Sequence record: PP430345
From: Escherichia phage vB_EcoM-LTH01
Reading direction: 5' to 3' (one strand)
Length of the DNA: 64,000 nt
Shown here: one piece after another, positions 1 through 64,000 of the stretch
How positions within the stretch are numbered: position 1 is the stretch's first letter
Layout: each line of letters begins with the position of its first letter
The notes under the pieces: generated by a model
The model's database searches: none
What the model saw: only the letters and a program-made list of their open reading frames with translations
What the model was told of the DNA's origin: nothing
Translations under genes and position numbers: made by a program

Positions 1-44
1 AATGTAAAAAGTTATCAGAGAATGAATTAAGTCATCTTCAAGCT

Positions 45-266
45 ATGAGAGAAGCTTGGCATTCAGCAAAAGCTGGACTGAAAGTATGTGTTGTGACTGT
101 TTACGAATGTGACTGGTACACCATTTTGGGGAACTATTACGGAGTAATGAATCAGTATGTGGAAAAAGGCTTGATTTATCATCGTGTGGAAGATAGTATG
201 AATCCTGACTTACAGCTTGTGGCTGAAGATTTGGATAATGTACTAATAACTTTGGAGATGATCTAA
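45..266 (+). CDS. hypothetical protein (frame stays open to window start; may be 5'-truncated)
   Basis: 73-aa ORF; no in-frame stop between position 3 and the ATG at 45. Confidence 0.4.
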   Translation: MREAWHSAKAGLKVCVVTVYECDWYTILGNYYGVMNQYVEKGLIYHRVEDSMNPDLQLVAEDLDNVLITLEMI

Positions 267-409
267 TGAAAGAGTGTAACGATATTGTTGCGTTTGGATT
301 GAACATCGTGGAGTTTGGAACAGTGTGGTTTCTGATGCTAATAGCATTTGGTGTCAGTTTGGTTAAGTATCTTAACAAAGGTATTGGAGAGAGGAAAAGT
401 AAATCATGA
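266..409 (+). CDS. small hydrophobic protein (47 aa)
   Basis: ORF below track cutoff; TAATG overlap with upstream stop and ATGA overlap with next start; hydrophobic core FGTVWFLMLIAFGV. Confidence 0.3.
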   Translation: MKECNDIVAFGLNIVEFGTVWFLMLIAFGVSLVKYLNKGIGERKSKS

Positions 410-705
410 AATTGATCTTTAGTGATGAATTAAGCGAGCAGTTGGAAAACATCTTTCGTGCACAGGAAAAGCCTCGGTTCTACTTGTGGTGTACAGAACT
501 GAATGACCAGTTTAAATACCTCGAAGAAATCCTCGAAGGGAGGGGTGTAGAACTCACTGTGGCGAAAGTAAGACAGAACTGTGACAACTTATGCCTCTCT
601 GTGATTGGTGACGCTGACGAGGTTGCTTGGATGGATATGGCCCTATTGGTCTATTCACATAATCATCGTTATAAGCACCTTCTTGTTTTGGAGCATATGG
701 AATGA
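406..705 (+). CDS. hypothetical protein
   Basis: 99-aa ORF, ATGA overlap with next gene. Confidence 0.5.
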   Translation: MKLIFSDELSEQLENIFRAQEKPRFYLWCTELNDQFKYLEEILEGRGVELTVAKVRQNCDNLCLSVIGDADEVAWMDMALLVYSHNHRYKHLLVLEHME

Positions 706-1040
706 AAAAGTCTATTGTGGCGTACAAGTTGTTTAGAGTCAGGAAAGACGGTACAATAGGCCCCCTATTTATCAATAGATCTTTAGTCGTAGAAAAGAAT
801 AAGTGGATGGAAGCTGAAAATCATCCTACTCGGGGATTTTCTGTACGACCAGGTTGGCATTGTACACTTAAACCTGAAGCTCCTCATCTGAAGATAAACC
901 TTAAATCGGGAGAGATCCGTAAATGGTTCAAGGTTGAAGTTCAAGGCACTGTTAATTTTCAAAGACCTGAATCTCAAGGCGGCACTTGGATATTGGCAGA
1001 AAGATTACGCGTTCTGGAGGAGGTATCTGGCAGTGTGTGA
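702..1040 (+). CDS. hypothetical protein
   Basis: 112-aa ORF in operon-like packing. Confidence 0.5.
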   Translation: MKKSIVAYKLFRVRKDGTIGPLFINRSLVVEKNKWMEAENHPTRGFSVRPGWHCTLKPEAPHLKINLKSGEIRKWFKVEVQGTVNFQRPESQGGTWILAERLRVLEEVSGSV

Positions 1041-1272
1041 ATGTGATAATTGTAAGCTTGGGAAAAGGATCGGGGATGTTCGAGAATACCTGAAAGATCG
1101 CCCTGATCTTGTTGACACTCTTGATGAACTGTATAGTGAATACATTCATGTAAGTACGGATCTTGAGTGGCTTGAGAACGTTGTAAATAAAAGGTGGCCT
1201 AATTACCAGGGGTGTATGAAGGCTTATGGTTGGGTAGAGGACAAAAAGGAGACTAATGATGAAAGTTGTTGA
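1033..1272 (+). CDS. hypothetical protein (GTG start; track ORF begins at 934)
   Basis: track start would overlap upstream gene by >100 nt; in-frame GTG at 1033 preceded by GGAGGAGG. Confidence 0.4.
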   Translation: MCECDNCKLGKRIGDVREYLKDRPDLVDTLDELYSEYIHVSTDLEWLENVVNKRWPNYQGCMKAYGWVEDKKETNDESC

Positions 1273-1450
1273 TATAGAGATCAGTGAGAACATTGCTGGT
1301 GGGTATTCTCTTCTGGTATGTAATCGTGAAGGTGGTGAGATTGTTCACGGCTATAAGGTTGGTGGGATGGACACTGTAGAGTCATTCACTGTTCCTTTGG
1401 ACGTATTACTGGAAGCAATCAAGAATAACACCTACGATACTGAAGAGTGA
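1256..1450 (+). CDS. hypothetical protein
   Basis: 64-aa ORF. Confidence 0.45.
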   Translation: MMKVVDIEISENIAGGYSLLVCNREGGEIVHGYKVGGMDTVESFTVPLDVLLEAIKNNTYDTEE

Positions 1451-1454
1451 TGCT

Positions 1455-1826
1455 ATGACGACAGAGAAGAAGCCTTTTGACAAGACGGCCTTTGTTTTTA
1501 ATACGCCAGTTGAAAAACTTGAAGAATGTTTGTTGACATGCAATGAAGAGTTGAGTAGACTGCTCACTATTCCGAAACCGGACCCTTGGGTACAGGATCG
1601 TATCGACGATCTGTCTTATTGGTTGGGTATTTGGGAGCTACAGCTTCCTGACGCTAAGAGACGGAAGATGACAACCGTTCCTATGAGTGCGATAGAAAGA
1701 GTCGTGCTTGGGCTGTATGAGAAGCCAGAGGAGCCTAAAAAGGCTTGGACCAAACCGAAAAAGAAAGCACCACCAAAGGTGGAAAAGGAGAAGAAACGTG
1801 TCACAAAAAAGAAAAAGTCTGTCTGA
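1455..1826 (+). CDS. hypothetical protein with lysine-rich C-terminus
   Basis: 123-aa ORF; C-terminal KKAPPKVEKEKKRVTKKKK tail. Confidence 0.5.
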   Translation: MTTEKKPFDKTAFVFNTPVEKLEECLLTCNEELSRLLTIPKPDPWVQDRIDDLSYWLGIWELQLPDAKRRKMTTVPMSAIERVVLGLYEKPEEPKKAWTKPKKKAPPKVEKEKKRVTKKKKSV

Positions 1827-2199
1827 GAAATGGCTTAGTAACGGAATGTCAAACCAGTGGATTGATTCTGGATTGGCAACCTGCTTGAAAAAGCCAAACA
1901 AGACGCTCATCGAAGAAGAACCAAAAGATGAAGTTTTCGAATCTCCGAATGGAAGTGTTTGGATTGTGGCTGTCGATTACAGTGGACGGGTAACCGTCCT
2001 TAAAGCACCAAATATTCATCCTGCATTGCTTGACGAGGGTCCTGAAGCGGAGTATATTGGTCTTCCACCTGATTCAGATTCTGGCCCTGGTGTTTACCGT
2101 TGGACGTGTAGTTATCATGAAAGTAAGGATCGAGAATCTAATCTTGTGGACGGTTTTGAGTTTCATGTGGAGAAAGAAGAGGTTCTTTTCTCTGTTTAG
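1798..2199 (+). CDS. hypothetical protein (GTG start; track ORF begins at 1708)
   Basis: in-frame GTG at 1798 preceded by AAGGAG at 7-nt spacing; alternative ATG at 1846. Confidence 0.4.
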   Translation: MSQKRKSLSEKWLSNGMSNQWIDSGLATCLKKPNKTLIEEEPKDEVFESPNGSVWIVAVDYSGRVTVLKAPNIHPALLDEGPEAEYIGLPPDSDSGPGVYRWTCSYHESKDRESNLVDGFEFHVEKEEVLFSV

Positions 2200-2208
2200 G
2201 AGGAAACA

Positions 2209-2430
2209 ATGAGGATAAGTAAGAAGACTCATCCGTTTTATTTCACCAATGTCTATATGGGTGGGGAACTGAAGAAATCCAGCTTTGATGCTTGGTATCG
2301 AGGGATCAAAGCATTCGCATTTCTCCGTCGGAACATTGGTGGCATCATTAAAAAGAATGATCAGTTCTTTAAAGAGAATCCTGATTATGTTGAAGGTGCT
2401 CTTTGTGGAAAACTAAAGGAGACTAAATGA
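2209..2430 (+). CDS. hypothetical protein
   Basis: SD AGGAGG upstream; 73 aa. Confidence 0.5.
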   Translation: MRISKKTHPFYFTNVYMGGELKKSSFDAWYRGIKAFAFLRRNIGGIIKKNDQFFKENPDYVEGALCGKLKETK

Positions 2431-2762
2431 AATATCGGTTCAATGGCTACAAAACTAAATTTACCTCTCTTAAGTTTGTTGTTGGTAAGGTATATGATTT
2501 CAAAGATCGAGTTTTTGAAGTTGCTAATGAAGATGGGATCATGCTATCGGGTAGCGACGAGAATGGTACAACCGGAGTGATCGTATTTTTTAAGGACTAT
2601 GATTTCGAAGTTGTTGGGGAGGGAAGTCCTGAGATACGGTATATTGTTAGTGGCAAGAATGTAACTAAAGAGGTCTTTGAAGAGGTTAAAAAATCCCTAG
2701 AAGATCTTGACAAGATTGGGTTTGGTCTGGCAAAATACACATTAGAAATCAAAGCAAACTAA
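2427..2762 (+). CDS. hypothetical protein
   Basis: 111-aa ORF, ATGA overlap. Confidence 0.5.
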   Translation: MKYRFNGYKTKFTSLKFVVGKVYDFKDRVFEVANEDGIMLSGSDENGTTGVIVFFKDYDFEVVGEGSPEIRYIVSGKNVTKEVFEEVKKSLEDLDKIGFGLAKYTLEIKAN

Positions 2763-2771
2763 GGAGAAGTG

Positions 2772-4139
2772 ATGAGCGTAACTAAGATTATCGAACAACT
2801 GGCAGCAACCGGATCAACAAAAGAAAAAGAAGCGATCTTACGTAGTCATGCGGATAACGATGGCCTGCGTGAAGTATTTCGGGTAGCATATAGCAAAGAG
2901 TTAAACTTCTTTGTTCGCAGTTTTAAGGTTGATCCTGCAACTTTCCACCAAGGAAGCCGTAATCTGCAAGAGAGTATTGATCTTATCGTCAACGATGTTG
3001 CAAGCCGTATGTACACTGGGCATGAAGCTCGTGATGTTCTCACGAATGCCGTTCAACTGTGTGAAGAACCCGAAACCCTGATAAAGATCATCAACCGCGA
3101 TCTTGAGTGTGGTATCCAGACAACTCTGACCAACAAGGTTTGGAAGGACCTGATTACAGAGCCTCCTTACCAGAGCTATACTCTTTTCAAAGAGGATCTC
3201 CTTCGTAATTTCAACTATGAGGGTGCTTTCTCCGACGAGAAGATGGACGGACTTTATGCAGACATTATGGTTTGGCCTGAGCAGGTCATTTATCGTTCAC
3301 GATCAGGGAAAGAGCTTAATTTCCGGTGTATTACTTCACTTGAGCAAAACCTGAAAGAAAAAGCCAATTCTGATGGTCCTTTTGTTATGCACGGGGAAGG
3401 TTTAGTTATTGACCTGTCATACCCGCACGGGGTTCAACCACGAGAGATCGGTAACGGATATCTTAACCAAGATCCTGAAAACATTGATCCTAATCTGGTA
3501 CGTTTGGTTGTTTGGGATGTTGTTTCTATGGACGAGTATATCGCACGTAAATCCAAGAAAAAATATAAAGACCGTCGTAAGCAGGTTGAAAATATTGTCA
3601 ACTATGTTGATGAGTCTTCTCATTTCCAGATGATCCGTGGTCGTCAGATAGGCAGTCTTAAAGAGGCTATTGACCACTTTATCGAAATGCGTTTGCAGAA
3701 GAAAGAGGGTACGGTTCTTAAAGAAGCGAATATGCCTTGGGGAGATAACAAGACTAAGAAAGGGATCAAACTTAAAAATGAGTTCGATGTTGATCTTGAG
3801 GTTGTGGCGACAACGCCTCACAAGAAGAAGCCTGGGCTTATTGGATCTCTGGTCTGCCGGACTCGTGATGGACTTCTTGAAGTTGGTGCTGGGTCTGGAC
3901 TTACTGATGCGCTTCGTAAAAAGCCGAGTGAGTATTTCATTGGGCAGATTATTACGATCAAGGCTAATGACATTACTGATGCGGAGAATAAAGATCTGAA
4001 ATCGCTGTTTTTGCCACGTTTAAATTATAAGTTTGTTGAACTTCGCTTTGATAAGAGCGTAGCCAACAGCCTGGAAGAAGTGATCGAAGCATCGAACTCT
4101 CTTCTGGATCTTCTTCGTAAAATTGCAGAGGAGGTTTAA
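2772..4139 (+). CDS. ATP-dependent DNA ligase (T4 gp30-like)
   Basis: N-terminus IEQLAATGSTKEKEAILR resembles T4 ligase; KMDG (KxDG adenylation lysine motif); RDLECG; NAGSGL-like GAGSGL; LFLPRL C-terminal motif. Confidence 0.9.
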   Translation: MSVTKIIEQLAATGSTKEKEAILRSHADNDGLREVFRVAYSKELNFFVRSFKVDPATFHQGSRNLQESIDLIVNDVASRMYTGHEARDVLTNAVQLCEEPETLIKIINRDLECGIQTTLTNKVWKDLITEPPYQSYTLFKEDLLRNFNYEGAFSDEKMDGLYADIMVWPEQVIYRSRSGKELNFRCITSLEQNLKEKANSDGPFVMHGEGLVIDLSYPHGVQPREIGNGYLNQDPENIDPNLVRLVVWDVVSMDEYIARKSKKKYKDRRKQVENIVNYVDESSHFQMIRGRQIGSLKEAIDHFIEMRLQKKEGTVLKEANMPWGDNKTKKGIKLKNEFDVDLEVVATTPHKKKPGLIGSLVCRTRDGLLEVGAGSGLTDALRKKPSEYFIGQIITIKANDITDAENKDLKSLFLPRLNYKFVELRFDKSVANSLEEVIEASNSLLDLLRKIAEEV

Positions 4140-4141
4140 TA

Positions 4142-4603
4142 GTGGAAGCTTTAATTATCGCTGTTGTGGGGATTACACTTTACCTTTCCGTAATTTTGGG
4201 CGTTCCCGTGTTGCTTACTCGTAAGCCAGCAGGTAAGATCTTGAAGTTGATTCGTGAAGGATCTTCTCGGTTTGAGGTACATTCTGGAGTTTTTGTTCCT
4301 GAGGGCCATGAAGATCCTTGTGAGGATAATGATGATCTTTGGTATGTTGATTATACAATTGTTGATACGGTCACAGGTAAGGTTACTTACATTGAAAAGG
4401 TTTGTGGTATTATCTCCGATAGCCTTTTCGTAAATGGCGATCTGTTCTGGATGAATGATTATGAAGGTACACGACTTTACCACACCTGTCGTCGAATCGT
4501 TAAGCGACGTAATAAGGCTTCAAAAAAGGACAAACGATCTAAGTTCGAGATCGAAAAGGATGAAGCACGTAAAGTTGCACTAGAAACTTATAAAGACTGT
4601 TGA
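4142..4603 (+). CDS. membrane protein (N-terminal TM helix)
   Basis: GTG start after GGAGG; N-terminal ALIIAVVGITLYLSVILGVPVLL. Confidence 0.5.
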   Translation: MEALIIAVVGITLYLSVILGVPVLLTRKPAGKILKLIREGSSRFEVHSGVFVPEGHEDPCEDNDDLWYVDYTIVDTVTGKVTYIEKVCGIISDSLFVNGDLFWMNDYEGTRLYHTCRRIVKRRNKASKKDKRSKFEIEKDEARKVALETYKDC

Positions 4604-4656
4604 CAATGATAAGGGGCCATTATACATGACCCCAAGTTAAACGAAAGGAGATTAAA

Positions 4657-5394
4657 TTGAAATACAATGAATTGAGTACTGATCAAAAAACCTTTATTTC
4701 CGAGATGATTGATGTTAAGGGCAATAGCTTCTTTCGGGAAGCAGCAGAGCGAGTAAAAAATTGGAATTTTGTTGCTCGTGGTTTTCATGACTTCTCTGAA
4801 GATGTTTCAAAATTCCAAAAAACTCTTGTTATGGAAGAGTACAATGAACTTTATGATCTTGGTTTAACTAAAAAGAATCGTAAGGAAATCATAGATGCAC
4901 TTTGCGACTTGTTTGTAGTTGGATCATATTACAACTTCTTGAAAGGTGGTTCTGAAAACATCTGTCCTGCTGACAATGTTGGTACGTATAATCTGACTTC
5001 GCTTTATCGAACTCTTGATCAATTTATCGAGAGTGACAATACAAACGGGATCGTTATGGCGGTTGTTGCAATCATGCAGAACTCCAACTTTAATGCTCAT
5101 CGTGCTTTAAATGAGGTTTTGGATTCAAATGATTCCAAGATCCCAACCGTGAAAGAATTTACAGAAGGTTTCTACAAGACGTATTACTTTTTTGCAGAAG
5201 CTGATTTTGATCTTGATGCCATGATGCGTTTGGAAGCAGAACAGATTGAACTGCGTAACCGTAACCGTTATCATGGTGTGAAGGGAAGTATCGTAAAAGG
5301 TGGTGATGGTATGGATCGAGTAGTATTTAAAGATAAGAACGGCAAGATCATGAAGCCGATCACTTATTTTGAAGCAAACCTAGAGGGAATGTAA
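4657..5394 (+). CDS. hypothetical protein, possible MazG-like NTP pyrophosphohydrolase fold
   Basis: TTG start 9 nt after AAGGAG; EEYNELYDLG...EIIDALCDLFVVG resembles the MazG EExxE...DAxxD pattern (tentative). Confidence 0.5.
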   Translation: MKYNELSTDQKTFISEMIDVKGNSFFREAAERVKNWNFVARGFHDFSEDVSKFQKTLVMEEYNELYDLGLTKKNRKEIIDALCDLFVVGSYYNFLKGGSENICPADNVGTYNLTSLYRTLDQFIESDNTNGIVMAVVAIMQNSNFNAHRALNEVLDSNDSKIPTVKEFTEGFYKTYYFFAEADFDLDAMMRLEAEQIELRNRNRYHGVKGSIVKGGDGMDRVVFKDKNGKIMKPITYFEANLEGM

Positions 5395-5397
5395 TTA

Positions 5398-5574
5398 ATG
5401 CCGTTGTATTCTTACAAATGTGAAAAATGTGGTGAAGTTTTCGATCAAAATAGAAAGATCGCAGAACGTGAAAATGCTCCTTGCAAGTGTGGAGAGATTG
5501 CAGTAAAATGTTTGTCTGCTCCACGAGGAATTAAAAACGGTTATTGTGACCAGGGTAAAATGTTTGTACGATAG
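5398..5574 (+). CDS. zinc-ribbon protein (FmdB-like CxxC...CxC)
   Basis: 58-aa ORF MPLYSYKCEKCGEVFD...CKCGE; below track cutoff. Confidence 0.45.
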   Translation: MPLYSYKCEKCGEVFDQNRKIAERENAPCKCGEIAVKCLSAPRGIKNGYCDQGKMFVR

Positions 5575-5582
5575 GGGGAATT

Positions 5583-5927
5583 ATGAATCAAGAAAAAGAT
5601 GTTGAAAAACCTGGCTTACCTGTGTATGATGGTTCTCAGACTAAAATTTCTTTTGATGGTTTAGTTATTACGGGTCTTGCAAGTGGTAAAAAATATGCTC
5701 GTCGTCCAAACGGTTATCATGAGATCTATGTCAGTGCATTAAGTCCTTTTGTCCGTCAGTTCCAAATTGGACTAAAAGGTAATTTAACCTTGAAGATCCA
5801 TACGGGTTATGAAACATTTGCAACGTGTACTTTACCTTGTGAAACTGTAGCTCTGCTTGTGTCAGAGATCAGTGATGAAATCCCAGTCTTTCAGGTTGTT
5901 TTTAAAGAACTTAAAAATCCTGCTTGA
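5583..5927 (+). CDS. hypothetical protein
   Basis: 114-aa ORF, SD GGGGGAA upstream. Confidence 0.5.
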   Translation: MNQEKDVEKPGLPVYDGSQTKISFDGLVITGLASGKKYARRPNGYHEIYVSALSPFVRQFQIGLKGNLTLKIHTGYETFATCTLPCETVALLVSEISDEIPVFQVVFKELKNPA

Positions 5928-6012
5928 CATAAGATATTGAATGGGGTATTCTTACCCCATCGAAGCAAAGAAGTTAACTTACTATTTAAACATTAAAGAG
6001 GAGAAATACAAA

Positions 6013-6324
6013 ATGGCTAAATCTAAAACTGACCTGATCACTACCCTGCCTTCTGACCTGGAAGTTCGTAAGCGTCTGGCTAACATTGTTCAGGAAGGTG
6101 TTGAAGCTGTTCGTCGTCAGAAAGATGCTGCTGAAGATCTGAAAAGCATCCTGGCGATCACTAAAGAAGACCTGAACATCGACCCTAAATTCCTACGTAC
6201 CCTGATCAACGGTGAATATGATAAGCAAGATGCAGCAGAGAAGAAACGTGCAGCGCTTGAAAGCCAGATTGAACAACTGAACGAACTTGATATCTTGATG
6301 GGCCGTGAAGTTGGTGAAGAATAA
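6013..6324 (+). CDS. hypothetical protein (start moved to internal ATG with strong SD)
   Basis: AAAGAGGAGAAA SD 7 nt before ATG at 6013; track start 5941 lies inside a promoter/hairpin. Confidence 0.55.
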   Translation: MAKSKTDLITTLPSDLEVRKRLANIVQEGVEAVRRQKDAAEDLKSILAITKEDLNIDPKFLRTLINGEYDKQDAAEKKRAALESQIEQLNELDILMGREVGEE

Positions 6325-6364
6325 TATAAAGTTAATATCTTAAACTTCTATAAGGAGAAATTCT

Positions 6365-6586
6365 GTGAATATCAAAGAAGTTAATCCAGGGCAGACAGTT
6401 AAGTTCAACCCACTGGGTAATTATGAGGATCGCTATAATTTGTACGGTGTTCAAGTTGGTGATACAGGTGTTGTTGAATTCGTTGATGAAGAATGTGAAT
6501 ATGTCACTGTTGCATTCACACGTCAGGACGGTGTTATCGTTGATGGTTTCTACGCAGAAGCTGAAGATTTAGAACTCGTAGCTTAA
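6365..6586 (+). CDS. hypothetical protein
   Basis: GTG start after TAAGGAGAAA. Confidence 0.5.
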   Translation: MNIKEVNPGQTVKFNPLGNYEDRYNLYGVQVGDTGVVEFVDEECEYVTVAFTRQDGVIVDGFYAEAEDLELVA

Positions 6587-6649
6587 GTAACGATCGGGCC
6601 ACATTAGTGTGGCCCTTATAATGAAAAATACAAAAAAGGAGATACAAAT

Positions 6650-6892
6650 ATGAATATTAATTTTAACGACGCAACTTACGAAAAACTGAAATACCTGGCT
6701 ACTCTGGAAGGTCGATCAGTTGCAGCGTATATCTCCCAAAAGATGGATGAGCTTACAGGTCAACTGGTAAATGTTGAATATTCACTGAATGATATTCCAG
6801 AAGGTACGCCTCTTGCTCATATGGATCTAACTCCAAAGCCACGAATCGTAGATCGTGACACTGATGAACAAGATGGTTACGCAAATTGGTAA
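6650..6892 (+). CDS. hypothetical protein
   Basis: AAAAGGAGA SD; followed by intrinsic terminator. Confidence 0.55.
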   Translation: MNINFNDATYEKLKYLATLEGRSVAAYISQKMDELTGQLVNVEYSLNDIPEGTPLAHMDLTPKPRIVDRDTDEQDGYANW

Positions 6893-6902
6893 AAATTTTT
6901 AA

Positions 6903-6928
6903 GCCGCCCTTCGGGGCGGTTTTTCTTT
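6903..6928 (+). terminator. intrinsic terminator
   Basis: GCCGCCCTTCGGGGCGG hairpin followed by TTTTTCTTT. Confidence 0.75.
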
Positions 6929-6937
6929 ATCTATCTC

Positions 6938-6965
6938 TTGACACCTGCCTCCAGTTCTGTATAAT
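6938..6965 (+). promoter_or_regulatory. sigma70-like promoter
   Basis: TTGACA - 16 nt - TATAAT. Confidence 0.6.
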
Positions 6966-6994
6966 ACCTATATCAACCAACAACAGGAGATAAA

Positions 6995-7183
6995 ATGAAT
7001 ATTAAACTTACAAAAGAAATGATTGCCGTGTTTATGCAAATTTCGTCAGTTCGTGATGGGATGAGTAAAGAATCTAAGAGTATTAAGTTACCTGAAGTTG
7101 ACTCTCTCGTAACACTTCTTGAAAATGTTGGAGCACTTATTCTTCGTGAAATGACCAAGCAAGATTCTACTACAGAGGGGTGA
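6995..7183 (+). CDS. hypothetical protein
   Basis: first gene after a near-consensus promoter; SD CAGGAGA. Confidence 0.5.
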
Positions 7184-7187
7184 TCAA

Positions 7188-7652
7188 TTGAAAACTTTTA
7201 AAGAACGTATGGAATTGTTAGATAAAGCTTTGTCTCGTGAAACTCCAGAGAGTTTGTTTGAAAAACTACAGTCATACGGAAATGCTGATTACTCTTTCGA
7301 AGATATGATGGATGAGATTCCTGAGATCTGTTGGCAAACATGTTATTGGAATAACGATCAAAAAGTTCAACGTACTATTGTATGTGCAGCTAATCGGTTT
7401 AAATTGAAAGATGGTGGAACTCTGATTATCCCTGGATCTCGTCATTACTCTAAGGATATGGCAGAAGTGCTTGATGTGGTGGGGCCACAATTAGTATCTC
7501 AGCAAGTTTGTGGAGACGATCAAGGCTTTATCGACCAATACGGTAATTATTGGAATCGTGAAGAAGCAATGATTATTGCAACTTATGCCGGACAGGTACG
7601 TATCGAACGTGGTGGAAGTGAGAAAGAACTTTACTCGGAGGACCTTTACTGA
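7188..7652 (+). CDS. hypothetical protein
   Basis: TTG start after GAGGGG; 154 aa; conserved-looking IVCAANRF...GSRH segment of unknown family. Confidence 0.5.
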
Positions 7653-7924
7653 TGAACACTAAACAGCTTACTATTGAAGCTTTGCAGCTTAAGATAAAAC
7701 AAATCGAGTATCTTAACCAGATGATGAAAGAGGGTTGGGGTACGTATACTAATCAGCCTGCCTGGGAGGCTTTAGGTCATCCATACCTGAACGATGCTTG
7801 TAATGGTAATATTCCTCGTGATGGGTTGAAACCTTTCTTACGGGATATGTACATTAAGGTTAACGAAGAGATCATTGATTCCCTTTACTATCAGATCAGG
7901 AAACTCGAAAATGAGAGTAATTGA
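7652..7924 (+). CDS. hypothetical protein
   Basis: 90-aa ORF. Confidence 0.5.
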   Translation: MNTKQLTIEALQLKIKQIEYLNQMMKEGWGTYTNQPAWEALGHPYLNDACNGNIPRDGLKPFLRDMYIKVNEEIIDSLYYQIRKLENESN

Positions 7925-8111
7925 TTCTAAAAGTGATTATTTCAATTCTTTAAATGATAAGGACAAGACTAAGATTCGTCACTTCATCGTAGAGATGGGA
8001 TACACCAACTCTGAAGATTTGAAAGAGCATATTCTCGAATGTTACGTAGCTAAGAAATTTTCTTTGACAAGTAAGTGTTTAAATGAGATTATACAGCACT
8101 ACACGGCTTAA
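7911..8111 (+). CDS. hypothetical protein (start moved to internal ATG)
   Basis: track start 7875 overlaps upstream gene by 50 nt; ATG at 7911. Confidence 0.4.
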   Translation: MRVIDSKSDYFNSLNDKDKTKIRHFIVEMGYTNSEDLKEHILECYVAKKFSLTSKCLNEIIQHYTA

Positions 8112-8124
8112 GGGGGATAGTTGA

Positions 8125-8457
8125 ATGGGTAAATTAGTTGTTTTGGAAGTTCGGGCAGCAGACTTAGCAAAGGCAGTTGGTTTCTTTAAATTTGAAGATT
8201 CTGAATTTCGTGAGCGATGGGGACTTAACTTACCATCCAAAATCTGTGGTCTTTTTAAGGCAAGTCAGATCGAAGACCTGATTATTAAAAAGATTGTTAA
8301 TCTTGATGGTGTGGAATTTAATAATATTGTCGTTTTCGACGAAGACTTTGATTGGTCTGCCTATTGCAGCCTTTCAGATTGGATTGCTAAATTCCCGATG
8401 GCAGAAAACTGTTCTGTTTCAATTCCTGGATCTTTACTGGAGATTGTGAATGTATAA
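8125..8457 (+). CDS. hypothetical protein
   Basis: SD AAGGGGGA. Confidence 0.5.
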   Translation: MGKLVVLEVRAADLAKAVGFFKFEDSEFRERWGLNLPSKICGLFKASQIEDLIIKKIVNLDGVEFNNIVVFDEDFDWSAYCSLSDWIAKFPMAENCSVSIPGSLLEIVNV

Positions 8458-8686
8458 TCAAGATATCGAAACGATTAAAGAAAGGCTTAAGTTGATGACA
8501 GCTTCGCCCAATGTAACGACTAAGGATGTTGATCTTATTCGTCAAACACTTCATGTAATAAATTCATTAGAAGAGGAGATCAAGTCTCTCAATGTTGATG
8601 TAGGTTGTTACAAACATGCTTATGTTGCGTTTGCTGACATTACGAAGATTATGGCTCGGGAGTTAGAAAAATCGAAACATTCTTAG
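8450..8686 (+). CDS. hypothetical protein
   Basis: 78-aa ORF. Confidence 0.5.
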   Translation: MYNQDIETIKERLKLMTASPNVTTKDVDLIRQTLHVINSLEEEIKSLNVDVGCYKHAYVAFADITKIMARELEKSKHS

Positions 8687-8822
8687 GGGTTATCGTTTTA
8701 ATACTGGCATTCTACCTCTTCACAAGAGCGTGCTGGATTGGATTTTTCAGTACGCCTGACGGATTACTTTCGGTAGTGCTATTCTTGATTTCAATATCTG
8801 CATTGGATCTATAGGAGTTTTT

Positions 8823-9374
8823 ATGCGAGTCACTGATAAACATGTGTTCTTTTATTCTTATCGCGATGTTTTTAGTAATCATTACCAGGAGATCTCTCCA
8901 TTCTCAAACTTCGACCAGAAGATGAAGGGGGTTTATTTCCACACTGGTGAGCATTACATGATGTATGAAAAGGCTATGCTTTTCGGTGACAAAGCTTCAG
9001 CGGAAAGGATCATTAAGGCCGTAACGCCGCAAGGTGCTAAAACGCTCGGTCGTAAGGTAAAGAATTTTGATCAGGCAGTTTGGGATGAAAATAAATTTAA
9101 CATTGTGACCCGTTTAGTGTATAGTCGTATGTGTGATAATGGTAATCTCCGTGAACTTGCGGTAGGTTACCGTAAAAAGGGTTTGAAGTTTGTAGAAGCC
9201 TCGCCGAGAGATCGTATATGGGGGATCGGTATGGACGAGAATCATCCTATGGTAGATGATGAAAGTTTCTGGTATGGAGAGAATCTTTTGGGGAAAGCCT
9301 GGGACGAAGCAACGGATATGATTATCGATGTTTCGGAAGCTATGAATATGATTGGTAAATGTGAGGCATACTAA
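8823..9374 (+). CDS. NADAR-family protein (YbiA/DUF1768-like N-glycosidase / ADP-ribose processing)
   Basis: VFFYSYRDVFSNHYQ...FSNF...GEHYMMYEKAMLF...IWGIG pattern typical of NADAR domain. Confidence 0.65.
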   Translation: MRVTDKHVFFYSYRDVFSNHYQEISPFSNFDQKMKGVYFHTGEHYMMYEKAMLFGDKASAERIIKAVTPQGAKTLGRKVKNFDQAVWDENKFNIVTRLVYSRMCDNGNLRELAVGYRKKGLKFVEASPRDRIWGIGMDENHPMVDDESFWYGENLLGKAWDEATDMIIDVSEAMNMIGKCEAY

Positions 9375-9878
9375 ATGAAATTAACTATCGAATTAATCCC
9401 AAGCACAGCTTGGGACAACAACCTTCGGTCTTACCTTACCCAATCTGGTTGGGACAAAGTTCGTCGAAAGTGCTATCAAGAAGCAAACTACCACTGTGAG
9501 GTTTGTGGAGGTCAAGGTGGAAATGGACGTAAGCATCCATGTGAAGCTCACGAGGTATGGGACTTTGTTGATGGGGAAGTTGTGTTAAGGGGTGTGATCG
9601 CTTTATGTCCTCCTTGCCACGAAGTAAAACATATCGGTCGTGCTCAAGCGACTGGTAACATGACTCGTGCAATACGACACTTTATGAAAGTTAACGGTGT
9701 TGACAAGAAGGCTGCTGAAGAATACATTAGGCAAGCTGCGGCATTGTGGCGAGAAAGAAGTAAGCAAGAGTGGTCTTTGAATATCGATTATCTGTATGAA
9801 TACATGGGTAAAGATTTCAAATTCAAGCGACCAGTAAAAGAAGTTAAAGAAGACGAAGATTACGGCGAAGCATTTTAA
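9375..9878 (+). CDS. HNH-like zinc-finger protein (possible nuclease)
   Basis: CEVCGG...HPCEAHEVW...CPPCHEVKH cysteine/histidine motif. Confidence 0.45.
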   Translation: MKLTIELIPSTAWDNNLRSYLTQSGWDKVRRKCYQEANYHCEVCGGQGGNGRKHPCEAHEVWDFVDGEVVLRGVIALCPPCHEVKHIGRAQATGNMTRAIRHFMKVNGVDKKAAEEYIRQAAALWRERSKQEWSLNIDYLYEYMGKDFKFKRPVKEVKEDEDYGEAF

Positions 9879-9891
9879 TAAGGAGAGGTCT

Positions 9892-11001
9892 ATGGGTTAT
9901 CCGGTAATTGAAGATTGGTCAGGTATTATCGAAGACAACGTGGTTGTTGCACTTGATCTCGATCAAACTTGCTATGTTGCTGCGGCTGGTGCAGAAAAAA
10001 GAACGATCATCGCTCGACACAAGGAGACTGGAAGGGAAAAAGAATTTCGCAACAAAACAGAGTTTTGGGGTCGCCAAAAGAATGTTGTTGGTGGATGGTT
10101 AAAAGACCAAAACATTAATATGGAAGCAAAAGCGGTTGCTCGCGGAAAAGAATTTACTCCGTGGACCCGTGATGATTTCGAGATCATTGAAAAGCAAACT
10201 CCAGAACCAGTGGAGAACTGTCTTCACTTATTGAAGATTAAGATCAATGCTATTCTTGAACACGTAGGATCAGCAAACGGGCTTGGTGTTTTAGGTGGGA
10301 GTGGTAACTTCCGTCTTGCACTCCCGACCCCTGAGATCTATAAGGGTAACCGTGAAGATACTTTACGTCCTCTGTTGCTTGGGGAGACTCGTCGATATGT
10401 TCAGCAGAAGTATGGTGCGATCATTGTGGATGGTATTGAGGCAGATGATTATTTATCGATCCTTGGTTACAAAGGTTATTTAAATTATCGAAAGACTGGA
10501 AAGTTCAGTCATATTGTGGCATCCTTTGATAAGGATCAGGTTCAGGTTCCTTCTCTGTTGTTTAACACGATGCGTGATTCAACAGAGCGTACTTGGAAAC
10601 ATCCTGAACTCTGGTTGATTGATGATTCTATGGGTGAGATCTGGATGGAGTCTGGAAAGGTAAAAGGCTGGGGTAAGAAATTCTTCGGTTACCAAATGCT
10701 ATTTGGTGATGCAGCGGATAACGTTAAACCATATCAAACCTTCGAGGGTCTTCGCTTTGGTGAAACATCGGCTTTCCAGGTCATCTCCCCTTGTGCAGAC
10801 GAGAAGAGTATGTGGTTAGCTATTATTGATCAGTATAAGAAGTGGTTTCCTGAGGGTGTTGAATATACAGACCACTTAGGGAATCATCGTAAGTTTTCAG
10901 CGGGTCAGTGGGCTTCTGTCATTTTCCAGTGTGTTTATATGAAGCGCACAGAAAATGATAAGACAACATTATCCTCAACTTTAAAACGGGTAGGTATTTA
11001 A
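9892..11001 (+). CDS. 5'-3' exonuclease / flap endonuclease (FEN, T4 RNase H / T5 D15 family)
   Basis: VVALDLDQTCY acidic N-motif, YKGNRE (YKxNR) and GIEADDYLS (EADD) motifs. Confidence 0.7.
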   Translation: MGYPVIEDWSGIIEDNVVVALDLDQTCYVAAAGAEKRTIIARHKETGREKEFRNKTEFWGRQKNVVGGWLKDQNINMEAKAVARGKEFTPWTRDDFEIIEKQTPEPVENCLHLLKIKINAILEHVGSANGLGVLGGSGNFRLALPTPEIYKGNREDTLRPLLLGETRRYVQQKYGAIIVDGIEADDYLSILGYKGYLNYRKTGKFSHIVASFDKDQVQVPSLLFNTMRDSTERTWKHPELWLIDDSMGEIWMESGKVKGWGKKFFGYQMLFGDAADNVKPYQTFEGLRFGETSAFQVISPCADEKSMWLAIIDQYKKWFPEGVEYTDHLGNHRKFSAGQWASVIFQCVYMKRTENDKTTLSSTLKRVGI

Positions 11002-11312
11002 TGTCAGGCTTTTCTGAGAGTTTTGATGATGTTATGATCGCTGACGAAATTCGTGCAGCACTCGTTCCTGGCGCAAAGCGCCAGGTCTACAAGATTGAAG
11101 AACCTTGGACTATGCTGGAGGAGCCTTGGAGAATTCAATGGTTTGACAAGCGTGTTGATTCTATCTGTCAGGTCTATGTTGTTGGTGATCCGTTCTACGA
11201 TGAGAAATATGTAACTTTTATGGTTTACATGGACGGAGAAGTAAAGAACTATGTGTTCTTAATCGACCAATATCATTATCTTGATAATACCGAAGAAGGG
11301 GAATCAGCGTGA
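11001..11312 (+). CDS. hypothetical protein
   Basis: 103-aa ORF, ATGA-type overlap. Confidence 0.5.
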   Translation: MSGFSESFDDVMIADEIRAALVPGAKRQVYKIEEPWTMLEEPWRIQWFDKRVDSICQVYVVGDPFYDEKYVTFMVYMDGEVKNYVFLIDQYHYLDNTEEGESA

Positions 11313-11887
11313 AAATTTTATCCATCGATCAGAGTATGGCTTCTTGTGCATGTGTAGTTTTTGACGGTAATGAACCGATCTTTAAAGAAGTATTGAAAAC
11401 AACAGGATCTGCAAATGCCAAAGACTGGCAGATTCGTTTTGATAATCCTGTTGAGCAGATGGCATACATTTCTCGACACATTGCGGATATTTGTGAGTCT
11501 TTCCAGGTCGAGAAGATCGTGCTGGAGTCTTTGAGCTTTGGATCTGCTGGTAATGCCACAAGGGATCTTGCAGGATTATTTTTCTGTATTCAGTTGACAC
11601 TACTTCGAGATGGATATAGTATGGACAACATACACACCATTGCACCAACATCTGTTAAATCTTGGGCGCGAGGTAAATTACCTGGTGAGGAACAAGAGGT
11701 GATGAATGCAAAAGGTACGAAGATGGAAAAAATTAAAATGGATAAAGATCAAATGATGAAGGTTTGCGAGTTGATGGAACCTGGGTTTTTAGCTGGATAT
11801 TCAAAGACAGGTAAGAACGGCGGGGCTACAGATCTTGCAGATGCCTACTTAATTGGGAGATGCTACCTTGAACGAAACGGTTATTGA
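11309..11887 (+). CDS. RuvC-like Holliday junction resolvase
   Basis: ILSIDQSMASCACVVFDG start, VLESLSFG acidic motif, C-terminal GATDLADAYLIG (DxxDA). Confidence 0.6.
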   Translation: MKILSIDQSMASCACVVFDGNEPIFKEVLKTTGSANAKDWQIRFDNPVEQMAYISRHIADICESFQVEKIVLESLSFGSAGNATRDLAGLFFCIQLTLLRDGYSMDNIHTIAPTSVKSWARGKLPGEEQEVMNAKGTKMEKIKMDKDQMMKVCELMEPGFLAGYSKTGKNGGATDLADAYLIGRCYLERNGY

Positions 11888-12521
11888 ACGCTACGAATCT
11901 GAAGAGTTTTACCAGAGTAAGAAATTAGTGATCTGTTGGAATACCCTCGAAAGGGGGGATTTCATTGCTAAACTAAAGCACACTGCAAATAAGTTGGGGT
12001 TTGGTTCTTATCAGAAGGATCGTAGTGGTTACGATATAAACCTGTTTAATGAGCGATCTAAGCTGAACATGCACATTCAGACGATCAGTTCTGCACAGTG
12101 GTCTTTTTGGCAAAAAGTCAGAGGTATGTGTTTTGACGAAATCATCATCAGTGGGTATTCTTTTAAGTCTGTTTCTGATAAAGCTTCACTGAAAGAATTA
12201 CTTTATTTGACGAAGCAAAAAGGTAATCCGATTTTTGATAATGCTTTAAGGGTTTTTATAAACTCAAGTCGATCTGAATTCTTTAAGGATTTTGATTCGA
12301 ACGTTCCATCAGAGTTTAAAAATAATGTTGACAACAGTCTGTTTAGTAATATAAACTTTCCAATGTCACTTTATCGCTTCGGAATGGAAGAGTATTTTGA
12401 AAACCCTGTTGCACCTACACACGGTGAGTTCTTAATGGCTTTGGCCTTGGAGGGAGTACATGCGAGTACCGAGAGTGAGGAAGCGGCGGTCAAAGAGGCC
12501 ACTATTCACAGCGAAGGATAA
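11853..12521 (+). CDS. hypothetical protein
   Basis: 222-aa ORF; start uncertain (35-nt overlap with upstream). Confidence 0.45.
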   Translation: MGDATLNETVIERYESEEFYQSKKLVICWNTLERGDFIAKLKHTANKLGFGSYQKDRSGYDINLFNERSKLNMHIQTISSAQWSFWQKVRGMCFDEIIISGYSFKSVSDKASLKELLYLTKQKGNPIFDNALRVFINSSRSEFFKDFDSNVPSEFKNNVDNSLFSNINFPMSLYRFGMEEYFENPVAPTHGEFLMALALEGVHASTESEEAAVKEATIHSEG

Positions 12522-12564
12522 GGCAACTACACCTATCCGTGTTAAATTGAATAAGGATCTTTGG

Positions 12565-13038
12565 GTGAGTGGGTCGAAGGAAATAGCAAAATATCGTGAT
12601 GAAATATTGCTTGACCAACAGGGAGTTTGTGCTATACTAGGTGAAGTTATGGAGAAGCCTTGTTTAGACCATGATCACTTTGATGGAAAGGTTAGGGGTG
12701 TTATTGGAAGCACCCTGAACCTTTTCGAAGGTGGTGTACAAAAACTTTGGTCTAAACACATGGAAGATAAAACAGACTTGACAATGAGTGAAGTTCTACG
12801 TAGAATGGCTGACTATCTCGAAAGGGATTACTCTTCAAGAAAGTTTCATGGTGAGATTGTTGCTGACCTGAAAAAATATTTGAAGAGATTAAAGAAAGAA
12901 ACAATTGCAATGAACGCTTTATTGAGGTACAATGTAGTTATCGATGATAGTTTGGATAAAGGTGAAATGATAACTCTTTATGTGAAAGCGTTTATCGATA
13001 AACTTGAGGAGGGTTATCTGTATGAGTCAAGAAGTTGA
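12565..13038 (+). CDS. recombination endonuclease VII (T4 gp49-like resolvase)
   Basis: CAILGEVMEKPCLDHDHFDGKVRGVIGSTLNLFEG matches the endo VII CxxC...HLDHDH...GKVRG core; GTG start with AAGGA SD gives 157 aa, the length of T4 endo VII. Confidence 0.8.
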   Translation: MSGSKEIAKYRDEILLDQQGVCAILGEVMEKPCLDHDHFDGKVRGVIGSTLNLFEGGVQKLWSKHMEDKTDLTMSEVLRRMADYLERDYSSRKFHGEIVADLKKYLKRLKKETIAMNALLRYNVVIDDSLDKGEMITLYVKAFIDKLEEGYLYESRS

Positions 13039-13249
13039 CAATAACACCTACGGTTTACCAACCCTGCGGTTTTATTATCGCAATTGGAAAGGTGATTGTG
13101 GTTATCGTACTGTAACTGGTACGCCAGTGATGTGGTATGGTGAATCGCCGTATCATCGTGGCGAACAGTGGTTTATGAAAGCGTATGATGTAGATAAACA
13201 AGATATCCGTGACTTTGCTGTTGCCGATGTAATCGAATTTTTTAAATAA
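13022..13249 (+). CDS. hypothetical protein
   Basis: ATG 8 nt after GAGGAGGG; track start 13004. Confidence 0.5.
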   Translation: MSQEVDNNTYGLPTLRFYYRNWKGDCGYRTVTGTPVMWYGESPYHRGEQWFMKAYDVDKQDIRDFAVADVIEFFK

Positions 13250-13259
13250 GGAGTTTTTA

Positions 13260-14354
13260 GTGACTAATAAAGTAACTTTTACTGTTGAACAAGTTCTGCA
13301 ACTGATGAAACACGGTTTGTCTCAGCGCGAAGTAGCTCGCCAATTGGGTAAAGAGTCTCAGGAATCTACGGTTCGTAATATGATCCGTCGTGAAATTCAA
13401 AAGAATGATGTTTCAAGTGTTAAGGAACTCCTTGAAATCACCCCAGCTTATGAAGATTACGAAAACTATGCAGAATATATGCAGCAGAAAGAGTCAGGTG
13501 GGGAGTCTGTCGCTAAGATTGAAAAAGATTTCATTGAAAAGATCAAAGAGCAGAACCCAGGTGCTAAAGTTTTCCTTGGTGACATTGAAACATCTCCTTC
13601 TATAGCATATTCGTTTGGACGATTTAAACAGTTCATTGCACCGAAGCAGGTAATTATGGAACCGTACATGCTGACATTCGCTGGTAAGTGGCTGCACAAC
13701 CCATCGATCTTCAGCCGGAAGCTGACTGACTATCCAGAAGAGTTTGCACGAGATCACCAGTCAGATCGCAAGTTGATCGAAGACCTGTGGAAAGTTCTGG
13801 ACGAATGTGATATCTTTATCGCACATAATGCTCGCTTTGACCGTGGTTGGGCAAATCAGCGTTTCGCATATTACGGTATGCAACCGCCAAGCCCCTACAT
13901 CACGATCGATACATTGGCTGCACTGAAAGAAGCTTTCTCTCTTCCTTCAAATGCACTTGAAGCAGCATGTAACTATTTTGAACTTGATAGTCGTAAGCTG
14001 TCGCATGAAGGTTTCAGTCTGTGGCGACGTTGTGTTGAAGGTGACCCAACCGCATTTGAAGAGATGGAAGAATATAACATTGGTGATATTCCAACGCTGG
14101 AAGAACTGTATCTGACTGTACGACCTTTCATGCGGAAACATCCGAACATTGCATTGTTCCACAAAGATCAATCAACTATGCGTTGTGTTCGTTGTGGTAG
14201 TGACGACTTAGTTATTGAGGAAGGTAAGTCAGCAGTAACGTTCTTGTCTAAGTTCAAGGTGTATCGTTGCCAGGAATGTGGTTCTTGTGCACGAGATCGT
14301 CAGAATGTTCGCGAGAAGGCAGCGATGAAGAAAACGCTGGCAAACATTCTGTAA
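13260..14354 (+). CDS. DnaQ-like DEDD 3'-5' exonuclease with N-terminal HTH and C-terminal zinc ribbon
   Basis: GTG start; LSQREVARQLG HTH; FLGDIETSP (exo I), IFIAHNARFD (exo II), YNIGD (exo III); CVRCGS...CQECGSC. Confidence 0.65.
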   Translation: MTNKVTFTVEQVLQLMKHGLSQREVARQLGKESQESTVRNMIRREIQKNDVSSVKELLEITPAYEDYENYAEYMQQKESGGESVAKIEKDFIEKIKEQNPGAKVFLGDIETSPSIAYSFGRFKQFIAPKQVIMEPYMLTFAGKWLHNPSIFSRKLTDYPEEFARDHQSDRKLIEDLWKVLDECDIFIAHNARFDRGWANQRFAYYGMQPPSPYITIDTLAALKEAFSLPSNALEAACNYFELDSRKLSHEGFSLWRRCVEGDPTAFEEMEEYNIGDIPTLEELYLTVRPFMRKHPNIALFHKDQSTMRCVRCGSDDLVIEEGKSAVTFLSKFKVYRCQECGSCARDRQNVREKAAMKKTLANIL

Positions 14355-14362
14355 TTTTATTT

Positions 14363-14390
14363 AACCGCCCTTCGGGGCGGTTTTTTTTAT
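14363..14390 (+). terminator. intrinsic terminator
   Basis: ACCGCCCTTCGGGGCGG + T8. Confidence 0.8.
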
Positions 14391-14413
14391 TGTGAAAATG
14401 AGAGGAGATTAGT

Positions 14414-15052
14414 ATGAAATTCATTAATTTAAATGGTCCTGCTTTTTCTGGTAAAGATGCTCTTGCTAAAGAGATTGCAGAGTTAGTTACGGTAGATAAT
14501 AACGTAGGTATTCATGTTGAGTTTAAAGGTTCCCTTATCGATCTAGCTATTCGTATTGCAGGTATTAATCGTGAACTGTGGGATGCACTTTACCACCGCG
14601 ATTATAAAGAAGTACCTCAACCATATTTTAATGTTGCAGGTAAACAAGTGTCCCCACGTAACTGGCTGATCCATATCTCTGAGAATGTTGCGAAGCCTCT
14701 CTTCGGAGAAGAATACTTTGGTGTTGCTCTTGCCAAGCGTGTTAAAGATATTGCGAAAGGTATGGAAATGAATGGTTATACCTGTACGTTTATTAGCTCT
14801 GATGGTGGATTTGTTCATGAAAGTGTTCCGGTAGTGAAGGCGGTAAATGGCGATTACACATTGATCCGTCTGCACCGTACTGATCCACGAACTGGTAATA
14901 AATTAACTTTTGAAGGCGATTCTCGTAATTATATTTACTCTGAGAATTTTCCTGAAAGTGCACGACCTAGAGATTTCGACGTTGAAAACGTTAATGGTAA
15001 GCTAACTGAAACTGCAAAATTAATTATCAAACTCTCAGAGGGGAAAGAGTAA
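14414..15052 (+). CDS. deoxynucleoside monophosphate kinase (T4 gp1-like)
   Basis: N-terminal MKFINLNGPAFSGKDALAKEI resembles the T4 dNMP kinase P-loop region. Confidence 0.6.
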   Translation: MKFINLNGPAFSGKDALAKEIAELVTVDNNVGIHVEFKGSLIDLAIRIAGINRELWDALYHRDYKEVPQPYFNVAGKQVSPRNWLIHISENVAKPLFGEEYFGVALAKRVKDIAKGMEMNGYTCTFISSDGGFVHESVPVVKAVNGDYTLIRLHRTDPRTGNKLTFEGDSRNYIYSENFPESARPRDFDVENVNGKLTETAKLIIKLSEGKE

Positions 15053-15658
15053 ATGAAAAAAGCGATCATTGTGGATGTTGACTTAACTATCGTTGATTCT
15101 GGATGGCCTTGGTTGCACTGGATGGAAAGCATCTATAATATGGAGGCTGATTCTGACCTTATGGAAAAGGACATTAGCGAGAATGGGTATTTTGATTACA
15201 ATCTTTCTCGGTACTTTCCTGATCGCTGTAAGAAGGCTATCCCTCCATATGATTATTGGGAAGACCCTTTCTTGTATGATAAGATGTTCCCTATTGCGGG
15301 AGCAGTAGAGGCAATCAATAAGTTACATGCCGCAGGATTCCCTATTCGGTTTGTGTCTTATTGCAAGAAAGGTCATTTTAGTAGTAAAGTTCGTTTCTTG
15401 AAGCGACACTTCCCTAACCTGGATCTTGAAAATGGAACAGACGGGTGTGGTTTTTATGCTACAAAGTACAAGGCTGGAGTTTCGGGTGATTACATCATTG
15501 ATGATCGTAATAAATTTTTGAATCAATTTAGTGACAAGGTAGTAAAAATCAAGTATGATACACCCTTCAGTCAAGACGAAGAAGAGATCGGGTGTTACGA
15601 CTTGGTAACTAGCGATTGGGCATCAATTGCTGAATTTATTTTGGAGAGAGAATCTTGA
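15053..15658 (+). CDS. HAD-superfamily 5'(3')-deoxyribonucleotidase-like hydrolase
   Basis: IIVDVDLTIVD (DxDxT) motif I; C-terminal DD motif. Confidence 0.55.
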   Translation: MKKAIIVDVDLTIVDSGWPWLHWMESIYNMEADSDLMEKDISENGYFDYNLSRYFPDRCKKAIPPYDYWEDPFLYDKMFPIAGAVEAINKLHAAGFPIRFVSYCKKGHFSSKVRFLKRHFPNLDLENGTDGCGFYATKYKAGVSGDYIIDDRNKFLNQFSDKVVKIKYDTPFSQDEEEIGCYDLVTSDWASIAEFILERES

Positions 15659-15840
15659 GATGTGGTAAAGGAAGATGGGTAGTTAGGGAAGGTGATTATG
15701 TAGAGATCCTTTCTAAAGAAAAGGGAAGCCTTTTGGCTTCCTTCAAAGTAAAAAGCGACATGTGCAAAGAAATGTTTGACATGTATCTTCACATTATGTA
15801 CGATATTAGCGTTGATTACAAAATCAGGAAAATAAAATGA
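15655..15840 (+). CDS. hypothetical protein
   Basis: 61-aa ORF with overlapping start. Confidence 0.4.
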   Translation: MRCGKGRWVVREGDYVEILSKEKGSLLASFKVKSDMCKEMFDMYLHIMYDISVDYKIRKIK

Positions 15841-16043
15841 ATATAGTATTTTTCGAAGGTGAAGATTGGGAAGGTATTTATGTTGACGGTAAGTTAGTGT
15901 TAGAAGGCCACAGGGTAGACATTAAGGAATTTATTTCTTACTTGGCAAAGAAAAGACTTGCTAACTTAGAGATTGTAAGGGAAAATGATTTGAGTAGTCC
16001 AATTGAAGATTACTTGCCACAATTTGTTGAAGATTTAAATTAA
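15837..16043 (+). CDS. hypothetical protein
   Basis: 68-aa ORF. Confidence 0.5.
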   Translation: MNIVFFEGEDWEGIYVDGKLVLEGHRVDIKEFISYLAKKRLANLEIVRENDLSSPIEDYLPQFVEDLN

Positions 16044-16059
16044 TAGAGAGGAGATTTGA

Positions 16060-17088
16060 ATGTCCATGATTGAAGCCCGTATTATTGCAGATTCTGTTGG
16101 CTATCGTAGTAAAGCTCGTATCACCACGTTTGAATTGACCTATCCTCGATTCATTCACTCAGAACTTATGACACACCGACTGTTTAGTAGAAATGCAATG
16201 TCTTCTCGTGCAGTGCCGATCAAGACAATGGTTAAACTGATCCGTGAAAATATGGCAATGCCTGTTCGATTTGGTGCTAACCAACCTGGTATGCAGGATA
16301 AAGGAACAGAACATGATGGTAAAGTATGGTATGATTGGGTGGAAGATACAAGTGGCGTGTGTCATGAACTGTACTGTACCGGACGAGAAGCTTGGGCGAA
16401 GGCTGCGGAAAATGCCTGTGAATGGGCAGAACGTTTCGAGGCAGCGGGGTTCCATAAGCAGATTGCTAACCGATTGATCGAGCCGTTCCAGATGATGAAG
16501 ACTATCGTTACAGCAACAGAATTTGAAAACTTCTTCTGGTTACGTGTTGATGCAGACGCAGACCCAACGATCGAAGTATTGGCTAAGAAAATGCACGAAG
16601 CTTATAAAGCTTCTACTCCAGAATGGTTACAACCTGGTGTGTGGCATACGCCTTACGTAGACCATTGTTTCGACTCTGGACCTTTGGGTGATGGGCATAT
16701 TTTTGCAGGGTATTGTGTACAGGATGAAGATGGAAATCACATTATGCTGTCCGAAGAAGAGGCTTTGTCTATCTCTTCCTCTTGTTGTGGACAGGTAAGT
16801 TATCGTCGTCTTAACAATACGAAAGATAAGGCTTTGGATATTTATGCCAAGCTCGTATCCGGTAAAAAGGTCCACGCTTCTCCGTTCGAGCATCAGGCGA
16901 AGGAGATAGAAGAGACATTTGAACCCGATGAAGTACAAGACGGTTACAATATGGTAAATGTCCCTTGGTGTTCAGCATCTTGGGAAGAGGGTATTACTCA
17001 CGTAGATCGTGACGGTAACTTCTGGAGTGGAAACCTGAAAGGGTTTGTTCAACATCGTCAGTTAATTCCTGGTCATGTTGCAAAATAA
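16060..17088 (+). CDS. thyX: flavin-dependent thymidylate synthase ThyX
   Basis: ThyX signature ELMTHRLFSRNAMSSRA (RHR...SxR). Confidence 0.9.
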   Translation: MSMIEARIIADSVGYRSKARITTFELTYPRFIHSELMTHRLFSRNAMSSRAVPIKTMVKLIRENMAMPVRFGANQPGMQDKGTEHDGKVWYDWVEDTSGVCHELYCTGREAWAKAAENACEWAERFEAAGFHKQIANRLIEPFQMMKTIVTATEFENFFWLRVDADADPTIEVLAKKMHEAYKASTPEWLQPGVWHTPYVDHCFDSGPLGDGHIFAGYCVQDEDGNHIMLSEEEALSISSSCCGQVSYRRLNNTKDKALDIYAKLVSGKKVHASPFEHQAKEIEETFEPDEVQDGYNMVNVPWCSASWEEGITHVDRDGNFWSGNLKGFVQHRQLIPGHVAK

Positions 17089-17091
17089 GTG

Positions 17092-17152
17092 TTGACATTG
17101 GTTAGTTAATTTTATATTATTATCGGCGCTGGGGCATATTGCCCCTCTTTTT
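17092..17152 (+). promoter_or_regulatory. promoter followed by short GC hairpin
   Basis: TTGACA - 17 nt - TATTAT, then GGGGCATATTGCCCC + TCTTTTT. Confidence 0.5.
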
Positions 17153-17176
17153 AAAATGTTGTACGAGGAGATTAAA

Positions 17177-17650
17177 ATGGGTTTTAAGAAAGAAGTTAAA
17201 TACGGTGCAGTAACTCTGGATTTCATTTTGGAATGTGCAAAAATCATGAACTTCGACCCGAAGGATGACAAAACTCTTCGTAAAGTCCTTCACCTGATCG
17301 GTTTCCAAGTTTCAATTCTGAATGAAGAGACTGGTGAGTATAAACCTTGCCAGATTGACCGAATTAACCGAGTGAATGTGCGTTGTATTGATAAACCGTA
17401 CCTTTGCCGTGAAACAACAGTGTTTTCTGGACGTTTACGTGACAAATCAGAATTCCCACTGGTAGATATCTACGAAAAGATGGATATCTTAGATGTTAGC
17501 AGTTCTAAAGCAACAGCTTTTGTTAATTCTTTGGATTTTGATATTCCGGTTGTTGAAAAAGTGAATACCCGTAAATACACACGAAAAGAAGATCGTTCTG
17601 AAACAATCGTTATGGATCTTCCTGAGTTTTCTGAGACACTGATTAAATAA
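17177..17650 (+). CDS. hypothetical protein
   Basis: ATG after GAGGAG; track start 17156 lies in promoter/hairpin region. Confidence 0.5.
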   Translation: MGFKKEVKYGAVTLDFILECAKIMNFDPKDDKTLRKVLHLIGFQVSILNEETGEYKPCQIDRINRVNVRCIDKPYLCRETTVFSGRLRDKSEFPLVDIYEKMDILDVSSSKATAFVNSLDFDIPVVEKVNTRKYTRKEDRSETIVMDLPEFSETLIK

Positions 17651-17664
17651 TAAGGAGAAATTTT

Positions 17665-17913
17665 ATGGGTAAAGCTAAATTAACAGTTCCGGTTGAGCAG
17701 ACTAAGTGGTTCCAACGTGGTTTTGCAAGCAAGCATGAATACTTGGGTTGGTTGCAGTTTAATGATCTGGTTGATGATTCGTTTGGTTATGACGACACTT
17801 ACCACGATCAGTACTCTGGATTAACTGTTCGATTAGGTGAACCGACATTTGAAAATGTCGATAAATATGATACACTGATCAACAAGTCTGCAACTAAAAC
17901 TGAAACTAAATAA
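17665..17913 (+). CDS. hypothetical protein
   Basis: TAAGGAGAAA SD. Confidence 0.5.
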   Translation: MGKAKLTVPVEQTKWFQRGFASKHEYLGWLQFNDLVDDSFGYDDTYHDQYSGLTVRLGEPTFENVDKYDTLINKSATKTETK

Positions 17914-17924
17914 GGAGAAATAAA

Positions 17925-20183
17925 TTGGGTATTACTGTTCGTAAGCGTAATGGTTCTGTAGAGAAATTCGAAGCTGAGAAGATCAACCGTGTTGTAGTTT
18001 GGTCTTGTGAAGGGGTTAATGATGTAAGTCCTTCTGATATCCTGATGAAATCTCAGATTCAGATGTATGATGGTGTAGAAACCGACGCGATTCACGATAC
18101 CCTGATCAAGTCCGCAGCGGACCTAATTAGTGTAGAAAGTCCAAACTATCAGTATCCAGCAGCACGTCTGCTTCTGTTTAAACTGCGTAAGCAGGCTTAT
18201 GGTGGTTTTGAACCTCGTCCACTGTACGCTCACATTCTTATGACTGTAGCTCGCGGTAAATACGATGAACATCTGATTTCAGATTACACGAAAGAAGAGA
18301 TTGAATTTTTAGATACAGTTATCGATCATGACCGTGATTTTGATTACACTTACGCAGCTATGCGTCAGTACGAAGATAAATATCTGGTCAAGGATCGTGT
18401 AACAGGTGAAATCTTTGAATCTCCTCAGACAGCACTGATGCTGATCGCAATGTGCTTGATGAGTAAAGAAGATCCTAAGAAGCGTCTACAAAAAGTGATT
18501 GATCTGTACAACATGGTTTCTACCATGAAGGTTTCTCTGCCTACTCCGATTATGGGTGGTGTACGAACTCCGACTCGCCAATTCAGTTCTTGTGTTCTGA
18601 TTGAATCAGGTGATGATATTAACCAGATCTTTGCAGCAGTTGAAGCACAAGGTAAGTATGCAGCACAGCGAGCAGGCATTGGTTTGAACTTTGGCGCTAT
18701 TCGTGGACAGGACGCTCCTATTCGCGGTGGGGAAGTTAAACATGCAGGTACGGTCGGCATTGTTCGAATGTATCAAGAATCTTTAGGTTGGGCATCTCAA
18801 GGTGGTCTGCGTAAAGCTTCAGCTAACTACTTTTATCCGATTTGGCACTGGGACTTTGAAAACCTGATCGTAATGAAGAACAACCGTGGTACTGAAAGCA
18901 CCCGTGCACGACATGTTGATTATGGTGTGCAGATCAATAAGTTCTTCTATACTCGCTTACAGAAAGGTGGCAAGATCAGTTTCTTCCATCCAAACGTAGC
19001 AAACGGTGATCTGTATAAATACTTCTTCTCGGATCAAGAAGCATTTGCAGAACTGTATGAGAAATTGGAGGCAGATCCTTCCATTCCTCGCAAAGAGCTT
19101 GAAGCGACTGATGCTTTCACTCGTTTAGCTCAAGAACGTAGCCAGACAGGTCGTATTTATATTCAGAACGTTGACCATTGCAATAGCAACAGTCCGTTCC
19201 TTCCTGATGTGGCTCCGATTAAGCAGTCTAACCTGTGTATGGAAATTGCATTACCTACGGCTCCGATCAATAACATTAAGGACCCGAAAGATTCTGGTGA
19301 AGTTGCACTGTGTACTTTATCAGCAATCAACCTCGGGAAGATTGAGAAGCTTGAAGATTTAGAAGAACCTGTTATGATCACGGTACGTGCTCTTGATAAC
19401 CTACTTGATTATCAGAACTATCCTGTTCTTGCAGCAGAGAAAACGTTACTGCGTCGTACTTTGGGTATTGGCTGGACTAACTTGGCGTATTACTTAGCTA
19501 AACGTGGACTTAAATATAGTTCGCCGGAAGCTGCCAATGAAGTTCATAAACTTGCGGAAGCATTCCAGTTCTACCTGCTGAAAGCTTCTGTTCAGTTGGC
19601 GAAAGAGCGTGGTGCTTGTGAGTGGTACGATCAAACATCTTATTCTCGTGGCATCTTACCTATCGATCGCTACAAGAAAGAAGTTGATCAGTTACATACC
19701 GCAGAATTGCAACAAGATTGGGAAAGTTTGCGTCTGGATATCGCATTGCACGGATTACGTAACTCAACGTTGTCCACAATGATGCCTTGTGAAACATCAA
19801 GCCAGATTACTAACTCTACCAACGGCATTGAACCTCCTCGTGGTCCAGTGACGTTTAAGAAGTCACCTGCGGGTATGCTTCCGACGCTGGTTCCTGGTGT
19901 TGGTGAGGAAGGTGTGGTGTACGAGTACAAATGGGATATGAATGGACCGACAGCTTATCTTAACCTGATGGCTATCATCCAGAAGTTTATTGACCAGTCG
20001 ATCTCGACCAATACTTTCTACAAACCTTGGGATTATCCAGGTGGCAAACTGCCGATTAAGATTGTACTGCGTGATCTGATGTATGCTTACAAGATTGGCC
20101 TGAAGACCGTTTACTATCAAGAAACTCGTGATGGTGAAGATGAAGAAGATGATGGCTGCGAATCAGGGGCTTGTAAATTGTGA
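17925..20183 (+). CDS. nrdA: ribonucleoside-diphosphate reductase alpha subunit (class Ia)
   Basis: TTG start after AAGGAG; ATP-cone VRKRNGSVEKFEAEKI; conserved catalytic core and C-terminal CxxxxC. Confidence 0.95.
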   Translation: MGITVRKRNGSVEKFEAEKINRVVVWSCEGVNDVSPSDILMKSQIQMYDGVETDAIHDTLIKSAADLISVESPNYQYPAARLLLFKLRKQAYGGFEPRPLYAHILMTVARGKYDEHLISDYTKEEIEFLDTVIDHDRDFDYTYAAMRQYEDKYLVKDRVTGEIFESPQTALMLIAMCLMSKEDPKKRLQKVIDLYNMVSTMKVSLPTPIMGGVRTPTRQFSSCVLIESGDDINQIFAAVEAQGKYAAQRAGIGLNFGAIRGQDAPIRGGEVKHAGTVGIVRMYQESLGWASQGGLRKASANYFYPIWHWDFENLIVMKNNRGTESTRARHVDYGVQINKFFYTRLQKGGKISFFHPNVANGDLYKYFFSDQEAFAELYEKLEADPSIPRKELEATDAFTRLAQERSQTGRIYIQNVDHCNSNSPFLPDVAPIKQSNLCMEIALPTAPINNIKDPKDSGEVALCTLSAINLGKIEKLEDLEEPVMITVRALDNLLDYQNYPVLAAEKTLLRRTLGIGWTNLAYYLAKRGLKYSSPEAANEVHKLAEAFQFYLLKASVQLAKERGACEWYDQTSYSRGILPIDRYKKEVDQLHTAELQQDWESLRLDIALHGLRNSTLSTMMPCETSSQITNSTNGIEPPRGPVTFKKSPAGMLPTLVPGVGEEGVVYEYKWDMNGPTAYLNLMAIIQKFIDQSISTNTFYKPWDYPGGKLPIKIVLRDLMYAYKIGLKTVYYQETRDGEDEEDDGCESGACKL

Positions 20184-20223
20184 CAATGAATAACCACCCT
20201 TTGGGGTGGTTCTGAGGAGGAAT

Positions 20224-20412
20224 ATGAAGTTTATCTCGTGGTTCTTTATTGATCGTTGGACATTTAAACGGCAGGCAAAAAGATTCGGAACGAAATATCC
20301 AGGTTGTGGCACAGAGATCTATATGGCTGCACTTCGTAACAATCTTGCTGGTTGTCGAGACAATAAATATATTGCAAAAGATATGTTTAAGATTCTCAAC
20401 AAGTACAATTGA
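20224..20412 (+). CDS. hypothetical small protein
   Basis: ATG after GAGGAGG; track GTG start 20206 lies in a hairpin. Confidence 0.4.
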   Translation: MKFISWFFIDRWTFKRQAKRFGTKYPGCGTEIYMAALRNNLAGCRDNKYIAKDMFKILNKYN

Positions 20413-20418
20413 AATTAA

Positions 20419-20469
20419 CCGCCCTTCTGGGCGGTTTTTTATTGACTTTGATAACGTAATCTGTATAAT
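20419..20469 (+). promoter_or_regulatory. fused terminator-promoter module
   Basis: CCGCCCTTCTGGGCGG + T6 running into TTGACT - 16 nt - TATAAT. Confidence 0.65.
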
Positions 20470-20498
20470 AAACCACATAAAAGAGACAGGAGGAAAAG

Positions 20499-20840
20499 AT
20501 GAAGATTTGGCTTGATGATTTGAGAGATCCGAAAGATTACGGGCATGATGATGCCACCTGGTTTAAAAATTCTGACCAGTTTATCGAGTTCCTTGAGGAC
20601 CCTAATAAAATGTATCGTCGGGTAACAGAATGGCATTTCGACAATGACCTCGGTGAAGATTCAAAAGAAGGTTACCGCTGCTTAGAAATGTTAGAAGAAA
20701 AGCTTGTGTTTGGCAAACCGATCCTGTATCCTGCTGTTCTGTTTGTTCACACTTCAAATCCGAGTGCCGCACAAAAGTTTATGGCAGCAAAGGAAGTCTT
20801 TAAGCGATATGGGATTGAAATTTTAAGAAATAACTATTGA
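20499..20840 (+). CDS. hypothetical protein
   Basis: first gene after terminator-promoter module; SD AGGAGGAAAAG. Confidence 0.55.
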   Translation: MKIWLDDLRDPKDYGHDDATWFKNSDQFIEFLEDPNKMYRRVTEWHFDNDLGEDSKEGYRCLEMLEEKLVFGKPILYPAVLFVHTSNPSAAQKFMAAKEVFKRYGIEILRNNY

Positions 20841-20864
20841 TTTCCTGGTAAGTTTAGGTATAAT
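20837..20864 (+). promoter_or_regulatory. promoter upstream of nrdB
   Basis: TTGATT - 16 nt - TATAAT. Confidence 0.5.
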
Positions 20865-20895
20865 GGTTTTCAGATTAGCGAAGAGGAGATAATAA

Positions 20896-21993
20896 GTGAG
20901 TTACACAACTTTTAACAAAAACCAGTTTGATTTTATGGAACAACCGATGTTCTTTGGCGAGTCTGTTAACGTTTCTCGTTATGACAAGCAAAAACACAAC
21001 AAATTTGAAAAGCTGACAGAAAAGCAGTTGGCATTCTTCTGGCGACCGGAAGAAATCGATGTGACCCGTGACCGAATTGACTTTATGGGATTACCTGATC
21101 ATGAAAAACATATTTTCATTAGTAACCTTAAGTATCAAACATTGCTTGATTCAGTTCAAGGGCGTGGCCCGAATGCAGTATTACTTCCAATTGTTTCTGA
21201 CCCAGCTTTGGAAACTTGGATTGAGACTTGGGGTTTCAGTGAAACAATCCACAGCCGTTCATATACACACATTATTCGAAATGTATTTAGTGATCCTTCT
21301 GCAATTCTTGATGAGATCATGAAAACTCCAGAAATTCTGGAACGTGCAGATGCAGTTACGAAGCTGTATGACGATTTATTCCAGTTGAACAGTCGTTACG
21401 CTTTGAACTTGCCAGTCGATCGTTATGCACATGCACGAGCACTGTATCTGTGTATGCACAGTATTAATGCTTTGGAAGCAATCCGCTTCTATGTGAGTTT
21501 TGCATGTTCGTTTGCATTTGGTGAGCGTAGTATCATGACTGGCAACACCAACATTATCGAACTGATCGCTCGTGATGAAGCATTGCATTTGTCGGGTACT
21601 CAGTATATTCTGAACGAAATGCAGAGTGGTCGTGAAGGTGACCTTATTGCACGAGTCGCAGAAGATTGTAAAGATGAAGCCCGTGAGTTGTTCTTACAGG
21701 CACGACAGCAAGAACGTGATTGGGCAGAATACCTGTTCAAAGATGGTTCGATGGTTGGACTGAATAAAGAGATCCTGTGGCAATACGTAGATTATATGGC
21801 TGACCAACGTATGCGAGCAGTTGGTTTAGATAGTTTCATCGGTAAGCCACTGAAGAACCCGATCCCTTGGATCAATAGCCACCTGAATACTAAAAACGTC
21901 CAGGTGACTCCACAGGAACTAGAAAATGGTCAATATCTGTCTGGTCAGGTTGACTCTTCAGTAAGTGCATCTGACTTCGATTTCGAACTTTAA
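20896..21993 (+). CDS. nrdB: ribonucleoside-diphosphate reductase beta subunit
   Basis: GTG start; di-iron ligand helices (EALHL... ERSIMTG), own promoter upstream. Confidence 0.95.
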
Positions 21994-22033
21994 TAAGCTG
22001 GGCCGAAAGGCCCTTAACCTGGAGATTCTAAAA

Positions 22034-22228
22034 GTGAAAAAACTTATTTGTACTTTTGCAGTGGAAGGTTTTGTGTTTGAACAGAATTCTGTTTATGAGG
22101 GATCAGATGATCTCCAATATGTGAGCACTGATCTTGGTGTACCTTGGGCATTGAATGAAGATATTAAAGTTCGTGAAAATTATTACGAAATTGAATCAAC
22201 AGTGCTTGCAACGTTCAAAGAAGTGTGA
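22034..22228 (+). CDS. hypothetical protein
   Basis: GTG start after GGAG; track start 21965 overlaps nrdB. Confidence 0.35.
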   Translation: MKKLICTFAVEGFVFEQNSVYEGSDDLQYVSTDLGVPWALNEDIKVRENYYEIESTVLATFKEV

Positions 22229-22265
22229 TTAAATAGTTTTGTTTTCTGGATAAAGGAGATTGATA

Positions 22266-22553
22266 ATGAGTAATGTGATTTTTGGTAAAGTAAACTGCCC
22301 ATTCTGTGACAATGCAAAAACCCTCCTTGGTCAGAAAGGTTATGAGTATGAGTATATTGACGTGGGTGCAAACTCTGGCAATCTGCAAGAGATGGTTAAA
22401 AAGGTAAGCGATGCTGTTGGTTATGTTCCACGTACAGTTCCTCAGATTTTTATTGACAGCGAGTACGTTGGTGGCTACACTGAACTGGTAGCAAAGAATT
22501 TGCCGAGCAAAGTAGAACTTGACTTCAATAACGATGACCTGGGAGATCTGTAA
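22266..22553 (+). CDS. glutaredoxin (NrdC-like)
   Basis: CPFC active site in VIFGKVNCPFCDNAK; AAGGAG SD. Confidence 0.8.
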   Translation: MSNVIFGKVNCPFCDNAKTLLGQKGYEYEYIDVGANSGNLQEMVKKVSDAVGYVPRTVPQIFIDSEYVGGYTELVAKNLPSKVELDFNNDDLGDL

Positions 22554-22963
22554 TGACTAATACCGTTGATAAAATTGAAAAAGAACTGACTGATCGTGAG
22601 CGTCTGCTTCATAAAATTGCAAAGTACGTTGTTGGTAAGGCAATTGACGCAAACCTTGAGGTGGCAGTGATGACACTGGACTTCCTGAAAGGTATTGAAG
22701 ATAAGACAGAAGAAGATATCATTAAGGTCCGAAATCAACAGAAGATCGTTGAAGCGATGACTTCTGAAAATTACGAAAAGGTAATGCAGAATGCGATCGT
22801 GGAAAATATGGATTCGTTATCCACTGAACATCTTCAACGCTTTGTAGACGAAATTGAATATTCAGAAGCTATCGCTGAAGTTCAGTTGAAAATGTCTGTG
22901 GCGATGAAAGAGATCCAAGATGATTTGATCTTGGGGTATGTAAAAACTGAAGTTACTCACTAG
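22553..22963 (+). CDS. hypothetical protein
   Basis: 136-aa ORF. Confidence 0.5.
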   Translation: MTNTVDKIEKELTDRERLLHKIAKYVVGKAIDANLEVAVMTLDFLKGIEDKTEEDIIKVRNQQKIVEAMTSENYEKVMQNAIVENMDSLSTEHLQRFVDEIEYSEAIAEVQLKMSVAMKEIQDDLILGYVKTEVTH

Positions 22964-22971
22964 GAGACTTA

Positions 22972-23355
22972 ATGGGATTTGTATTAGGTAAACGGAGTAT
23001 TGAACGTCTTAAGGGCGTTCATCCCGACTTGGTTGAAGTTGTGAAACTGGCAATCAAAAAGAGTACGATTGACTTTACTGTTGGTGAAGGTCTACGTACA
23101 ATAGAAACCCAACGTAAGTATGTTGCAGAAGGTAAGAGTAAGACGATGAATAGTCGTCATCTGACCGGACATGCTGTAGATTTGTGGCCTTTGGTTAACG
23201 GATCGGTTACTTGGGACTGGAAATATTATTACCCGATGGCAGAAGCTGTTAAGGATGCAGCAAAAGAATTAAACATCCCGATTGAGTGGGGCGGTGATTG
23301 GACTTCATTTAAAGATGGTCCTCATTTCCAACTCCCTCATAAACTCTACCCTTAA
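22972..23355 (+). CDS. peptidase M15 family (L-alanyl-D-glutamate peptidase, endolysin-like)
   Basis: GLRTIETQ...SRHLTGHAVDLWP...GGDW...GPHFQ resembles the T5-type endolysin zinc-ligand pattern. Confidence 0.7.
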   Translation: MGFVLGKRSIERLKGVHPDLVEVVKLAIKKSTIDFTVGEGLRTIETQRKYVAEGKSKTMNSRHLTGHAVDLWPLVNGSVTWDWKYYYPMAEAVKDAAKELNIPIEWGGDWTSFKDGPHFQLPHKLYP

Positions 23356-23370
23356 GAAGCGAGGTACTCT

Positions 23371-24123
23371 ATGCAACGTCATACTAATCGTAAATCTCGT
23401 CAGGATCGTCGTGAAGAGAAGCGTTCAAAAGGCCGTCAGGTAACACCTAAAGCATATGAAGAGTTGAAAAAACCTATTACTCCAAAGAACCGATTCCAAA
23501 AGGAATTGTTATCCCTGGTTAACGAGAAGGAAGTTGTTTTCGTTAACGCTCCGGCGGGTACAGGTAAGACATTTGTCATTATGAGTACCGTTATTGATTG
23601 GCTGAAGCAAGGTAAGATTGAAAAGATCGTCCTTACTCGACCAACATTGGGAATGGGGAACAGCCTCGGGTTACTACCTGGGACTATCCGTGAGAAATTC
23701 GAGCCTTTCCTTCAGGCACTTATTCAGGTTATTCAGCAACGCTACGGTCACGGTTTCTTTGAAACTCAGTTGGGTTGTGGTAACATTGAATTTGTTCCTC
23801 TGGAATATATCCGTGGACGTTCTTTCGATAATGCGGTTGTTATTGTCGATGAGTTTCAGAACACAGATGAAGATACGGCTTACACGATTATGACTCGTAA
23901 AGGTGAAAGTTCTAAGCTGTTCTGCTTAGGCGATATCACACAGAACGATATGCGTAATCGTGAAACTGGATTAGAATGGGCAATCGAATTCATTGATCGT
24001 CATGAACTTTACGACTTTGCTGACTATGTGGAAGCAACAAGTGAAGAAATTGTCCGTAGTCCATTCTGTAAGGCAGTTGTTAAAGCTCGTGAAAGGGATC
24101 TTAAAGGAGGTAATTTAGTTTGA
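23371..24123 (+). CDS. phoH: PhoH-like ATPase
   Basis: Walker A NAPAGTGKT, Walker B VIVDEFQN. Confidence 0.9.
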   Translation: MQRHTNRKSRQDRREEKRSKGRQVTPKAYEELKKPITPKNRFQKELLSLVNEKEVVFVNAPAGTGKTFVIMSTVIDWLKQGKIEKIVLTRPTLGMGNSLGLLPGTIREKFEPFLQALIQVIQQRYGHGFFETQLGCGNIEFVPLEYIRGRSFDNAVVIVDEFQNTDEDTAYTIMTRKGESSKLFCLGDITQNDMRNRETGLEWAIEFIDRHELYDFADYVEATSEEIVRSPFCKAVVKARERDLKGGNLV

Positions 24124-26198
24124 TTATTGCAAAACGTGACGGGCGTGAAGAAACCTTGTGCACGGATAAGATCGGAGCAGCCCTTCGGGGCGCTCTTTTA
24201 TCTGCTGGCACTAAAGCCGATATTGATAAACTTATTGCTAAAGTTGTCAGCCAGATTGAAGGGAAAGACCGTGTATCGGTAGAAGAGATTCATAAGGTTG
24301 TTGAAAATACTCTAATGAGTCAGAAAAATCTTCAAGATGCTGCTCGATGCTATATCGAATATCGTCATGACAGAGATTCAATTCGTGAAGGTAAAGGTAA
24401 ACTTTATGCGGATATTAGTGGATTTTTGGATCAGACGGCTGAAGAATTTACTCGTGAGAATGCGAATAAGCCCAGCAACTTGGTAAATACTCATCGAGAT
24501 TTACTGGCAGGTATTTTGAGTAAACATATTAGTGTTAATCAAATCTTACCGAAAGATCTTGCGGCTTGGCACAATGACGGATACGGCCACATTCATGATT
24601 TGGATTATCTGGTTAGTCCTTTGACAAACTGTTGCCTGGTTAACTATCGGGATATGCTGGAAAATGGTTTTAAGATTGGTAACGCAAAGATTGAAAAACC
24701 TAAATCTATTGGTGTAGCAACAACAGTTCTAACACAGATTATTCAGGCTGTAGCATCCAGTCAATACGGAGGACAAACATGTGCTCATATTGATGAGGGT
24801 TTGAAAACATATGTTGAGATGAGCCACAAAAAGAATGTTGAGTTTTTAGAAAAGATCGGAAAACCTAATGAATCTTTAGCAATGGAAATGACAGACAGGG
24901 ATGTGTATGATGCAATGCAAACTCTGGTTTATCAGGTTAATACTTTAATGAGTGTTAACGGTCAATCACCTTTCATTACGATCAGCATGGGTCTTGAAAC
25001 TTCAGAGTTTGGGAGAATGATTACCAAAAACTACCTAAAGGTCCATACCGAGGGGCTTGGTAAAGATAAGGTAACTCCAGTTTTTCCGAAGGTTGTCTTC
25101 TTTTTGCAAGATGGTGTAAACCTGAAGCCAGATGATGTTAATTATGATCTGAAACAAATGGCAATGCAGTGCTGTGTTGAAAGGATCTATCCTGACTTCA
25201 TCTCTGTGCCATTAAATAAAGAGGTTACTGGATCTTCAGATGGGAAAGTTACAAGTATGGGTTGTAGGAGCTTCCTTTCCAAATTTACGACAGAACATGG
25301 AGAGAAGTATGATGGGAGGTTCAACCTGGGTGTTGTGTCGATCAACCTACCATTGATTGCGGCAGAGTATAAAGCCAAAGGTGGTAATTTTTATGCACTT
25401 CTTGACCAGCACATGGAAAACGCATATGAATCGCATATGGTTCGTGTCAACCGACTTAAAAATGTAAAAGCTTCTCAAAACCCCACGCTTTTTATGGAAG
25501 GAGCTTTGGCAAGACTGGGAGCTAACGAAAAGATCGGTAAGTTATTCTACGATGGGTATGCCTCAATCAGTGTCGGGTATGTGGGATTATCTGAAACTGT
25601 TGAGATTATTGTTGGGAAAAAGGATAAGGGTTTGGCGGTAATGATCCTCAATCACATGAAAATAAAATGTGATGAATTTAAAGAGCGCTCACGTATTTCC
25701 TTTAGCCTCTACGGAACACCTGCTGAGAGTTTATGTTATCGTTTCGCTACCAAGCTTAAGGAAAAATATCCAGGGGTTCTTGATCGGGATTACCTTACAA
25801 ACTCCTTTCATGCACCTGTTTGGGAACATTCAGATCCTTTCAGTAAATGGAAGTACGAGTCAGGTTTTGCAACAATAAGTTCTGGTGGTAATATCGGGTA
25901 CGTTGAAACGCCAAACTTGAAAAATAACATTAAGGCGCTTGAAACATTGATCGACTATGGTTATGATACTATACCTTACTTTGGTGTCAATCAACCTGTG
26001 GACCAGTGCTTTAAGTGTAACTTTAGTGGTGAGTTTCATGCAACAGCAAAAGGTTTTGAATGCCCTTGTTGCGGGAATAAAGAAGAAGGAACAATTTCAG
26101 TAATCCGACGGGTTTCTGGTTATTTATCGGCTCCGAATGCAAGACCTTATAATAAGGGTAAGATGCAGGAGGTCTTACAAAGGGAAAAACACGTTTGA
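24120..26198 (+). CDS. nrdD: anaerobic ribonucleoside-triphosphate reductase
   Basis: TTG start; ATP-cone; C-terminal glycyl-radical motif RVSGYL and Cys cluster CFKCNF...CPCCG. Confidence 0.9.
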   Translation: MIIAKRDGREETLCTDKIGAALRGALLSAGTKADIDKLIAKVVSQIEGKDRVSVEEIHKVVENTLMSQKNLQDAARCYIEYRHDRDSIREGKGKLYADISGFLDQTAEEFTRENANKPSNLVNTHRDLLAGILSKHISVNQILPKDLAAWHNDGYGHIHDLDYLVSPLTNCCLVNYRDMLENGFKIGNAKIEKPKSIGVATTVLTQIIQAVASSQYGGQTCAHIDEGLKTYVEMSHKKNVEFLEKIGKPNESLAMEMTDRDVYDAMQTLVYQVNTLMSVNGQSPFITISMGLETSEFGRMITKNYLKVHTEGLGKDKVTPVFPKVVFFLQDGVNLKPDDVNYDLKQMAMQCCVERIYPDFISVPLNKEVTGSSDGKVTSMGCRSFLSKFTTEHGEKYDGRFNLGVVSINLPLIAAEYKAKGGNFYALLDQHMENAYESHMVRVNRLKNVKASQNPTLFMEGALARLGANEKIGKLFYDGYASISVGYVGLSETVEIIVGKKDKGLAVMILNHMKIKCDEFKERSRISFSLYGTPAESLCYRFATKLKEKYPGVLDRDYLTNSFHAPVWEHSDPFSKWKYESGFATISSGGNIGYVETPNLKNNIKALETLIDYGYDTIPYFGVNQPVDQCFKCNFSGEFHATAKGFECPCCGNKEEGTISVIRRVSGYLSAPNARPYNKGKMQEVLQREKHV

Positions 26199-26677
26199 AC
26201 ATCTGCGGATATGAAAGCACAGACTTCATCAACGGGGAGGGTGTAAGAACCTCCCTGTGGGTTAGTGGATGCAGTCATAAGTGCAAAGGCTGTTTTAATC
26301 AAAAGGCATGGTCATATAGTTACGGAAAAGAATTTGCAGATGAAGATATGGAGAGATTGAAAAAAGATCTTTCTCGTAATTTTATCAGTGGATTATCGAT
26401 CATGGGTGGAGAACCTCTTGACCCTGAGAATATTGATATTGTAAAAAGAATCATCAAGGAAGTAAAGTCGTCCTTTGGTGAGAGTAAAGATATCATGGTG
26501 TGGACAGGGTATCTTTTTGAAGATTTAGATGAGGAAATAAAGAAACACGTTGACTTAATCATGGACGGTAAGTATAATGAAAACAAACCTACAACTAAAA
26601 GATTCAGGGGATCAGATAACCAAAGGCTTTGGAAAAAAGTTAATGGGTACTGGTCAACTGAAGATGAAGGAGGTTAA
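26195..26677 (+). CDS. nrdG: anaerobic RNR activating protein (radical SAM)
   Basis: CSHKCKGC radical SAM cluster motif; overlapping start with nrdD stop. Confidence 0.85.
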   Translation: MNICGYESTDFINGEGVRTSLWVSGCSHKCKGCFNQKAWSYSYGKEFADEDMERLKKDLSRNFISGLSIMGGEPLDPENIDIVKRIIKEVKSSFGESKDIMVWTGYLFEDLDEEIKKHVDLIMDGKYNENKPTTKRFRGSDNQRLWKKVNGYWSTEDEGG

Positions 26678-26678
26678 A

Positions 26679-27296
26679 GTGCCAGCTTATACAGGAATAG
26701 GTTCAAGGGAGACTCCTGAAGAAATATTAAAAATTATGGAAGATGCAGGTTGGAGATTAGCAAGAGTTGGGTACACATTACGATCTGGTGGTGCAGGTGG
26801 CGCAGATGCAGCATTCCAAAGGGGTATGCAGAGGTTTCATGAAGATTGTAATATGACCCAATCACCGAGTAGACTTGCAGAGATATATGTTCCTTGGAAT
26901 AACTTTAAAGGTGGACAGGGACTTAAGGACCTGTATAATATCTCTCTGAATGAAATCGACAAAGATTTCCCACAGCATAAAGAGATGCGTTGGGATTGGG
27001 TGAAAGAAGTTCATGGTGGTTGGGATAAGTTGAGTCAGGGAGCAAGGAAGTTGCACGAAAGAAACGTACACCAGATTTTTGGTAAAAATCTTTCAAATGC
27101 ATACTTGATGCAAAGTAAATTTGTGATATACTACGCAAAGGAAACAAGAACGGGCAATCCCAAGGGTGGCACTGCTACAGCAGTCAATCTTGCAAAGAAG
27201 AGTGGAGTAAGAACACTTAATCTTTGGAAAGAAGACAACATCACAGTGCTTGAGAATTTCTTAGTTAACTTGGAGTCAAAACGTGGTCTTAGATAA
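26679..27296 (+). CDS. DprA/Smf-like (SLOG-superfamily Rossmann) protein
   Basis: GTG 5 nt after GAAGGAGG; GIGSRETP...GYTLRSGGAGGADAAFQRG and C-terminal GGTATAVNLAKKSG. Confidence 0.5.
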   Translation: MPAYTGIGSRETPEEILKIMEDAGWRLARVGYTLRSGGAGGADAAFQRGMQRFHEDCNMTQSPSRLAEIYVPWNNFKGGQGLKDLYNISLNEIDKDFPQHKEMRWDWVKEVHGGWDKLSQGARKLHERNVHQIFGKNLSNAYLMQSKFVIYYAKETRTGNPKGGTATAVNLAKKSGVRTLNLWKEDNITVLENFLVNLESKRGLR

Positions 27297-27600
27297 AGCA
27301 AAGATGTTAAACAACACTTATGCACTTGGTCGTCCTAAAAAAGAAAAGAATTTCGTTGTTGGTATGTGGGTCAATCAGGACCTTTGGACGACAGATGGCA
27401 AAAATAAACTAATCTGTAATTTTAAAGACATGGTTCAGTGGAAGTATTTTCTTGAAAGTAAGGAGTACGTTTCCGAGGTTGAGTTGAAAACTGGTGATCG
27501 TGTGAAAGAGGAAGATGAAGACGGAATTGAAAATTGGTTCTATGTAATCCACAAGATCGCAGAGAACGACGGGAAGTTTAAATATTTAATCGGAATTTAA
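27283..27600 (+). CDS. hypothetical protein
   Basis: 105-aa ORF. Confidence 0.45.
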   Translation: MVLDKAKMLNNTYALGRPKKEKNFVVGMWVNQDLWTTDGKNKLICNFKDMVQWKYFLESKEYVSEVELKTGDRVKEEDEDGIENWFYVIHKIAENDGKFKYLIGI

Positions 27601-27608
27601 GGGGTGAT

Positions 27609-28079
27609 ATGGATAAGGGTATGTACGCAACAGTTGATCATCGTAAACTGATGGAATTGAAAAATTGTGGGGCTATTGTTCCTGATCGTATTGAAGAAAT
27701 CGCAACAGCCCTGTTCGAAGAGTTAATATTTGGAATTAAGACTTTGCGTAAAAACAACGATGAGTATCGTGGATGGTTTTCTCGCTTATTCTTAGGCTCT
27801 CTTAGTATCGATCAGGAAGTTGATATTATGTTCTCTACTCGAAAAGAGTTGATAGAGCATTTATCAGCCATTGAGGTCCCAAGTAAGTTATGTCCAATCA
27901 CGGAAGAACTTAAAGAGCAGATTATCTTTTTAGATCGTGCGGCACTTTACACTGCCGAAGCAGCAAAGATTCTTGATATGTTCAAACGTCATCATGAAGT
28001 AATTGTTGACTCTGATCATTCTGTCGTAGTAGACTGGGTTCTGCAAAACGCTACCCGCATCCGTACTTTAATTAGCTAA
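27609..28079 (+). CDS. hypothetical protein
   Basis: 156-aa ORF. Confidence 0.5.
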   Translation: MDKGMYATVDHRKLMELKNCGAIVPDRIEEIATALFEELIFGIKTLRKNNDEYRGWFSRLFLGSLSIDQEVDIMFSTRKELIEHLSAIEVPSKLCPITEELKEQIIFLDRAALYTAEAAKILDMFKRHHEVIVDSDHSVVVDWVLQNATRIRTLIS

Positions 28080-28091
28080 GGGGGAATTAAT

Positions 28092-28937
28092 ATGGAAGAA
28101 ATCGTAATGAATGGTCCGGCAAAAAACATTTGGGTGTCTCCAGTAACTTCTAACGATTGGCGTATTTATGTTACGGATCTGCACAATTCACCTGAAGCAC
28201 ATATCGAGGCTGTTGACCTGATTCGTTCAGCACCAGAAGGTGATATTGTAAATCTGTACATTACTTCTTGCGGTGGTTATTGTGATATCGCAGATATGTA
28301 CATGACAGCGATCTCTGAAGCTAAGGCGACTGTTGTGACACACGGCATTGGTGAAGTGGCAAGTGCTGCAACAATGATCTTCTTATCTGGTCATGTTCGA
28401 ATTTGTCGTCCAGGTTCTCATTACATGTTTCACAACGTCCAGATGAGTATGGGTGGTGACTCGGCGCTGGTATTTAAACGTAGCGATTTCTACAAAGACC
28501 TGTTCAAAGAGAAATACTACGATCTGTACAAGGGTGTTATGACAGAAGATGAACTCGTTGAACTGTTTGATCGTGCTGGCGAAATTTACTTCACTTCCTC
28601 TCAGATGCAAGCCCGTTTGACCGCTGAAGATGAAGCAATTAAAAAGCAAATGGAAGCCGATCAACAAAATACAGGGGGGATTAAGGTTGAAGGGTCAATC
28701 GAATCGAGTGATGTTGATGATGCGAAGGAAATCGGAGAGGGAGAATTTGAAATCGTCCTCGACGAAGGCTACGCCAAAAAATTCAACATCTTTACTCTTA
28801 ACCCGCGAGACTTTGACGAGTACAACCTCGACGAACTAGACGAGATTGCGGAATGTTTCGGTGTTGAACAGTACGTTTATTATCGTGACGAGTTAATTGA
28901 ACAGATCATCACTGCGGCGAAAGAAGGGGGCAAATAA
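28092..28937 (+). CDS. ClpP-like serine protease with acidic C-terminal extension
   Basis: ITSCGGYCDIADMYMT...GEVASAATMIFLSG...MFHNV catalytic Ser/His context; acidic tail. Confidence 0.7.
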   Translation: MEEIVMNGPAKNIWVSPVTSNDWRIYVTDLHNSPEAHIEAVDLIRSAPEGDIVNLYITSCGGYCDIADMYMTAISEAKATVVTHGIGEVASAATMIFLSGHVRICRPGSHYMFHNVQMSMGGDSALVFKRSDFYKDLFKEKYYDLYKGVMTEDELVELFDRAGEIYFTSSQMQARLTAEDEAIKKQMEADQQNTGGIKVEGSIESSDVDDAKEIGEGEFEIVLDEGYAKKFNIFTLNPRDFDEYNLDELDEIAECFGVEQYVYYRDELIEQIITAAKEGGK

Positions 28938-28939
28938 GA

Positions 28940-29449
28940 GTGGCAGCATTGAAACCTAAAGCAGAGCGCCGTGAAAATGATCGCTATGAAACTCCGAAAT
29001 GGGCAGTAGATGCTTTCTTGAATTTAGTTCCAATCCGTCAGGATTGGACTTATCTGGAACCTTGCAGAGCCTCTGGAAGTTTTTATAATGAAATGCCAAT
29101 TGGTTCAGCCTGGGGAGAGATTCAAGAAGGTGTTGATTATCTTGCAACTAAATACAATAAGGTAGATTGTGTGTTAACTAATCCACCTTACAATTTAGCT
29201 CAAGAGTTTGTAGAAAAAGCGCACAAGGATGCTGATGTAGTGATCATGCTTCTTCGTTTAGGTTTCCTTGAGAGTACCAAACGTGTTGAGTTCTGGAAGC
29301 AATACCCTGTTGATCACTTAGTTACTTTATCTAAGCGACCTTCTTTTACTGACGATGGTAAAACAGATGGTGCAGCATATGGTTATTTTATTTGGGATAA
29401 AAAAGGTAAACTTGGTTTAACAAAACCTTTTTACTGGATTCACCCTTAA
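28940..29449 (+). CDS. DNA N6-adenine methyltransferase (short phage Dam type)
   Basis: YETPKWAVDAF, EPCRASGSF (motif I) and LTNPPYN (motif IV NPPY). Confidence 0.7.
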   Translation: MAALKPKAERRENDRYETPKWAVDAFLNLVPIRQDWTYLEPCRASGSFYNEMPIGSAWGEIQEGVDYLATKYNKVDCVLTNPPYNLAQEFVEKAHKDADVVIMLLRLGFLESTKRVEFWKQYPVDHLVTLSKRPSFTDDGKTDGAAYGYFIWDKKGKLGLTKPFYWIHP

Positions 29450-29455
29450 ATTTAA

Positions 29456-29509
29456 AGGTCACCTTTGGGTGGCCTTTTTTATTGACTTGAATTCATGGAT
29501 GTGTATAAT
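29456..29509 (+). promoter_or_regulatory. fused terminator-promoter module
   Basis: AGGTCACCTTTGGGTGGCCT + T6 running into TTGACT - 16 nt - TATAAT. Confidence 0.65.
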
Positions 29510-29534
29510 GATAGTCATCAACTAGGAGAACATA

Positions 29535-29864
29535 ATGAAATATTACATTTACTTTCGAAGAGTGTTTGGTATCAAGACAAAGAAATTAGAAGGCTACGAG
29601 ATGAAGGTCACCCTTGAAACTCTCAACAACCTTGAAGATTACGATGTTATTCCTGTTGCACCAAAGTCAGAAGATGAGTATAATCGTTTTGAAAGGATGC
29701 TTAAGTTAGTTGAGTGTCCGATCGATAATATTTCTTTTGTTAAGCAAGACCCGCTTGAAATCATCAACTATCTTCGTGGTCAAAAGCAAGACATTAAGAG
29801 AAATACAAACTGGAAAGAAGAAATAAAAGATTGGTCTTTAAACTTAAGAGGGGAAAGAGTATGA
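29535..29864 (+). CDS. hypothetical protein
   Basis: first ORF after terminator-promoter module. Confidence 0.5.
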   Translation: MKYYIYFRRVFGIKTKKLEGYEMKVTLETLNNLEDYDVIPVAPKSEDEYNRFERMLKLVECPIDNISFVKQDPLEIINYLRGQKQDIKRNTNWKEEIKDWSLNLRGERV

Positions 29865-30025
29865 CTAGAAATGGTAGTTCAGCATACGAGAAGGGCCGAG
29901 CAGCCGGATTCAAGTTTGGGATGTTCAAGAGAAACAACCCGTATGATCCAAACACCATGCCGGAGCAATTTCAAGATTGGGAATCAGGATTTACAAAAGG
30001 GTATCAAGAAAAGGGGTGGTTATGA
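29861..30025 (+). CDS. hypothetical small protein
   Basis: ATGA overlap; SD GAGGGGAAAGAG; track start 29831. Confidence 0.4.
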   Translation: MTRNGSSAYEKGRAAGFKFGMFKRNNPYDPNTMPEQFQDWESGFTKGYQEKGWL

Positions 30026-30066
30026 GTGGATATGTGGGGATGGAAATAATAGGAGAAGAGAGAGTA

Positions 30067-31317
30067 ATGAAAGTTTACTTGGTAGGTGGCGCAGTTCGTG
30101 ATGAACTGATGAGTGTTGAAAGTAAGGATCGGGACTATGTAGTCGTCGGCGCGACCCATGAAGAAATGATTGAAAAGGGATTTACTAAGGTTGGTGCAGC
30201 TTTCCCTGTGTACCTTGAACCAAACACAAAAGAAGAGTACGCTCTTGCTCGAACGGAAAGATCAACAGGTCCTGGTTATCACGACTTCGAGGTTGTGTTC
30301 TCTCCCGACGTTACAATTGAACAAGACCTGATGCGAAGAGATTTGACCATTAATGCTATTGCCAAGGATCTTTCTACGGGTGAAATTATTGACCCTTGCG
30401 GTGGTGTACTCGATATTGAACTTCGTCGGTTACGTTGTGTATCCACTAAAGCATTTATCGAAGACCCTTTACGTGTATACCGATTAGCCAGATTACATGC
30501 CAGATACGGCGGCGAGTTTACAATTGATCCTGAGACTTGGGGAATGTGCAAGGATGTTGATTTAAGTGCATTGCCAAAAGAGCGTAAATTTGCAGAGATT
30601 AAGAAATGCTTTAGTGATCAGTCAGAAATGAATAAACCTTCGGTAATGATCCGTATGTTGACTCAACTGGGAGAATTTCCTGAGCTTGTGGATTTATACG
30701 ATGTTGTTCAACCCAAGGAGCACCACCCTGAAGGTGATGCATTTGTTCACACTTTACTTTGCATGGATTATGCCCAAGCGACTCGTGCAAGTGAAGCTGT
30801 GAAGTGGGCAGTTCTGTGTCACGACTTAGGGAAATGCATTTATTGGTTAACAGGTAAATTGCACGGGCATGAAGAACATGGTATCAAGTTGACTGAACAA
30901 GTTTGCGATCGCTTTGGTGTTCCTAACAATTGGAAGAAGTTAGCTTTAGCTGTAACTGAGCACCATACACGACTTCACCGTATCAAAGAGATGAAGCCAA
31001 AGAAAGTTTACGACTTGTTGGTAGCCTTACGTGGTGAAAAGGACCAGGCATTCCTTTCTGAGTTTATTGACGCTTGCATCTGTGATGCTCGTGGTCGTGG
31101 CCCTGAAAAAATGTTTGACAACTACACCCAGCCTTTGGTATTATTCTCAGCACTGGCGGGGATTGTTCAAAACAGCGTTGCAATCTCAAAAGAAAGTAAA
31201 GAGATTTCTGAAAGATTTGCTGGACGTCCAGAAGAGATCAAGAATAGAATCCGAAATGTAAAAGTAAGGTACGTTACACAATACATCGATAAGATGAAGG
31301 AGAGTGAAAATGGTTGA
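30067..31317 (+). CDS. cca: CCA-adding tRNA nucleotidyltransferase with HD domain
   Basis: MKVYLVGGAVRDELM head motif; HD motif LCHDLGK; ~416 aa like bacterial Cca; track start 29977 is an upstream extension. Confidence 0.85.
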   Translation: MKVYLVGGAVRDELMSVESKDRDYVVVGATHEEMIEKGFTKVGAAFPVYLEPNTKEEYALARTERSTGPGYHDFEVVFSPDVTIEQDLMRRDLTINAIAKDLSTGEIIDPCGGVLDIELRRLRCVSTKAFIEDPLRVYRLARLHARYGGEFTIDPETWGMCKDVDLSALPKERKFAEIKKCFSDQSEMNKPSVMIRMLTQLGEFPELVDLYDVVQPKEHHPEGDAFVHTLLCMDYAQATRASEAVKWAVLCHDLGKCIYWLTGKLHGHEEHGIKLTEQVCDRFGVPNNWKKLALAVTEHHTRLHRIKEMKPKKVYDLLVALRGEKDQAFLSEFIDACICDARGRGPEKMFDNYTQPLVLFSALAGIVQNSVAISKESKEISERFAGRPEEIKNRIRNVKVRYVTQYIDKMKESENG

Positions 31318-31633
31318 AGGTTATTTGATCGGTTGTCTTATTAGTTGCCCACTTTGGTTCTTACTGATCAAATTACGGCAGAAGGGTTTTAACATTCCGT
31401 TCCCCAAGGATAGTGAAGACCTGTATATCCTAGAACCCCTGAACAATGAAAATGTAAATTTACGTATGGTCATGGTTGGTTGGCTATGTGCAACATTCTT
31501 CTGGTATCTTGTTTACCCAATTATTATCTGTGTTGCAATTGGGTCGTACTTGGTGTTCGGTATAAAAAGTTTATGTGGCCTTACTATAGGGAATGATAAA
31601 TTACTAACTAAGATCTTTGGGGTTAAAAAATGA
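31310..31633 (+). CDS. small membrane protein (paralog 1 of tandem pair)
   Basis: WFLLIKLRQKGFNIPFP motif and two TM segments. Confidence 0.5.
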   Translation: MVEGYLIGCLISCPLWFLLIKLRQKGFNIPFPKDSEDLYILEPLNNENVNLRMVMVGWLCATFFWYLVYPIIICVAIGSYLVFGIKSLCGLTIGNDKLLTKIFGVKK

Positions 31634-31950
31634 CAAGTTTATTAACGTATATTTTATGTTGCATTATAAGTTCTGCCGCTTGGTTCTTGTTAATCAAGCT
31701 TCGCCAGGGTGGGTTTCGTATCCCTTTGCCAGAAAACAGTAACTTACTCGACCCTTTAAATCACGGAAATGTTAATTATAAACTCCTGATGCTAGGTTGG
31801 TTAATAATGACTGTATTCTGGTTTGTAGGGTGGCCTTTCTTGATTTTGTTTTATGCTCTTGCGTGGATTGTTTATTCAACTATGGTTGTTTATAATCTAA
31901 CGATTGGTAATGAAAAGTTTGCAAAACGAATTTTTGGAGGTAAGAATTGA
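31630..31950 (+). CDS. small membrane protein (paralog 2 of tandem pair)
   Basis: WFLLIKLRQGGFRIPLP motif shared with upstream gene. Confidence 0.5.
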   Translation: MTSLLTYILCCIISSAAWFLLIKLRQGGFRIPLPENSNLLDPLNHGNVNYKLLMLGWLIMTVFWFVGWPFLILFYALAWIVYSTMVVYNLTIGNEKFAKRIFGGKN

Positions 31951-32402
31951 AAACTCGGATGTACGTATTGGTAAACAGCTACATGATGGGAATCCAAGCA
32001 GGTATCCAAGCAGCACATGCAGCAGCAAACCTTGTAGGTCATTATGGCTTTGCCTATGCCGATCGATATGATGACAGATACAACCTTGTAGATCAGTGGC
32101 AAAGCAAAGACCAAACAATGATCTTGTTGAACGGAGGCTATCAATCGAAGATGCTTAATTTTGCAGAAGGATTTTTAGCTCCAAACATAGAGAAGATTCC
32201 TTACGCATTTTTCTGCGAGGAGAATGATTCTTTGAATGGTGCACTTACGGCTATTGCTTTTATTCTTCCTCAACATATGTGGGATGTTAAGTTAGTTGAT
32301 GGTCGTTGTCCTCTTTTCTCTGATACAATCGATCATAAGTATACGCAAAAAGAAATGGACTTTATCGAAGCATTTAAATCTTTCAAGCTTAAGCAGGGGT
32401 AA
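31947..32402 (+). CDS. hypothetical protein; tentative PTH2-like peptidyl-tRNA hydrolase fold
   Basis: MYVLVNSYMMGIQAGIQAAHAA loosely resembles the PTH2 VVRxDLxMxxGKxAAQxxHAA motif. Confidence 0.45.
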   Translation: MKTRMYVLVNSYMMGIQAGIQAAHAAANLVGHYGFAYADRYDDRYNLVDQWQSKDQTMILLNGGYQSKMLNFAEGFLAPNIEKIPYAFFCEENDSLNGALTAIAFILPQHMWDVKLVDGRCPLFSDTIDHKYTQKEMDFIEAFKSFKLKQG

Positions 32403-32404
32403 CT

Positions 32405-32803
32405 ATGAAAGTTTCTGAATTGATTGAAGAGTTGCAGAAGTGCCGACCAGATGATAAGGTGTCCATCCCTGTTGAGGTAGGGCATGTAACAATTGGCGGG
32501 ACACCACGCCGTGAAGTAGAGGCAGTGTACAGAGGATTTGACTGGGACAGCAAGCAAGTATTTTTGCATATTTGTGCAGATGAACGCTTGACAGTAATGT
32601 CTAAAGAGGAGTATATTGAACTCATCCGATACAAGCAGTTGGTTAGCGGAATGCGTGGTAAGCAGGACATTGAGCATCTGTCGGATGTATTTGTGAAGAA
32701 AGACTTTGTTATCGAGCGCCTCCAGCGCTTGTCACACGTCGAAGAGTTAGAAACTTTCGAGATCTCGAATCTCATTTCTGAAATTATTGAGGAGAAATTA
32801 TAA
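32405..32803 (+). CDS. hypothetical protein
   Basis: 132-aa ORF. Confidence 0.5.
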   Translation: MKVSELIEELQKCRPDDKVSIPVEVGHVTIGGTPRREVEAVYRGFDWDSKQVFLHICADERLTVMSKEEYIELIRYKQLVSGMRGKQDIEHLSDVFVKKDFVIERLQRLSHVEELETFEISNLISEIIEEKL

Positions 32804-33198
32804 TGACTGCACCAATTTTTGAATACGTTACACTGATCTCTTTCTTTATCTTGGGGCTGATTATCCAGATAGTGGCAGTTGCCTATTACAATCTGAACAT
32901 CGATACCATGAAAAATAAAATCGTATATCAGAAAAAGAAAAGTGTAATTGGTTATTTGTTTACATTCCTTCTATCAGGTTTTGCAATGTACCTCTCATAC
33001 TCTCTGATGCTTTGGGCGGGTAATGTTTCAGATATTGCCACCGCGATTTTAGTGATTCACTGGACTGGTGTAATTTATAGTACAATGATGTGCTTTAAGA
33101 AAAAGCTTAAAATCACCAGTCATGGACTTTATGGGAGCTTCTTTTATACGTTGACACTTGTTGTGTTGATGATCATTTATGGTGTGAAATGCCTATAA
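32803..33198 (+). CDS. membrane protein (multi-pass)
   Basis: four hydrophobic segments. Confidence 0.5.
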   Translation: MTAPIFEYVTLISFFILGLIIQIVAVAYYNLNIDTMKNKIVYQKKKSVIGYLFTFLLSGFAMYLSYSLMLWAGNVSDIATAILVIHWTGVIYSTMMCFKKKLKITSHGLYGSFFYTLTLVVLMIIYGVKCL

Positions 33199-33288
33199 AT
33201 AAAAAAGATTGCACAAGCTGCGTAAACTTTATAAAGATTAAACAGGCCAACTGGGTTGGCTTGTGTGACTTACATGATTGGAGGATAA

Positions 33289-34416
33289 ATGGAAAATTCA
33301 GTTGTGAGTGCTGGAAAGGTAAAAAGTATCGTAGAGAAGATGGAAAAGCATCCAGACGTAGCAAAGGTCTTGATGTTGAGTCTGGCAGGATCTCATGCGT
33401 ATGGTACGAATAACGAAGGCAGTGATATTGATATTCGTGGGGTTTTTGTTGCAACTCCAAATGTGGTTCGTACCCCATTCAAAGAGGTTACTGAATTAAA
33501 CATCCCTGGTGAAGAGGATGCCAAGATCTACGAGTTGGGAACTTTCCTTCAACTGTTTTCGAAGATGAACCCAAATATCATTGAACTGGGTTTTACTGAT
33601 CCGAAAGCCACATTGTACGAGCACGAAGCTTGGAAAGAGATGAAAGAACATTTCTACTCCTTACTGTCTCGTGAAGTTGCATTTCGCTTCAGTGGTTATG
33701 CAATGTCTCAGTTAAAGCGGATCAAGGGTCACAACAAACACATTAATAATCCGCAACCAAAAGAGCCACCAACTCAATTTGACTATTTCCGTCTGGTGCA
33801 GAGCTATCTCGGAGAAGGTGAGTTGAAGTATGAAGACTTTGTTCGTAAATTTAAAAACATGGAAGGCTTCTGTACTCTGGTTCCTTACGGTGGTAACATT
33901 TACGGTGTTGTAGAAGATCGTAGTGAAGATGTTCAACCAATGTTTAATAAAGATGGTTCTATCCGTAAGCTGGATTATGAAGAAATCCCAGAGGAGGTTA
34001 AAAGAGGTAAGACACTGATGATTGTTAAGTATTGTGCAGACGATCATAAATGGGCCAAGGATAAACATCACAACTACTGGGAGTGGGTTAAGAATCGTAA
34101 CGAGAAGCGTCATGAACTGGAAGAGAAGTTCGGTTACGACACTAAACATGCTATGCATTTGGTCCGGCTTCTTCGGATGGGTGAAGAAATCCTCACAGAA
34201 GGTAAAGTTTTAGTGAATCGACCAGACGCTGAAGAACTCCTCGCAATCCGAAATGGTGAATACCGCTATGAAGAAATTGTTGACTGGGCTGAAGAAAAAG
34301 ATAAAATGATCACAGATGTTCTTTATAAGCAATCGAGCTTACCGAAGAAAACAGATCTGAAGATTGTTGAAAAACTTATTCTGGAGGCACAAGACAAGGT
34401 ATGGAAGGAAACCTAA
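33289..34416 (+). CDS. Pol-beta-superfamily nucleotidyltransferase
   Basis: LSLAGSHAYGTNNEGSDIDIRGVF = GS-x(9)-DxD NTase motif; ~300-aa helical C-terminal region. Confidence 0.6.
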   Translation: MENSVVSAGKVKSIVEKMEKHPDVAKVLMLSLAGSHAYGTNNEGSDIDIRGVFVATPNVVRTPFKEVTELNIPGEEDAKIYELGTFLQLFSKMNPNIIELGFTDPKATLYEHEAWKEMKEHFYSLLSREVAFRFSGYAMSQLKRIKGHNKHINNPQPKEPPTQFDYFRLVQSYLGEGELKYEDFVRKFKNMEGFCTLVPYGGNIYGVVEDRSEDVQPMFNKDGSIRKLDYEEIPEEVKRGKTLMIVKYCADDHKWAKDKHHNYWEWVKNRNEKRHELEEKFGYDTKHAMHLVRLLRMGEEILTEGKVLVNRPDAEELLAIRNGEYRYEEIVDWAEEKDKMITDVLYKQSSLPKKTDLKIVEKLILEAQDKVWKET

Positions 34417-34889
34417 TCTATGAAAAAATAATCACTGCTCTGAACATGGATGTTCAGCGAGAAAGATTTTTCGTTATCCGATGGATTGAGGAAAGATTAG
34501 CAAAAGATCAAGATAACGAAAAAGAATTGATAGAGGAAGTTACTGTAAGACTTACTGAGGAGTTTTCTTACAAGGTAAGCAACGGTATAGTTCAAAACGT
34601 GATTTTGTTTTCCGAGATAGATGACTTCTTCATGGAGAAAGATAAGCCTACGATCGATGAACTTAAACTTCTTGAAGCTTCTATGCCAAAAATGTTCGCT
34701 TGGTTAAGTAGACTCTGTGTTGAAATACAGGAGGCATTTGATCATCCTCACTCTTGCAGTATAGACTATCATCCTCGTGAGGCTGTTTGTAGTGGACAAG
34801 GGTGCGGAAGGATAGGTTTTGTAAACTACAAAGATTCAGAAACCAATTGGCAATTCTTCTGTGGAAGATCTCCACGGTGTTGCCCATAA
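34401..34889 (+). CDS. hypothetical protein with Cys/His-rich C-terminus
   Basis: HPHSCSIDYHPREAVCSGQGCGRIG...FCGRSPRCC. Confidence 0.45.
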   Translation: MEGNLIYEKIITALNMDVQRERFFVIRWIEERLAKDQDNEKELIEEVTVRLTEEFSYKVSNGIVQNVILFSEIDDFFMEKDKPTIDELKLLEASMPKMFAWLSRLCVEIQEAFDHPHSCSIDYHPREAVCSGQGCGRIGFVNYKDSETNWQFFCGRSPRCCP

Positions 34890-34902
34890 GGGGAGAGGAA
34901 AA

Positions 34903-35406
34903 ATGAAAATTTTAAAATTACTAACGAAACTCCATAACGAAAATAAGGTTATCGAATTTCATACGGAGCAAGAACTCAACTTCTTCGGAAGTTTCAGTAC
35001 AGAGGACAATCTTGTCGAAGGATTTTTTAAATTTAAAAATTTCGATACCCTCTTTGTTGTGGAGTCTTTAGAATACATTGTGTATTTCGAAGGTGTTTGG
35101 CGTTTAGCTGCTGGAAAATTTCGTGTTGTCGGACATGAAGAGATCGAAGAACAAAAACCAGGTTATCATCTGGATACTTTCCCTCGTGGAGAACTTGGAG
35201 AGATCACTAAGATTCAAGAAGAACTTGATGAACTTAAGGATGCAGCCAAACAAAAATGCAAGATCATGGAGTTGGTAGAGCTTTCTGATCTGGTCGGTGC
35301 TATGGAAGCCTACCTGAATAAGCATCATCCAAACACTTCACTGGAAGACCTGATGGTTATGTCAAAAATCACTAAACGTGCATTCCAGAATGGTAAGCGA
35401 GGCTAA
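34903..35406 (+). CDS. hypothetical protein, possible MazG-like helical domain
   Basis: ATG after AAGGGGAGAGGAAAA; ELGEITKIQEELDELKD...ELVELSDLVGAMEAYL. Confidence 0.5.
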   Translation: MKILKLLTKLHNENKVIEFHTEQELNFFGSFSTEDNLVEGFFKFKNFDTLFVVESLEYIVYFEGVWRLAAGKFRVVGHEEIEEQKPGYHLDTFPRGELGEITKIQEELDELKDAAKQKCKIMELVELSDLVGAMEAYLNKHHPNTSLEDLMVMSKITKRAFQNGKRG

Positions 35407-35407
35407 A

Positions 35408-35986
35408 ATGTCAAACATTGACTTCACATTATTTATTGATGCTCATAGTTGGTGGAAATGTAAAGGTTTCAATGATAAGGTTGTCCCAAGCTATGTAGAT
35501 GATGAAGCTATGGACCATACATGCCCCGAAGATGTTACTGATCTTCGCATTGTCCAGAACGGGAAATATGCAGTGGCTTCAGCAGAGCAATCATTCCTTC
35601 AACTCGACAAAGAGGGGAAGTTGGAAGATGGCAGTTGGATGGCTGTGACTCCATGCTTTCGTGATGAGATGGTTCTTGATGATATTCATTTCAATATTTT
35701 CTTAAAGATGGAACTGTTTAGAAGTGCCAGTAGTAAAAAGAATGCAGAGAAGATTTCTCACGAGATCGCAAAAGATGCCATATCGATGTTTACCCTCTTA
35801 GGGATTCCTCGTGACGTACTCTTTTTAGTTAAGACTCCGATCGGTTACGATGTTTATTGTGACGATATGGAGATTGGGTCCTACGGTGCTCGAAAAACAC
35901 TCACTGGTAAATGGTATGCATACGGAACTGGCCTGGCTGAACCAAGGACTTCGATCGCGATTCAAAAATATCGAGGAAATGAATAA
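35408..35986 (+). CDS. hypothetical protein; tentative minimal class-II aminoacyl-tRNA-synthetase-like core
   Basis: VTPCFRDE...HFNIF (motif-2-like fRxE) and YGTGLAEPRTSIA (motif-3-like GxGxxxxR); start moved to ATG after stop overlap. Confidence 0.45.
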   Translation: MSNIDFTLFIDAHSWWKCKGFNDKVVPSYVDDEAMDHTCPEDVTDLRIVQNGKYAVASAEQSFLQLDKEGKLEDGSWMAVTPCFRDEMVLDDIHFNIFLKMELFRSASSKKNAEKISHEIAKDAISMFTLLGIPRDVLFLVKTPIGYDVYCDDMEIGSYGARKTLTGKWYAYGTGLAEPRTSIAIQKYRGNE

Positions 35987-36187
35987 AATTTCACATTAAG
36001 GTATACCCTATGGGTCAGATCTGGTCCATAGGTATTTTCTATGTATTAAAATCGATTTAAGTTATTTAAATACTTTTTTGAAGTCTTGTTGTAAAAATTA
36101 ACAACATAGTGTTCATGACCGATCTTCGCTGTTGTATTTTTTCATAATATGATAAAATGTGTTCAGCTTAGTGGAAGGATGGTCATT

Positions 36188-36646
36188 ATGTACTTTACAT
36201 ATGTAAGTCAACTCCCTATGTTAGCTGACAACGTGGAACTAAATTCTGGAAAGAGATTGGAGTTTTTTGACGGATTCGTCAGAAGGGCCAGTCCCGATCA
36301 GGAAGGATTTAGAGCATACGTTTTTTATGACAAGTTCCGTTCGGTCAGTTATCGGGTGACAAAGGATGGTCTTCTCATAGAAAGTTATGATGGTAAAAAG
36401 TATCACAGCAGCTTTGTCGCAAACACAGAAGGTACATTTAAGTACACACCTTTTGCGGAAAATGCTGAAGATATCCATGTTAACTCTTTCATTATTTTGA
36501 CAAACAAGATGGAGAAGGAGTACAGACGCAGATCAACTTTCATGGGAAAACTTAAGCGAGTAACCTCTGACCCCATTATGATAATTTTTGTTGCAATTGG
36601 ATTTCTGTATGCTATAGTTACTGCATTCGTGGTGATTAGTAGCTAA
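36188..36646 (+). CDS. tail-anchored membrane protein
   Basis: C-terminal IMIIFVAIGFLYAIVTAFVVISS; ATG after GGAAGGA; track start 36149. Confidence 0.45.
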   Translation: MYFTYVSQLPMLADNVELNSGKRLEFFDGFVRRASPDQEGFRAYVFYDKFRSVSYRVTKDGLLIESYDGKKYHSSFVANTEGTFKYTPFAENAEDIHVNSFIILTNKMEKEYRRRSTFMGKLKRVTSDPIMIIFVAIGFLYAIVTAFVVISS

Positions 36647-36652
36647 CTTTAG

Positions 36653-36684
36653 GCCAGTCACCGAAAGGTGGCTGGCTTTTCTTT
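36653..36684 (+). terminator. intrinsic terminator
   Basis: GCCAGTCACCGAAAGGTGGCTGGC + TTTTCTTTT. Confidence 0.7.
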
Positions 36685-36697
36685 TATGGGGGTTTTA

Positions 36698-37219
36698 ATG
36701 AGTAAACGTAACATTGAGAATCATGTTCTGAATGCGTATGGTAAAGGTGCTCGTTGGATTGGTTGGGATCATTGGATCAAGCACCAGCCTTTCTTTAAGG
36801 CGGCAGAAAAGAAAATTGAAGAGTCTGTTGCAGTTGGGAATCGCAAAAGCATCTACGTTTATGCGATATCTGAATCAAATTGGTCAACTCCTGCAATAAC
36901 TTTGTATCTTGATGGAAACACAGGAGAACTGGAATGTGTCAAAATCCTGAGCGTAGATGATGTTTACACGGTATTAAATATCTATCGTGATTCAACTGTA
37001 TTGATTAAAAGAAATGAGGCCCAAGTGGTGTTTGAGGACTTATTTCAAAACCCTACGCATCCGACAGATGAAGAACTCGATCTTTTCACGGCGTTGTATG
37101 GGGATGATGATATTCTTCTTGACTTGAACCCAATGTTCTTCCAGCGTGTTCAACATCTGAACAAAGCTGCTGTAAAGAATGCTATGAAATTTATTGTTGA
37201 CGAGGACATACCATTTTGA
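36698..37219 (+). CDS. hypothetical protein, member of C-terminal ALYPE-motif paralog family
   Basis: C-terminal DEELDLFTALYGDD; ATG after terminator; track GTG start lies inside the hairpin. Confidence 0.5.
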   Translation: MSKRNIENHVLNAYGKGARWIGWDHWIKHQPFFKAAEKKIEESVAVGNRKSIYVYAISESNWSTPAITLYLDGNTGELECVKILSVDDVYTVLNIYRDSTVLIKRNEAQVVFEDLFQNPTHPTDEELDLFTALYGDDDILLDLNPMFFQRVQHLNKAAVKNAMKFIVDEDIPF

Positions 37220-37671
37220 AAACTAAAGAGATAATCGAGAGATTGAGCAGGCAGTGGACTTTTAATGCCCTAGGTAAAAACAGATACCGGAACAATATTT
37301 TTAAGAAGGGTGAAAAATGGACTCAATCCGAAGGAATGTCGGCATCCGTGAGTTTTAGAATCCCACTGGACAAGGCTGACAAAAGGATAAACATAAGTTC
37401 AAACAGGCATCTTTTTCAATGGAGAACATCCAAAGATTCTATTGGGAAACCTGATCGTTTCGTTTTTGTTACTTATGGCGACAAGAGCGGGACAAAACGA
37501 ATAGTCCTTGAAGAGTATTTCTTCGATCCAACAGATATACTTGAAGAGGAGATAGAGATGTTTGAAGCGTTGTTCCCTGAAATTTCAAGGTATATCCTTG
37601 CAATGGGGGAAGCTTTAGATGAGGCAGAGATAAAAATTCAAGAGAGGGTAGAAAATGTCATTGTACGATAA
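37216..37671 (+). CDS. hypothetical protein, ALFPE-motif family member
   Basis: TTG start; C-terminal EEEIEMFEALFPEI. Confidence 0.5.
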   Translation: MKTKEIIERLSRQWTFNALGKNRYRNNIFKKGEKWTQSEGMSASVSFRIPLDKADKRINISSNRHLFQWRTSKDSIGKPDRFVFVTYGDKSGTKRIVLEEYFFDPTDILEEEIEMFEALFPEISRYILAMGEALDEAEIKIQERVENVIVR

Positions 37672-38026
37672 AAATATGAAAGGTTTCTTCAATAATACCG
37701 GAGGGAATACCTTTGTGAAGACAGGTGCATCGCCATTACCTATGACGGGTTTTCCTATTCCAAATCCCCCAACTACGACAATTGATAGGGAGGGAGCAAT
37801 ATCTCAAGGTTTTATGACAAAACGTTTGACGTTGAAATACAAAGGGATTTTGATAGAGGGTGTCTTCAATGAGCAGATTTTGGATTTCTTTGCTGACCCT
37901 ATGAACATAGAGAAAGAAGAGATACTTCTCTTAGAGGCTGCAAATCCAAAGTGGGCAGAGGTCCTCAAGGGGGCTTTTCGACAAGGTTGGTTGAATGAAC
38001 AAGCAGATAAACTTTTTTACGAATAA
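37655..38026 (+). CDS. hypothetical protein, family member (degenerate motif)
   Basis: KEEILLLEAANPKW. Confidence 0.5.
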   Translation: MSLYDKNMKGFFNNTGGNTFVKTGASPLPMTGFPIPNPPTTTIDREGAISQGFMTKRLTLKYKGILIEGVFNEQILDFFADPMNIEKEEILLLEAANPKWAEVLKGAFRQGWLNEQADKLFYE

Positions 38027-38035
38027 GGTGATAAA

Positions 38036-38275
38036 ATGGTTGACGAGAGGAAGCTGAATCTTGTATATTATCTCTTACCGGAGCGGGATAGAGAAGAATA
38101 CTTCACTTCCCAAACCACAGAAGGGAGAGCAGAGGATTGGAAATTCTATGAATCTGTTCATCCCGAAAAGGTAAGAGAGATACTCATGGTTTGTGAGAAA
38201 ATCGATGGTGATCTCGCAAAATCTTTAATCGAATACGTAAAAATAAAAGAAAACTTAACAAAATCAGGAGACTAA
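38036..38275 (+). CDS. hypothetical protein, family member
   Basis: YYLLPERDREEYFTSQ...AEDWKFYESVHPEK. Confidence 0.5.
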   Translation: MVDERKLNLVYYLLPERDREEYFTSQTTEGRAEDWKFYESVHPEKVREILMVCEKIDGDLAKSLIEYVKIKENLTKSGD

Positions 38276-38278
38276 CGA

Positions 38279-38440
38279 ATGAATACCAAATTTTTGAAAC
38301 GTGTAATTGCTATCTGGGCGGGTTCTGTTGTTGTTGGTGCAGCATGTGTTGCAGCAGATCTCAAAATGGTTGAAGCTATCATTGTCGCAGTCCCTGCTGG
38401 GTTCCTTATCGGTACAGCTGCTGCTCGGTACATCAAATGA
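38279..38440 (+). CDS. small membrane protein (53 aa)
   Basis: ATG after GGAG; hydrophobic; ATGA overlap with next gene. Confidence 0.35.
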   Translation: MNTKFLKRVIAIWAGSVVVGAACVAADLKMVEAIIVAVPAGFLIGTAAARYIK

Positions 38441-38745
38441 AAAATGAAACTTGGCGTTATGGTGAATTCGGTTATTACTTTGTTGACAGCATCGAAAGAG
38501 ATCGGTACTTTACATCGGGAGACTCTTACGAAGACCGACTGGAAGATTGGAACCTCTTTGCAGCGTTGTTTCCAGAAAGGGCGAATCAAGTTTACAAGTT
38601 GATCGAAGAGAAAATTCTTCGTGCTGAAGAAGAAATGAAGTACAAGATGATGATTCGTGATTTCTCAGAAAGAAACGAGTCAAGGGCGGCAACCCTTCTT
38701 GAAGTCAGAACTGCACTGGCTAATTTGGAGGAAAATGATGATTAA
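38437..38745 (+). CDS. hypothetical protein, family member
   Basis: YYFVDSIERDRYFTSG...LEDWNLFAALFPER. Confidence 0.5.
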   Translation: MKNETWRYGEFGYYFVDSIERDRYFTSGDSYEDRLEDWNLFAALFPERANQVYKLIEEKILRAEEEMKYKMMIRDFSERNESRAATLLEVRTALANLEENDD

Positions 38746-38989
38746 GATATTCAGTTTGGATGGTGGTCAGGGTTGGGCAACAGATGCGAAAACCGCAATT
38801 CTTTTGATGTTTCCTGGTTTAAAGGGTAGCGATATCTTTTTGTCAGGGGAAGTGGTAAAAGAGATGGAGAAGATAGATAATGAGACTCATGAAATCTTCT
38901 TCAATGAGCCAGAAGAGGGGAAACCCGTGCTGTTCAACTCTACTAAAGAAGGGTTGTTAAAAGAGATGAATTTGCTAGGTATGATTTAA
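38738..38989 (+). CDS. hypothetical protein
   Basis: ATG 6 nt after GGAGG; track start 38657. Confidence 0.45.
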   Translation: MIKIFSLDGGQGWATDAKTAILLMFPGLKGSDIFLSGEVVKEMEKIDNETHEIFFNEPEEGKPVLFNSTKEGLLKEMNLLGMI

Positions 38990-39111
38990 ACGCTCTCAGA
39001 ACGATTCTAACGAGGTCTACGACGAGGTAAGGTGATTTATCATTCCCTTAAGAAAACCTCGTCAAAATCGCTTCTGCGGGGCTTATATTTGATATGTAGA
39101 GAGATTATTAA

Positions 39112-39468
39112 ATGACGACGATTGTAATTAACGAAGTTACGGGACAAGTGTACAAGGAGAGAGGTCCTGTTACAGAAGAACATGTAGACTGGTACGGCTT
39201 TGAAGCTCTCGGGATGGAGATCGATAGTATGATCGCTAACCGGATATTTGAAGATAACTCTGTCGAAGAGGAGTACAGAGGTATCTACGATGCAATTAAG
39301 CGGGAAGGTAAATTCACCAAAGGGCTTAAAAAACGGGCAGCGGATTTGGAGAATGTCGTGATATTTTTCAGGATGCCTCTTAGAGCACAAAGAGAATTAC
39401 TTGCCAAACAAAGATTAGAGAGAGGGGTATTTGAATATGAAACTGAAATGTCTGAACGTGATTGCTGA
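39112..39468 (+). CDS. hypothetical protein
   Basis: 118-aa ORF after 120-nt intergenic region. Confidence 0.5.
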   Translation: MTTIVINEVTGQVYKERGPVTEEHVDWYGFEALGMEIDSMIANRIFEDNSVEEEYRGIYDAIKREGKFTKGLKKRAADLENVVIFFRMPLRAQRELLAKQRLERGVFEYETEMSERDC

Positions 39469-39670
39469 TTTTAAAGAAGTTTTTCCGAAAGGTGAATTGT
39501 TTGATGCAACAGAACTTCGGAATGATTTCTGCGATGTGGTTGGTAAGCGGCCTAAGAAGAATGATACTCCGTGGACAGGAGTCCAATCGCTAGGGCATGT
39601 GGTTGTCCTTGGCGTAGCAAAGTTCGAGATTGTTGGTGCTCTAGATAAGGAATCCTCCGATGGCGTATGA
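39437..39670 (+). CDS. hypothetical protein
   Basis: ATG after AGAGAGGGG; track start 39431 (TTG). Confidence 0.4.
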   Translation: MKLKCLNVIADFKEVFPKGELFDATELRNDFCDVVGKRPKKNDTPWTGVQSLGHVVVLGVAKFEIVGALDKESSDGV

Positions 39671-40163
39671 AGCATTTAAGGAAGTCTATGAAATACTCAT
39701 TCGAGATTGGAATTGGAAAAAGATCAGACATACTCAGTATCTTCGTCAACTGATCTATACGGGGGACCACAGCTTTCGCCGAGATATGAAGATTAGTCAA
39801 AGAGTGGGAAAGACCAAGTTTAAATTTCAACGTGGTCGTGGATACTATGACGAGGGTTTTAAGGTTCAGGAAGTACCACGCTTCTGTGTTTCAACATTGC
39901 CGAATGCGAATGGTAAAGGATCTAGGATCTCCTGGATGGCTACCTGTAACAATGAAATCTTCATGGGTGTCCGAAAGGCAGGGTGTAAGGATTGGCAGAT
40001 ATTCAATCTTGACGAGTATTTCGAAGATATTCAAAAACCCACAGATGATGAGATTGACTTCGTTAATGTCCTCTATCCTGAGTTTATAAGAGATCTTCCA
40101 AAACTGAAACCAGGGTTGGATGAGGTTCATAAAGAGTTGCGATGGAGGTTCGGTGGATATTAA
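39660..40163 (+). CDS. hypothetical protein, family member
   Basis: C-terminal DDEIDFVNVLYPEF. Confidence 0.5.
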   Translation: MAYEAFKEVYEILIRDWNWKKIRHTQYLRQLIYTGDHSFRRDMKISQRVGKTKFKFQRGRGYYDEGFKVQEVPRFCVSTLPNANGKGSRISWMATCNNEIFMGVRKAGCKDWQIFNLDEYFEDIQKPTDDEIDFVNVLYPEFIRDLPKLKPGLDEVHKELRWRFGGY

Positions 40164-40359
40164 ATATGAGAATGGTACAAGGGTAAGGATCACAAGAGGG
40201 AAGAATAAAGGCATGACAGCGAGGATAAGTTATATGGCTGATCCACATCACCTCTCGTCAGAGCGAAGATTCTATCTTGTTTTAGACAATCGTAAGGATT
40301 TCTTCGGTAAATCCTTTGTCCTGATGAACGAATCAGGATTCTATGTAATCAGGGGTTAA
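40150..40359 (+). CDS. hypothetical small protein
   Basis: GTG after GGAGG; track start 40120 overlaps upstream by 44 nt. Confidence 0.4.
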   Translation, partial: SVDIKYENGTRVRITRGKNKGMTARISYMADPHHLSSERRFYLVLDNRKDFFGKSFVLMNESGFYVIRG

Positions 40360-40360
40360 T

Positions 40361-40576
40361 ATGCTTAAGCTGGCTAAGGGTTTGAAATTTAGGGGGAAAG
40401 AAATAAATTGCCTTCTACCTATCCCTGTGGTAGAATACTTGGAAATGGAAGAGTGCGAAGATATCGATGAGGATATTTACATCATGATTTGTGCTCTCTA
40501 TCCCGAATGGAAAGATATGGTTGATCAAGCATTTATGACTTTTGGAGGATTGTATAATGAAAGTTCGGATCGTTAA
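40361..40576 (+). CDS. hypothetical protein, family member
   Basis: EDIDEDIYIMICALYPEW. Confidence 0.5.
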   Translation: MLKLAKGLKFRGKEINCLLPIPVVEYLEMEECEDIDEDIYIMICALYPEWKDMVDQAFMTFGGLYNESSDR

Positions 40577-40769
40577 AGTTCGGAAAGGTGAATCAACGCA
40601 TTACGAAGTTCATCGTAAAGTGTTTAACTTGTTTTGGGTAACTGTCCGTATTGGCCCACACGAAGAGTGGAAATTTGAAACATACGGTGAGGCTGTTGGT
40701 GTAGTTAATACGATGAAAGGATGGTACAGCGCAGATCATCGTGAGATTCTTAAAGAGGAGGTCATTTAA
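40557..40769 (+). CDS. hypothetical protein
   Basis: ATG 8 nt after GGAGG; track start 40542. Confidence 0.45.
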   Translation: MKVRIVKVRKGESTHYEVHRKVFNLFWVTVRIGPHEEWKFETYGEAVGVVNTMKGWYSADHREILKEEVI

Positions 40770-41107
40770 TGGTCGAACAAACAGAGATTGAACATCTGAT
40801 TGAAATGGCTAAAAAAGACCATGAACTTGCCAAAGAACTGACGACTGTTTTTATGTGGGAATACAACGCAGAAAAATACTTTCGTATTGAAAACATGGTA
40901 GAAGATTACTTCCCTTTGCTCTACAAGGTGAGCTATATCGTTAAGTTTCTGATTACGAACATCAGCGTACATAGCCGGATGGAAGAGTTAGCCGATTCGA
41001 AGTTTAAGAGCCAAATTGCAGAGGCTCTTGTTGAATCGTACACCATTGGCTTGAAAGATTTCTTGAGTGAACTGGCTCATGCTGTGGAAAATACTGAAGA
41101 ATTATAA
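40769..41107 (+). CDS. hypothetical protein
   Basis: 112-aa ORF. Confidence 0.5.
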   Translation: MVEQTEIEHLIEMAKKDHELAKELTTVFMWEYNAEKYFRIENMVEDYFPLLYKVSYIVKFLITNISVHSRMEELADSKFKSQIAEALVESYTIGLKDFLSELAHAVENTEEL

Positions 41108-41124
41108 TAACTAAGGAGAATAAA

Positions 41125-41304
41125 ATTAAAAATTTAACGAAAGTAATTGACAACATCATTCGTAACGGGCATTATGAAGACCAAGAAGACGAGATGCTTT
41201 ACAGCTACGAAGACTCTGAACTGACTGGTAATTTTGGTGTGTGGAATGAATCAAGTAGTCTGGGGGTTTTTCGTGGTGATGAGTTCATCTTAGGTATTTA
41301 CTAA
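41125..41304 (+). CDS. possible small protein with non-canonical ATT start
   Basis: 180-nt open frame; AAGGAG 6 nt upstream of ATT; no ATG/GTG/TTG near the 5' end. Confidence 0.2.
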   Translation: MKNLTKVIDNIIRNGHYEDQEDEMLYSYEDSELTGNFGVWNESSSLGVFRGDEFILGIY

Positions 41305-41318
41305 ACGAGGAGAAATTT

Positions 41319-41426
41319 ATGAGCATTTGGAAAAACAACGTGCCTGCAACAAACAAAGTGACTTTTACCAAAACCGAGATCACTGTGATGGTCATTGCAA
41401 CATTCATCGTTTTAGTGCTGCTGTGA
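41319..41426 (+). CDS. tiny hydrophobic peptide (35 aa)
   Basis: GAGGAGAAAT SD then ATG; TM-like EITVMVIATFIVLVLL. Confidence 0.3.
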   Translation: MSIWKNNVPATNKVTFTKTEITVMVIATFIVLVLL

Positions 41427-41433
41427 TGTTACT

Positions 41434-41661
41434 ATGCTTAAGTTCATGAATAGATTTGTGAATAGATACAGGATCGTACTAATTGAATATAATCATACAC
41501 ATGCAGGCAAAAAGGTTACTTATGCCTTGCAAAAACGAATAGGTTTTTTCTTTTGGTACACAATGACAAAGTGTGATAGTAAATCTCAGACTGAATACTA
41601 TTACAGCAGGGTAAAAGATAAATCCGACAAACTGGTAAAGATCATAGGTTACAGAGAATAA
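41434..41661 (+). CDS. hypothetical protein
   Basis: 75-aa ORF. Confidence 0.45.
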   Translation: MLKFMNRFVNRYRIVLIEYNHTHAGKKVTYALQKRIGFFFWYTMTKCDSKSQTEYYYSRVKDKSDKLVKIIGYRE

Positions 41662-41671
41662 GGGGCAAAAC

Positions 41672-41878
41672 ATGATTTCTTCAGAGCAGGTTCAATTTTG
41701 TGAATTAAAACAGGATTTCGGGCAGCACAAGAAAGGTGATCGATTTGAGTTTCACTTTGGTAACACTTATCGTGACCCACGTAGAACTTTCGTTGTTGAT
41801 ACCCACTCTGGAGCAATGGTGTTTTGGGAAGAGGACTTTATGAAATTGTTTTTCACGGAGGGTATCGTTGAAATTTGA
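41672..41878 (+). CDS. hypothetical protein
   Basis: 68-aa ORF, SD AAGGGG. Confidence 0.5.
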   Translation: MISSEQVQFCELKQDFGQHKKGDRFEFHFGNTYRDPRRTFVVDTHSGAMVFWEEDFMKLFFTEGIVEI

Positions 41879-41939
41879 AAATAATGAAGAAAAACAAGGG
41901 TATGTGTCTACAGTACCTGAAAGTAAGTCTCGCTCCTTT

Positions 41940-41969
41940 TTGGACTTTGTAAGGAAAAACAGGTATAAT
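41940..41969 (+). promoter_or_regulatory. promoter upstream of RCC1-like gene cluster
   Basis: TTGGAC - 18 nt - TATAAT, followed by GGAACC...GGTTC hairpin and SD. Confidence 0.5.
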
Positions 41970-42044
41970 AGTAAAGTAGATAATGAAACAAAGGAACCTC
42001 TTTATGGGGTTCTTTGTGGTATTCCAAAACAACAGGAGAATTAA

Positions 42045-43244
42045 ATGTTAGAAATGTTGAACTTAGGTGCTGTGGCCTCTCTACCGCCGATTGATGGTGA
42101 AATTTCACCTGAATTTATCCAAGCGCAGCAATCGATAGTTATGTATCTTCACAGGCCAACTGGCAATCTTTACGGGTATGGTAATGCACCTGTATACCGA
42201 TTCGGAGACGGTATCCCAACAGAAGTGCCGAGCTTTAAACTTATCTATTCAAACTGTAAATATTTCTGGTTGGGTCAGGCTAGTACACTTGTTGCAACAA
42301 ACGATGATAAATTCTATTATGCTGGGGTCAGAAACGCATTTCCACCACTGGGGACAGGTGGTGGTAACGTTGCTTACTTTACTGAAGTTACAGTACATTT
42401 TAACAATATTGGTGTGACACCTGATGATATAAAAACTCTGGCGCTCGGTAGCGGATCTTGTAGGCTTCTGACAAAAGATGGTCGTGTTTTCTGCTGTGGT
42501 CTTAACTCTAATGGTGAGTGTGGGAACGGTACAAGAAATATGATTGCAAACTTTGTCCAGATCACCAATATGGGACCTATATCTCAATTGGCTACAAGGG
42601 CTTTCGGTACTCATTTCTTAACTGAAGATGGCAGGGAATTCTTTGCAGGGTACGATGCTTACGGGGAAAGTGGCCTAGGTGCTCTTAACAGCCACTTACA
42701 AACTCCAACATTGGTTACTTCGGGTGTTAAAAACATAATTGTTGCTACGGTATGTACTTGGAGAATAATGCAAAATGGAGACGTGTATTGGAGCGGTTTG
42801 AATACTCAAGGTTCTGCGGGAACAGGTTCATTTAACAACGCAGGTACGGTCCTAAGACCTATAAAAAACGATGCCTTGAGTGGAAACTTACCGGAGGGTG
42901 ATTTATTATATCCATCAGGCATCCAAACAGGTGATGCAACGGGTGCTCCGATCATTTGTTTCGGGAGAAACACTATCAAAAACGGTGGTGAAAACGGATC
43001 AGGTCAAGTGGGTGATGGTGTAAGTTATACATCGGTATATAACTATGTGGACATGTACAAACCTGCAACCTTCGGAGATAAAAAGGTTATTGGGGTGGCT
43101 AAAGATTATGTACGATCATTTATCTTAACTGAAGATTATCAATTGTTTGCCGCAGGTGGTAGAACAGCAAGTGGATGGACACTCCCTGATGGAGGGACCA
43201 GTGTTACACCCATGCGCCTCATGGCTAGTATGCCTTGGTACTAA
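42045..43244 (+). CDS. RCC1-like Gly-rich repeat protein, paralog 1 of 4
   Basis: starts MLEMLNLG; repeated G-x-N-x-x-G-x-x-G-x-G units such as CCGLNSNGECGNGT and WSGLNTQGSAGTGS. Confidence 0.7.
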   Translation: MLEMLNLGAVASLPPIDGEISPEFIQAQQSIVMYLHRPTGNLYGYGNAPVYRFGDGIPTEVPSFKLIYSNCKYFWLGQASTLVATNDDKFYYAGVRNAFPPLGTGGGNVAYFTEVTVHFNNIGVTPDDIKTLALGSGSCRLLTKDGRVFCCGLNSNGECGNGTRNMIANFVQITNMGPISQLATRAFGTHFLTEDGREFFAGYDAYGESGLGALNSHLQTPTLVTSGVKNIIVATVCTWRIMQNGDVYWSGLNTQGSAGTGSFNNAGTVLRPIKNDALSGNLPEGDLLYPSGIQTGDATGAPIICFGRNTIKNGGENGSGQVGDGVSYTSVYNYVDMYKPATFGDKKVIGVAKDYVRSFILTEDYQLFAAGGRTASGWTLPDGGTSVTPMRLMASMPWY

Positions 43245-43257
43245 TAAGGAGAATAGA

Positions 43258-44391
43258 ATGTTAGAGATGTTAAATTTATCTGGCGCGGCAGGGAAGGTCC
43301 CATTTAAGTTGAAAAAGTTTGATATTACAGCAAGCGAAAGTATTCACTTGCTTAGTGAAGCTGGCAATCTGTACTCAATATCACCTACAAATGTAAACTT
43401 ATCGGGAACGGGTGTTACCACAACGCAGTGGACGTTAGTCTCTTCGGGTGTAGATGACTTCTGGGCTGGGCAAGCTTCGCTCTTGTTCAAAACAAAAGGG
43501 GGATCGTGGTTTATTACAGGGTATAACTTCTTCGTACCTAGAGTAGAGAATACGCCCGTTGACGTAACGGCTAAGGTAATGGCAATCAATAAGCCGATAA
43601 GAAAAATAGAAATGGGTGCTAATGCGATCGCTTTCCTTTATACAGATAATACTCTGGCAGTTGCGGGATCAGGCCCCCATTTAGGCTTAGGTTCCAATAC
43701 TTCAGTCCCGAATTTAACTTATGTTGAACCACCAAATACTTCGTTGGGTATCAAAGATGTTGCGATATTGGATACTTCAGTTACTACCTGGATTATAAGC
43801 GGGGGTGATGTATACGGATGTGGAAACGGGGCTTACTCTAAGTTTTCTTCTTCCAACGGGACAGGCCAAAGGACCTCTTTTGTTAGGATACCAAACCCAA
43901 TAAACTCAGCACCACTTGCATTAAAGACTGGATATGAGTGCGTGTATATTTCAGGCTCACGCACAGACGGGGATGAATTGATACTCGGCTTAGGTAGCAA
44001 CGCATATGGGTCATTAGGTGCAGCATCTACTGTTGCAACTGTAACTGACATATCTGTAGTCACAAGCAGTGTTTATTCACCCGCTTACGGGTTTTACCCT
44101 CTCGCCCAAGGTCTTGTGAGGAGAATAAATAACAATATCGGTATTACGGGGAGGACTGCGGGGACAGGCTGGGGATTGGGAACTCAGACGTATTACGGTA
44201 TTACTAGAATAACCACTACAGCAAGTCCGTTATGGGGTCAAATATTTCAAAGGGGTGAGTATACAAACACTTACGTTCTGGCAGAAGATGGTATTTTGTA
44301 TGGGTCGGGTGGGGCTTCAACAGGTAAATTACCTGGTTACACAACAGATCAGTCAACCTATGTGCCACTGGACCTTACCGGACTTGAATAA
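43258..44391 (+). CDS. RCC1-like Gly-rich repeat protein, paralog 2 of 4
   Basis: AAGGAGAATAGA SD then MLEMLNLSG; track start 43147 overlaps paralog 1. Confidence 0.7.
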   Translation: MLEMLNLSGAAGKVPFKLKKFDITASESIHLLSEAGNLYSISPTNVNLSGTGVTTTQWTLVSSGVDDFWAGQASLLFKTKGGSWFITGYNFFVPRVENTPVDVTAKVMAINKPIRKIEMGANAIAFLYTDNTLAVAGSGPHLGLGSNTSVPNLTYVEPPNTSLGIKDVAILDTSVTTWIISGGDVYGCGNGAYSKFSSSNGTGQRTSFVRIPNPINSAPLALKTGYECVYISGSRTDGDELILGLGSNAYGSLGAASTVATVTDISVVTSSVYSPAYGFYPLAQGLVRRINNNIGITGRTAGTGWGLGTQTYYGITRITTTASPLWGQIFQRGEYTNTYVLAEDGILYGSGGASTGKLPGYTTDQSTYVPLDLTGLE

Positions 44392-44400
44392 GGAAAAATT

Positions 44401-45540
44401 ATGTTAGAGATGATGAACTTAGGTTCTGTCGAATTGCCAGAAGTGGAAGGTAACGTTAAGAAATTCGCCGCCGGAGGTACGGGGATTGTTGTACTTATGA
44501 AATCCGGCAACGCCTACGGTATCGGAGATCAATACTTCAGCGGTACAGGGGGGAATGTTACAACATGGAGGCTTCTGGCAAGAAACGTTGCAGATATATG
44601 GGCTGCAACTGGCTCTGTGCTTATGAGGACAACCGCAGATAGATGGTTGTTTATGGGGTTTAACCAATATTTTAATACTGGTTTTGGAACTACGATAACC
44701 ACCCCCAGAGATATAACTACAGATATGCCTATACCCGAAGGATTTGAGATCAAGCAGTTGGTACTCGGGTATCGTAACTTGGCTGTTGTCTTTACCAATG
44801 GGCGGTATGCAATGTGCGGGACTAATAACGCAGGAGGTCTGGGGACAGGGGACACTTTTGCAGTAAGAACCTTAACCTTAAGAACTGACTTCACAAACGT
44901 TGAAAAAATAGATCTTGATTGGGCAACCTACGACACATCTTATCTTCTTACCCAAGCTGGTGAAGTTTATGTATCAGGTGTTTCAAATAATGGACAAAAC
45001 GGGACAACTTCAAACACTACAACTTGGTTTAGGCAAAGCCCAATTAGTGGTGGTACGGTAGTTGACATAATCGCGACAACGCTTGGGTTTTTTAGGGTTG
45101 TACTTTTAAATGGTAATTACTACGTCTACGCACAAGGGCGAAGTTCGTCAGGGAGTCTTGGGGTAAATAACTCAGGTAACATAAACGTTCTTTCACCCTC
45201 ATTGGTATTTTCTAATGTACCTTCAAGACCTCCTTTGTACATTGGTCACCTTAGCGCCCGTATTCTCCACCCCGAAGAAAGGGTATACTATACAGGGGCG
45301 GCTACGGGTAGTTTACAAGGAGCAGGTGCACAATTTCAGTCGTCGTATTCAGTATTTACACGGCTTGCAGAGACTGTACCGTATGGTGGAGAATATTCAT
45401 CCCTAAAAGGTGGCTATGTTGCACACTACTATGTAGATAAAGGAAACCTATATGGTGTCGGTAATAGCAGTGCAGGATTGCTCCCAGGTTACATAGGTAC
45501 ACAACTCTTCGAATTTACACCGTTGGAATTGCCGGAGTAA
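44401..45540 (+). CDS. RCC1-like Gly-rich repeat protein, paralog 3 of 4
   Basis: MLEMMNLG start; CGTNNAGGLGTGDT; C-terminal LLPGY...LELPE. Confidence 0.7.
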   Translation: MLEMMNLGSVELPEVEGNVKKFAAGGTGIVVLMKSGNAYGIGDQYFSGTGGNVTTWRLLARNVADIWAATGSVLMRTTADRWLFMGFNQYFNTGFGTTITTPRDITTDMPIPEGFEIKQLVLGYRNLAVVFTNGRYAMCGTNNAGGLGTGDTFAVRTLTLRTDFTNVEKIDLDWATYDTSYLLTQAGEVYVSGVSNNGQNGTTSNTTTWFRQSPISGGTVVDIIATTLGFFRVVLLNGNYYVYAQGRSSSGSLGVNNSGNINVLSPSLVFSNVPSRPPLYIGHLSARILHPEERVYYTGAATGSLQGAGAQFQSSYSVFTRLAETVPYGGEYSSLKGGYVAHYYVDKGNLYGVGNSSAGLLPGYIGTQLFEFTPLELPE

Positions 45541-45562
45541 AAAACTTCAAAAGGGGAATTAA

Positions 45563-46714
45563 ATGTTAGAAATGATGAACTTAGGCACTGTTAAACTTCC
45601 TGCGGGAGGAGGCAGGGTCAAGAAGTTTGCAGCGGGGCAACAAGGCATCGTTGTACTTATGGAGTCTGGGAAACTCTATGGTCGCGGAAGTCAGTATTTT
45701 AGTGGTACAGGGTCTACTGTAAACACTTGGAAACTGCTAGGAACAGATATCGCAGACGTATGGACGGGTCCCGTATCAACTCTTGCAAGGACAACAGACG
45801 ACAGATGGTTGTTTATGGGATTGAACCAATATTTTAACACTGGTTTTGGGACAACATGGTCCGCGCTGACGGATGTTACAGTGGATATGCCTATCCCTGT
45901 TGGCCTTACGGTTAAGCAGGTAGTGATGGGATACATAAACGTTGCAGTAGTCTTTGCAAATGGACAATATGCCATGTGTGGGACAAATGTCTCCGGTGGA
46001 TTGGGTGTTGGTAACACATCACCTGTGAGAACCTTAACATTAAGGACCGATTTTACGAACGTGGAGAAGATAGACCTCGATTGGGGGACATATGATACCT
46101 CCTATCTTCTTACCCAAGCTGGTGATGTTTATGTGGCCGGACAATCTTCTTATGGTCAAAACGGAACACAGTCTAGCTCCACAACTTGGTTCAGGCAAAG
46201 TTCAGTTAGCGGCGGGACAGTGGTAGATATAGTTGCAACAACCTTAGGGTTCTTCAGGATCGTTCTTTCATCAGGGAGTTACCGAATATATGCGCAAGGG
46301 AGGGACATAAACAATAGTCTTGGAACTAACACCACAAGCAACACACCTCGACTGGCCCCTGTATTAGTTCTTTCGGGAATAGCAAGTGCAGTAAGACCAA
46401 GGGTATATATCAGTCACTATGCTGCCCGAGTTATAGATAGCGATGGAGTAGTATACTTTACAGGACAAGGGACGGGAGATCTACAGGGTGTTGGGACCAC
46501 ACCTCAACCAACGTATCGTGTTTTTTCACAGCTTGACCCAATAGTTCCGTCCGTAGGTGATTATTTTTCCACAAGATCTCAGTACCTGACTAACTATTAT
46601 TTGGAAGATGGTGTTCTGTATGGTGTTGGTCAGGGTGCTCAAGCAACACAGTTACTACCTGGTTATGGAACGACACAGGTTCTGACTTTCTCTGTTCTGG
46701 AATTACCGGAATAA
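45563..46714 (+). CDS. RCC1-like Gly-rich repeat protein, paralog 4 of 4
   Basis: MLEMMNLG start; CGTNVSGGLGVGNT; C-terminal LLPGY...LELPE; followed by terminator. Confidence 0.7.
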   Translation: MLEMMNLGTVKLPAGGGRVKKFAAGQQGIVVLMESGKLYGRGSQYFSGTGSTVNTWKLLGTDIADVWTGPVSTLARTTDDRWLFMGLNQYFNTGFGTTWSALTDVTVDMPIPVGLTVKQVVMGYINVAVVFANGQYAMCGTNVSGGLGVGNTSPVRTLTLRTDFTNVEKIDLDWGTYDTSYLLTQAGDVYVAGQSSYGQNGTQSSSTTWFRQSSVSGGTVVDIVATTLGFFRIVLSSGSYRIYAQGRDINNSLGTNTTSNTPRLAPVLVLSGIASAVRPRVYISHYAARVIDSDGVVYFTGQGTGDLQGVGTTPQPTYRVFSQLDPIVPSVGDYFSTRSQYLTNYYLEDGVLYGVGQGAQATQLLPGYGTTQVLTFSVLELPE

Positions 46715-46730
46715 CAAATTAATAAACACA

Positions 46731-46754
46731 AACCGCCTTTGGGCGGTTTTTTAT
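46731..46754 (+). terminator. intrinsic terminator
   Basis: AACCGCCTTTGGGCGGTT + T6. Confidence 0.8.
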
Positions 46755-46924
46755 TACCTATCGCTTCACAGAACGCATCGTAACGACCTAAACTGACTAA
46801 CCTACCCGAATGTATACCCTACTTAAATAACCTCGTGAGAAGCCTTCTAAGAGGCTTTAAAAAGTTCTTGCATTCTCCCATTTTGTCCTGTACATTAAGT
46901 TCATCAACTAAACAGGAGGCTAAC

Positions 46925-47089
46925 ATGACACCACAAGAAAAATACTTTGACCTAATGGCAATGATCGAGGCATACGCAAACGCTGTTTCTGACTTCGAGG
47001 ATAAACCTTGGGACAGGGATAAAGTACGGAAAGTGGCGACAATGCACACAGAATTACAAGAAAAGGTTGCAGAGTACACCGGAAACTAA
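46925..47089 (+). CDS. hypothetical small protein
   Basis: ATG after ACAGGAGG; track start 46835 has no SD. Confidence 0.4.
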   Translation: MTPQEKYFDLMAMIEAYANAVSDFEDKPWDRDKVRKVATMHTELQEKVAEYTGN

Positions 47090-47124
47090 TATACTGGGCA
47101 TATCAAATCAAAGAGGAGAACAAA

Positions 47125-47592
47125 ATGTACAGCTTAACAGTCTATCGTCGTGAATTTCCTGAACATACATCCAGCTATTTCTTTGCTTTCTGCACCCCTG
47201 ATCGTAAAGAACTGATCCAGAAGCTTGCAGATGAGATGTTCAAAGAAGCCTTAGCTCAGGATTATGACATTTCTAAAGGGGTTAGCTACTATACTAACTG
47301 GAATGATTTTATCGTCGGCATTGATGGCTATATGGGTGCTTGCTGGTCAAGTGGCAAGACTGCAACGCCGGAATGTTTAGAACTCGACGACAAAATCGAT
47401 GCTATTCTGGCAGAGGCATATGATATCTCTGAGCAAATGCTGAAAGATAAGTATGGCGAACTTCTTAAAGAGGTGCAAGAAGAGCGCAATCAAGAAGCAA
47501 AAGCAAAACTTCTGGCATTGATCGAAGAATATGAAATTCCTTTCGACCAAGCCGTTGAAAACATTCAGAAATTAATCATTAGCAAAAAGTGA
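47125..47592 (+). CDS. hypothetical protein
   Basis: AAAGAGGAGAA SD. Confidence 0.5.
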   Translation: MYSLTVYRREFPEHTSSYFFAFCTPDRKELIQKLADEMFKEALAQDYDISKGVSYYTNWNDFIVGIDGYMGACWSSGKTATPECLELDDKIDAILAEAYDISEQMLKDKYGELLKEVQEERNQEAKAKLLALIEEYEIPFDQAVENIQKLIISKK

Positions 47593-47602
47593 GGAGGTTA
47601 TA

Positions 47603-47887
47603 ATGGAAAAGAAACGTCGTGCGGGTATGTTAGATAATCAATTTTTCTGTCCATTTAAGTTCCATGCGGAGTATAATCGAGGAGAATTTGAGATGAACGC
47701 TACTAATCTGGCAAGCATTCAAGAGGTGATCTACGGTGATGGTCACGTAGAGTACATCTTTTGGGATGAGTCAGACCTCGCTATGCCAGCAGGGTTTACT
47801 CTGGAAGATGCAAAGACCTCATTCCGTACTTATTGCACAGATTACCTCGGTGATCCTAAGCCAGTGGACTTCTATGACTGGAAATAA
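47603..47887 (+). CDS. hypothetical protein
   Basis: GAGGAGG SD. Confidence 0.5.
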   Translation: MEKKRRAGMLDNQFFCPFKFHAEYNRGEFEMNATNLASIQEVIYGDGHVEYIFWDESDLAMPAGFTLEDAKTSFRTYCTDYLGDPKPVDFYDWK

Positions 47888-48023
47888 AGACAACCCGAAC
47901 GCCCTTTGGGAGAATTGTGACTACCTTTTATGGCCTAACTGGTATCATTACTTGACTTATGGCATTATCTTAGTGTTAATCGCATCCGTCGCCGTACTGT
48001 CGGCTATGGAGCAACTACGATGA
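47874..48023 (+). CDS. small membrane protein (49 aa)
   Basis: internal ATG of track ORF 47766; TM segment LTYGIILVLIASVAVL. Confidence 0.3.
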   Translation: MTGNKDNPNALWENCDYLLWPNWYHYLTYGIILVLIASVAVLSAMEQLR

Positions 48024-48206
48024 CTGCTGGGGTAGTGATCGCGCTACCACTACTGATACTGGCGTTCTCCATGATTATGGTGGACATTATGGAGAAAGGA
48101 CGATGAATCACACTGACACAAAGAAGGGTCAGTGGGGCACTTGGTGAACACTTAACATCAGGGTTTAAATCATAATTACCCTATCGACAATAAAGAGGAA
48201 ATTACT

Positions 48207-48416
48207 ATGAAAACTGTACGCATTGAAGACGTTGATTTCGACGAAACCGAGGTTAGCATCAAGAAGTCTGGGATCGGCAACCTCGTCTCTGTAGACTTCA
48301 ATCCCGATGAATATGAAGAAGGAAATACATTAATGTATTATACACCAGAGGCAGCACGTAAGCTTGCGGCAGCACTTATCACCGCAGCAGACGAAGCAGA
48401 GCAGGGTGAGAAGTGA
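48207..48416 (+). CDS. hypothetical protein
   Basis: AAAGAGGAAA SD. Confidence 0.5.
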   Translation: MKTVRIEDVDFDETEVSIKKSGIGNLVSVDFNPDEYEEGNTLMYYTPEAARKLAAALITAADEAEQGEK

Positions 48417-48419
48417 GAT

Positions 48420-48539
48420 ATGAACATTTACGAAATGGTAACAGTTGAGCACGTCCTGTTTGACCTTAATAACGGATACATTAACGTTTGTTGCGGTGAT
48501 ACATTAACTTCAATTGTTAAATTGGAAATTGAAGATTAG
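48420..48539 (+). CDS. small protein (39 aa)
   Basis: ORF packed exactly between neighbours. Confidence 0.3.
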   Translation: MNIYEMVTVEHVLFDLNNGYINVCCGDTLTSIVKLEIED

Positions 48540-48541
48540 AT

Positions 48542-48736
48542 ATGGTATACCGTACATTTGAAGAATGGAAAAAGAAAGGTCGTGTCGTCGTAAAAGGAGA
48601 GGAAGCTGCGGGATTCCTTAAGGACGGCACGGCATTGTTCTCTAAAGAGCAGACAAAGAAAACACCAACTAAATTATACACTCACAACCAAGGGTACGAC
48701 TCATGGTACATGGGTGATGAGTATGAATACTATTGA
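48542..48736 (+). CDS. hypothetical protein
   Basis: 64-aa ORF. Confidence 0.45.
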   Translation: MVYRTFEEWKKKGRVVVKGEEAAGFLKDGTALFSKEQTKKTPTKLYTHNQGYDSWYMGDEYEYY

Positions 48737-48747
48737 TAAGAGGTAAT

Positions 48748-48984
48748 ATGGCACACTATAACTTTCAAGAAATTAAAAGAGGTGCATACTTCGGTCATGT
48801 GGACGGCCCTAATGACGAAGTGTTCAGGAAATCGGGGACGTTTACGTTCTACGATGTTAAGAGCAAAGACTGTCTGGACATTCGAGAGACGACTTGGAGA
48901 CATAACTTCAGTAGTGATGAACGTCCTTTCGTGTTGGCACAGGTAGAAATTAAGGTCGATATCACTTGGAGGCCGGAATGGTAA
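48748..48984 (+). CDS. hypothetical protein
   Basis: ATG after AAGAGG; track start 48733. Confidence 0.45.
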   Translation: MAHYNFQEIKRGAYFGHVDGPNDEVFRKSGTFTFYDVKSKDCLDIRETTWRHNFSSDERPFVLAQVEIKVDITWRPEW

Positions 48985-49364
48985 ATAAAATCGCACATCG
49001 TTGGAATGGTACACGTAAATCTTTGGCAGAAGAGGCCGAAAGGCGTAAAGAACAAGAGGAGAAGATTGTTTCTGGCTCTGTACGTAGGATCTATATAGAA
49101 CCGAAAGATAAGAAGGTAATTTATGACGGAACAGAGGCGCAATTTGTCTACGAAATAGCTAAGAAGGATGCAGATGCCCTTGGGTTTACTCAGAGCTACC
49201 TTGAGTATGCCTACGATAATGGAATTGAATCTATCATCCTTCAAGAAGATAAAGATAAATCTCAATACAAGTCAGTAAAAGCACAGAGCTACAGAATTGT
49301 TAAGCTTGTCAATCTATTTGACATTGACAATCCAACGTATGCCCTCAGACGACTGGCTGTATGA
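48978..49364 (+). CDS. hypothetical protein
   Basis: ATG after GGAGG; last + strand gene, followed by terminator. Confidence 0.5.
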   Translation: MVNKIAHRWNGTRKSLAEEAERRKEQEEKIVSGSVRRIYIEPKDKKVIYDGTEAQFVYEIAKKDADALGFTQSYLEYAYDNGIESIILQEDKDKSQYKSVKAQSYRIVKLVNLFDIDNPTYALRRLAV

Positions 49365-49377
49365 TCCTGAACTACAG

Positions 49378-49404
49378 AGAGCACCCCAAAAGTGGGTGCT
49401 TTTT
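49378..49404 (+). terminator. intrinsic terminator closing the + strand block
   Basis: GAGCACCCCAAAAGTGGGTGCT + TTTTT. Confidence 0.75.
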
Positions 49405-49429
49405 GCATCTGGATTGCAACCAAACTCAT

Positions 49430-50400
49430 CTGCTCATCCCAAAATGTTGTACACCTCTCCAAAATGTTGTGCCCACCAAACTATATAGTCCTTCCAAACT
49501 GTTGTACTCCAGCTACAATAATGCCCAAATATCGTACAACGATTCCCACAAATATCGATTCATCCCAAAATTAGGTAGTTTGCCTAAAGAGTAACCACTA
49601 CTTGGCCTACTGAGGCGCATCTTTTGCCACAGAGTTACCTCCCTTCCCTATACATCCATCCCTCATAGTTTAGAATTTCCAGTATATGTCTACTCTGAGT
49701 GGACCTCCATCATGAATTTTAAACGACAACTTTTTAGTTTTTATACCCTCCCGCCAAAATTTTGAGTCACCTCTTATGGGGTATGCCGCCTGTGAATATC
49801 CCACAAAATATCTCACAGGTCATAAAATATACCTCCCCGCCAAATTTTATGATGGATACTCCACGGGGGTGGGTCCATTATTTATCCTGCCCAAATATAT
49901 CTAAAGGGGGTAGCCTAAAGAGGCTCGCCAGTAGTGTCCCTTGACCTTGTTCCTCGTCAGCAAGAAAGAAGAGGATGTTTGCATCTTTTTTGTTGAGTGC
50001 GTTGGCACTGTTGCCAGGCACGGCGACCGTGGGGGAGGGGGAGGGGGTCGGATGTTTTCAAAATATCCAGGAAGTCAAGCATTATTTCTATTTATTTTCA
50101 ATCCACAATACATCTTTGATTCGACTTGTCAAGAAAAATGTTGTGCTCTTCCAACAATAAAGTTAAAGATTTCTATTGACTTCTGAATCTGATTTAGAAT
50201 ACTGATTTCAATCTGCATTTAACATAATACAACTTATACGCACTACAAGCGACTTGCAAGCGCCCTTCTTCCAGTCCAACAAGTGAGGCGACCTCAAGCC
50301 CCGCCAGGTCTGGCCCCTTCCAACTTGTGAGAAGAATAATCCCAACTTGTTACTATCCAACTGTGAATTATTCCAACTGTACAGAAGCGACTCCATCAGG
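49430..50400. repeat. iteron-like short direct repeats (CCAA-N-TGT family)
   Basis: CCAAAATGTTGT x2, CCAAACTGTTGT, CCAACAAGTG, CCAACTTGTG, CCAACTTGTT, CCAACTGTG, CCAACTGTAC in an ORF-free region. Confidence 0.5.
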
Positions 50401-50534
50401 GCCATCAATAGCCTGAGCGCCCCGCCATACTCTGGCAATAAAAGCAAGAAAAAATTTATTTTGGGAGAGAAGAGAGAAGAGAGTTTTACCTAGCAATATT
50501 CTATTGTCTGTTCATTCTGTGGGCAAGTAACAGC

Positions 50535-50600
50535 CTTTTACGGCCTCTTTGTGTACTGTGCATCCTCTTTGTGTACCCTACAGCCTCTTTGTGTGGTCAC
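50535..50600. repeat. triple direct repeat CCTCTTTGTGT
   Basis: three copies at ~22-bp spacing. Confidence 0.55.
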
Positions 50601-50714
50601 ACTAACGGCCTTCCTATTGACTAGCTATTCACTTTATATGAATAACAAAGCATTAAATAATTCAATATTATCTTCGATAATGTATTGACAAAAGATAAAA
50701 GATTACTACAAGTA

Positions 50715-50828
50715 GACACTATAAAACGAGGAAACGAAGAGAACAGATAGCAACAATCTGTTTCGTTGATATCGGTTATCACCGATGACCGCATAGCGGT
50801 AGGAGGGGTATACTCGTTTTATAGTGTC
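50715..50828. repeat. nested inverted repeat (long hairpin/cruciform)
   Basis: GACACTATAAAACGAG ... CTCGTTTTATAGTGTC 16-bp perfect inverted repeat enclosing ACAGAT/ATCTGT and ATCGGT/ACCGAT palindromes. Confidence 0.55.
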
Positions 50829-51084
50829 GCTCCCTACGGTCGCGCCACCTCCATACTCTGGCAATGGTATCTCTTTAAAACTGCTTTCTTTGTGGGCAAG
50901 ATAGTTCTTTCTTTGTGTGTTTTGTTGTGGTAAGCTATCAGATTAGTTTTGATTTTTGGGAGAGAGATTCCAAAGGGTGATTGGATTGATGGGTAAAGTA
51001 AGTTAGAGGGGTTAGATAGGATAAGATGATCCAAATAGGGAAGAGATTAATAGAGTTGGGAGAGTCACGCCGATGGATATGATA

Positions 51085-51105
51085 AGGGCCGCTATTGCGG
51101 CCCCT
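51085..51105 (-). terminator. intrinsic terminator closing the minus-strand block
   Basis: minus strand GGGCCGCAATAGCGGCCC followed by TTATCAT. Confidence 0.5.
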
Positions 51106-51119
51106 GATTATGTTACCTC

Positions 51120-51539
51120 TTAAAGTGCTTCATAGATTTCATAGTAGCGATTTGCCAGATCATTACGAAAGCGGAATTTTTCATCACGTTTGATAATCAG
51201 GTCTTTAAAGCCAAAATCTTTCAGTGCTTCATTAACTTTACTGCGGCTTACTTTCATGTTGTCCTGTGCATCACCGATAAATTTGTTGCTGTGCTGCATT
51301 GCTTTAATTTCTTCTTCCAGAACCAGGGCAACTACACGAACCGGATCAAGGCGATAATCGTTAACATCCATACGGCATTGTAAACGGCTTTTAACGTCTG
51401 CCACTGGATAAACTGCAACCTCTTCCCCATCAACATTGACGATAACCAGTTTACCATCAATTTCAAAACCTTTGGCGGCGCTACCGTGACAAAAAGCGTT
51501 ATCGAAAGAGTAAGCCGGATTAGTTGATTTGATGTTCAT
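51120..51539 (-). CDS. hypothetical protein (possible KilA-N/Bro-N-like N-terminal domain)
   Basis: 139-aa ORF with promoter upstream; FEIDGKLVIVNVDGEEVAVYPVADV loosely Bro-N-like. Confidence 0.55.
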   Translation of the reverse strand: MNIKSTNPAYSFDNAFCHGSAAKGFEIDGKLVIVNVDGEEVAVYPVADVKSRLQCRMDVNDYRLDPVRVVALVLEEEIKAMQHSNKFIGDAQDNMKVSRSKVNEALKDFGFKDLIIKRDEKFRFRNDLANRYYEIYEAL

Positions 51540-51671
51540 GTCGTTGTCCTTTGTTTTGTTGTTTGCTGCTAGAGATATAACTATACTGCAAAATTGACTT
51601 TCTTGTCAATAGAGGGAATTGTAAATTAATGGAATATTTACAAAGGGGGCATATAACCCCCGTTTTCGATA

Positions 51672-51941
51672 TTACTTAGTATACCCTTTAAACCACTCCT
51701 GCCAGGCCTGGTTATGTTCTGCCTCATCACGACGAATCTGTTTTTGCTCCGCAAGTCGGATCTCATCTTCGAGGTAGCCCAGGATATCGGCCTTTTTGAC
51801 TTTCTGCAACTTCCAATCATCAGCTTTGTGGCTGAATACCTTATAAGCCTTCTCACATACTTCTTTTTTGCTCCCTTTCTGAACTTCAAGGATACGGTAA
51901 GCCATATGCTGAACTACTTTAAGCTGGTCGATGCGATTCAT
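51672..51941 (-). CDS. hypothetical protein
   Basis: 89-aa ORF with balanced composition; preferred over overlapping 51638..51889. Confidence 0.5.
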   Translation of the reverse strand: MNRIDQLKVVQHMAYRILEVQKGSKKEVCEKAYKVFSHKADDWKLQKVKKADILGYLEDEIRLAEQKQIRRDEAEHNQAWQEWFKGYTK

Positions 51942-51996
51942 GATGTTAATCCTGTTAGGTCAGTTAGTGGGCCTTTCGGCCCGTTTGATTATTCTA

Positions 51997-52272
51997 TTAT
52001 GAGCGTCTGGCAAATTCAAGAGTTTTTTCTTCGAAATCTTCTTGAGCTTGCCACAATACTGATTGCATCATGTGATTAGCATCAGTGAAACCGTTGCTTT
52101 TAGCAAACTTATCCGCGCCGCCTTCTTCTGCGTATTCTGCATTCATAGCTGCAACATTATGATACTCGATGTTATTGAGGTAAGGACTTGCTACACCGTC
52201 AACATCTGTAGCCACTACCATATCCCAAAACTCAGTGATTTCTTTGTCTAATTTGGCGTTAAGTTGTAACAT
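51997..52272 (-). CDS. hypothetical acidic protein
   Basis: 91-aa ORF downstream of TTGACA promoter. Confidence 0.55.
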   Translation of the reverse strand: MLQLNAKLDKEITEFWDMVVATDVDGVASPYLNNIEYHNVAAMNAEYAEEGGADKFAKSNGFTDANHMMQSVLWQAQEDFEEKTLEFARRS

Positions 52273-52792
52273 TTTGTACCCTTTTTGATGTTTTGAATGT
52301 TTGCCCTACGAGAGATATAATAGTATACAACTTACTTTTGTGTCAACAATCTTTTTAACTTCTTTTCTTGTTTCTTTCTTTCTTTCCTGGTGCTCTTTTG
52401 TTTCTCACAGTTTAACACTTCGATCGCAATCTCAGTAGAAGGTGTCTAGGAGCGCCCCTTTTCGGGACTTACTCAACGTGCCCTTTCTCAACACTTGCCA
52501 GCCTTTTTCATCTGGACGATTCGAAAACTTAGAAACTTTCTGATACTTTATCGGATTCGACTTCTCAGAACTTACATCATAGAGTAACTACTTTGCATCA
52601 CTGCTTCGCTGCCCTACGTGATAAATAATAATATAACGGTAGTCCGGTGTCAATAGGTAGAATTGTAAAGATTTGATAGATTTTATTTTATTTTTGGTGA
52701 GTATTGATAGTTATTTACTATCGCCATATAGAGGGGTCGTCCAGTGATTACCTTCCCCTGTCCCCAGTTGCCGCCCGTTTGATAAGAATAGC

Positions 52793-52823
52793 AAAAAAGG
52801 GCCGAACAAGTCAAGCCCTTTTG
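52793..52823 (-). terminator. intrinsic terminator
   Basis: minus strand AAGGGC...GGCCCTT hairpin + T6. Confidence 0.55.
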
Positions 52824-52829
52824 TTGAGG

Positions 52830-53090
52830 TTAATAAACAGACCAGGGTATTTTTAACATTCCGTTAATCTCTATCGTTTGCTCAAGTATGGCCCTGTTGA
52901 TAAATGATGTTATTGCTTTAATGTCTACTTGTTCGAACGTATCAGAGTAGCACCAACTATAAGCGCCAGAATCATCCTTTGAAGGATACACTTGTACAAG
53001 GAGATCGCCACCTGGTTGATCAATCAGTTCAACACATAACTTTAATGCTTTTGCCTCTTCTACCGCATTAATTAACATTGCAATGCTCAT
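52830..53090 (-). CDS. hypothetical protein
   Basis: 86-aa ORF; terminator downstream. Confidence 0.5.
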   Translation of the reverse strand: MSIAMLINAVEEAKALKLCVELIDQPGGDLLVQVYPSKDDSGAYSWCYSDTFEQVDIKAITSFINRAILEQTIEINGMLKIPWSVY

Positions 53091-53293
53091 ATTTCGCCCC
53101 CTATGAAGTCTGATCGATTGCTTTCTGTCATGCGTTTATGTAAATCAGATAATTTTGAAATGGCTTCCAATGTATCGCTTTCTAACGATGAATCTAGATA
53201 GCTCTCATCGTTGATAACCTTCCGTCTATGGTGATAGCGTAATACAGATAAAGCCTTTTTAATGTCGGATGAGCTAATCATTGAAATACTCAT
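53087..53293 (-). CDS. hypothetical protein
   Basis: 68-aa ORF, overlapping stop/start with downstream gene. Confidence 0.5.
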   Translation of the reverse strand: MSISMISSSDIKKALSVLRYHHRRKVINDESYLDSSLESDTLEAISKLSDLHKRMTESNRSDFIGGEI

Positions 53294-53341
53294 TATTGTT
53301 TCTCTTTGGTTGACTTGGGGCGTTGCCGCCCCTTATTAATA

Positions 53342-53587
53342 TTAGAATTGGCGAGTAAGGCGGTCGGTGTTTTCCTGCATTACAACCTTACCTGTTGCTA
53401 CCATTTCTTTGATTTTTTCATCATTAATAATGTTGTTGTTCTCTTTAATCCACTTCCAACGATTACCCATCAAGGTATCCCCTTTTAATGCATAATACCA
53501 AACGTTGTTGGGCATCTTGATCCAGGCTGTACCGCGTGAATTTTTAGGATCGTGATAGATATTGCCAATTTTAGTTGTCTGGTACAT
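53342..53587 (-). CDS. hypothetical protein
   Basis: 81-aa ORF with promoter, palindrome and SD AAAAGG. Confidence 0.5.
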   Translation of the reverse strand: MYQTTKIGNIYHDPKNSRGTAWIKMPNNVWYYALKGDTLMGNRWKWIKENNNIINDEKIKEMVATGKVVMQENTDRLTRQF

Positions 53588-53686
53588 GATTTTTTACCTT
53601 TTCCAGTGGGCTGCACCATTGCCGCCCTACGTGATAAATATTAGCATATTGACGATCCGTGTCAATAGTTTTCCATTAATATTTCA

Positions 53687-54088
53687 TTACAGACCTAGGA
53701 TAGCCCGTACTTCGTTACGTTCTTTGGCCTCAGTCATGATCATACTTAAAATAGCTGGATTAATATAACCTTTTTCCATAGCCTCGCGAACTGGAACATC
53801 ATAAGCCCCAAAACCAGTGCGAACGATACGCACATCATTAAGATTAGTATTATAGATACCGCCCAAATACACGGCCTTGAATACTGCATCAACGCTATAC
53901 TCGATGTTACCATCATTTACGTTTTCAATCTCGATGTTACGAGATACCGCCCAACGTTTACAGCTTCCAATCAGGTAACATTGCTCTTTTGTCAGATTAC
54001 CATTGGATACTGCATATTTGAGGGCTTCAGGGCCGAAAGTTTTAGCAATGTTGGCAACGTCAGCGTAAGAGGTGATTGTAAAGTTCAT
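53687..54088 (-). CDS. hypothetical protein
   Basis: 133-aa ORF; promoter and GCGGCA palindrome upstream; SD GGAG. Confidence 0.55.
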   Translation of the reverse strand: MNFTITSYADVANIAKTFGPEALKYAVSNGNLTKEQCYLIGSCKRWAVSRNIEIENVNDGNIEYSVDAVFKAVYLGGIYNTNLNDVRIVRTGFGAYDVPVREAMEKGYINPAILSMIMTEAKERNEVRAILGL

Positions 54089-54172
54089 GATGATAACTCC
54101 AGTCAGTGAGCGGCAACATTGCCGCCCCTACAAGATGAATATTAACAGATTAAGGATTTATGTCAATACTTT
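54089..54172 (-). promoter_or_regulatory. early promoter + GC palindrome unit
   Basis: minus strand AAAAAGTATTGACA - 16 nt - TAATAT, then GCGGCAATGTTGCCGC palindrome, SD GGAG. Confidence 0.55.
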
Positions 54173-54559
54173 TTATTCGATATTGATTAAATTGTTGTTG
54201 TCAATGTAGGCTGACACGTTCGGCATAAATTTAGCGGCATTTGTTAAACGGTTAGCCGTGTTAGTGGTGTATGTTTCAGGACGATCCCAAAAGCCTACGC
54301 CGTGACCGTTGCGTGTAAGATGTAAATCATTCCCTATCTGGATCGCTGTTGCACCGTCAGCCATTGCCTCAGAGATAGCGGCGATATTGGCATTAATGAA
54401 GGCTGTTACATCCTGGGCGATCCGGTCGTTTGCGTCCTGGGAGAAGTCATAAGGATCAAGGTTATCGATATGCTCCCCGTGCTGATCCGTTGCTGATTCA
54501 GCGAAAATAAAGGCTTCTTTGTAACCGTCGATAATTGTATTGATGATTTCTTGTTTCAT
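54173..54559 (-). CDS. hypothetical protein
   Basis: start moved to MKQEI; track N-terminus (54586) runs through the palindrome. Confidence 0.5.
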   Translation of the reverse strand: MKQEIINTIIDGYKEAFIFAESATDQHGEHIDNLDPYDFSQDANDRIAQDVTAFINANIAAISEAMADGATAIQIGNDLHLTRNGHGVGFWDRPETYTTNTANRLTNAAKFMPNVSAYIDNNNLINIE

Positions 54560-54603
54560 TTCATTTATTCCTTTATATGGCGGCATTGTTGCCGCCCTGT
54601 TGA

Positions 54604-54777
54604 TTAGTAGTCTTCTTCTTCGCTGTTGTAATACTTGATCCCGTTCTCATCTGTAACGGTGATGTTTTCCTGGCCTAACAAGGAAAGCTCATGAGCGTAG
54701 CGAATTGCATCGCTTAAATTGTCCATCCAATGGATGTTAATGCCTTTGCGAGAGATGTGGAAAATAGTCGGGATCAT
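54604..54777 (-). CDS. small protein (57 aa)
   Basis: SD AAGAGGAAAC upstream; below track cutoff. Confidence 0.35.
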   Translation of the reverse strand: MIPTIFHISRKGINIHWMDNLSDAIRYAHELSLLGQENITVTDENGIKYYNSEEEDY

Positions 54778-54790
54778 TTGTTGTTTCCTC

Positions 54791-54895
54791 TTAACCGATA
54801 CCGTGGGAAGATAGGATCATATTAGCCATAGTTGCAATCACTCCAACCGATAAAGTTAAACCGATAATTGCTACCGTGAAAACTTTCTCTGACAT
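54791..54895 (-). CDS. tiny membrane peptide (34 aa)
   Basis: hydrophobic MSEKVFTVAIIGLTLSVGVIATMANMIL; SD AAAGGG; follows promoter/palindrome unit. Confidence 0.3.
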   Translation of the reverse strand: MSEKVFTVAIIGLTLSVGVIATMANMILSSHGIG

Positions 54896-54970
54896 GATTT
54901 TACCCTTTTTCAGTGAGCGGCGCTATTGCCGCCCTACGTGGTACACTTTACCAGATTATTAATTGCCGTC
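54896..54970 (-). promoter_or_regulatory. early promoter + GC palindrome unit
   Basis: AAAAAAGTAGTTGACG ... TAAAGT ... GGGCGGCAATAGCGCCGCTC. Confidence 0.55.
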
Positions 54971-55098
54971 AACTACTTTTTTCGAATTATTTTGTGCCCT
55001 TTTAAAAGCCCGAGGGTAAGCCAGGGCGTAAATAGCGTCAAGTAAGGTGATTGCATACTTTCGCCGTTTTAGGCTGTTACAGGACCATTTATCGCCTC

Positions 55099-55377
55099 TT
55101 AACGGTTATAAATATTGTGGATAGTGATAAAGGTTCTACGACCATACGCCGCCAAATCGGGATTGATCCAGGCATTATCTAACATCGTTTCAAGGATGAT
55201 AGAATCATCATGCAAAGCATCATAGAAATCAGCATGAACGATCGTTTCAATATCGTCTGATGTTAGCTCTGTATTCAGCTTACAGGTTGCTTGCAAATCA
55301 GCTTCACGCTTCCAATCTCCAAGATTAGTAGTCAGAATGTTGGTGATCTCTTCGGTGGATAATTTAGTAATAGTCAT
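55099..55377 (-). CDS. hypothetical protein
   Basis: start moved to MTITKL after SD AGAGAGGA; track N-terminus crosses palindrome. Confidence 0.5.
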   Translation of the reverse strand: MTITKLSTEEITNILTTNLGDWKREADLQATCKLNTELTSDDIETIVHADFYDALHDDSIILETMLDNAWINPDLAAYGRRTFITIHNIYNR

Positions 55378-55435
55378 GATAGATATCCTCTCTTTTCTCT
55401 TTAATAAGGCGGGAACTATTCCCGCCGCTTTATGA

Positions 55436-55675
55436 TTATTTGATAATGAAAGCGTAGCCGCTGCCGTCCGGTGTTTCACCGCTTGCAACGATATTCCAAT
55501 CAATATCTGTTGTCATCTTCAATTTTGTAATTAACACTTCTGCCGCCAGTTTATGGGCTTCGTTGATCTCGGCTACCGGATAGGCTATAGTGATATCTGT
55601 CAACCAACATTTTGCTTTGATGCGAGCGCCACGGGTATTAGTAGGAGGAAGAAATTTAGTGATAATAGTTTGCAT
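55436..55675 (-). CDS. hypothetical protein
   Basis: 79-aa ORF; TTTACA-N16-TACAAT promoter upstream. Confidence 0.5.
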   Translation of the reverse strand: MQTIITKFLPPTNTRGARIKAKCWLTDITIAYPVAEINEAHKLAAEVLITKLKMTTDIDWNIVASGETPDGSGYAFIIK

Positions 55676-55751
55676 GGTCTTTACCTTTCTTTGGTTGGCT
55701 TTATTGCCTGATTTGTATTGTACTTACTTTGTTGTTTTTGTAAAGCTATTT

Positions 55752-55970
55752 TTAAATCTTTGTGAGGATTATACACTCAGTGGGGATGTTCCCCACACTT
55801 ACGATCATTGACCTGATTTGTGTAACCTTCATATTCAGCCGACAACAAATGGCGGTGAATAATCTCATCTGTTTTTCTACTTCTCCATCTTTGCAGATCC
55901 ATACGGTGGATTCACCTGGCGCAAGATTCTTAAGGATCTCGGTCTTACCTGTAATGTTGACAATATTCAT
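55752..55970 (-). CDS. hypothetical protein
   Basis: SD GAGGAATAA upstream of ATG. Confidence 0.4.
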   Translation of the reverse strand: MNIVNITGKTEILKNLAPGESTVWICKDGEVEKQMRLFTAICCRLNMKVTQIRSMIVSVGNIPTECIILTKI

Positions 55971-56195
55971 TTTATTATTCCTCAGTGTAGCGAGTGTCGT
56001 AAAGTACAGCGGCGGCAGTAGCAGAACATACAGCGACCAGGAGAGAAACTAAGAAAATTGCCATCATGATAATCACCTTTGAGTTTTTTCGTTTTGGGCT
56101 ATCTCGCCCCGTTGAAAGTACTATACTACTACCCAATGTTTGTTGCAACTACTTTTTAAAACTTTTTATAACTTTCTTTTAAGTGCATGAATTAA

Positions 56196-56348
56196 TTAAA
56201 ATTCATAAAGGATAACATTAAATTCATCAATGATTTGGGCCTTATGATATCCTCCCTTTGCCAGCTTGTAAGCCGTGCACAAATCAAAAAAGGTCCGGCT
56301 GATCGGTGACGATGATTCTGTTTCCCAGGTCAATAACTTATACACCTT
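56196..56348 (-). CDS. hypothetical small protein (GTG start)
   Basis: track start 56411 overlaps upstream gene by 53 nt; GTG after GAGG. Confidence 0.3.
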   Translation of the reverse strand, partial: KVYKLLTWETESSSPISRTFFDLCTAYKLAKGGYHKAQIIDEFNVILYEF

Positions 56349-56358
56349 ACACCTCAAT

Positions 56359-56565
56359 TTAGTTTGAATATTTATAATCTTCTGACCAGTAAATAACTTT
56401 AATCCCTGCATATCCTGTAAAAACAGACAATGCAGCGAAAGCTATGCTAATACCTATTGCCCCAGGAAACAAAGATCCTATGGCGACGATTAAAGATAGC
56501 CCTGCAATAGCCAGGAGGGTAGTCGCAATAAAGCTAACAAAGTTATATACAATTTTCTTTTTCAT
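56359..56565 (-). CDS. small membrane protein
   Basis: two TM segments; promoter TTGACG-N17-TATAAT upstream. Confidence 0.5.
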   Translation of the reverse strand: MKKKIVYNFVSFIATTLLAIAGLSLIVAIGSLFPGAIGISIAFAALSVFTGYAGIKVIYWSEDYKYSN

Positions 56566-56591
56566 TTCTATAAATCCTATTTCGTTTGCCT

Positions 56592-56637
56592 ATGCCGTCC
56601 ATTATAGGTACGGCACAAGCCAACGTCAACAAGTTTT
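56592..56637 (-). promoter_or_regulatory. promoter with palindrome spanning the -10
   Basis: TTGACG - 17 nt - TATAAT with TGCCGT...ACGGCA inverted repeat around the -10. Confidence 0.45.
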
Positions 56638-56802
56638 TTAAATTAGTTTAGTACCTGGCTTGTTAAGGTGGCGCTTTGCCATTTTAACCGCTGTTACTTT
56701 ACTATGACCAGCTTCACGATAAAAGTTAACCAGACGTTTCAAGTTTTCTTTCTTCTCAGCCTTATTGGGCCAATTTACATAAGATAAATTTTGCGGATTC
56801 AT
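56638..56802 (-). CDS. hypothetical basic protein
   Basis: start at MNPQN with ATGA overlap to upstream stop. Confidence 0.45.
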   Translation of the reverse strand: MNPQNLSYVNWPNKAEKKENLKRLVNFYREAGHSKVTAVKMAKRHLNKPGTKLI

Positions 56803-57101
56803 TTGCTTTTTTCCTCGTAGAAACAAGCTGCAACAAAACCAATAATTACAGTGTTCACTTCCGATTTTGGGATCGGATGGCTACTACCTGATGCGATAAC
56901 TTCACCGCCGTTGGTCAAGGTATAGATTAAAACAGACGTAGCAGGTTCTTTACCTTCCTTGACTGTTAGCACGGCTTCGCTATCTTCAAAGTCACCATTA
57001 TCTTTTTTGCGTTTAAAGACCATTGACTTTTTGCCCATAGCTACAAAGATACTTTCGTCAAGTGAATCTAAAAAGAAATACTCATTTGCTTTGGTAAACA
57101 T
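56799..57101 (-). CDS. hypothetical protein
   Basis: 100-aa ORF; TTGACG promoter upstream. Confidence 0.5.
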   Translation of the reverse strand: MFTKANEYFFLDSLDESIFVAMGKKSMVFKRKKDNGDFEDSEAVLTVKEGKEPATSVLIYTLTNGGEVIASGSSHPIPKSEVNTVIIGFVAACFYEEKSK

Positions 57102-57161
57102 GATTATGCCTCATTTGTCGATTTGTTACAGTTTAAATTAAAATGACCTTCACGTCAACTA

Positions 57162-57341
57162 TTAATTTGCTACTTTTTTCTGATAGCCTTCACGAAAGTA
57201 AGCGCGGATTTGGCCCAAAGATAAACGCATGTCGTTTTTGAGGGAGCTAATAGAGTAAGCCTTGTTTTTTATGATTTCGTGGTGTCCGGTTCCGTTACCA
57301 ATGATAATGTTTACAGTAGCTACCATCATACTTGCTTTCAT
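57162..57341 (-). CDS. small protein (59 aa)
   Basis: follows promoter + GGCGGGGA palindrome unit; below track cutoff. Confidence 0.4.
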   Translation of the reverse strand: MKASMMVATVNIIIGNGTGHHEIIKNKAYSISSLKNDMRLSLGQIRAYFREGYQKKVAN

Positions 57342-57402
57342 TTTGTTGGCCTTTCGTTTTGTGGCGGGGAAACACTCCCCGCCTGATGTGATATATTATA
57401 CT

Positions 57403-57654
57403 TTACGCTTTTAACTTTGCAAGTGATTTATTAAACATTTCAGCGGTAATATTTTTACCCGTTGGTTGTACTTTATCCAGGATCTTTTGGTGTGCACTAC
57501 GTCCGAAAGAATAAGATCCATAAGCCGTTAGCCAATAGTCGCCATTTTGGTTTACATGCACCGCACAATAAGGTACTCCACGGGATTCATCACTAATGAA
57601 GTGAGATACTGTACCCGTTACATTAGCCGTCGTAGTTTTGATTTGTTCTAACAT
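57403..57654 (-). CDS. hypothetical protein
   Basis: 83-aa ORF; promoter/palindrome/SD CCTAGGAG unit. Confidence 0.5.
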   Translation of the reverse strand: MLEQIKTTTANVTGTVSHFISDESRGVPYCAVHVNQNGDYWLTAYGSYSFGRSAHQKILDKVQPTGKNITAEMFNKSLAKLKA

Positions 57655-57741
57655 TTCTCTTACTCCTAGGACATAGGCGGGAAGTGTTCCCGCCTTCTAT
57701 GTAATATAGTTTACTCGTTTTCTCTATGCTGTCAATGATAA
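57655..57741 (-). promoter_or_regulatory. early promoter + GC palindrome unit
   Basis: TTGACA ... GGCGGGAACACTTCCCGCC ... SD. Confidence 0.5.
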
Positions 57742-58122
57742 TTACATATCTTTTTTGCGTTTAACATCAACAGCGTTCGAATAAACAGGGATGTTATTGT
57801 CACGGCAAAAGCGGGAAAGGTAACTATACTCTGAAAACTCTTTTCCTTCCAGGTTGATAACCTTGCTAAATTCTTCCAGTGCCACGGTATCGAAATGATC
57901 ACCATAGCCATATTTGAACGGCACGCTAACTACCTCAACCAATTTACCAGCGATCTCCACGTCTACACTTAAAGAGAAATAAGTATTACCGTATGATTGT
58001 TGGAACCAACGGCGGGCCAGGACGTGCACCGCTTCCACGTTTGACAGCTTGATTTTAGAATCTGCATTCAGAGTAACCATATCAGCATAATCGCAAACGT
58101 TAGTATTTTTAGCCATTTTCAT
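57742..58122 (-). CDS. hypothetical protein
   Basis: 126-aa ORF; promoter TTGACT-N17-TAAATT and palindrome upstream. Confidence 0.55.
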   Translation of the reverse strand: MKMAKNTNVCDYADMVTLNADSKIKLSNVEAVHVLARRWFQQSYGNTYFSLSVDVEIAGKLVEVVSVPFKYGYGDHFDTVALEEFSKVINLEGKEFSEYSYLSRFCRDNNIPVYSNAVDVKRKKDM

Positions 58123-58205
58123 AATCTCTTTTTGTTTAGCGGGGCCATTCCCCGCCTGATGTGATTAATTTACTTGTTTTGTTTCTTTCAGTCAACTACT
58201 TTTTC
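58123..58205 (-). promoter_or_regulatory. early promoter + GC palindrome unit
   Basis: AAAAAGTAGTTGACT - 17 nt - TAAATT, GGCGGGGAATGGCCCCGC. Confidence 0.55.
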
Positions 58206-58208
58206 AAA

Positions 58209-58502
58209 TTATTTTTGCAATGCACGTTGTAAGTTTTCAGCGTCCAGATTATCAATCATGTAGCTCATAACTTCTTTTACTTCTTGCAAGTCTTCCTCTG
58301 TTAATTCCTCACCTTCCGGCATAGGTTCAACCTCAGGCGATGCGATACAGGCCGGATTAATCCAACGGCGATCTTGCTCATACGCCGTAGTAACAATCTC
58401 ACACGCTAAAGGATCATCGAATGACTCAACTACATAATCATCACATTGGCGAACGGCGGCAGCACCATAAAAACAAAATCCTGCAAAAACTTCGTATAAC
58501 AT
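58209..58502 (-). CDS. hypothetical acidic protein
   Basis: start moved to MLYEVF after SD AAAGGTGA. Confidence 0.5.
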   Translation of the reverse strand: MLYEVFAGFCFYGAAAVRQCDDYVVESFDDPLACEIVTTAYEQDRRWINPACIASPEVEPMPEGEELTEEDLQEVKEVMSYMIDNLDAENLQRALQK

Positions 58503-58587
58503 AATAATCACCTTTGGGTTATCTTCATCTCGTCTTGATGAAACTAATATACATCCTCTCAAAAATGGATGCAAGAAGTTTTTTAAA

Positions 58588-58815
58588 TTATTTTCTAATT
58601 ATCTTTACTGCCTGGATAGTCTCGCAAGATGACGGATCAACAATCAACAATTGGCTTACGCTGACCTTTATTTCTTCCCTAGAGGCCGTAGCAGTGATTG
58701 AACGTGTAACGCTGGTATAATCCTTACCTTGCGGGATTAGATACGTTATAGACGTTCCCAGGGCGTTGTTTTTGAGGAAGCGGATCACTTCTGTAAGTGA
58801 AAGAATATTGATCAT
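58588..58815 (-). CDS. hypothetical protein
   Basis: start moved to MINIL (SD GGAG); track N-terminus lies in terminator hairpin. Confidence 0.45.
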   Translation of the reverse strand: MINILSLTEVIRFLKNNALGTSITYLIPQGKDYTSVTRSITATASREEIKVSVSQLLIVDPSSCETIQAVKIIRK

Positions 58816-58834
58816 GTCTGTTCTCCATAAAGAA

Positions 58835-58862
58835 AGGCCCACATTATAGCGGGCCTTGATTG
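58835..58862 (-). terminator. intrinsic terminator
   Basis: minus strand AGGCCCGCTATAATGTGGGCCT + TTCTTT. Confidence 0.6.
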
Positions 58863-59003
58863 TTAAAGATCGATTGTATTAGTGATCCATTCGTGCCGCT
58901 TGTTCTCTCGCTTATCTTTTACTTTCTTCTTCTTACATTCTTGATAAGTATTGAAATCAAGTTTTTTAGTTTTGATGATTTTTTGTCGGTTTGTATTAGT
59001 CAT
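58863..59003 (-). CDS. small basic protein (46 aa)
   Basis: K/R-rich ORF followed by intrinsic terminator. Confidence 0.35.
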   Translation of the reverse strand: MTNTNRQKIIKTKKLDFNTYQECKKKKVKDKRENKRHEWITNTIDL

Positions 59004-59006
59004 ATG

Positions 59007-59318
59007 TTAAGCCCTGCGTTTAGTTTGTTGTTCGTGGTAATATTGACGCTCGTCAATAATGTCGTGAATCTCTTCTTCTGTACTGCGGTACACTTCAAAA
59101 ATTATCTCAGCCCCAAGTGACTGGCGATACTGCATAGCGCCAACCGCATCAATCTCTAACATCGGACCATAGTCACGGGATGATCCAACCTTACCACGGT
59201 AACGATACTCAAAGTAACAAAACATTTTATCACGCCTTTTATTGAAGTAACTCATTGTAATTGATGTGGCGATGTAACCTATGCCGAGTAAACCTATGAT
59301 GCTAACAATATCATTCAT
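59007..59318 (-). CDS. membrane-anchored protein
   Basis: start at MNDIVSIIGLLGIGYIA (TM) after SD AAGGA. Confidence 0.45.
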   Translation of the reverse strand: MNDIVSIIGLLGIGYIATSITMSYFNKRRDKMFCYFEYRYRGKVGSSRDYGPMLEIDAVGAMQYRQSLGAEIIFEVYRSTEEEIHDIIDERQYYHEQQTKRRA

Positions 59319-59382
59319 CTTTGTGTCCTTGTTTCTTTTAATCTTGCCCCTGAATACTAATAGGGGCAATGTTAAAAGTCAA

Positions 59383-59592
59383 TCAAAAACTTTCTTTAAT
59401 GATTTGGTCGAGGCGCTCACTTGTTTTCAGTTTTCCCATTTGTTCAAGTTTAACGCTGACCTGATTGAGAATATTTTCGGCTTGCTCAGGGTAAAGATCA
59501 GTAGCTTTCCAAAATGCCTGACGTGCGCCAGATTCTACGGCAACGGCTAAAACTTCCTCTCGAACGTCATTGATTGTTTTTTCATTGATCAT
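59383..59592 (-). CDS. hypothetical protein
   Basis: 69-aa ORF, SD AAAGGTGA. Confidence 0.5.
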   Translation of the reverse strand: MINEKTINDVREEVLAVAVESGARQAFWKATDLYPEQAENILNQVSVKLEQMGKLKTSERLDQIIKESF

Positions 59593-59622
59593 TTTATCAC
59601 CTTTCTATTTTTGCGTTGTATA

Positions 59623-59805
59623 TTAACGATAGTCATCATAAGCAATATTGATAAGTTCGAAATATTTTTCGAAAGCTTCATCAATGCAATCAAGTTCTGC
59701 GATCATTCTGCCATATTTCACAACATAAACCAGACTAGAAGAATCATAGGACAAAGTAACATCGTTAACGCCTTCGATCTTTGTAGTTGCAATCAGTTCT
59801 GTCAT
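59623..59805 (-). CDS. hypothetical protein
   Basis: 60-aa ORF after promoter and GGGGGAA palindrome. Confidence 0.5.
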   Translation of the reverse strand: MTELIATTKIEGVNDVTLSYDSSSLVYVVKYGRMIAELDCIDEAFEKYFELINIAYDDYR

Positions 59806-59900
59806 TTTTCAATCTCTCTTTTTGTTTATGGGGGAAGATGTTTCCCCCTATTCGTTAATTATCTTACTTCTTTATACTCTTTCCGTCAACTACTTTTTTA
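59806..59900 (-). promoter_or_regulatory. early promoter + GC palindrome unit
   Basis: AAAAAAGTAGTTGACG - 17 nt - TAAGAT, GGGGGAAACATCTTCCCCC. Confidence 0.55.
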
Positions 59901-59903
59901 ATC

Positions 59904-60236
59904 TTAGTTTTCTTCTTCTTCTGATTCATCACTGTAAGCACTTTCTAACGTCTCGCCAGTGTAATCATCGATTAAAGAGTCATCATTGTAGTTCACCTGG
60001 ACACCGACGATATAGAATGAGCGCTCATCGGGATCATTGAAATTAATGTTTTGGATATTAGCCATCACCGTATTGATACCTAAAACACTTCCATCGTCAG
60101 TTACAAAATACTGGTATCTCTCATAACCACCACTATTGAAACCAAAATTGATATTTGGGATACCTTTGTCAATGTTGATAGCTTGAGCAATAAAATCATT
60201 TTCAAAGTTAGTCTGCACGATAGATAAAAAGCCCAT
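59904..60236 (-). CDS. hypothetical protein with poly-acidic C-terminus
   Basis: start at MGFLSIV after SD AAAGAGAAGAGAG; C-terminal SDESEEEEN. Confidence 0.5.
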   Translation of the reverse strand: MGFLSIVQTNFENDFIAQAINIDKGIPNINFGFNSGGYERYQYFVTDDGSVLGINTVMANIQNINFNDPDERSFYIVGVQVNYNDDSLIDDYTGETLESAYSDESEEEEN

Positions 60237-60325
60237 TTTGATTTCTCTCTTCTCTTTTGGCGGGGCCATTCCCCGCCTGATGTGATTAATTTACTTGTTT
60301 TGCTTGTTTGTGTCAACTACTTTTT
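60237..60325 (-). promoter_or_regulatory. early promoter + GC palindrome unit
   Basis: AAAAAGTAGTTGACA - 17 nt - TAAATT, GGCGGGGAATGGCCCCGCC. Confidence 0.55.
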
Positions 60326-60329
60326 CTTT

Positions 60330-60569
60330 TTACATTCCAACCATCGCGGCACGGATTGCAGTAGTACTATATTTGAAGCCGTCCGGTGTTTTATCTTGTC
60401 CAGTTTGGCCTAAAAATAACATCATATCACGGGCCGCCTCATTACGGTTAGTATTAGCATGGATAAATTCTTTTGCCATCTGATATAATGACTCTTCGTT
60501 ATTAATCCATAATGAAACATTCCAATGAGTTTTGTTTTTGTGACCGTTGAAAGTTTTAGATTTAGCCAT
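60330..60569 (-). CDS. hypothetical protein
   Basis: 79-aa ORF; promoter TTGACT-N17-GATAAT upstream. Confidence 0.5.
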   Translation of the reverse strand: MAKSKTFNGHKNKTHWNVSLWINNEESLYQMAKEFIHANTNRNEAARDMMLFLGQTGQDKTPDGFKYSTTAIRAAMVGM

Positions 60570-60660
60570 GATGATATTCTCTCTTTTTGATTTTTACTAC
60601 TTGATAAAAGTTATTATCCCAGCACTATCGGCTTAAGTCAATAGTGCTAGATTAAAACTT

Positions 60661-60873
60661 TCAACTAACAATAGTTAATGTGAAATTATAATCACCATTT
60701 TGATAAAGGACTTTATCCCCGAAAGTGCCAACACGTTTCATATTCAAGCGGATACCAAAAAGATCCTGGATATCTTTGAGATTCCGAACGCCTGTAATAT
60801 CTTTATTCAATACTTCATGGTCAGAGAATAAAACTTGTTTTGCATGTTTTAACAGTGTCACGATATTAGCCAT
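60661..60873 (-). CDS. hypothetical protein
   Basis: 70-aa ORF; full promoter/palindrome/SD unit. Confidence 0.5.
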   Translation of the reverse strand: MANIVTLLKHAKQVLFSDHEVLNKDITGVRNLKDIQDLFGIRLNMKRVGTFGDKVLYQNGDYNFTLTIVS

Positions 60874-60951
60874 TTTGATTTCTCTCTTTGATTTGGCGGC
60901 GCTATTGCCGCCCTACGTAATACAGTTTACTCTTTTTCTTCTTGCTGTCAA
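60874..60951 (-). promoter_or_regulatory. early promoter + GC palindrome unit
   Basis: AAAAAAGTAGTTGACA ... GGGCGGCAATAGCGCCGCC. Confidence 0.55.
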
Positions 60952-61092
60952 CTACTTTTTTGCTTTCTTTTCTGCTTCAACCTGGTCAGCCCACGTTTTA
61001 CCCCATACTTGACTATTGTAATGATACTGGCATAAAGCAACACCGCGACGCAGACCAGCAATAGACTTTTTACCACACTGGCAAGTTTTCAT
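60952..61092 (-). CDS. small zinc-finger-like protein (46 aa)
   Basis: MKTCQCGKK...CQYHY; SD AAGAGGAAA; below track cutoff. Confidence 0.35.
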   Translation of the reverse strand: MKTCQCGKKSIAGLRRGVALCQYHYNSQVWGKTWADQVEAEKKAKK

Positions 61093-61176
61093 CTTAGTTT
61101 CCTCTTAGTGGGGAGAACTATTCTCCCCTTGATGTAATGTATTATACTTTATTCGTTTTACTTTGCAACTACTTTT
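61093..61176 (-). promoter_or_regulatory. early promoter + GC palindrome unit
   Basis: AAAAAAGTAGTTGCAA - 16 nt - TATAAT, GGGGAGAATAGTTCTCCCC. Confidence 0.55.
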
Positions 61177-61404
61177 TTAAATCAATTCATCCAGGCATAA
61201 CAGGCGATCAACATTGAGATCGGTTAGGCTGATAGTTGGCACCTGGTAAGATTCGATATACTCGACGCTCGACCATTGACCAAAGTTAGCAACGGCCCAT
61301 TCGTTCAAGATTTTAGAAGATTCATTAATCTTTTTGCTTGTTACAACTGCTACAACCTGGGAGTTACCAACTGTACCGGATACACGAACAATAAGGATAG
61401 CCAT
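61177..61404 (-). CDS. hypothetical protein
   Basis: start at MAILIV after SD AAAGAGA; track N-terminus crosses palindrome. Confidence 0.5.
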   Translation of the reverse strand: MAILIVRVSGTVGNSQVVAVVTSKKINESSKILNEWAVANFGQWSSVEYIESYQVPTISLTDLNVDRLLCLDELI

Positions 61405-61500
61405 AATTTTAATCTCTTTGATGTGAGGCGGCACTATTGCCGCTCTCGATGTAAAACATTATACGTTAATCTAATTACTTTGCAAGTACTATTTGCTACA
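61405..61500 (-). promoter_or_regulatory. early promoter + GC palindrome unit
   Basis: TTGCAA - 16 nt - TATAAT, GAGCGGCAATAGTGCCGCCTC. Confidence 0.55.
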
Positions 61501-61530
61501 AAATTCGTAAATCTTGCCGCTGTCAATTAC

Positions 61531-61803
61531 TTACAATAAGAAATCTACATCTTTCGCTTTTAGGTTAGTATCAACCATCAAAGGATTGTTATAGTCAACA
61601 AAACGAGTAGTTTTCTCAATAGCGAAGCCTAGATACTCTTGCTTGTTGAAAATACATTCTTTCTTAAATGTTTCTTGCGCTACGGCGATCGCTGCATCCA
61701 GGGATAAACGTCCGTCAATATTGATGTTAGCAAATGATCCGCCACCGCTCATAGGTTTACCAGTAAGGCCAGTTACGATCATTGTTGCGCTATATGATGC
61801 CAT
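61531..61803 (-). CDS. hypothetical protein
   Basis: 90-aa ORF with palindrome and SD AGAAGAGAAA. Confidence 0.5.
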   Translation of the reverse strand: MASYSATMIVTGLTGKPMSGGGSFANINIDGRLSLDAAIAVAQETFKKECIFNKQEYLGFAIEKTTRFVDYNNPLMVDTNLKAKDVDFLL

Positions 61804-62018
61804 AATATTTTCTCTTCTATTTGTGAGTCGGGAACTATTCCCGCCTTGATGTAAGTATCTTATTACTATTTGTATTTCATTTCAAGCTATTTTTGACGGT
61901 CACTTGTTTTTCTTATGACTTACAAGTTGTCTACTTATGTTGCCCCGTCTTGATGTGATACATTCTACGCTTTTAATCAGCACTGTCAACAACATTTTCA
62001 ATATTATTTTCATAAAAG

Positions 62019-62046
62019 AAAGGCCCGCACAATGGCGGGCCTTAAC
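62019..62046 (-). terminator. intrinsic terminator
   Basis: minus strand AGGCCCGCCATTGTGCGGGCCT + TTCTTTT. Confidence 0.65.
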
Positions 62047-62049
62047 ATA

Positions 62050-62349
62050 TTAATTGCAGATTATTTTACCTGAAAACTCTTCCACGCCTTCAACCTGGAT
62101 TGATAAGCTACCTTTCTTTGTCGCTGGATCGTAATGGATTATCAGCGTACTGGCTTTACCTTCCTGATATAAAACACCGTCAGTAAATGCCGCCGGATTG
62201 ATCTGGAAAGGCTTAACAAATTTGTTGCCTGTTTCATGGTCCAGCATATGAGCTTTACAATCTATCAAGTTAGCACCGTAAAACTTAGTACCGTGCGCCA
62301 AAAATGGTATACACAATAAAGCAGTAAGTGCAATAACTTTAATCATCAT
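62050..62349 (-). CDS. secreted/periplasmic protein (signal peptide)
   Basis: N-terminal MMIKVIALTALLCIPFLAHG signal-peptide-like; terminator downstream. Confidence 0.55.
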   Translation of the reverse strand: MMIKVIALTALLCIPFLAHGTKFYGANLIDCKAHMLDHETGNKFVKPFQINPAAFTDGVLYQEGKASTLIIHYDPATKKGSLSIQVEGVEEFSGKIICN

Positions 62350-62504
62350 TCTTGATCCGCTGTAAATTCACAAAAGGCCCGCTTTGTACTGCGATCGCGT
62401 TTAGTTTTATTCAGCTTCTTACCTTTGAGATTCAATGTTTCATTCCATGCTTTACGCTCTTTCGTAATGTTGATTTTTTCAATGTTAGTGTTTTGGCTAG
62501 TCAT
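62346..62504 (-). CDS. small basic protein (52 aa)
   Basis: ATGA overlap with downstream gene; SD CAGGAG. Confidence 0.35.
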   Translation of the reverse strand: MTSQNTNIEKINITKERKAWNETLNLKGKKLNKTKRDRSTKRAFCEFTADQE

Positions 62505-62567
62505 GTTAATACTCCTGGATAATGTTATTTAGTGAGGGGCAAATTTGCCCCGTTAATGTTTTGGCTA
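62505..62567 (-). promoter_or_regulatory. GC palindrome in 5' leader
   Basis: GGGGCAAATTTGCCCC upstream of SD CAGGAG. Confidence 0.4.
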
Positions 62568-62780
62568 TTAGTGTTTATTGATCGACAGTGTACCGGATTT
62601 AATAGATACCTTCCATCCTTCTTGTGTTTTGGTCGGTGCACTTACAGTTAAGCCACGGGCTTTAATCTGTTTTGCAACGCTTCGGGCTTCCTCGCGAGTC
62701 CGGTAGCCTGGCATGGTATTTACCATTTCGACGCGAGCAACAGAAGATACACGGGATTTTTTAATGATGATTTTAGCCAT
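62568..62780 (-). CDS. hypothetical basic protein
   Basis: start at MAKIIIKK after SD AGGA. Confidence 0.5.
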   Translation of the reverse strand: MAKIIIKKSRVSSVARVEMVNTMPGYRTREEARSVAKQIKARGLTVSAPTKTQEGWKVSIKSGTLSINKH

Positions 62781-62868
62781 TTTGTTCATTCCTATCAGTT
62801 TTATTGCCGCACCGTTGCGGCGTTACGTGGTATAATTTAATTTACTTCTTTCTTTCTGTCAATACTTT

Positions 62869-63204
62869 TTATTTAAAATATTTGCTTTCGTACTGGTAAG
62901 GCTTACCGTCAGCAGTGTAAACAACAAAGTAACCCGCACGATCCGATTGTTTCAATGTGATCAATTTGTCGTTGCATTCTTTAACAGTCCCCACATAAAC
63001 TATTTGCGGCGATGCCTGGTAGGAGGTAACAGGCTTGCCCACTGGATCGGATTCGAAGCGTAGGACCATTGCATCACGGTTTACACTATCGTAACCCTTG
63101 AAAAATTCAATCTTGTTTTCTTCTTTCTTGTAACGAGTAACACGGCTGTAACCTTGTTGCGCCGCTTGCTGGCCTTCAATGAAATACTTAGTGACTAGTG
63201 CCAT
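62869..63204 (-). CDS. hypothetical protein
   Basis: 111-aa ORF. Confidence 0.5.
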   Translation of the reverse strand: MALVTKYFIEGQQAAQQGYSRVTRYKKEENKIEFFKGYDSVNRDAMVLRFESDPVGKPVTSYQASPQIVYVGTVKECNDKLITLKQSDRAGYFVVYTADGKPYQYESKYFK

Positions 63205-63215
63205 TTTAAAAATCC

Positions 63216-63401
63216 TCAGAAAGTTTTAACTGTTTTATTTGCTTGGAAAGTGTAAGTCTGTACGATACCAAAACGATCGCGAAGTTGCAAGATATTTCTA
63301 TTTACTCTTACAGTATGCTCTTTGTTGCTTACTACAGTGTGCAAATGCCCCTCATGTTGGAAACGTTCGCCAGGATTTACGTTTGTAATTCTTTTATTCA
63401 T
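63216..63401 (-). CDS. hypothetical protein
   Basis: 61-aa ORF; TTGACG-N17-TAGTAT promoter upstream; SD AAAGGG. Confidence 0.5.
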   Translation of the reverse strand: MNKRITNVNPGERFQHEGHLHTVVSNKEHTVRVNRNILQLRDRFGIVQTYTFQANKTVKTF

Positions 63402-63597
63402 TTTGTTGTTGCCCTTTTATTTGTTTACTTGTTGGCATGTCGCCGTTCGATGAGATGAATACTACGCTACCAGATTCACCACGTCAACATTATTTTCAAT
63501 CTTTTTTAATTTCTTTTTCCTTGCTATATAAAGGAAGATCATTTATAGTCTTTTTACCGCGCCAACCAGGGCGCACAATAGAAGAAAGGGCGATACT

Positions 63598-63876
63598 ATG
63601 ACTACCATCACTACTGCTACTACTTTGCATCTTATGCACTCGTTAGGCTGGCAAGGTGGCACGGTCTACCAAGTAGCAAGCGCAACAGGCTTAGACGTTA
63701 ATACTATCCTTAACCTGGCGGATCGAAAGGTGGAAGATATGGACTACCTTGATACGTTTACCGATGGTTACCTTTGGGCGTGTGCTGGCGGGAAAGAAAG
63801 CAAGATACCGCCGAACGCTAAGGGCGACGTGTATTTTTGGTTAGGCGTTCTTACCTGGCAAGAAGATAAAAAATAA
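63598..63876 (+). CDS. hypothetical protein (divergent from minus-strand array)
   Basis: 92-aa ORF; SD AAAGGG. Confidence 0.5.
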   Translation: MTTITTATTLHLMHSLGWQGGTVYQVASATGLDVNTILNLADRKVEDMDYLDTFTDGYLWACAGGKESKIPPNAKGDVYFWLGVLTWQEDKK

Positions 63877-63878
63877 TG

Positions 63879-63907
63879 TTGACAACGGCCCCGCCAGGGG
63901 CCATAAT
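63879..63907 (+). promoter_or_regulatory. promoter with GC palindrome in spacer
   Basis: TTGACA - 17 nt (GGCCCCGCCAGGGGCC palindrome) - CATAAT. Confidence 0.45.
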
Positions 63908-64000
63908 GCTTACATAGGAAAACAATCGCCATCCCCACGGCGTAAAGGCGGGGCTAACATACCAGGCATCGCCGCCAGGTTGTAAGGTGGATCGCCGGTA

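Follow-up and report, generated by a model that had tools for sequence, protein, structure and literature searches.

The NADAR gene described here, which lies among the replication genes of an E. coli phage, is best explained as encoding a stand-alone NADAR N-glycohydrolase, and probably one that counters DarT1-type toxins in the manner of AdfN, an orphan antitoxin. The gene is intact and held under purifying selection, its product has the NADAR fold and a conserved site, it stands without a toxin partner and it is an accessory gene. It was studied within a 64,000-nucleotide stretch of phage DNA, referred to below as the window. The concept of counter-defence by phage NADARs has already been published, between 2023 and 2025. 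What is new is a NADAR clade of the Vequintavirinae sensu stricto (the window phage, Certrevirus and Seunavirus), the members of which emerge by sequence as AdfN-like candidates.

The open reading frame runs from an ATG start to a TAA stop and specifies 183 amino acids (Table 1). A longer start, giving the 214 amino acids of the A5-4 annotation, is excluded by an upstream in-frame TGA in the window together with the conserved Shine-Dalgarno sequence and ATG. Strong purifying selection acts on the gene. Its nearest orthologue, that of phage UPEC06, was taken as the reference and differs by 20 synonymous and 2 non-synonymous codons (dS 0.22). Since the resulting dN/dS is only around 0.02, we infer that this is a maintained gene for a functional enzyme. 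The base composition gives no sign of an anomaly, with a GC content of 41.5% in the gene against 40.5% across the window. The spacer that precedes the gene has just 4 differences from UPEC06, despite the dS of 0.22 in the gene itself. Neither a sigma-70 consensus promoter nor a terminator was found within this spacer, its RNA fold has a z-score of -1.1, and no Rfam family matched anywhere in the window, the spacer included. A search of the window for tRNAs found none.

Table 1. Coordinates of the NADAR gene, its active-site codons and related features of the window
Feature	Position	Strand	Basis or remark
DNA ligase	2769-4139		replication/nucleotide-metabolism module
Non-coding spacer, 136 bp, presumed 5' UTR or regulatory region	8687..8822	+	function inferred only
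Shine-Dalgarno AGGAG, 5 nt 5' of the NADAR ATG	8813..8817	+	sequence; identical in UPEC06 and A5-4
NADAR-family gene, stand-alone single domain, AdfN-like candidate	8823..9374	+	ORF, profiles, model, dN/dS
Glu43 codon; equivalent to catalytic E43 of PnNADAR and E88 of E. coli C7 DarG1	8949..8951	+	
Lys50 codon; equivalent to phosphate-coordinating K50 of PnNADAR and K95 of C7 DarG1	8970..8972	+	
R77, W87 and K91 codons; equivalent to ADP-ribose-contacting R79, W89 and R93 of PnNADAR	9051..9095	+	
E125-A-S-P-R-D130-R-I-W133 active-site motif codons	9195..9221	+	alignment, residue check
Exonuclease	9892-11001		replication/nucleotide-metabolism module
cREC domain protein	20499-20840		
RlaP-type nucleotidyltransferase	33289-34416		RNA-repair type

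By its profile matches and its structural model, the protein is unambiguously a member of the NADAR family with a NADAR fold. The Pfam profile PF08719 (NADAR, DUF1768) is matched over positions 10-158 of 163 with E = 4.3e-37 and 128.3 bits (cut-off 35.1), the equivalog_domain model TIGR02464 with 129.8 bits (cut-off 73.7), and PHROG 1017, for which PHROG lists no function, with E = 4.9e-47. Among proteins of solved structure, phmmer returned the NADAR of Phytophthora (8BAU, E = 7e-14) and E. coli YbiA (2B3W, E = 5e-5). An AlphaFold2 model built from an alignment of 61 homologues (pLDDT 97, pTM 0.91) has a helical core with strands, 7-10 and 122-125, around it, and so a YbiA-like fold. When this model was compared with the PDB by Foldseek, 8BAU was retrieved at E = 3.8e-10 with a TM score of 0.74 and 28% identity, and YbiA 2B3W with TM scores of 0.69/0.75; no fold besides these two appeared at E < 1. 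In BFVD, which holds predicted viral structures, the 39 specifically named matches at E <= 0.001 are NADAR or YbiA-like, bar one viral helicase fragment, and about 10 matches are nameless. The earlier note had taken this gene for that of a phage NADAR-family protein, a reading borne out by the exact open reading frame, the Pfam match and the superposition on 8BAU and YbiA. The note had named two grounds for dropping it, the lack of a NADAR profile match and the loss of catalytic residues, and neither applies.

The residues expected of an active NADAR are also in place. In 8BAU, ADP-ribose is contacted by E43, K50, R79, W89, R93, E125, D130 and W133 (Schuller et al., PMC11543638), and mutagenesis of the E. 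coli C7 DarG1 found the equivalents of E43, K50 and E125 to be required (PMC11543638). The corresponding window residues in the phmmer alignment are E43, K50, R77, W87, K91, E125, D130 and W133, the sole substitution among the catalytic and ligand equivalents being that of R93 by K91. With the exception of K91, all of them are invariant in the alignment of 61 homologues. The E-x6-K spacing of E43 and K50 is the same as that of E36 and K43 in AdfN-T4, both of which are required by that protein (PMC11257639), and mutagenesis of the lysine equivalent to K50 has been published (PMC11543638, PMC11257639). At position 125, glutamate marks the general and YbiA-type proteins, aspartate DarG1, and histidine the T4-type AdfN (PMC11543638); the window protein is a Glu-type NADAR because it has glutamate there. 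Judged by its homologues, it is predicted to be catalytically competent.

NADARs were found in 2023 to remove ADP-ribose from the N2 of guanine and to include DarG1, the antitoxin of the DarT1 toxin (PMC11543638). Tested members of all four NADAR families hydrolyse G-ADPr in DNA and RNA in vitro (PMC11125620, PMC12945103), and those of the general and YbiA types take C-ADPr off DNA and RNA as well, an activity lacking in DarG1 and T4 AdfN (PMC12945103). Protection of cells from DarT1 is not given by every NADAR (PMC11125620, PMC12945103). YbiA and T4 gp30.3 do not rescue uninfected E. coli from DarT1 toxicity (PMC11125620), and the hydrolysis of G-ADPr in vitro is therefore no guarantee of protection in the cell. 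Johannesman et al. (Nat Commun 2025, PMC11825919) found AdfN-T4 (gp30.3) to be both necessary and sufficient for T4 to overcome DarTG1, and a later transposon screen found T4 AdfN to be conditionally essential. Two unrelated stand-alone phage proteins, AdfN-Bas32 and AdfN-Bas60, neutralise DarT1 even in the absence of an infecting phage, and they restore the plating of RB69, T5 and Bas25 on DarTG1, but not that of T5 on DarTG2 (PMC11825919); for AdfN-Bas60 the tests were by ectopic expression only (PMC11825919).

Among the proteins tested in this way, AdfN-Bas60 is nearest to the window NADAR. It was traced through the published cloning primer to bas60_0111 of Escherichia phage PaulScherrer, and has 38% identity to the window protein over 170 amino acids (E = 5e-30). 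Both are stand-alone NADARs of 183 amino acids, encoded by large myoviruses of E. coli for which no DNA modification is reported, both have the N-terminus MR[VI]TDK.VFF and the E...K and VEASP.D motifs, and both score above the TIGR02464 cut-off and match PADLOC PDC-M42C. They differ in that AdfN-Bas60 has a 7-residue insertion of its own before KRLGR, a tyrosine where the window protein has W133, and a C-terminal tail of unrelated sequence. Its phage belongs to the Stephanstirmvirinae rather than the Vequintavirinae, and its gene neighbourhood is another one, as is that of its Phapecoctavirus relative. A crude neighbour-joining tree puts the window protein together with those of phiTE and GAP31, with AdfN-Bas60 in the same broad group and E. 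coli YbiA and AdfN-T4 apart from it. On sequence, then, the window protein is a homologue of a validated AdfN and not a near-identical copy of one. The idea that it might be a near-identical orthologue of a "Vequintavirinae" NADAR-Bas60 was set aside, as the identity is 38% only and Bas60 is now placed in the Stephanstirmvirinae. With 38% identity to its closest tested counterpart, the window protein may differ from it in substrate preference.

Comparison with the other characterised NADARs shows what the window protein shares with each. The best match of solved structure, PnNADAR of Phytophthora nicotianae (8BAU), a member of the "general" family, is likewise of the Glu type at position 125 and hydrolyses guanine-ADPr (PMC11543638), but it is eukaryotic, is without a known role in virus-host conflict and has short N-terminal and internal extensions beside the active site. 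AdfN-T4 belongs to the same superfamily, is a phage orphan antitoxin with the same E-x6-K spacing and is encoded, in T4 as well, a few genes from DNA ligase. It shows no similarity to the window protein by BLAST, does not match TIGR02464 and has a histidine in place of E125. AdfN-T4 does not remove C-ADPr and depends on the context of a T-even infection for full activity. A paper on phage phiC120 with a mention of NADAR was left aside, as the phage there is described with T4-type motB domains. The authors of the AdfN work also mention a "non-enzymatic phage NADAR". The DarG1 proteins of E. coli C7 and Geobacter lovleyi have the same fold and the same predicted reversal of guanine-N2 ADP-ribosylation, yet their genes lie beside DarT1, whereas Pfam scans showed no DarT domain in the flanks of the window NADAR or elsewhere in the window. 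An aspartate (D171 in C7) stands where the window protein has E125. At its N-terminus DarG1 also carries a basic beta1-beta2-alpha1 extension, with a proposed role in ssDNA binding, which is absent from the window model; both the alignment and the AlphaFold2 model place the beginning of the window NADAR at the first core strand. E. coli YbiA, a weak G-ADPr hydrolase in vitro (PMC11125620), shares the fold and a Glu-type active site, but is a chromosomal protein from a LexA-controlled operon with dinG and is only 26% identical (42 bits).

The source of the window is, by its sequence, an rV5-related (Vequintavirinae) phage of E. coli; the DNA has about 93-94% nucleotide identity to the Escherichia phages A5-4, A7_1, A73, W70 and UPEC06, all unclassified Vequintavirinae. 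The NADAR gene lies on the + strand within a replication and nucleotide-metabolism module in which DNA ligase, exonuclease, EndoVII, ThyX and ribonucleotide reductases follow in this order, and its neighbours are homologues of the T-even genes arn.1-3, small ORFs, an HNH endonuclease and the exonuclease. The order NADAR, HNH, exonuclease, EndoVII is common to Certrevirus phiTE and Seunavirus GAP31, the NADARs of which are 54% and 49% identical, respectively, to the window protein; the mutual identity of the NADARs of the window phage, Certrevirus and Seunavirus is about 50-57%. In the rV5-like Vequintavirus Bas55 (JeffSchatz), no NADAR is found between ligase and exonuclease. The interval there is just ~2 kb and retains the HNH gene (48% identical). 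The presence of the NADAR gene in phiTE and GAP31 and its absence from this locus in Bas55 mark it as a lineage-variable accessory gene, inserted 5' of a core HNH-exonuclease block. The published DELTA-BLAST of the BASEL phages likewise lists NADARs in Bas32/33 and Bas60-62 only (PMC11825919). The stop and start codons of NADAR and HNH abut (TAAATG), but a two-gene module of the pair was rejected, since HNH is a core gene retained in the NADAR-less Bas55. Pfam scans of the ~106 other ORFs of the window found no DarT or other ADP-ribosyltransferase, macrodomain, sirtuin, KptA, Nudix or NAMPT/NAD-salvage domain.

How such a protein would act can be outlined from its homologues, which also supply the predictions of its enzymatic activity, its guanine-ADPr substrate and its anti-DarTG1 phenotype. 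The NADAR would be expressed together with the phage genes for replication and nucleotide metabolism. A DarT1-type toxin of the host would set ADP-ribose adducts on the phage DNA, and these would be stripped off again: K50, R77, W87, K91 and W133 would hold the ADP-ribose moiety while E43 and E125, with D130, would hydrolyse the N-glycosidic bond from ribose C1'' to guanine N2. Phage replication could then continue in E. coli that carries DarTG1. The plausible target is the guanine-specific DarT1 only, not the thymine-specific DarT2. The earlier note had suggested counter-defence against either DarT-like toxins or NAD-derived signalling; the former suggestion is supported, such counter-defence being by now the experimentally demonstrated role of stand-alone phage NADARs (PMC11825919), while the latter found no direct support.

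Close cellular and metagenomic relatives of the window protein sit in NAD-salvage and RNA-repair neighbourhoods, which counts against an anti-DarT1 role. Iyer, Aravind and colleagues hold that most phage NADARs act on soluble substrates (PMC9503650), and here these would be ADP-ribose derivatives that arise as by-products of NAD-dependent RNA repair or serve as NAD-derived immune signals with an N-glycosidic ribosyl bond. In line with their view, a Tenacibaculum homologue (45% identity, 74% of the query) is encoded in an ARH-KptA-SIR2-Metallophos-NADAR-NAMPT cluster, a phage-like metagenomic homologue lies near genes for RNA ligase, NAPRTase and Metallophos, and the window itself has genes for a cREC domain protein, a CCA-adding enzyme and a nucleotidyltransferase of the RlaP type. 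These three, however, are 11-24 kb distant from NADAR and not adjacent to it. When the partner proteins of the Tenacibaculum and metagenomic homologues were compared by tblastn with the window and with the complete genome of UPEC06 there were no matches, and homologues of KptA, sirtuin, NAMPT, RNA ligase, macrodomains and ADP-ribosyltransferases went undetected in both. Phages of the rV5 type are reported to carry a sirtuin-cREC RNA-repair set (PMC9503650), yet Bas55 has no NADAR at the locus, which suggests that NADAR and this set are separable. Moreover, the sole soluble NADAR substrates demonstrated in the cited literature are riboflavin intermediates. A soluble ADP-ribose derivative is an unlikely substrate. 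The riboflavin intermediates themselves would be the substrate if the protein were a housekeeping N-glycosidase of the YbiA type that destroys reactive intermediates of riboflavin biosynthesis. The score against TIGR02464 and the annotation of the UPEC06 gene and the PaulScherrer homologue as ybiA or YbiA-like would fit such a role. The TIGR02464 match cannot be used to call function, though, because the anti-DarT1 protein AdfN-Bas60 passes the cut-off too (109.4 bits). YbiA is also the more distant relative, at 42 bits against the 96 bits of AdfN-Bas60, and is surpassed by 8BAU as a PDB match; no domain of riboflavin biosynthesis was among the Pfam matches of the window ORFs and the reaction is not one that a lytic phage would obviously need, all of which makes this role very improbable.

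Two further readings keep the protein in the conflict with host defences but change what it does there. It might be an active de-ADP-ribosylase for another nucleic-acid adduct, such as C-ADPr, the G-ADPr of RNA or tRNA, or whatever an as yet undiscovered ADP-ribosylating defence produces, with DarT1-modified DNA as a minor substrate or none. Glu-type NADARs, to which E125 assigns the window protein, remove C-ADPr as well, and RNA G-ADPr is removed by all NADAR families (PMC12945103); the authors of the AdfN work expect some phage NADARs to act against other defences that ADP-ribosylate DNA or RNA. On the other hand, no known E. coli defence yields C-ADPr or RNA G-ADPr, and the nearest tested relative acts on DarT1 (PMC11825919). 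This reading is unlikely, and it overlaps with the AdfN-type explanation without excluding it. Alternatively, the protein could bind a toxin without catalysis, as a mimic of an antitoxin. Non-enzymatic anti-DarT proteins do exist, namely AdfA and, in ICP1, AdfB (Gp145), but the catalytic and ligand residues invariant in 61 homologues and the dN/dS of 0.02 speak for a conserved enzyme, and AdfN-T4 depends on E36 and K43; a mere binder is thus barely credible. For the Vequintavirinae NADAR clade as a whole, there is a small chance that it is not primarily directed against DarT1 and would act instead on C-ADPr, RNA G-ADPr or an N-glycosidic NAD-derived immune signal from a defence system with no link to NADARs so far. 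If this is true, the variable 5.7-kb stretch from the ligase to the HNH-exonuclease block (4140-9374, the arn.1-3 homologues included) would be an anti-defence island with further inhibitors.

The preferred reading, that of an AdfN-like orphan antitoxin, would give a testable function to a family that public records mostly label "hypothetical protein"; the UPEC06 gene is entered as "swarming motility protein ybiA" and the PaulScherrer homologue as "YbiA-like N-glycosidase". Some of the phages concerned come from groups considered for therapy. The same reading predicts a split in sensitivity to DarTG1, with the NADAR-positive Certrevirus, Seunavirus and window clade on one side and the NADAR-negative rV5-like Vequintavirus on the other. 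The NADAR family itself is present in 717 phage records, including those of Staphylococcus, Listeria, Enterococcus, Klebsiella, Salmonella and Cronobacter myoviruses.

One region of interest is the interval between the DNA ligase gene and the HNH-exonuclease block, which spans ~5.7 kb in the window but ~2 kb in Bas55, an rV5-like phage with no NADAR gene at this locus. In addition to the NADAR gene, it holds homologues of arn.3, arn.2 and arn.1 and small ORFs that have no Pfam match, and the whole could be a variable island of accessory or anti-defence genes. At the nucleotide level, the three arn homologues are ~77-78% identical to sequences of T4-like phages, Mosigvirus among them, an identity implying that genes were transferred between the Straboviridae and the Vequintavirinae clade of vB_EcoM-LTH01. 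In related records they are labelled 'anti-restriction nuclease', although in T-even genomes arn.1-3 are just neighbours of arn.

The 136-bp spacer directly 5' of the NADAR gene differs from that of the close relative UPEC06 at just 4 positions, despite a synonymous divergence of ~0.22 in the adjoining NADAR gene, which suggests that it is a constrained non-coding element. No sigma-70 consensus promoter was found in the spacer, an Rfam search with it gave no match, and its predicted fold was not significant (z = -1.1).

On the other side, the NADAR stop codon and the start codon of an HNH endonuclease gene are contiguous (TAAATG). This HNH gene is kept in the Certrevirus phiTE (61%), the Seunavirus GAP31 (59%) and the NADAR-less Bas55 (48%), and because of this conservation it looks less like a homing endonuclease of sporadic occurrence than like a core HNH that may have been domesticated. 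The close relative A5-4 carries an additional 164-aa gene, which from its sequence looks like a putative HNH/AP2-type homing endonuclease. Since the window has no counterpart of this gene between HNH and exonuclease, a recent homing-endonuclease insertion polymorphism is suggested.

Features discussed in this part, by position in the window unless another sequence is named
Feature	Position	Strand	Assignment or remark
Ligase to HNH-exonuclease interval	4140-9374	+	
arn.3, arn.2, arn.1 homologues (three ORFs)	7188-8111	+	Pfam T4_Y16D, Y16C, Y16B
Spacer	8687-8822		
HNH endonuclease	9375-9878	+	PHROG 5200
Additional gene of A5-4	L010 (A5-4 sequence piece) 3078-3572 = window ~9878/9892		between HNH and exonuclease
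cREC protein	20499-20840	+	RNA-repair-type
RlaP-family nucleotidyltransferase	33289-34416	+	RNA-repair-type
CCA-adding enzyme	29977-31317	+	RNA-repair-type
Four tandem paralogous genes, ~380-400 aa each	42045-46714	+	RCC1-like beta-propeller domains
Cluster with a bacterial homologue of the NADAR (P0080)	L013 (Tenacibaculum sp. sequence piece) 1-8549		GCA_964050775.1

The Tenacibaculum NADAR homologue lies within a compact cluster of NAD/ADP-ribose enzymes, comprising an ADP-ribosylglycohydrolase, KptA/Tpt1, SIR2, a metallophosphoesterase, NADAR and NAMPT. In the phage window, an RNA-repair-type gene set is present. Its cREC ('cyclic-phosphate processing receiver' domain) gene is flanked by the two ribonucleotide-reductase subunit genes, and in UPEC06 the protein is wrongly annotated as 'RNA ligase 1 and tail attachment protein'. 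Neither tRNA genes nor Rfam families were found over the whole 64-kb window.

In the last quarter of the window (~47900-64000) there is a shift to many short ORFs, mainly on the minus strand, and none of the ORFs of at least 70 aa scanned there was among the Pfam families listed. The four RCC1-like paralogues, named solely as hypothetical proteins in UPEC06, have a common N-terminus, MLEM(L/M)NLG, and pairwise identities of 26-62%.

Follow-up and report, generated by a model that had tools for sequence, protein, structure and literature searches.

The DNA analysed here is a 64,000-nucleotide stretch of the rV5-like (Vequintavirinae) Escherichia phage vB_EcoM-LTH01 (PP430345), hereafter the window, which is 94–95% identical over 8.5 kb to phages A7_1, A73, W70, A5-4 and UPEC06. 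The gene under study is a real gene with an open frame of 205 aa, labelled "hypothetical protein" in those close relatives and here called the SLOG gene after the fold of its product. It is packed into a co-directional string of genes from PhoH to a small DNA MTase, which is probably a single transcription unit (Table 1).

Table 1. Features of the SLOG gene and its surroundings, in window coordinates; residue numbers are those of the SLOG protein, and strands and helices are those of the predicted model
Feature	Position	Strand	Remarks
NADAR (YbiA-like) gene, stand-alone	8823..9374	+	Intact; same phage
Co-directional packed string PhoH, NrdD, NrdG, SLOG, phrog_5456, phrog_7224, ClpP-like protease, DNA MTase	23371..29449	+	Probably one transcription unit
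Shine-Dalgarno AGGAGG	26668..26673	+	Within the last nrdG codons, 5 nt before GTG; read from sequence
nrdG stop TAA	26675..26677	+	1-nt gap to the GTG start
SLOG coding sequence	26679..27296	+	205 aa; single-domain SLOG (Smf/DprA-LOG) fold protein, PHROG 768
G8-S9-R10-E-T-P13 loop (GSRETP, residues 8-13)	26700..26717	+	After strand 1; G8 and R10 invariant (151 members)
RSGGAGGADAAFQRG (residues 35-49)	26781..26825	+	R35-S-G-G-A-G-G-A-D43...F46..G49, glycine-rich loop and helix after strand 2; R35, G37, G41 and D43 invariant (151 members)
P72-W73-N-N-F76	26892..26906	+	Directly after strand 3; P72, W73 and F76 family-specific, nearly invariant
Predicted helical insert with H112 and the H126-x-R128-N129-x-x-Q132-x-x-G135 helix	27012..27083	+	H126, R128, N129 and Q132 100% invariant
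G163-G164-T165 loop	27165..27173	+	After strand 4; invariant; at the SLOG phosphate-binding loop position
SLOG gene stop TAA	27294-27296	+
Small DNA MTase	28940-29449		In the SLOG gene's string
Terminator-like hairpin	29454..29477	+	Strong; 10-bp stem, then T run; closes the PhoH...MTase string
Promoter-like site	29482-29509		Just past the hairpin

As read from the sequence, GTG 26679 is the best-supported start of the SLOG gene, because AGGAGG stands 5 nt upstream, the N-termini of homologues (MxxYTGIGSR) fall there and the record of phage A7_1 carries the identical annotated start. Alternative in-frame ATGs at 26577, 26643 and 26664 are chosen by some gene callers (UPEC06, P0001), and none of the three is preceded by a ribosome-binding site. 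With ATG 26577, the start in the mechanical ORF list, the gene would overlap nrdG by ~100 nt. An earlier note on this DNA described the start as translationally coupled to nrdG. The two genes are indeed adjacent, separated by a single nucleotide in a geometry compatible with coupling; the coupling itself is suggested by this arrangement.

Gene neighbourhoods were compared across 87 loci: the window, 80 contigs of IMG/VR and six further loci taken from phage records or metagenome contigs. At 60% identity of their SLOG proteins, these fall into 44 lineages. In none of the 86 other loci is nrdG found upstream, this being a property of the window's sublineage only. The rV5-like relatives have the order PhoH - SLOG - phrog_5456 - phrog_7224 - ClpP-like - MTase - ... 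- CCA-adding enzyme. Since nrdG lies upstream in the window only, NrdD-NrdG is a sublineage-specific insertion between PhoH and the SLOG gene. On the same count nrdG was rejected as a functional partner, and its adjacency is incidental and carries no functional signal. The commonest neighbours among the 87 loci are PhoH (39 loci, 12 lineages), a ClpP-like protease (25 loci) and an MTase (24 loci). An ATP-dependent ligase and a helicase flank the SLOG gene in PAK_P3-like phages, and in Vibrio phage JSF10 it lies between fragments of an NAD-dependent DNA ligase.

The SLOG protein matches PHROG 768 ("DprA-like DNA recombination-mediator protein") over its full length (E 1.6e-63, 214.7 bits), with residues 3-202 aligned to profile positions 5-186 of 191. 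It is an ordinary member of this very common and already catalogued phage family. In a 90%-clustered database 542 homologues were retrieved at E<=1e-3, none of which carries a precomputed Pfam domain, while clusters built at 50% identity gave 5358 representatives at E<=1e-3 and 4254 at E<=1e-10. Most members are stand-alone proteins of 170-210 aa. According to tblastn, 1456 of 50,697 phage records (~3%) contain the family, the carriers being Vequintavirinae, PAK_P1/PAK_P3-like Pseudomonas phages, T4-like phages of Klebsiella, Acinetobacter and Escherichia, T5-like Vibrio phages and jumbo phages. Nearly all known members are viral; a narrow-pattern scan of 185,579 species genomes found only three loci in bacteria and archaea, which is weak evidence of absence. 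Literature searches returned no experimental study of any family member, and the HIDEN-SEQ supplements for Bas54, a Vequintavirinae phage, hold no entry that can be assigned to the SLOG gene.

Conservation was assessed in 151 representatives drawn from the clusters built at 50% identity. Strictly invariant are G8, R10, R35, G37, G41, D43, H126, R128, N129, Q132, G163, G164 and T165, and to these can be added, as invariant or nearly so, S9, S36, A39, F46, G49, P72, W73, F76, H112 and G135. Conservation of this kind is usual where a specific ligand binds or catalysis takes place.

An AlphaFold model of the protein (pLDDT 93.5, pTM 0.89) shows the three-layer alpha/beta architecture and 5-stranded sheet known from solved SLOG structures, and the SLOG fold is thereby established. 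The invariant glycine-rich loops of the 151 representatives, G8-S-R10, S36-G-x-A-x-G41-x-D43 and G163-G-T165, follow strands 1, 2 and 4, positions which are taken from the model. Structure comparison gave the highest score to DprA (3MAJ / 4LJK, 14.0, with 143-146 residues aligned at 20-23% identity), followed by the MoCo carrier (13.3), TM1055 (13.2), LOG / YgdH (12.9), ShosA (12.5), YpsA (10.8) and the SLOG domain of ThsA with bound 3'cADPR (10.7). Foldseek was concordant, with TM-scores of ~0.5. Judged by the model, DprA is the nearest structure, by a small margin only. About 60 residues of the SLOG protein do not superpose on DprA and appear, in the model, to form a helical insert after strand 3. 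The invariant and nearly invariant residues map to the loops after strands 1-4 and to the helix preceding strand 4 of the model; from this topology they would line a single pocket, the canonical SLOG ligand crevice.

The earlier note had assigned the protein to the DprA/SLOG Rossmann family on the strength of its GSRETP and RSGGAGGADAAFQRG motifs. Both motifs are present where claimed, at residues 8-13 and 35-49, and the SLOG fold is borne out, whereas membership of DprA is not. With the Pfam DprA family (PF02481, DNA_processg_A) the protein scores 12.7 bits, against a gathering cut-off of 29.6, and only residues 7-48 are matched. Among 123 relatives, 107 have sub-threshold matches to PF02481 (best E 1.4e-6) and none reaches the threshold. 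A broad family profile (A2) compared with PDB sequences brought DprA chains to the top (3MAJ at E 0.0028, H. pylori DprA at ~0.03), while a narrower phage profile (A1) returned chance matches only (Csm1, phycocyanin). On E. coli Smf, the family HMM scores 8.8 bits over HMM positions 7-54, that is, the N-terminal ~48 residues, and hhalign of the family alignment with the same protein, a weak comparison as the template is a single sequence, aligned 20 columns with a probability of 2%.

What DprA/Smf proteins (PF02481; 3MAJ, 4LJK/4LJR, 3UQZ) share with the SLOG protein are the G-x-R and SGxAxGxD loops at an identical spacing of 25 residues. The RSGxAxGxD stretch at 26781..26825, which reads SGxAxGxD in DprA, is the only significant DprA alignment besides the GSR loop. 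The C-terminal halves gave no significant local alignment with DprA, the observed score being reached by 133 of 1000 shuffles. A manual equivalence between H-x-RN-xx-Q-xx-G and the DprA motif F-x-x-RNRII-x-G was unsupported in this shuffle test and was downgraded. At the phosphate-binding loop the SLOG protein has GGT, compared with SGS in DprA and GGxGT in LOG. In further contrast to DprA/Smf, the SLOG protein lacks SAM/DML1 domains, and its family is almost exclusively viral. Because of the ~60 non-superposing residues and the family-specific, invariant or nearly invariant R35, W73, H112, H126 and Q132, the family is a sister of DprA within the SLOG superfamily and stands outside DprA proper. 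The label "DprA" describes a resemblance, not a membership.

Other families of the superfamily fit no better. SLOG cluster 4 (PF18306, LDcluster4) gave 12.2 bits against a gathering threshold of 26.3, with weak matches in 28 of the 123 relatives (best E 2.1e-7); its sub-threshold match and that of DNA_processg_A both fall on residues 7-51. Profiles of YpsA and YAcAr (YspA) did not recognise the protein, and one of the 123 members touches YAcAr. A search of NCBIfam with the SLOG protein returned no match.

Domain fusions and gene neighbours are informative about function. Among the best 150 representatives, four are fused to NADAR: P0136 and P0239 carry an N-terminal NADAR followed by the SLOG family domain, and P0135 and P0143, of ~1480 aa, combine the SLOG family domain with YAcAr, SLOG cluster 4 and NADAR. 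Neighbouring NAPRTase-family, Prs/Adps-like, Macro and NADAR genes were counted with HMMs built from neighbour clusters, their identities being checked against Pfam. At least one of the four classes (NAPRTase-family meaning Namat/Nampt-like) occurs within 8 kb of the SLOG gene in 16 of 87 loci and 9 of 44 lineages, and within 3 kb and on the same strand in 15 of 87 loci and 8 of 44 lineages. In Otagovirus-like phages such as phiPsa315 the order is Prs - x - NAPRTase - Macro - x - SLOG; other loci read Prs - NAPRTase - x - SLOG (L045, L049) or NAPRTase - x - SLOG ... NADAR (L087), and a T4-like Klebsiella phage has NAMPT three genes downstream of the SLOG gene. Just 2 of the 87 loci have NADAR itself within 8 kb, and it was rejected as a conserved neighbour; the NADAR link therefore comes from the fused proteins and from its occurrence in the same genome rather than from gene adjacency.

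Phage operons of Prs and Nampt constitute NARP1, an NAD+ reconstitution pathway, and NARP pathways have been recorded in little over 5% of phages (10.1101/2024.02.11.579819). Given that frequency, and a 16-kb span that is about a tenth of a genome, a NAPRTase-family neighbour would be expected by chance in ~1% of loci, compared with the 13 of 87 loci (6 of 44 lineages) observed within 8 kb, a crude estimate that ignores kinship and in which large phages are over-represented. Two accessories of NARP1 convert immune ADPR derivatives to ADPR: Adpp, a Macro phosphatase, is associated with NARP1 operons (10.64898/2026.01.28.702374), and RyDEP, a glycosidase with a RyR domain, is inserted in such an operon (10.64898/2026.05.28.727677). 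In several lineages the SLOG gene resembles them in directly following a Prs/Adps-NAPRTase/Namat(-Macro) operon, although its product has a fold unrelated to Macro or RyR. The phage of the window differs in this respect, as no Adps-Namat operon lies beside its SLOG gene and no NAPRTase, Macro or Prs gene was found in the window or in positions 45,001-144,828 of A7_1 (100 kb).

As explained by Iyer et al. (2022; PMC9503650), viral SLOG domains were predicted from Macro and NADAR fusions to sense or cleave ADPR derivatives. The family studied here is similar to those proteins in having a stand-alone SLOG in a large phage, NADAR fusions, and co-occurrence with NADAR and Macro genes; those of Iyer et al. 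are, however, mostly of a YpsA-like clade, compared with the weak DprA and SLOG cluster 4 matches found here. The SLOG sensor of ThsA, a receptor of 3'cADPR, differs in that it is attached to an effector domain, which the SLOG protein lacks.

The fusions and gene neighbours speak for a link with NAD+/ADP-ribose counter-defence rather more than for the loading of RecA. Of the two functions proposed in the earlier note, recombinase loading on ssDNA and binding of a nucleotide-derived ligand, it is the latter that the context favours. We tentatively propose, with limited confidence, that the SLOG protein may be an accessory of an NAD+/ADP-ribose-centred counter-defence, with a pocket for an adenine-nucleotide or ADP-ribose moiety. 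In LTH01 the protein would be made from the PhoH...MTase transcription unit. The pocket would be formed by the GxGSR loop after strand 1, RSGxAxGxD after strand 2, PW..F after strand 3, H112 and H126-x-RN-xx-Q of the insert and GGT after strand 4, and would hold an adenine-nucleotide or ADP-ribose-type moiety. Acting beside NADAR, Macro and NARP1-type enzymes, the protein would sequester, or break down by hydrolysis, an ADPR derivative generated by host immunity, whether as a free molecule or linked to DNA. What the ligand is, whether it is turned over or only bound, and the anti-defence role are points that we infer.

A more specific form of this proposal, which we regard as somewhat doubtful, is that the family represents a new class of counter-defence in which a DprA-derived pocket was re-tooled for cleaving or sequestering an immune molecule that derives from ADP-ribose. 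The re-tooling would have occurred through the conserved set H112/H126/R128/N129/Q132/W73. Candidate targets might be a Thoeris-type signal beyond the reach of the known sponges and RyDEP, a product of the aRES type, or an ADP-ribosyl group added to ssDNA; the reaction product might feed NARP1, or the protein might cooperate with NADAR and Macro enzymes. In a lysate screen of 72 phages, 2'cADPR cleavage was found only in DyoEdafos, by a protein of a different fold (10.64898/2026.05.28.727677), a result which weighs against the counter-defence proposal only if carriers of the SLOG family stood among those 72 phages.

Several observations pull the other way. The association with NAD+/ADP-ribose genes is limited to about a fifth of the lineages, and the closest structures and PADLOC models are those of ssDNA-binding DprA-like proteins. 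With PhoH, ClpP-like and MTase genes as neighbours, and sometimes a ligase or helicase, a role in DNA metabolism fits equally well. The NADARs characterised to date take ADP-ribose off guanine in DNA (PMC11257639, PMC11125620), so that fusion to NADAR would be just as compatible with an ssDNA-binding SLOG domain. The main rival takes the current "DprA-like DNA recombination-mediator" label literally: the pocket would grip phage ssDNA, and the protein would protect it or pass it to a recombinase, helicase or ligase, be it host RecA or a phage enzyme. We consider this rather unlikely. It has on its side the DprA chains topping the PDB matches, the ligase and helicase neighbours in PAK_P3-like and T5-like phages, the basic character of the protein (pI 9.47; family median 8.4), the action of NADAR partners on ADP-ribosylated ssDNA (PMC11257639), and an extra ssDNA-binding role proposed for jumbo-phage DprA/Smf by Iyer et al. 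(2021; PMC7824862).

The residues with which DprA holds ssDNA give a mixed answer. H. pylori DprA contacts ssDNA through R52, R143 and R170 (PMC12961424). The invariant R10 aligns with the GTR arginine of that protein, which is R52 after correction for the construct offset. At the position of R170 the SLOG protein has N170, which is variable in the family, in an alignment that is itself non-significant (-1.1 bits), and R143 can be paired with the invariant R128 of the RN motif by a manual motif match only, without statistical support. Besides the score below the PF02481 cut-off and a significant DprA alignment that ends after the first ~48 residues, it speaks against the ssDNA explanation that generic binding needs neither invariant His, Gln and Asp residues nor ~60 non-superposing residues, and that the NARP1/Macro neighbourhoods are left unexplained. 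Moreover, T4-like phages encode the mediator UvsY, and the family occurs in these phages as well.

Another possibility might be that the protein is an orphan antitoxin mimic, i.e. a free DprA-like antitoxin of the ShosTA/PsyrTA type that counters the effect of the toxin during infection. Together with DprA, ShosA and PsyrA are the nearest characterised relatives of the family. PADLOC matches the query to PsyrA (E 4e-4), and among the 123 family members 77 match PsyrA (best 2.6e-8) and 56 match ShosA (best 7.5e-6). A homologue acting in trans is possible in principle, as ShosA neutralises ShosT without binding it (PMC12961424), and phage orphan antitoxins have a precedent in AdfN, directed against DarTG1 (PMC11257639). 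The query match is, however, confined to residues 7-47, a motif found superfamily-wide, and the SLOG protein has no SAM domain, without which ShosA is insoluble (PMC12961424). The function of ShosA depends on binding of ssDNA and RecA. The SLOG gene occurs in lytic phages rather than in defence islands, and its flanks in the window are NrdG, phrog_5456 and phrog_7224, with no phosphoribosyltransferase among the annotated neighbours. Finally, 5358 cluster representatives seem disproportionate to two minor defence systems, and we find this explanation improbable.

Still more improbable is a LOG-like nucleotide N-glycosidase or nucleotide-pool enzyme acting as a partner of the adjacent ribonucleotide reductases. 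The gene block for nucleotide metabolism (NrdAB, ThyX, NrdDG and a deoxyribonucleotidase) would agree with such a role, but nrdG is upstream in the window's sublineage only, and the LOG family PF03641 gave no match at any threshold with the query or the 123 relatives; the Pfam families of LOG/YpsA type in general are without a match. LOG enzymes have a PGGxGTxxE motif with a catalytic Glu. A manual motif alignment places N170, a variable position in the family, where that Glu would stand.

An anti-restriction helper, which would bind DNA on entry, obstruct restriction enzymes and stimulate the co-transcribed DNA MTase, is barely credible: the MTase does probably share the transcription unit and recurs as a neighbour (24 loci), and H. 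pylori DprA reportedly stimulates methyltransferases, but that activity belongs to canonical DprA, from which the SLOG protein is separated by its PF02481 score, and the MTase adjacency comes mostly from related rV5-like genomes and may be inherited synteny. That the barrier posed by restriction is lowered by DprA is an idea put forward in PMC3597690.

For the window itself, the practical outcome is that both start codon and annotation are corrected and that the link to nrdG was found to be incidental. For the family, the homology-derived name "DprA-like recombination mediator" is not upheld by the membership tests, and the family is probably misnamed. This concerns ~3% of sequenced phage genomes, including therapeutic-type phages of Klebsiella, Pseudomonas, Escherichia and Acinetobacter. 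Should the ssDNA explanation be true, the protein would represent a minimal DprA core, helpful for understanding the role of the conserved SLOG pocket in DprA. If the NAD+/ADP-ribose counter-defence proposal is true, the family would be a widespread addition to the means by which phages counter NAD-based immunity (Thoeris, aRES, DarTG and similar systems), and a DNA-binding fold would have been re-used for a small ligand. If, in addition, the pocket was re-tooled as suggested, an anti-defence enzyme so far overlooked would be present in ~3% of sequenced phages.

The SLOG gene, which encodes a DprA-like SLOG-fold protein, belongs to a recurrent set comprising PhoH, SLOG, phrog_5456, phrog_7224, a ClpP-like protease and a small DNA MTase (window 23371-29449, + strand; relatives' loci L017-L032, L007, L033 and L054). 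In more distant lineages, PhoH and the ClpP-like protease are followed by a run of small ORFs and then by the SLOG gene. The set may be a functional module, or else its gene order may be inherited synteny. Only in the window's sublineage does an NrdD-NrdG pair lie between PhoH and the SLOG gene. Because PhoH is found immediately 5' of the SLOG gene in the rV5-like relatives examined, this anaerobic reductase pair looks, from gene order, like a recent insertion. The coordinates of these features are listed below.

Features of the window around the SLOG and NADAR genes
Feature	Position	Strand	Detail	Basis
NADAR/YbiA-like gene, intact	8823-9374	+	183 aa	Pfam, E 4.3e-37
ORF directly 3' of NADAR gene	9375-9878	+	167 aa	relatives' annotations
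NrdD-NrdG pair between PhoH and SLOG gene	24120-26677	+	2.6 kb	
Promoter-like site	26550-26578	+	TTGACT-17-TATAAT	11/12 matches
SLOG start, phage UPEC06	26577	+	ATG, 239 aa	record annotation
SLOG start, metagenomic cluster P0001	26643	+	ATG, 217 aa	
SLOG start, phage A7_1	26679	+	GTG, 205 aa	record annotation
Terminator-like hairpin, then at once promoter-like site	29454-29509	+	10-bp stem; TTGACT-16-TATAAT	

As judged from window 26577-26678 and the relatives' annotations, gene callers differ in the start assigned to the SLOG gene, and the versions longer than 205 aa are probably mis-annotations. A promoter-like site falls within the 3'-terminal part of nrdG, some 100 nt 5' of the SLOG start; such sites are not clearly in excess in the region (32 vs 24.5 ± 4.9 in shuffles). 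The hairpin and adjoining promoter-like site, which separate the MTase gene from the gene that follows it, look like a clean boundary of transcription units.

The only cellular matches of the pattern scan were one locus in a Chloroflexota MAG (L008) and two distant loci on a single bacterial chromosome, OZ241908.1 of a Candidatus Azotimanducaceae MAG (L009, L010), each holding a copy of a homologue with 30% identity.

Elsewhere in the window, the 167-aa ORF beside the NADAR gene is named 'putative NHN endonuclease' in UPEC06 and 'homing endonuclease' in A7_1. The NADAR frame, intact in the window, is broken into two ORFs in A7_1 (L011 35064-35333 and 35321-35767).

In Vibrio phage JSF10 (L015 3807-6483), ORFs annotated as NAD-dependent DNA ligase fragments or subunits lie on both sides of the SLOG gene. 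In Otagovirus phiPsa315-like loci (L036, L038, L040, L041, L050, L060 and L097), the SLOG gene is flanked by a cluster of NARP1 (a phage Prs and Nampt NAD+ reconstitution operon) plus Macro and by tellurite-resistance-type genes. Here TelA was confirmed by Pfam, the phiPsa315 record annotates a 'tellurite resistance protein' and TerD, and vWA- and TerC-like ORFs were putatively recognized by reading the sequences. This stretch is possibly an auxiliary or anti-defence island. Finally, in two giant metagenomic proteins of about 1480 aa (P0135 and P0143), the SLOG domain of this gene's family is joined to two further SLOG domains, one YAcAr and one of cluster 4, and to NADAR at the C-terminus. 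Approximately 500 residues lack a domain assignment; the two proteins may be multi-enzyme proteins processing ADP-ribose.

Follow-up and report, generated by a model that had tools for sequence, protein, structure and literature searches.

Why would a coliphage keep, in one tight block, a CCA-adding enzyme together with relatives of peptidyl-tRNA hydrolase, an RNA-end nucleotidyltransferase and a class II aminoacyl-tRNA synthetase? The window (the whole 64,000-nt stretch of DNA analysed) comes from a Vequintavirinae phage with ~94-95% identity to A5-4 and A7_1. The original prediction named four plus-strand genes for a CCA enzyme, a PTH2-like protein, a nucleotidyltransferase (NTase) and an aaRS-like protein, interleaved with small membrane proteins, and read them as possible tools for repairing or re-charging tRNAs. 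All four ORFs were found on the plus strand where it had placed them, and the quoted motifs (MMGIQAGIQAAHAA, AGSHAYGTNNEGSDIDI, TPCFRDE and YGTGLAEPR) were all present. A search of the window found no tRNA genes, as predicted; the relative A5-4 carries five, roughly 3 kb outside the window's start. Throughout 29482-36032 neighbouring genes overlap or touch at their start and stop codons, giving a tight operon layout, and the block is apparently one transcription unit with the following features.

29454-29509, plus strand: terminator-like hairpin (29454-29477), then near-consensus sigma-70-like promoter TTGACT-16-TATAAT (29482-29509)
29535-29864, plus strand: ORF for a 109-aa protein, first gene of the block
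30067-31317, plus strand: multifunctional CCA-adding/repair enzyme of the E. coli type, in which a class II nucleotidyltransferase head is joined to an HD phosphohydrolase domain
31304-31633, plus strand: small membrane protein (phrog_17692, 3e-20), two hydrophobic segments in a hydropathy scan
31630-31950, plus strand: small membrane protein (phrog_17692, 2.7e-33), two hydrophobic segments in the same scan
31947-32402, plus strand: PTH2-fold protein, candidate divergent peptidyl-tRNA-hydrolase-2-like esterase (from fold, profile and neighbours)
32405-32803, plus strand: 132-aa protein (phrog_12566, 7e-56)
32803-33198, plus strand: membrane protein (phrog_12739, 'membrane protein'), three hydrophobic segments in the hydropathy scan
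33289-34416, plus strand: RlaP-family Pol-beta nucleotidyltransferase, the family of T4 NrdC.11 (Pfam, phrog)
34401-34889, plus strand: 162-aa protein (phrog_12113) with a C-terminal Cys-rich zinc-ribbon-like tail, ...CSGQGC...FFCGRSPRCCP
34903-35406, plus strand: protein with a C-terminal MazG/HisE-like all-alpha NTP pyrophosphohydrolase domain (phrog_6408, 1.8e-36)
35408-35986, plus strand: 192-aa minimal class II aaRS-like catalytic core, SerRS-like, without a tRNA-binding domain
36007-36032, plus strand: terminator-like hairpin with a T-rich tail, 21 nt past the aaRS-like stop codon

The first and last of these are proposed as the 5' and 3' boundaries of the unit, the former from its position in an intergenic gap only; the region as a whole has no more promoter-like or terminator-like sites than shuffled sequence. 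The interleaved small membrane proteins that had been predicted were recovered, three in number, and the first two are paralogues of each other. The 109-aa protein is kept in the Vequintavirinae-like loci (L016-L020) only and is called "hypothetical" in A5-4 and UPEC06. Conservation of the 132-aa protein, which had no match in a Pfam search, is likewise limited to Vequintavirinae-like loci.

The four family guesses all held at profile or fold level. For the CCA enzyme with its HD domain, Pfam returned PolyA_pol at 3.6e-19 and HD at 1.9e-8, and the protein was colinear with NCBIfam PRK10885 across 1-405 of 409 positions (5e-114). It also matched phrog_2244 (8.7e-132) and contained the GGAVRD...DRD and RRDLTINA motifs, its EDxxR motif being QDLMR. 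The PTH2-like protein scored 16.6 against a cutoff of 23 in Pfam PTH2 (0.0097), matched phrog_3668 ('hydrolase') and aligned with real Pth2 in hhalign with an E of 5e-4 and a probability of 31%. Its AF2 model had a pLDDT of 91.7, and among solved structures Foldseek gave nine matches at E<=0.001, every one a Pth2 chain (2zv3, 1xty, 1q7s, 1wn2).

The nucleotidyltransferase belongs to Pfam RlaP (PF10127, 8.8e-19; 68.6 bits against a cutoff of 23) and phrog_388 (3.9e-79). Pseudomonas RlaP adds 1-2 NMP onto RNA 3'-OH ends in vitro, and T4 NrdC.11 is a member of the same family (PMC12776372). A jumbo-phage survey lists RlaP, CCA enzymes, Thg1 and PTH2 among phage RNA-repair components (PMC7824862). 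The presence of an RlaP-family enzyme in the window therefore places the block in a conflict-related RNA-repair context.

In the 192-aa protein, the motif 2 and motif 3 arginines and the SerRS-like pocket residues are invariant, in agreement with the predicted class II synthetase-like motifs; the catalytic arginines and the metal- and amino-acid-binding residues do not vary over 38 diverse members. Only the catalytic core is present, with neither the SerRS coiled-coil arm nor any anticodon-binding domain. With 274 phage genome records, and with phage-like contigs behind the few bacterial-assembly matches examined, the family appears to be essentially phage-borne. Its carriers are diverse, including coliphages, T4-like Acinetobacter phages, and Caulobacter and cyanobacterial phages.

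Between the NTase and aaRS-like genes lie two genes that the original prediction had overlooked, and they are the closest partners of the latter. One encodes the Cys-tail protein, which has no match in Pfam; its tail is also fused to the C-terminus of two aaRS-like proteins (P0069 and P0075), and apart from these fusions it is limited to Vequintavirinae-like loci. The other has an alternative GTG start at 34861, and its MazG-like domain covers the C-terminal ~83 residues (nt 35155-35403). Pfam PRA-PH gave a weak match to this protein (0.02-0.03) and picked up 10 of the 11 members of its family, the best at 1.9e-5, and the putative metal-binding acidic residues, EExxE...ExxD, are invariant. The MazG-like gene adjoins the aaRS-like gene in 78 of 80 loci, the two occur in 277 and 274 phage records, respectively, with matching genus counts, and they are fused in Microcystis phage Ma-LMM01 and in one further locus (L073). 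The two families thus form a near-obligate pair.

Comparative genomics resolved the block into two recurrent cassettes, CCA/PTH2-like/RlaP and aaRS-like/MazG-like. The same gene order is found in Cronobacter phage CR9 (Certrevirus) and in a phage-like contig inside a B. pseudomallei assembly, and the first cassette recurs in unrelated phages, which bears out the expected co-conservation. Rheinheimera phage Barba19A and Vibrio phage 496E54-1 have their CCA, PTH2-like and RlaP genes side by side, CCA adjoins the PTH2-like gene in Vibrio phage Va1, and PTH2-like and RlaP genes are neighbours in Xanthomonas phage XacN1. The PTH2-like gene lies recurrently near CCA, RlaP and Thg1; one of CCA, RlaP, Thg1, Rnl, PNKP or RtcB is within 6 kb in 33 of 61 loci and within 1.5 kb in 22. 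For the aaRS-like gene, a repair-type gene, always on the same strand, lies within 10 kb in 34 of 80 loci and within 3 kb in 21. Independent arrangements include Rnl1-Rnl2-PTH2-like-aaRS-like-MazG-like, aaRS-like-MazG-like-RlaP in jumbo phages, and Thg1 or RtcB at 2 kb or 2.3 kb, respectively, from the aaRS-like gene. Of 20 window genes checked for recurrence near aaRS-like genes elsewhere than in the Vequintavirinae-like loci, seven recurred: the RlaP, PTH2-like, CCA, MazG-like, SLOG/DprA-like and methyltransferase genes and a Clp protease, the last through a single weak match (L061, 5e-05). The clustering looks like more than inherited gene order; since the local HMMs were built from few seed sequences, many of the counted loci are related and the counts have no formal null model, the enrichment is suggestive and is not to be read as a probability.

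The operon thus comprises two known tRNA-end repair enzymes and three uncharacterised families. As these families turn up repeatedly next to RNA-repair genes in phages that are not related, the operon probably restores tRNA ends damaged by bacterial defences. Repair of anticodon breaks, as the original prediction envisaged, is unlikely here. The complete genome of A5-4 yielded no match to Rnl, RtcB, PNKP or Thg1; with RNA ligase, PNKP and RtcA/RtcB undetected, the module alone cannot reseal anticodon-loop breaks. A genome in which no RNA ligase was found, and whose five tRNA genes all encode CCA, points instead to ligase-free repair, and the module appears to be aimed at 3' ends. The prediction is thus partly supported, in its families and their co-conservation. 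Re-charging is unproven; the aaRS-like protein is acidic and has no tRNA-binding appendage, and simple aminoacylation leaves its MazG-like partner unexplained.

We favour, with a probability of about 0.55, the reading that 29482-36032 encodes a ligase-independent kit that maintains working tRNA 3' ends in the infected cell. Attack by host toxins or by defence nucleases would leave these ends trimmed, extended, blocked or acylated. The PTH2-fold protein, judging from its fold and neighbours, would hydrolyse acyl, aminoacyl or peptidyl esters off the terminal ribose to free the 3'-OH, and the HD domain of the CCA enzyme, as in E. coli Cca, would remove 2',3'-cyclic or 3'-phosphates. RlaP could then extend shortened 3' ends by one or two nucleotides, as its Pseudomonas relative does in vitro, and the CCA enzyme would by homology rebuild CCA. 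More speculatively, the minimal SerRS-like protein might act in a complex with its MazG-like partner, joined in this lineage by the Cys-tail protein, and transfer serine or another small amino acid from its adenylate to a ribose hydroxyl of the restored tRNA end or of a nucleotide, while the MazG-like subunit might cleave a nucleoside-triphosphate or pyrophosphate-bearing substrate.

Some observations count against this reading. The PTH2-like protein is acidic, does not reach the Pfam cutoff and is without the lysines of Pth2, and it is hard to see what an NTP pyrophosphohydrolase would contribute to aminoacylation. The kit also gives no part to the membrane proteins or to three further genes of the operon. 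Others would also suit a division of the block, in which only CCA/PTH2-like/RlaP is a tRNA-end module and the aaRS-like/MazG-like pair, placed in the operon by inherited gene order, works apart from it as a two-subunit enzyme in nucleotide or small-molecule metabolism. MazZ supplies dGMP to PurZ in Z-genome phages; by analogy, the MazG-like subunit would turn a triphosphate into NMP or dNMP, to which the class II-like ligase would couple an amino acid. There is a modest chance that this is so: the MazG-like domain is the sole near-universal partner of the aaRS-like gene, no repair gene was detected within 10 kb in 46 of 80 aaRS-like loci, the aaRS-like protein is acidic (net charge ~ -8) and has no tRNA-binding domain, and the pair is flanked by helicase and ribonucleotide-reductase genes in phAPEC8 and lies near DNA-metabolism genes in another locus (L012). 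Against it, the pair adjoins RlaP, Rnl1, Rnl2, Thg1, RtcB or PTH2-like genes in several unrelated lineages, often within 1-3 kb, and the active site resembles that of SerRS, whose natural acceptor is the terminal ribose of tRNA. The carrier phages are also very diverse, and we know of no DNA modification common to them all.

The strict 1:1 occurrence and occasional fusion of the two genes, with the invariant metal-binding residues of the MazG-like domain, would fit a sensor or regulatory subunit, like HisZ for ATP phosphoribosyltransferase or the HisRS-like domain for GCN2. By binding an amino acid or uncharged tRNA, it would switch on or off a hydrolase that degrades an alarmone or nucleotide pool and so keeps host translation running. 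We think this unlikely, as the invariance of the motif 2/3 arginines and of the metal- and amino-acid-binding residues argues for catalysis over binding alone, and SerRS outscores HisZ and HisRS both by sequence and by structure. It is highly improbable that the genes are ordinary translation helpers, with the CCA enzyme maturing phage tRNAs and the 192-aa protein working as a seryl- or histidyl-tRNA synthetase, despite the database names 'seryl-tRNA synthetase' and 'histidyl tRNA synthetase' and the tRNA genes of A5-4. Because those tRNA genes encode CCA in five of five cases, the enzyme is not needed for their maturation, and neither tRNA-Ser nor tRNA-His is among them. The 192-aa core reached 20 bits against a cutoff of 302 for NCBIfam serS, and its sequence matches included no HisRS.

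The preferred reading, 3'-end repair, sets the operon beside several known systems. Its RlaP-family enzyme is shared with the RtcB-RlaP-RtcA operons of Pseudomonas and with T4, where NrdC.11 accompanies Pnkp/Rnl1; unlike these sets, the operon comes with no RNA ligase, PNKP or RtcA/RtcB detected in the whole A5-4 genome, and it adds three families not described there in the literature examined. The CCA enzyme has the end-to-end architecture of E. coli Cca (PRK10885) but scores below the equivalog cutoff (381 vs 451 bits), and its EDxxR templating motif opens with Gln in this phage genus but with Glu in CR9 and Barba19A. The PTH2-like protein shares its fold with archaeal and eukaryotic Pth2 (1xty, 2zv3, 1q7s, 1wn2; Foldseek probability 1.0, TM to target ~0.7), as well as the QxxH helix motif, and aligning the two by hand places an invariant acidic residue at the D86 position. 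However, the GKGK lysines K16 and K18 are lost (G15 and Q17 by alignment), ~40 residues are added C-terminally, and the family is acidic (median pI 4.9), whereas solved Pth2 proteins are basic (9.2). It is also more divergent than the bona fide PTH2 reported in phages by the jumbo-phage survey (PMC7824862).

The MazG-like domain shares EExxE...ExxD with MazG/HisE pyrophosphohydrolases and weakly matches SSO3215 and HisE in the PDB. Compared with these enzymes, MazZ included, it is a minimal domain that always stands beside or is fused to a class II synthetase-like protein. At ~190 residues, the aaRS-like protein is far smaller than SerRS and than the truncated synthetase paralogues with other acceptors, namely Bll0957, an amino acid:[carrier protein] ligase (chain of 296), PoxA/GenX (GenX chain of 297) and GluQRS/YadB; among SerRS, Bll0957, PoxA/GenX, GluQRS/YadB and the phage protein, only the last is coupled to a MazG-like domain.

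The CCA enzyme gene and its neighbors, about 13 genes in all, form what appears to be a single transcription unit. All genes of the region lie on the + strand and their start and stop codons mostly overlap or abut. The flanking promoter- and terminator-like sites bound the genes, so that the interval of the original prediction corresponds to this apparent unit, a boundary based on position only because the promoter and terminator totals in the scan did not exceed those of shuffled sequences. The main features are as follows.

29454-29477: terminator-like hairpin, directly 5' of the promoter
29482-29509: near-consensus promoter, directly 3' of that hairpin
30067-31317 (+): CCA enzyme
31947-32402 (+): PTH2-like protein
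33289-34416 (+): RlaP nucleotidyltransferase
34401-34889 (+): Cys-tail protein, ending in a Cys-rich tail (...FFCGRSPRCCP)
34903-35406 (+): MazG-like protein, whose C-terminal ~83 residues are a MazG/HisE-like domain
35408-35986 (+): synthetase-like protein
36007-36032: terminator-like hairpin, 21 nt past the last gene

The 6-kb region showed 94 to 95% identity with the Escherichia phages A7_1, A5-4, A73, W70 and UPEC06, which are Vequintavirinae myoviruses of ~137 to 145 kb; Septuagintavirus sv54 is one source name attached to the protein of A5-4. The small membrane proteins expected in the block are real and number three, and the window indeed contained no tRNA genes. An Rfam search of the whole window returned no RNA family, and a Pfam search with a 132-aa protein gave no match. 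A5-4 and UPEC06 lacked a stretch of ~200 bp directly 5' of the CCA gene (29865-30066), which is present in A7_1, A73 and W70, since their megablast matches begin at query position 1. Inside this stretch lies a 64-aa ORF with a TTG start (29831-30025), which has homologues in the Vequintavirinae-like loci L019 and L020. A ribosome-modulation-factor (RMF)-like reading of this ORF was not retained, as the Pfam RMF match was weak (E value of 0.042), the ORF was not conserved at this position in Certrevirus CR9 or locus L008, and it was missing in A5-4 and UPEC06. Further downstream, four consecutive + strand genes (42045-46714; 399, 414, 379 and 383 aa) form a tandem paralogue array that is annotated in A5-4 as hypothetical proteins only. 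All four matched the RCC1-like beta-propeller domain (Pfam WD40_RLD, 1e-9 to 4e-26), and an RNA ligase among these ORFs of ~380 to 400 aa was thus ruled out.

The 192-aa protein had been guessed to be class-II-synthetase-like, and this was correct: both the motifs and a SerRS-like fold were found. P27 of motif 1, R85xE...F98xKxE102 of motif 2 and G173-T-G-L-A-E-P-R180 of motif 3 were invariant or nearly so in 38 sequences, the ATP-binding arginines included. The protein has the class II antiparallel-sheet catalytic fold, with SerRS the closest, and it retains the SerRS-type TxE (SAE), fRxE, FxKxE, ExxS and GTGLAxxR elements, a pattern that suggests serine, or a comparably small amino acid, as the substrate it would activate. 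It consists of the catalytic core alone, lacks the N-terminal coiled-coil tRNA-binding arm and any tRNA-recognition domain, and has a net charge near -8. With TIGR00414 (serS), it scored 20.3 bits against a cutoff of 301.65 and aligned at positions 189-330 only. Members of the family are labeled 'histidyl' or 'seryl tRNA synthetase' in the databases. A canonical SerRS or HisRS was ruled out by the missing tRNA-binding domains and the tiny equivalog scores, and a HisRS identity also by the lack of any HisRS among the sequence matches.

Two genes between RlaP and the synthetase-like gene, encoding the Cys-tail and MazG-like proteins, had been overlooked in the original prediction. The EExxE...ExxD metal-binding motif of the MazG-like protein (E22, E23, E26, E42 and D45) was invariant in 11 diverse members. 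Pfam PRA-PH matched the window protein weakly (15.7 bits against a cutoff of 21.3) but gave a weak and consistent match to 10 of the 11 members (best E value of 1.9e-5), and the family profile hit SSO3215 and HisE in the PDB at weak E values of 0.16 to 0.2. The synthetase-like and MazG-like proteins are joined in a single chain in Microcystis phage Ma-LMM01 (gp131) and in the metagenomic locus L073, and two synthetase-like proteins (P0069 and P0075) end, after the synthetase-like domain, in the Cys-rich tail of the Cys-tail protein; these fusions tie both partners to the synthetase-like protein. Of 80 viral loci with the synthetase-like gene, 78 also encoded the MazG-like domain, mostly directly next to it. 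Among 50,697 phage genome records, 274 contained the synthetase-like protein and 277 the MazG-like domain (274 to 277 for the pair), compared with about 113 for the PTH2-like protein; the genus counts of the two partners agreed, and their coordinates were adjacent in all records compared. The MazG-like domain is as conserved as its partner, with 47 to 53% identity to that of the window in nine of the ten other aligned lineages and 34% in Ma-LMM01. We treated the two proteins as one enzyme system. In four large-phage contigs of 142 to 578 kb (L041 9148-9978, L050 8986-9951, L052 9058-10008 and L033 8788-9612), the MazG-like domain is preceded by an N-terminal domain of ~190 aa with a conserved FGLGFIQLK...HFW...HDHRY pattern, which could be a metal-binding domain. 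Pfam searches with these N-terminal domains and with the Cys-tail protein gave no matches.

The PTH2-like assignment was right at the fold level, though the protein scored 16.6 bits with Pfam PTH2 (PF01981), under the gathering cutoff of 23. The AlphaFold (AF2) model had a pLDDT of 91.7, and all nine Foldseek matches at E values of 0.001 or less were Pth2 chains (2zv3, 1xty, 1q7s and 1wn2 among them). The fold search alone succeeded, as the family profile found no significant PDB chain by sequence. Alignment with five real Pth2 sequences in hhalign (probability 31%, E value of 5e-4) paired GIQAAHA of the phage protein with AAQVAHA of Pth2, in the register Q21~Q22 and H24~H25. The lysines of the Pth2 GKGK motif were lost, with G15 and Q17 at the sites of the invariant K16 and K18 (S. 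solfataricus numbering), and in a manual alignment the invariant E91 occupied the position of Asp86. K18 and D86 have catalytic roles in Pth2. Furthermore, the phage family is acidic (median pI of 4.9), as opposed to the basic solved Pth2 proteins (median pI of 9.2). The protein has the alpha/beta fold of Pth2 and would work beside tRNA enzymes, but it is not a canonical Pth2. A suspected fusion of PTH2-like and Thg1 proteins in locus L115 turned out to be two adjacent genes.

The two nucleotidyltransferases of the operon were both recognized correctly from the start. The CCA enzyme has a PolyA_pol head (Pfam PF01743, 3.6e-19) with the catalytic-carboxylate motifs GGxVRD and DxD, found as GGAVRDELMSVESKDRD, and a C-terminal HD phosphohydrolase domain (Pfam HD, 1.9e-8). 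Its residues 1-408 aligned end to end with 1-405 of the 409 positions of PRK10885, the E. coli-type multifunctional enzyme (E value of 5e-114), and the score of 381 bits was below the equivalog cutoff of 451. The protein belongs to the E. coli Cca-type class II and is predicted to add C, C and A to tRNA independently of a template. The nucleotide-templating EDxxR motif and RRDxTxNA read EQDLMRRDLTINA, with Asp and Arg retained; EDxxR is QDLMR in this phage genus (window, A5-4 and UPEC06), Gln replacing the first Glu, which is Glu in the CCA enzymes of CR9 and Barba19A. In UPEC06 (L001 5968-7309), the CCA gene is split, the frame being shifted near the C-terminus by a short tandem duplication in which ARGRGPEKMFDNYSQPLVLFSALAG occurs twice; the split may be genuine or an artifact of assembly. 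The other nucleotidyltransferase, expected to be of the Pol-beta type, falls clearly within Pfam RlaP (PF10127; 68.6 bits, gathering cutoff 23), with the GS...DxD motif present as GSHAYGTNNEGSDIDI. Pseudomonas RlaP adds 1 or 2 nucleotides to RNA 3'-OH ends, and T4 NrdC.11 has been assigned to the same family (2025 preprint, PMC12776372). The RNA-ligase association that gave the family its name was not found with local HMMs in the window or the complete A5-4 genome. In the Vequintavirinae-like locus L018 (about 8900-9230), two separate ORFs matched RlaP, suggesting a frameshifted or split gene.

The window order of PhoH, Clp protease, methyltransferase, CCA, PTH2-like, RlaP, MazG-like and synthetase-like genes was found again in full in Certrevirus CR9 and in a phage-like contig within a B. 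pseudomallei assembly, with partial cassettes elsewhere, so the expected co-conservation of gene order was borne out. As this order may be inherited, associations outside the lineage weigh more. In Rheinheimera phage Barba19A and Vibrio phage 496E54-1, the CCA, PTH2-like and RlaP genes are directly adjacent with overlapping ends; CCA abuts the PTH2-like gene in Vibrio phage Va1, and the PTH2-like gene neighbors RlaP in Xanthomonas phage XacN1. In raw counts, which are minimum values given the few seeds of the local HMMs and are not independent because many loci are related, a repair gene (CCA, RlaP, Thg1, RNA ligase, PNKP or RtcB) lay within 6 kb of the PTH2-like gene in 33 of 61 viral loci and within 1.5 kb in 22 (CCA 15, RlaP 8 and Thg1 6), and within 10 kb of the synthetase-like gene in 34 of 80 loci and within 3 kb in 21, always on the same strand. 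The layouts around the synthetase-like gene are mutually unrelated: Rnl1-Rnl2-PTH2-like-x-x-synthetase-like-MazG-like in one lineage; Rnl1...synthetase-like-MazG-like-RlaP in jumbo phages; and elsewhere Thg1 2.2 kb off, RtcB 2.3 kb off, or Rnl, PNKP, Thg1 and RlaP together. Twenty window genes were tested for recurrence near synthetase-like genes outside the Vequintavirinae-like loci L016-L020, and only RlaP, PTH2-like, CCA, MazG-like, SLOG/DprA-like and methyltransferase genes recurred, along with one weak Clp-protease match. The 239-aa product of the SLOG/DprA-like gene (26577-27296) showed a weak similarity to DprA/SLOG-like Rossmann domains (Pfam DNA_processg_A, 0.0039). It also has homologues close to synthetase-like genes in three loci outside the Vequintavirinae, L021, L054 and L055, the latter two of which carry Rnl1 and PNKP. 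In locus L063, the Rnl1-Rnl2-PTH2-like-synthetase-like-MazG-like set is followed by a DNA/RNA non-specific endonuclease gene (10759-11517; Pfam Endonuclease_NS, 1e-19).

The gene cluster itself was confirmed, and the original prediction that it could repair or re-charge tRNAs was partly supported: the repair-gene associations speak for it, and break sealing found no support, since an RNA ligase and PNKP were not found in the window or in A5-4. Local HMMs detected none of Rnl1, Rnl2, RnlX, RtcB, PNKP and Thg1 in the window or the complete A5-4 genome, and the sole ligase found was a T4 gp30-like DNA ligase. The A5-4 genome carries five tRNA genes (Met-CAT, Tyr-GTA, Gly-TCC, Gln-TTG and Pro-TGG; L005 42734-44489), not annotated in the GenBank record, roughly 3 kb past the window's start and just outside the corresponding region. 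Each of the five has CCA encoded in the gene, so their maturation does not require the CCA enzyme, and a role as maturation factor for phage tRNAs was ruled out. The most economical reading of these gene contents is that the operon would be a kit to unblock, heal and rebuild tRNA 3' ends. RlaP and the CCA enzyme would both extend RNA 3'-OH ends, the Pth2-fold esterase would release a 3'-OH blocked by an acyl group, and the synthetase-like/MazG-like complex would come in at the final step or after it.

The pair could instead be a nucleotide or small-molecule ligase with no relation to tRNA. Consistent with this, repair neighbors were undetected in 46 of the 80 synthetase-like loci, and the pair of phage phAPEC8 sits among replication and ribonucleotide-reductase genes; the recurrence of RlaP, Rnl1, Rnl2, Thg1, RtcB or PTH2-like genes beside the pair in several unrelated lineages argues for the repair setting. 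The synthetase-like subunit could also be a HisZ- or GCN2-like sensor governing the hydrolase, a role that the strict pairing and fusions would fit, while the intact catalytic motifs suggest an active enzyme. A bolder reading is that the ~190-aa SerRS-like and ~83-aa MazG-like proteins form a new, apparently phage-specific two-component enzyme, accompanied by an acidic PTH2-fold repair esterase; we regard it as tentative, with a probability of roughly 0.3 for the whole. The two-component enzyme would target RNA or tRNA 3' ends or nucleotides in counter-defense; it might cap or re-acylate ends after their repair, or remove pyrophosphates or nucleotides that host toxins had attached. The acidic PTH2-fold proteins would be a further new enzyme, a tRNA-end esterase dedicated to repair and not to ribosome recycling. 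If the reading is true, the synthetase-like member of the pair is the smallest natural class II synthetase-like ligase.

Published lists of phage RNA-repair components already include RlaP, CCA enzymes, Thg1 and PTH2 (PMC7824862). Our literature search found no paper on the synthetase-like family or its MazG-like partner, although an earlier description may exist. Three features appear to be undescribed in the searched literature: the strict synthetase-like/MazG-like pairing with its fusions, the recurrent CCA, PTH2-like and RlaP cassette around a divergent acidic Pth2-fold family, and the ligase-free repair configuration. It is a serious possibility that the pair constitutes a new enzyme system. 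Three protein families with misleading or empty annotations can be named for direct testing. In addition, a natural class II core of 190 residues with all catalytic motifs intact informs the minimal size of an aminoacyl-adenylate-forming enzyme and may be of use in enzyme engineering.

Many bacterial anti-phage systems damage tRNA, among them the anticodon nucleases PrrC and RloC, PARIS, retron-linked nucleases and 3'-end-modifying enzymes. The known phage counter-measures are mainly repair by an RNA ligase with a kinase-phosphatase and the supply of replacement tRNAs. The operon described here points to a different phage answer, namely 3'-end repair without a ligase.
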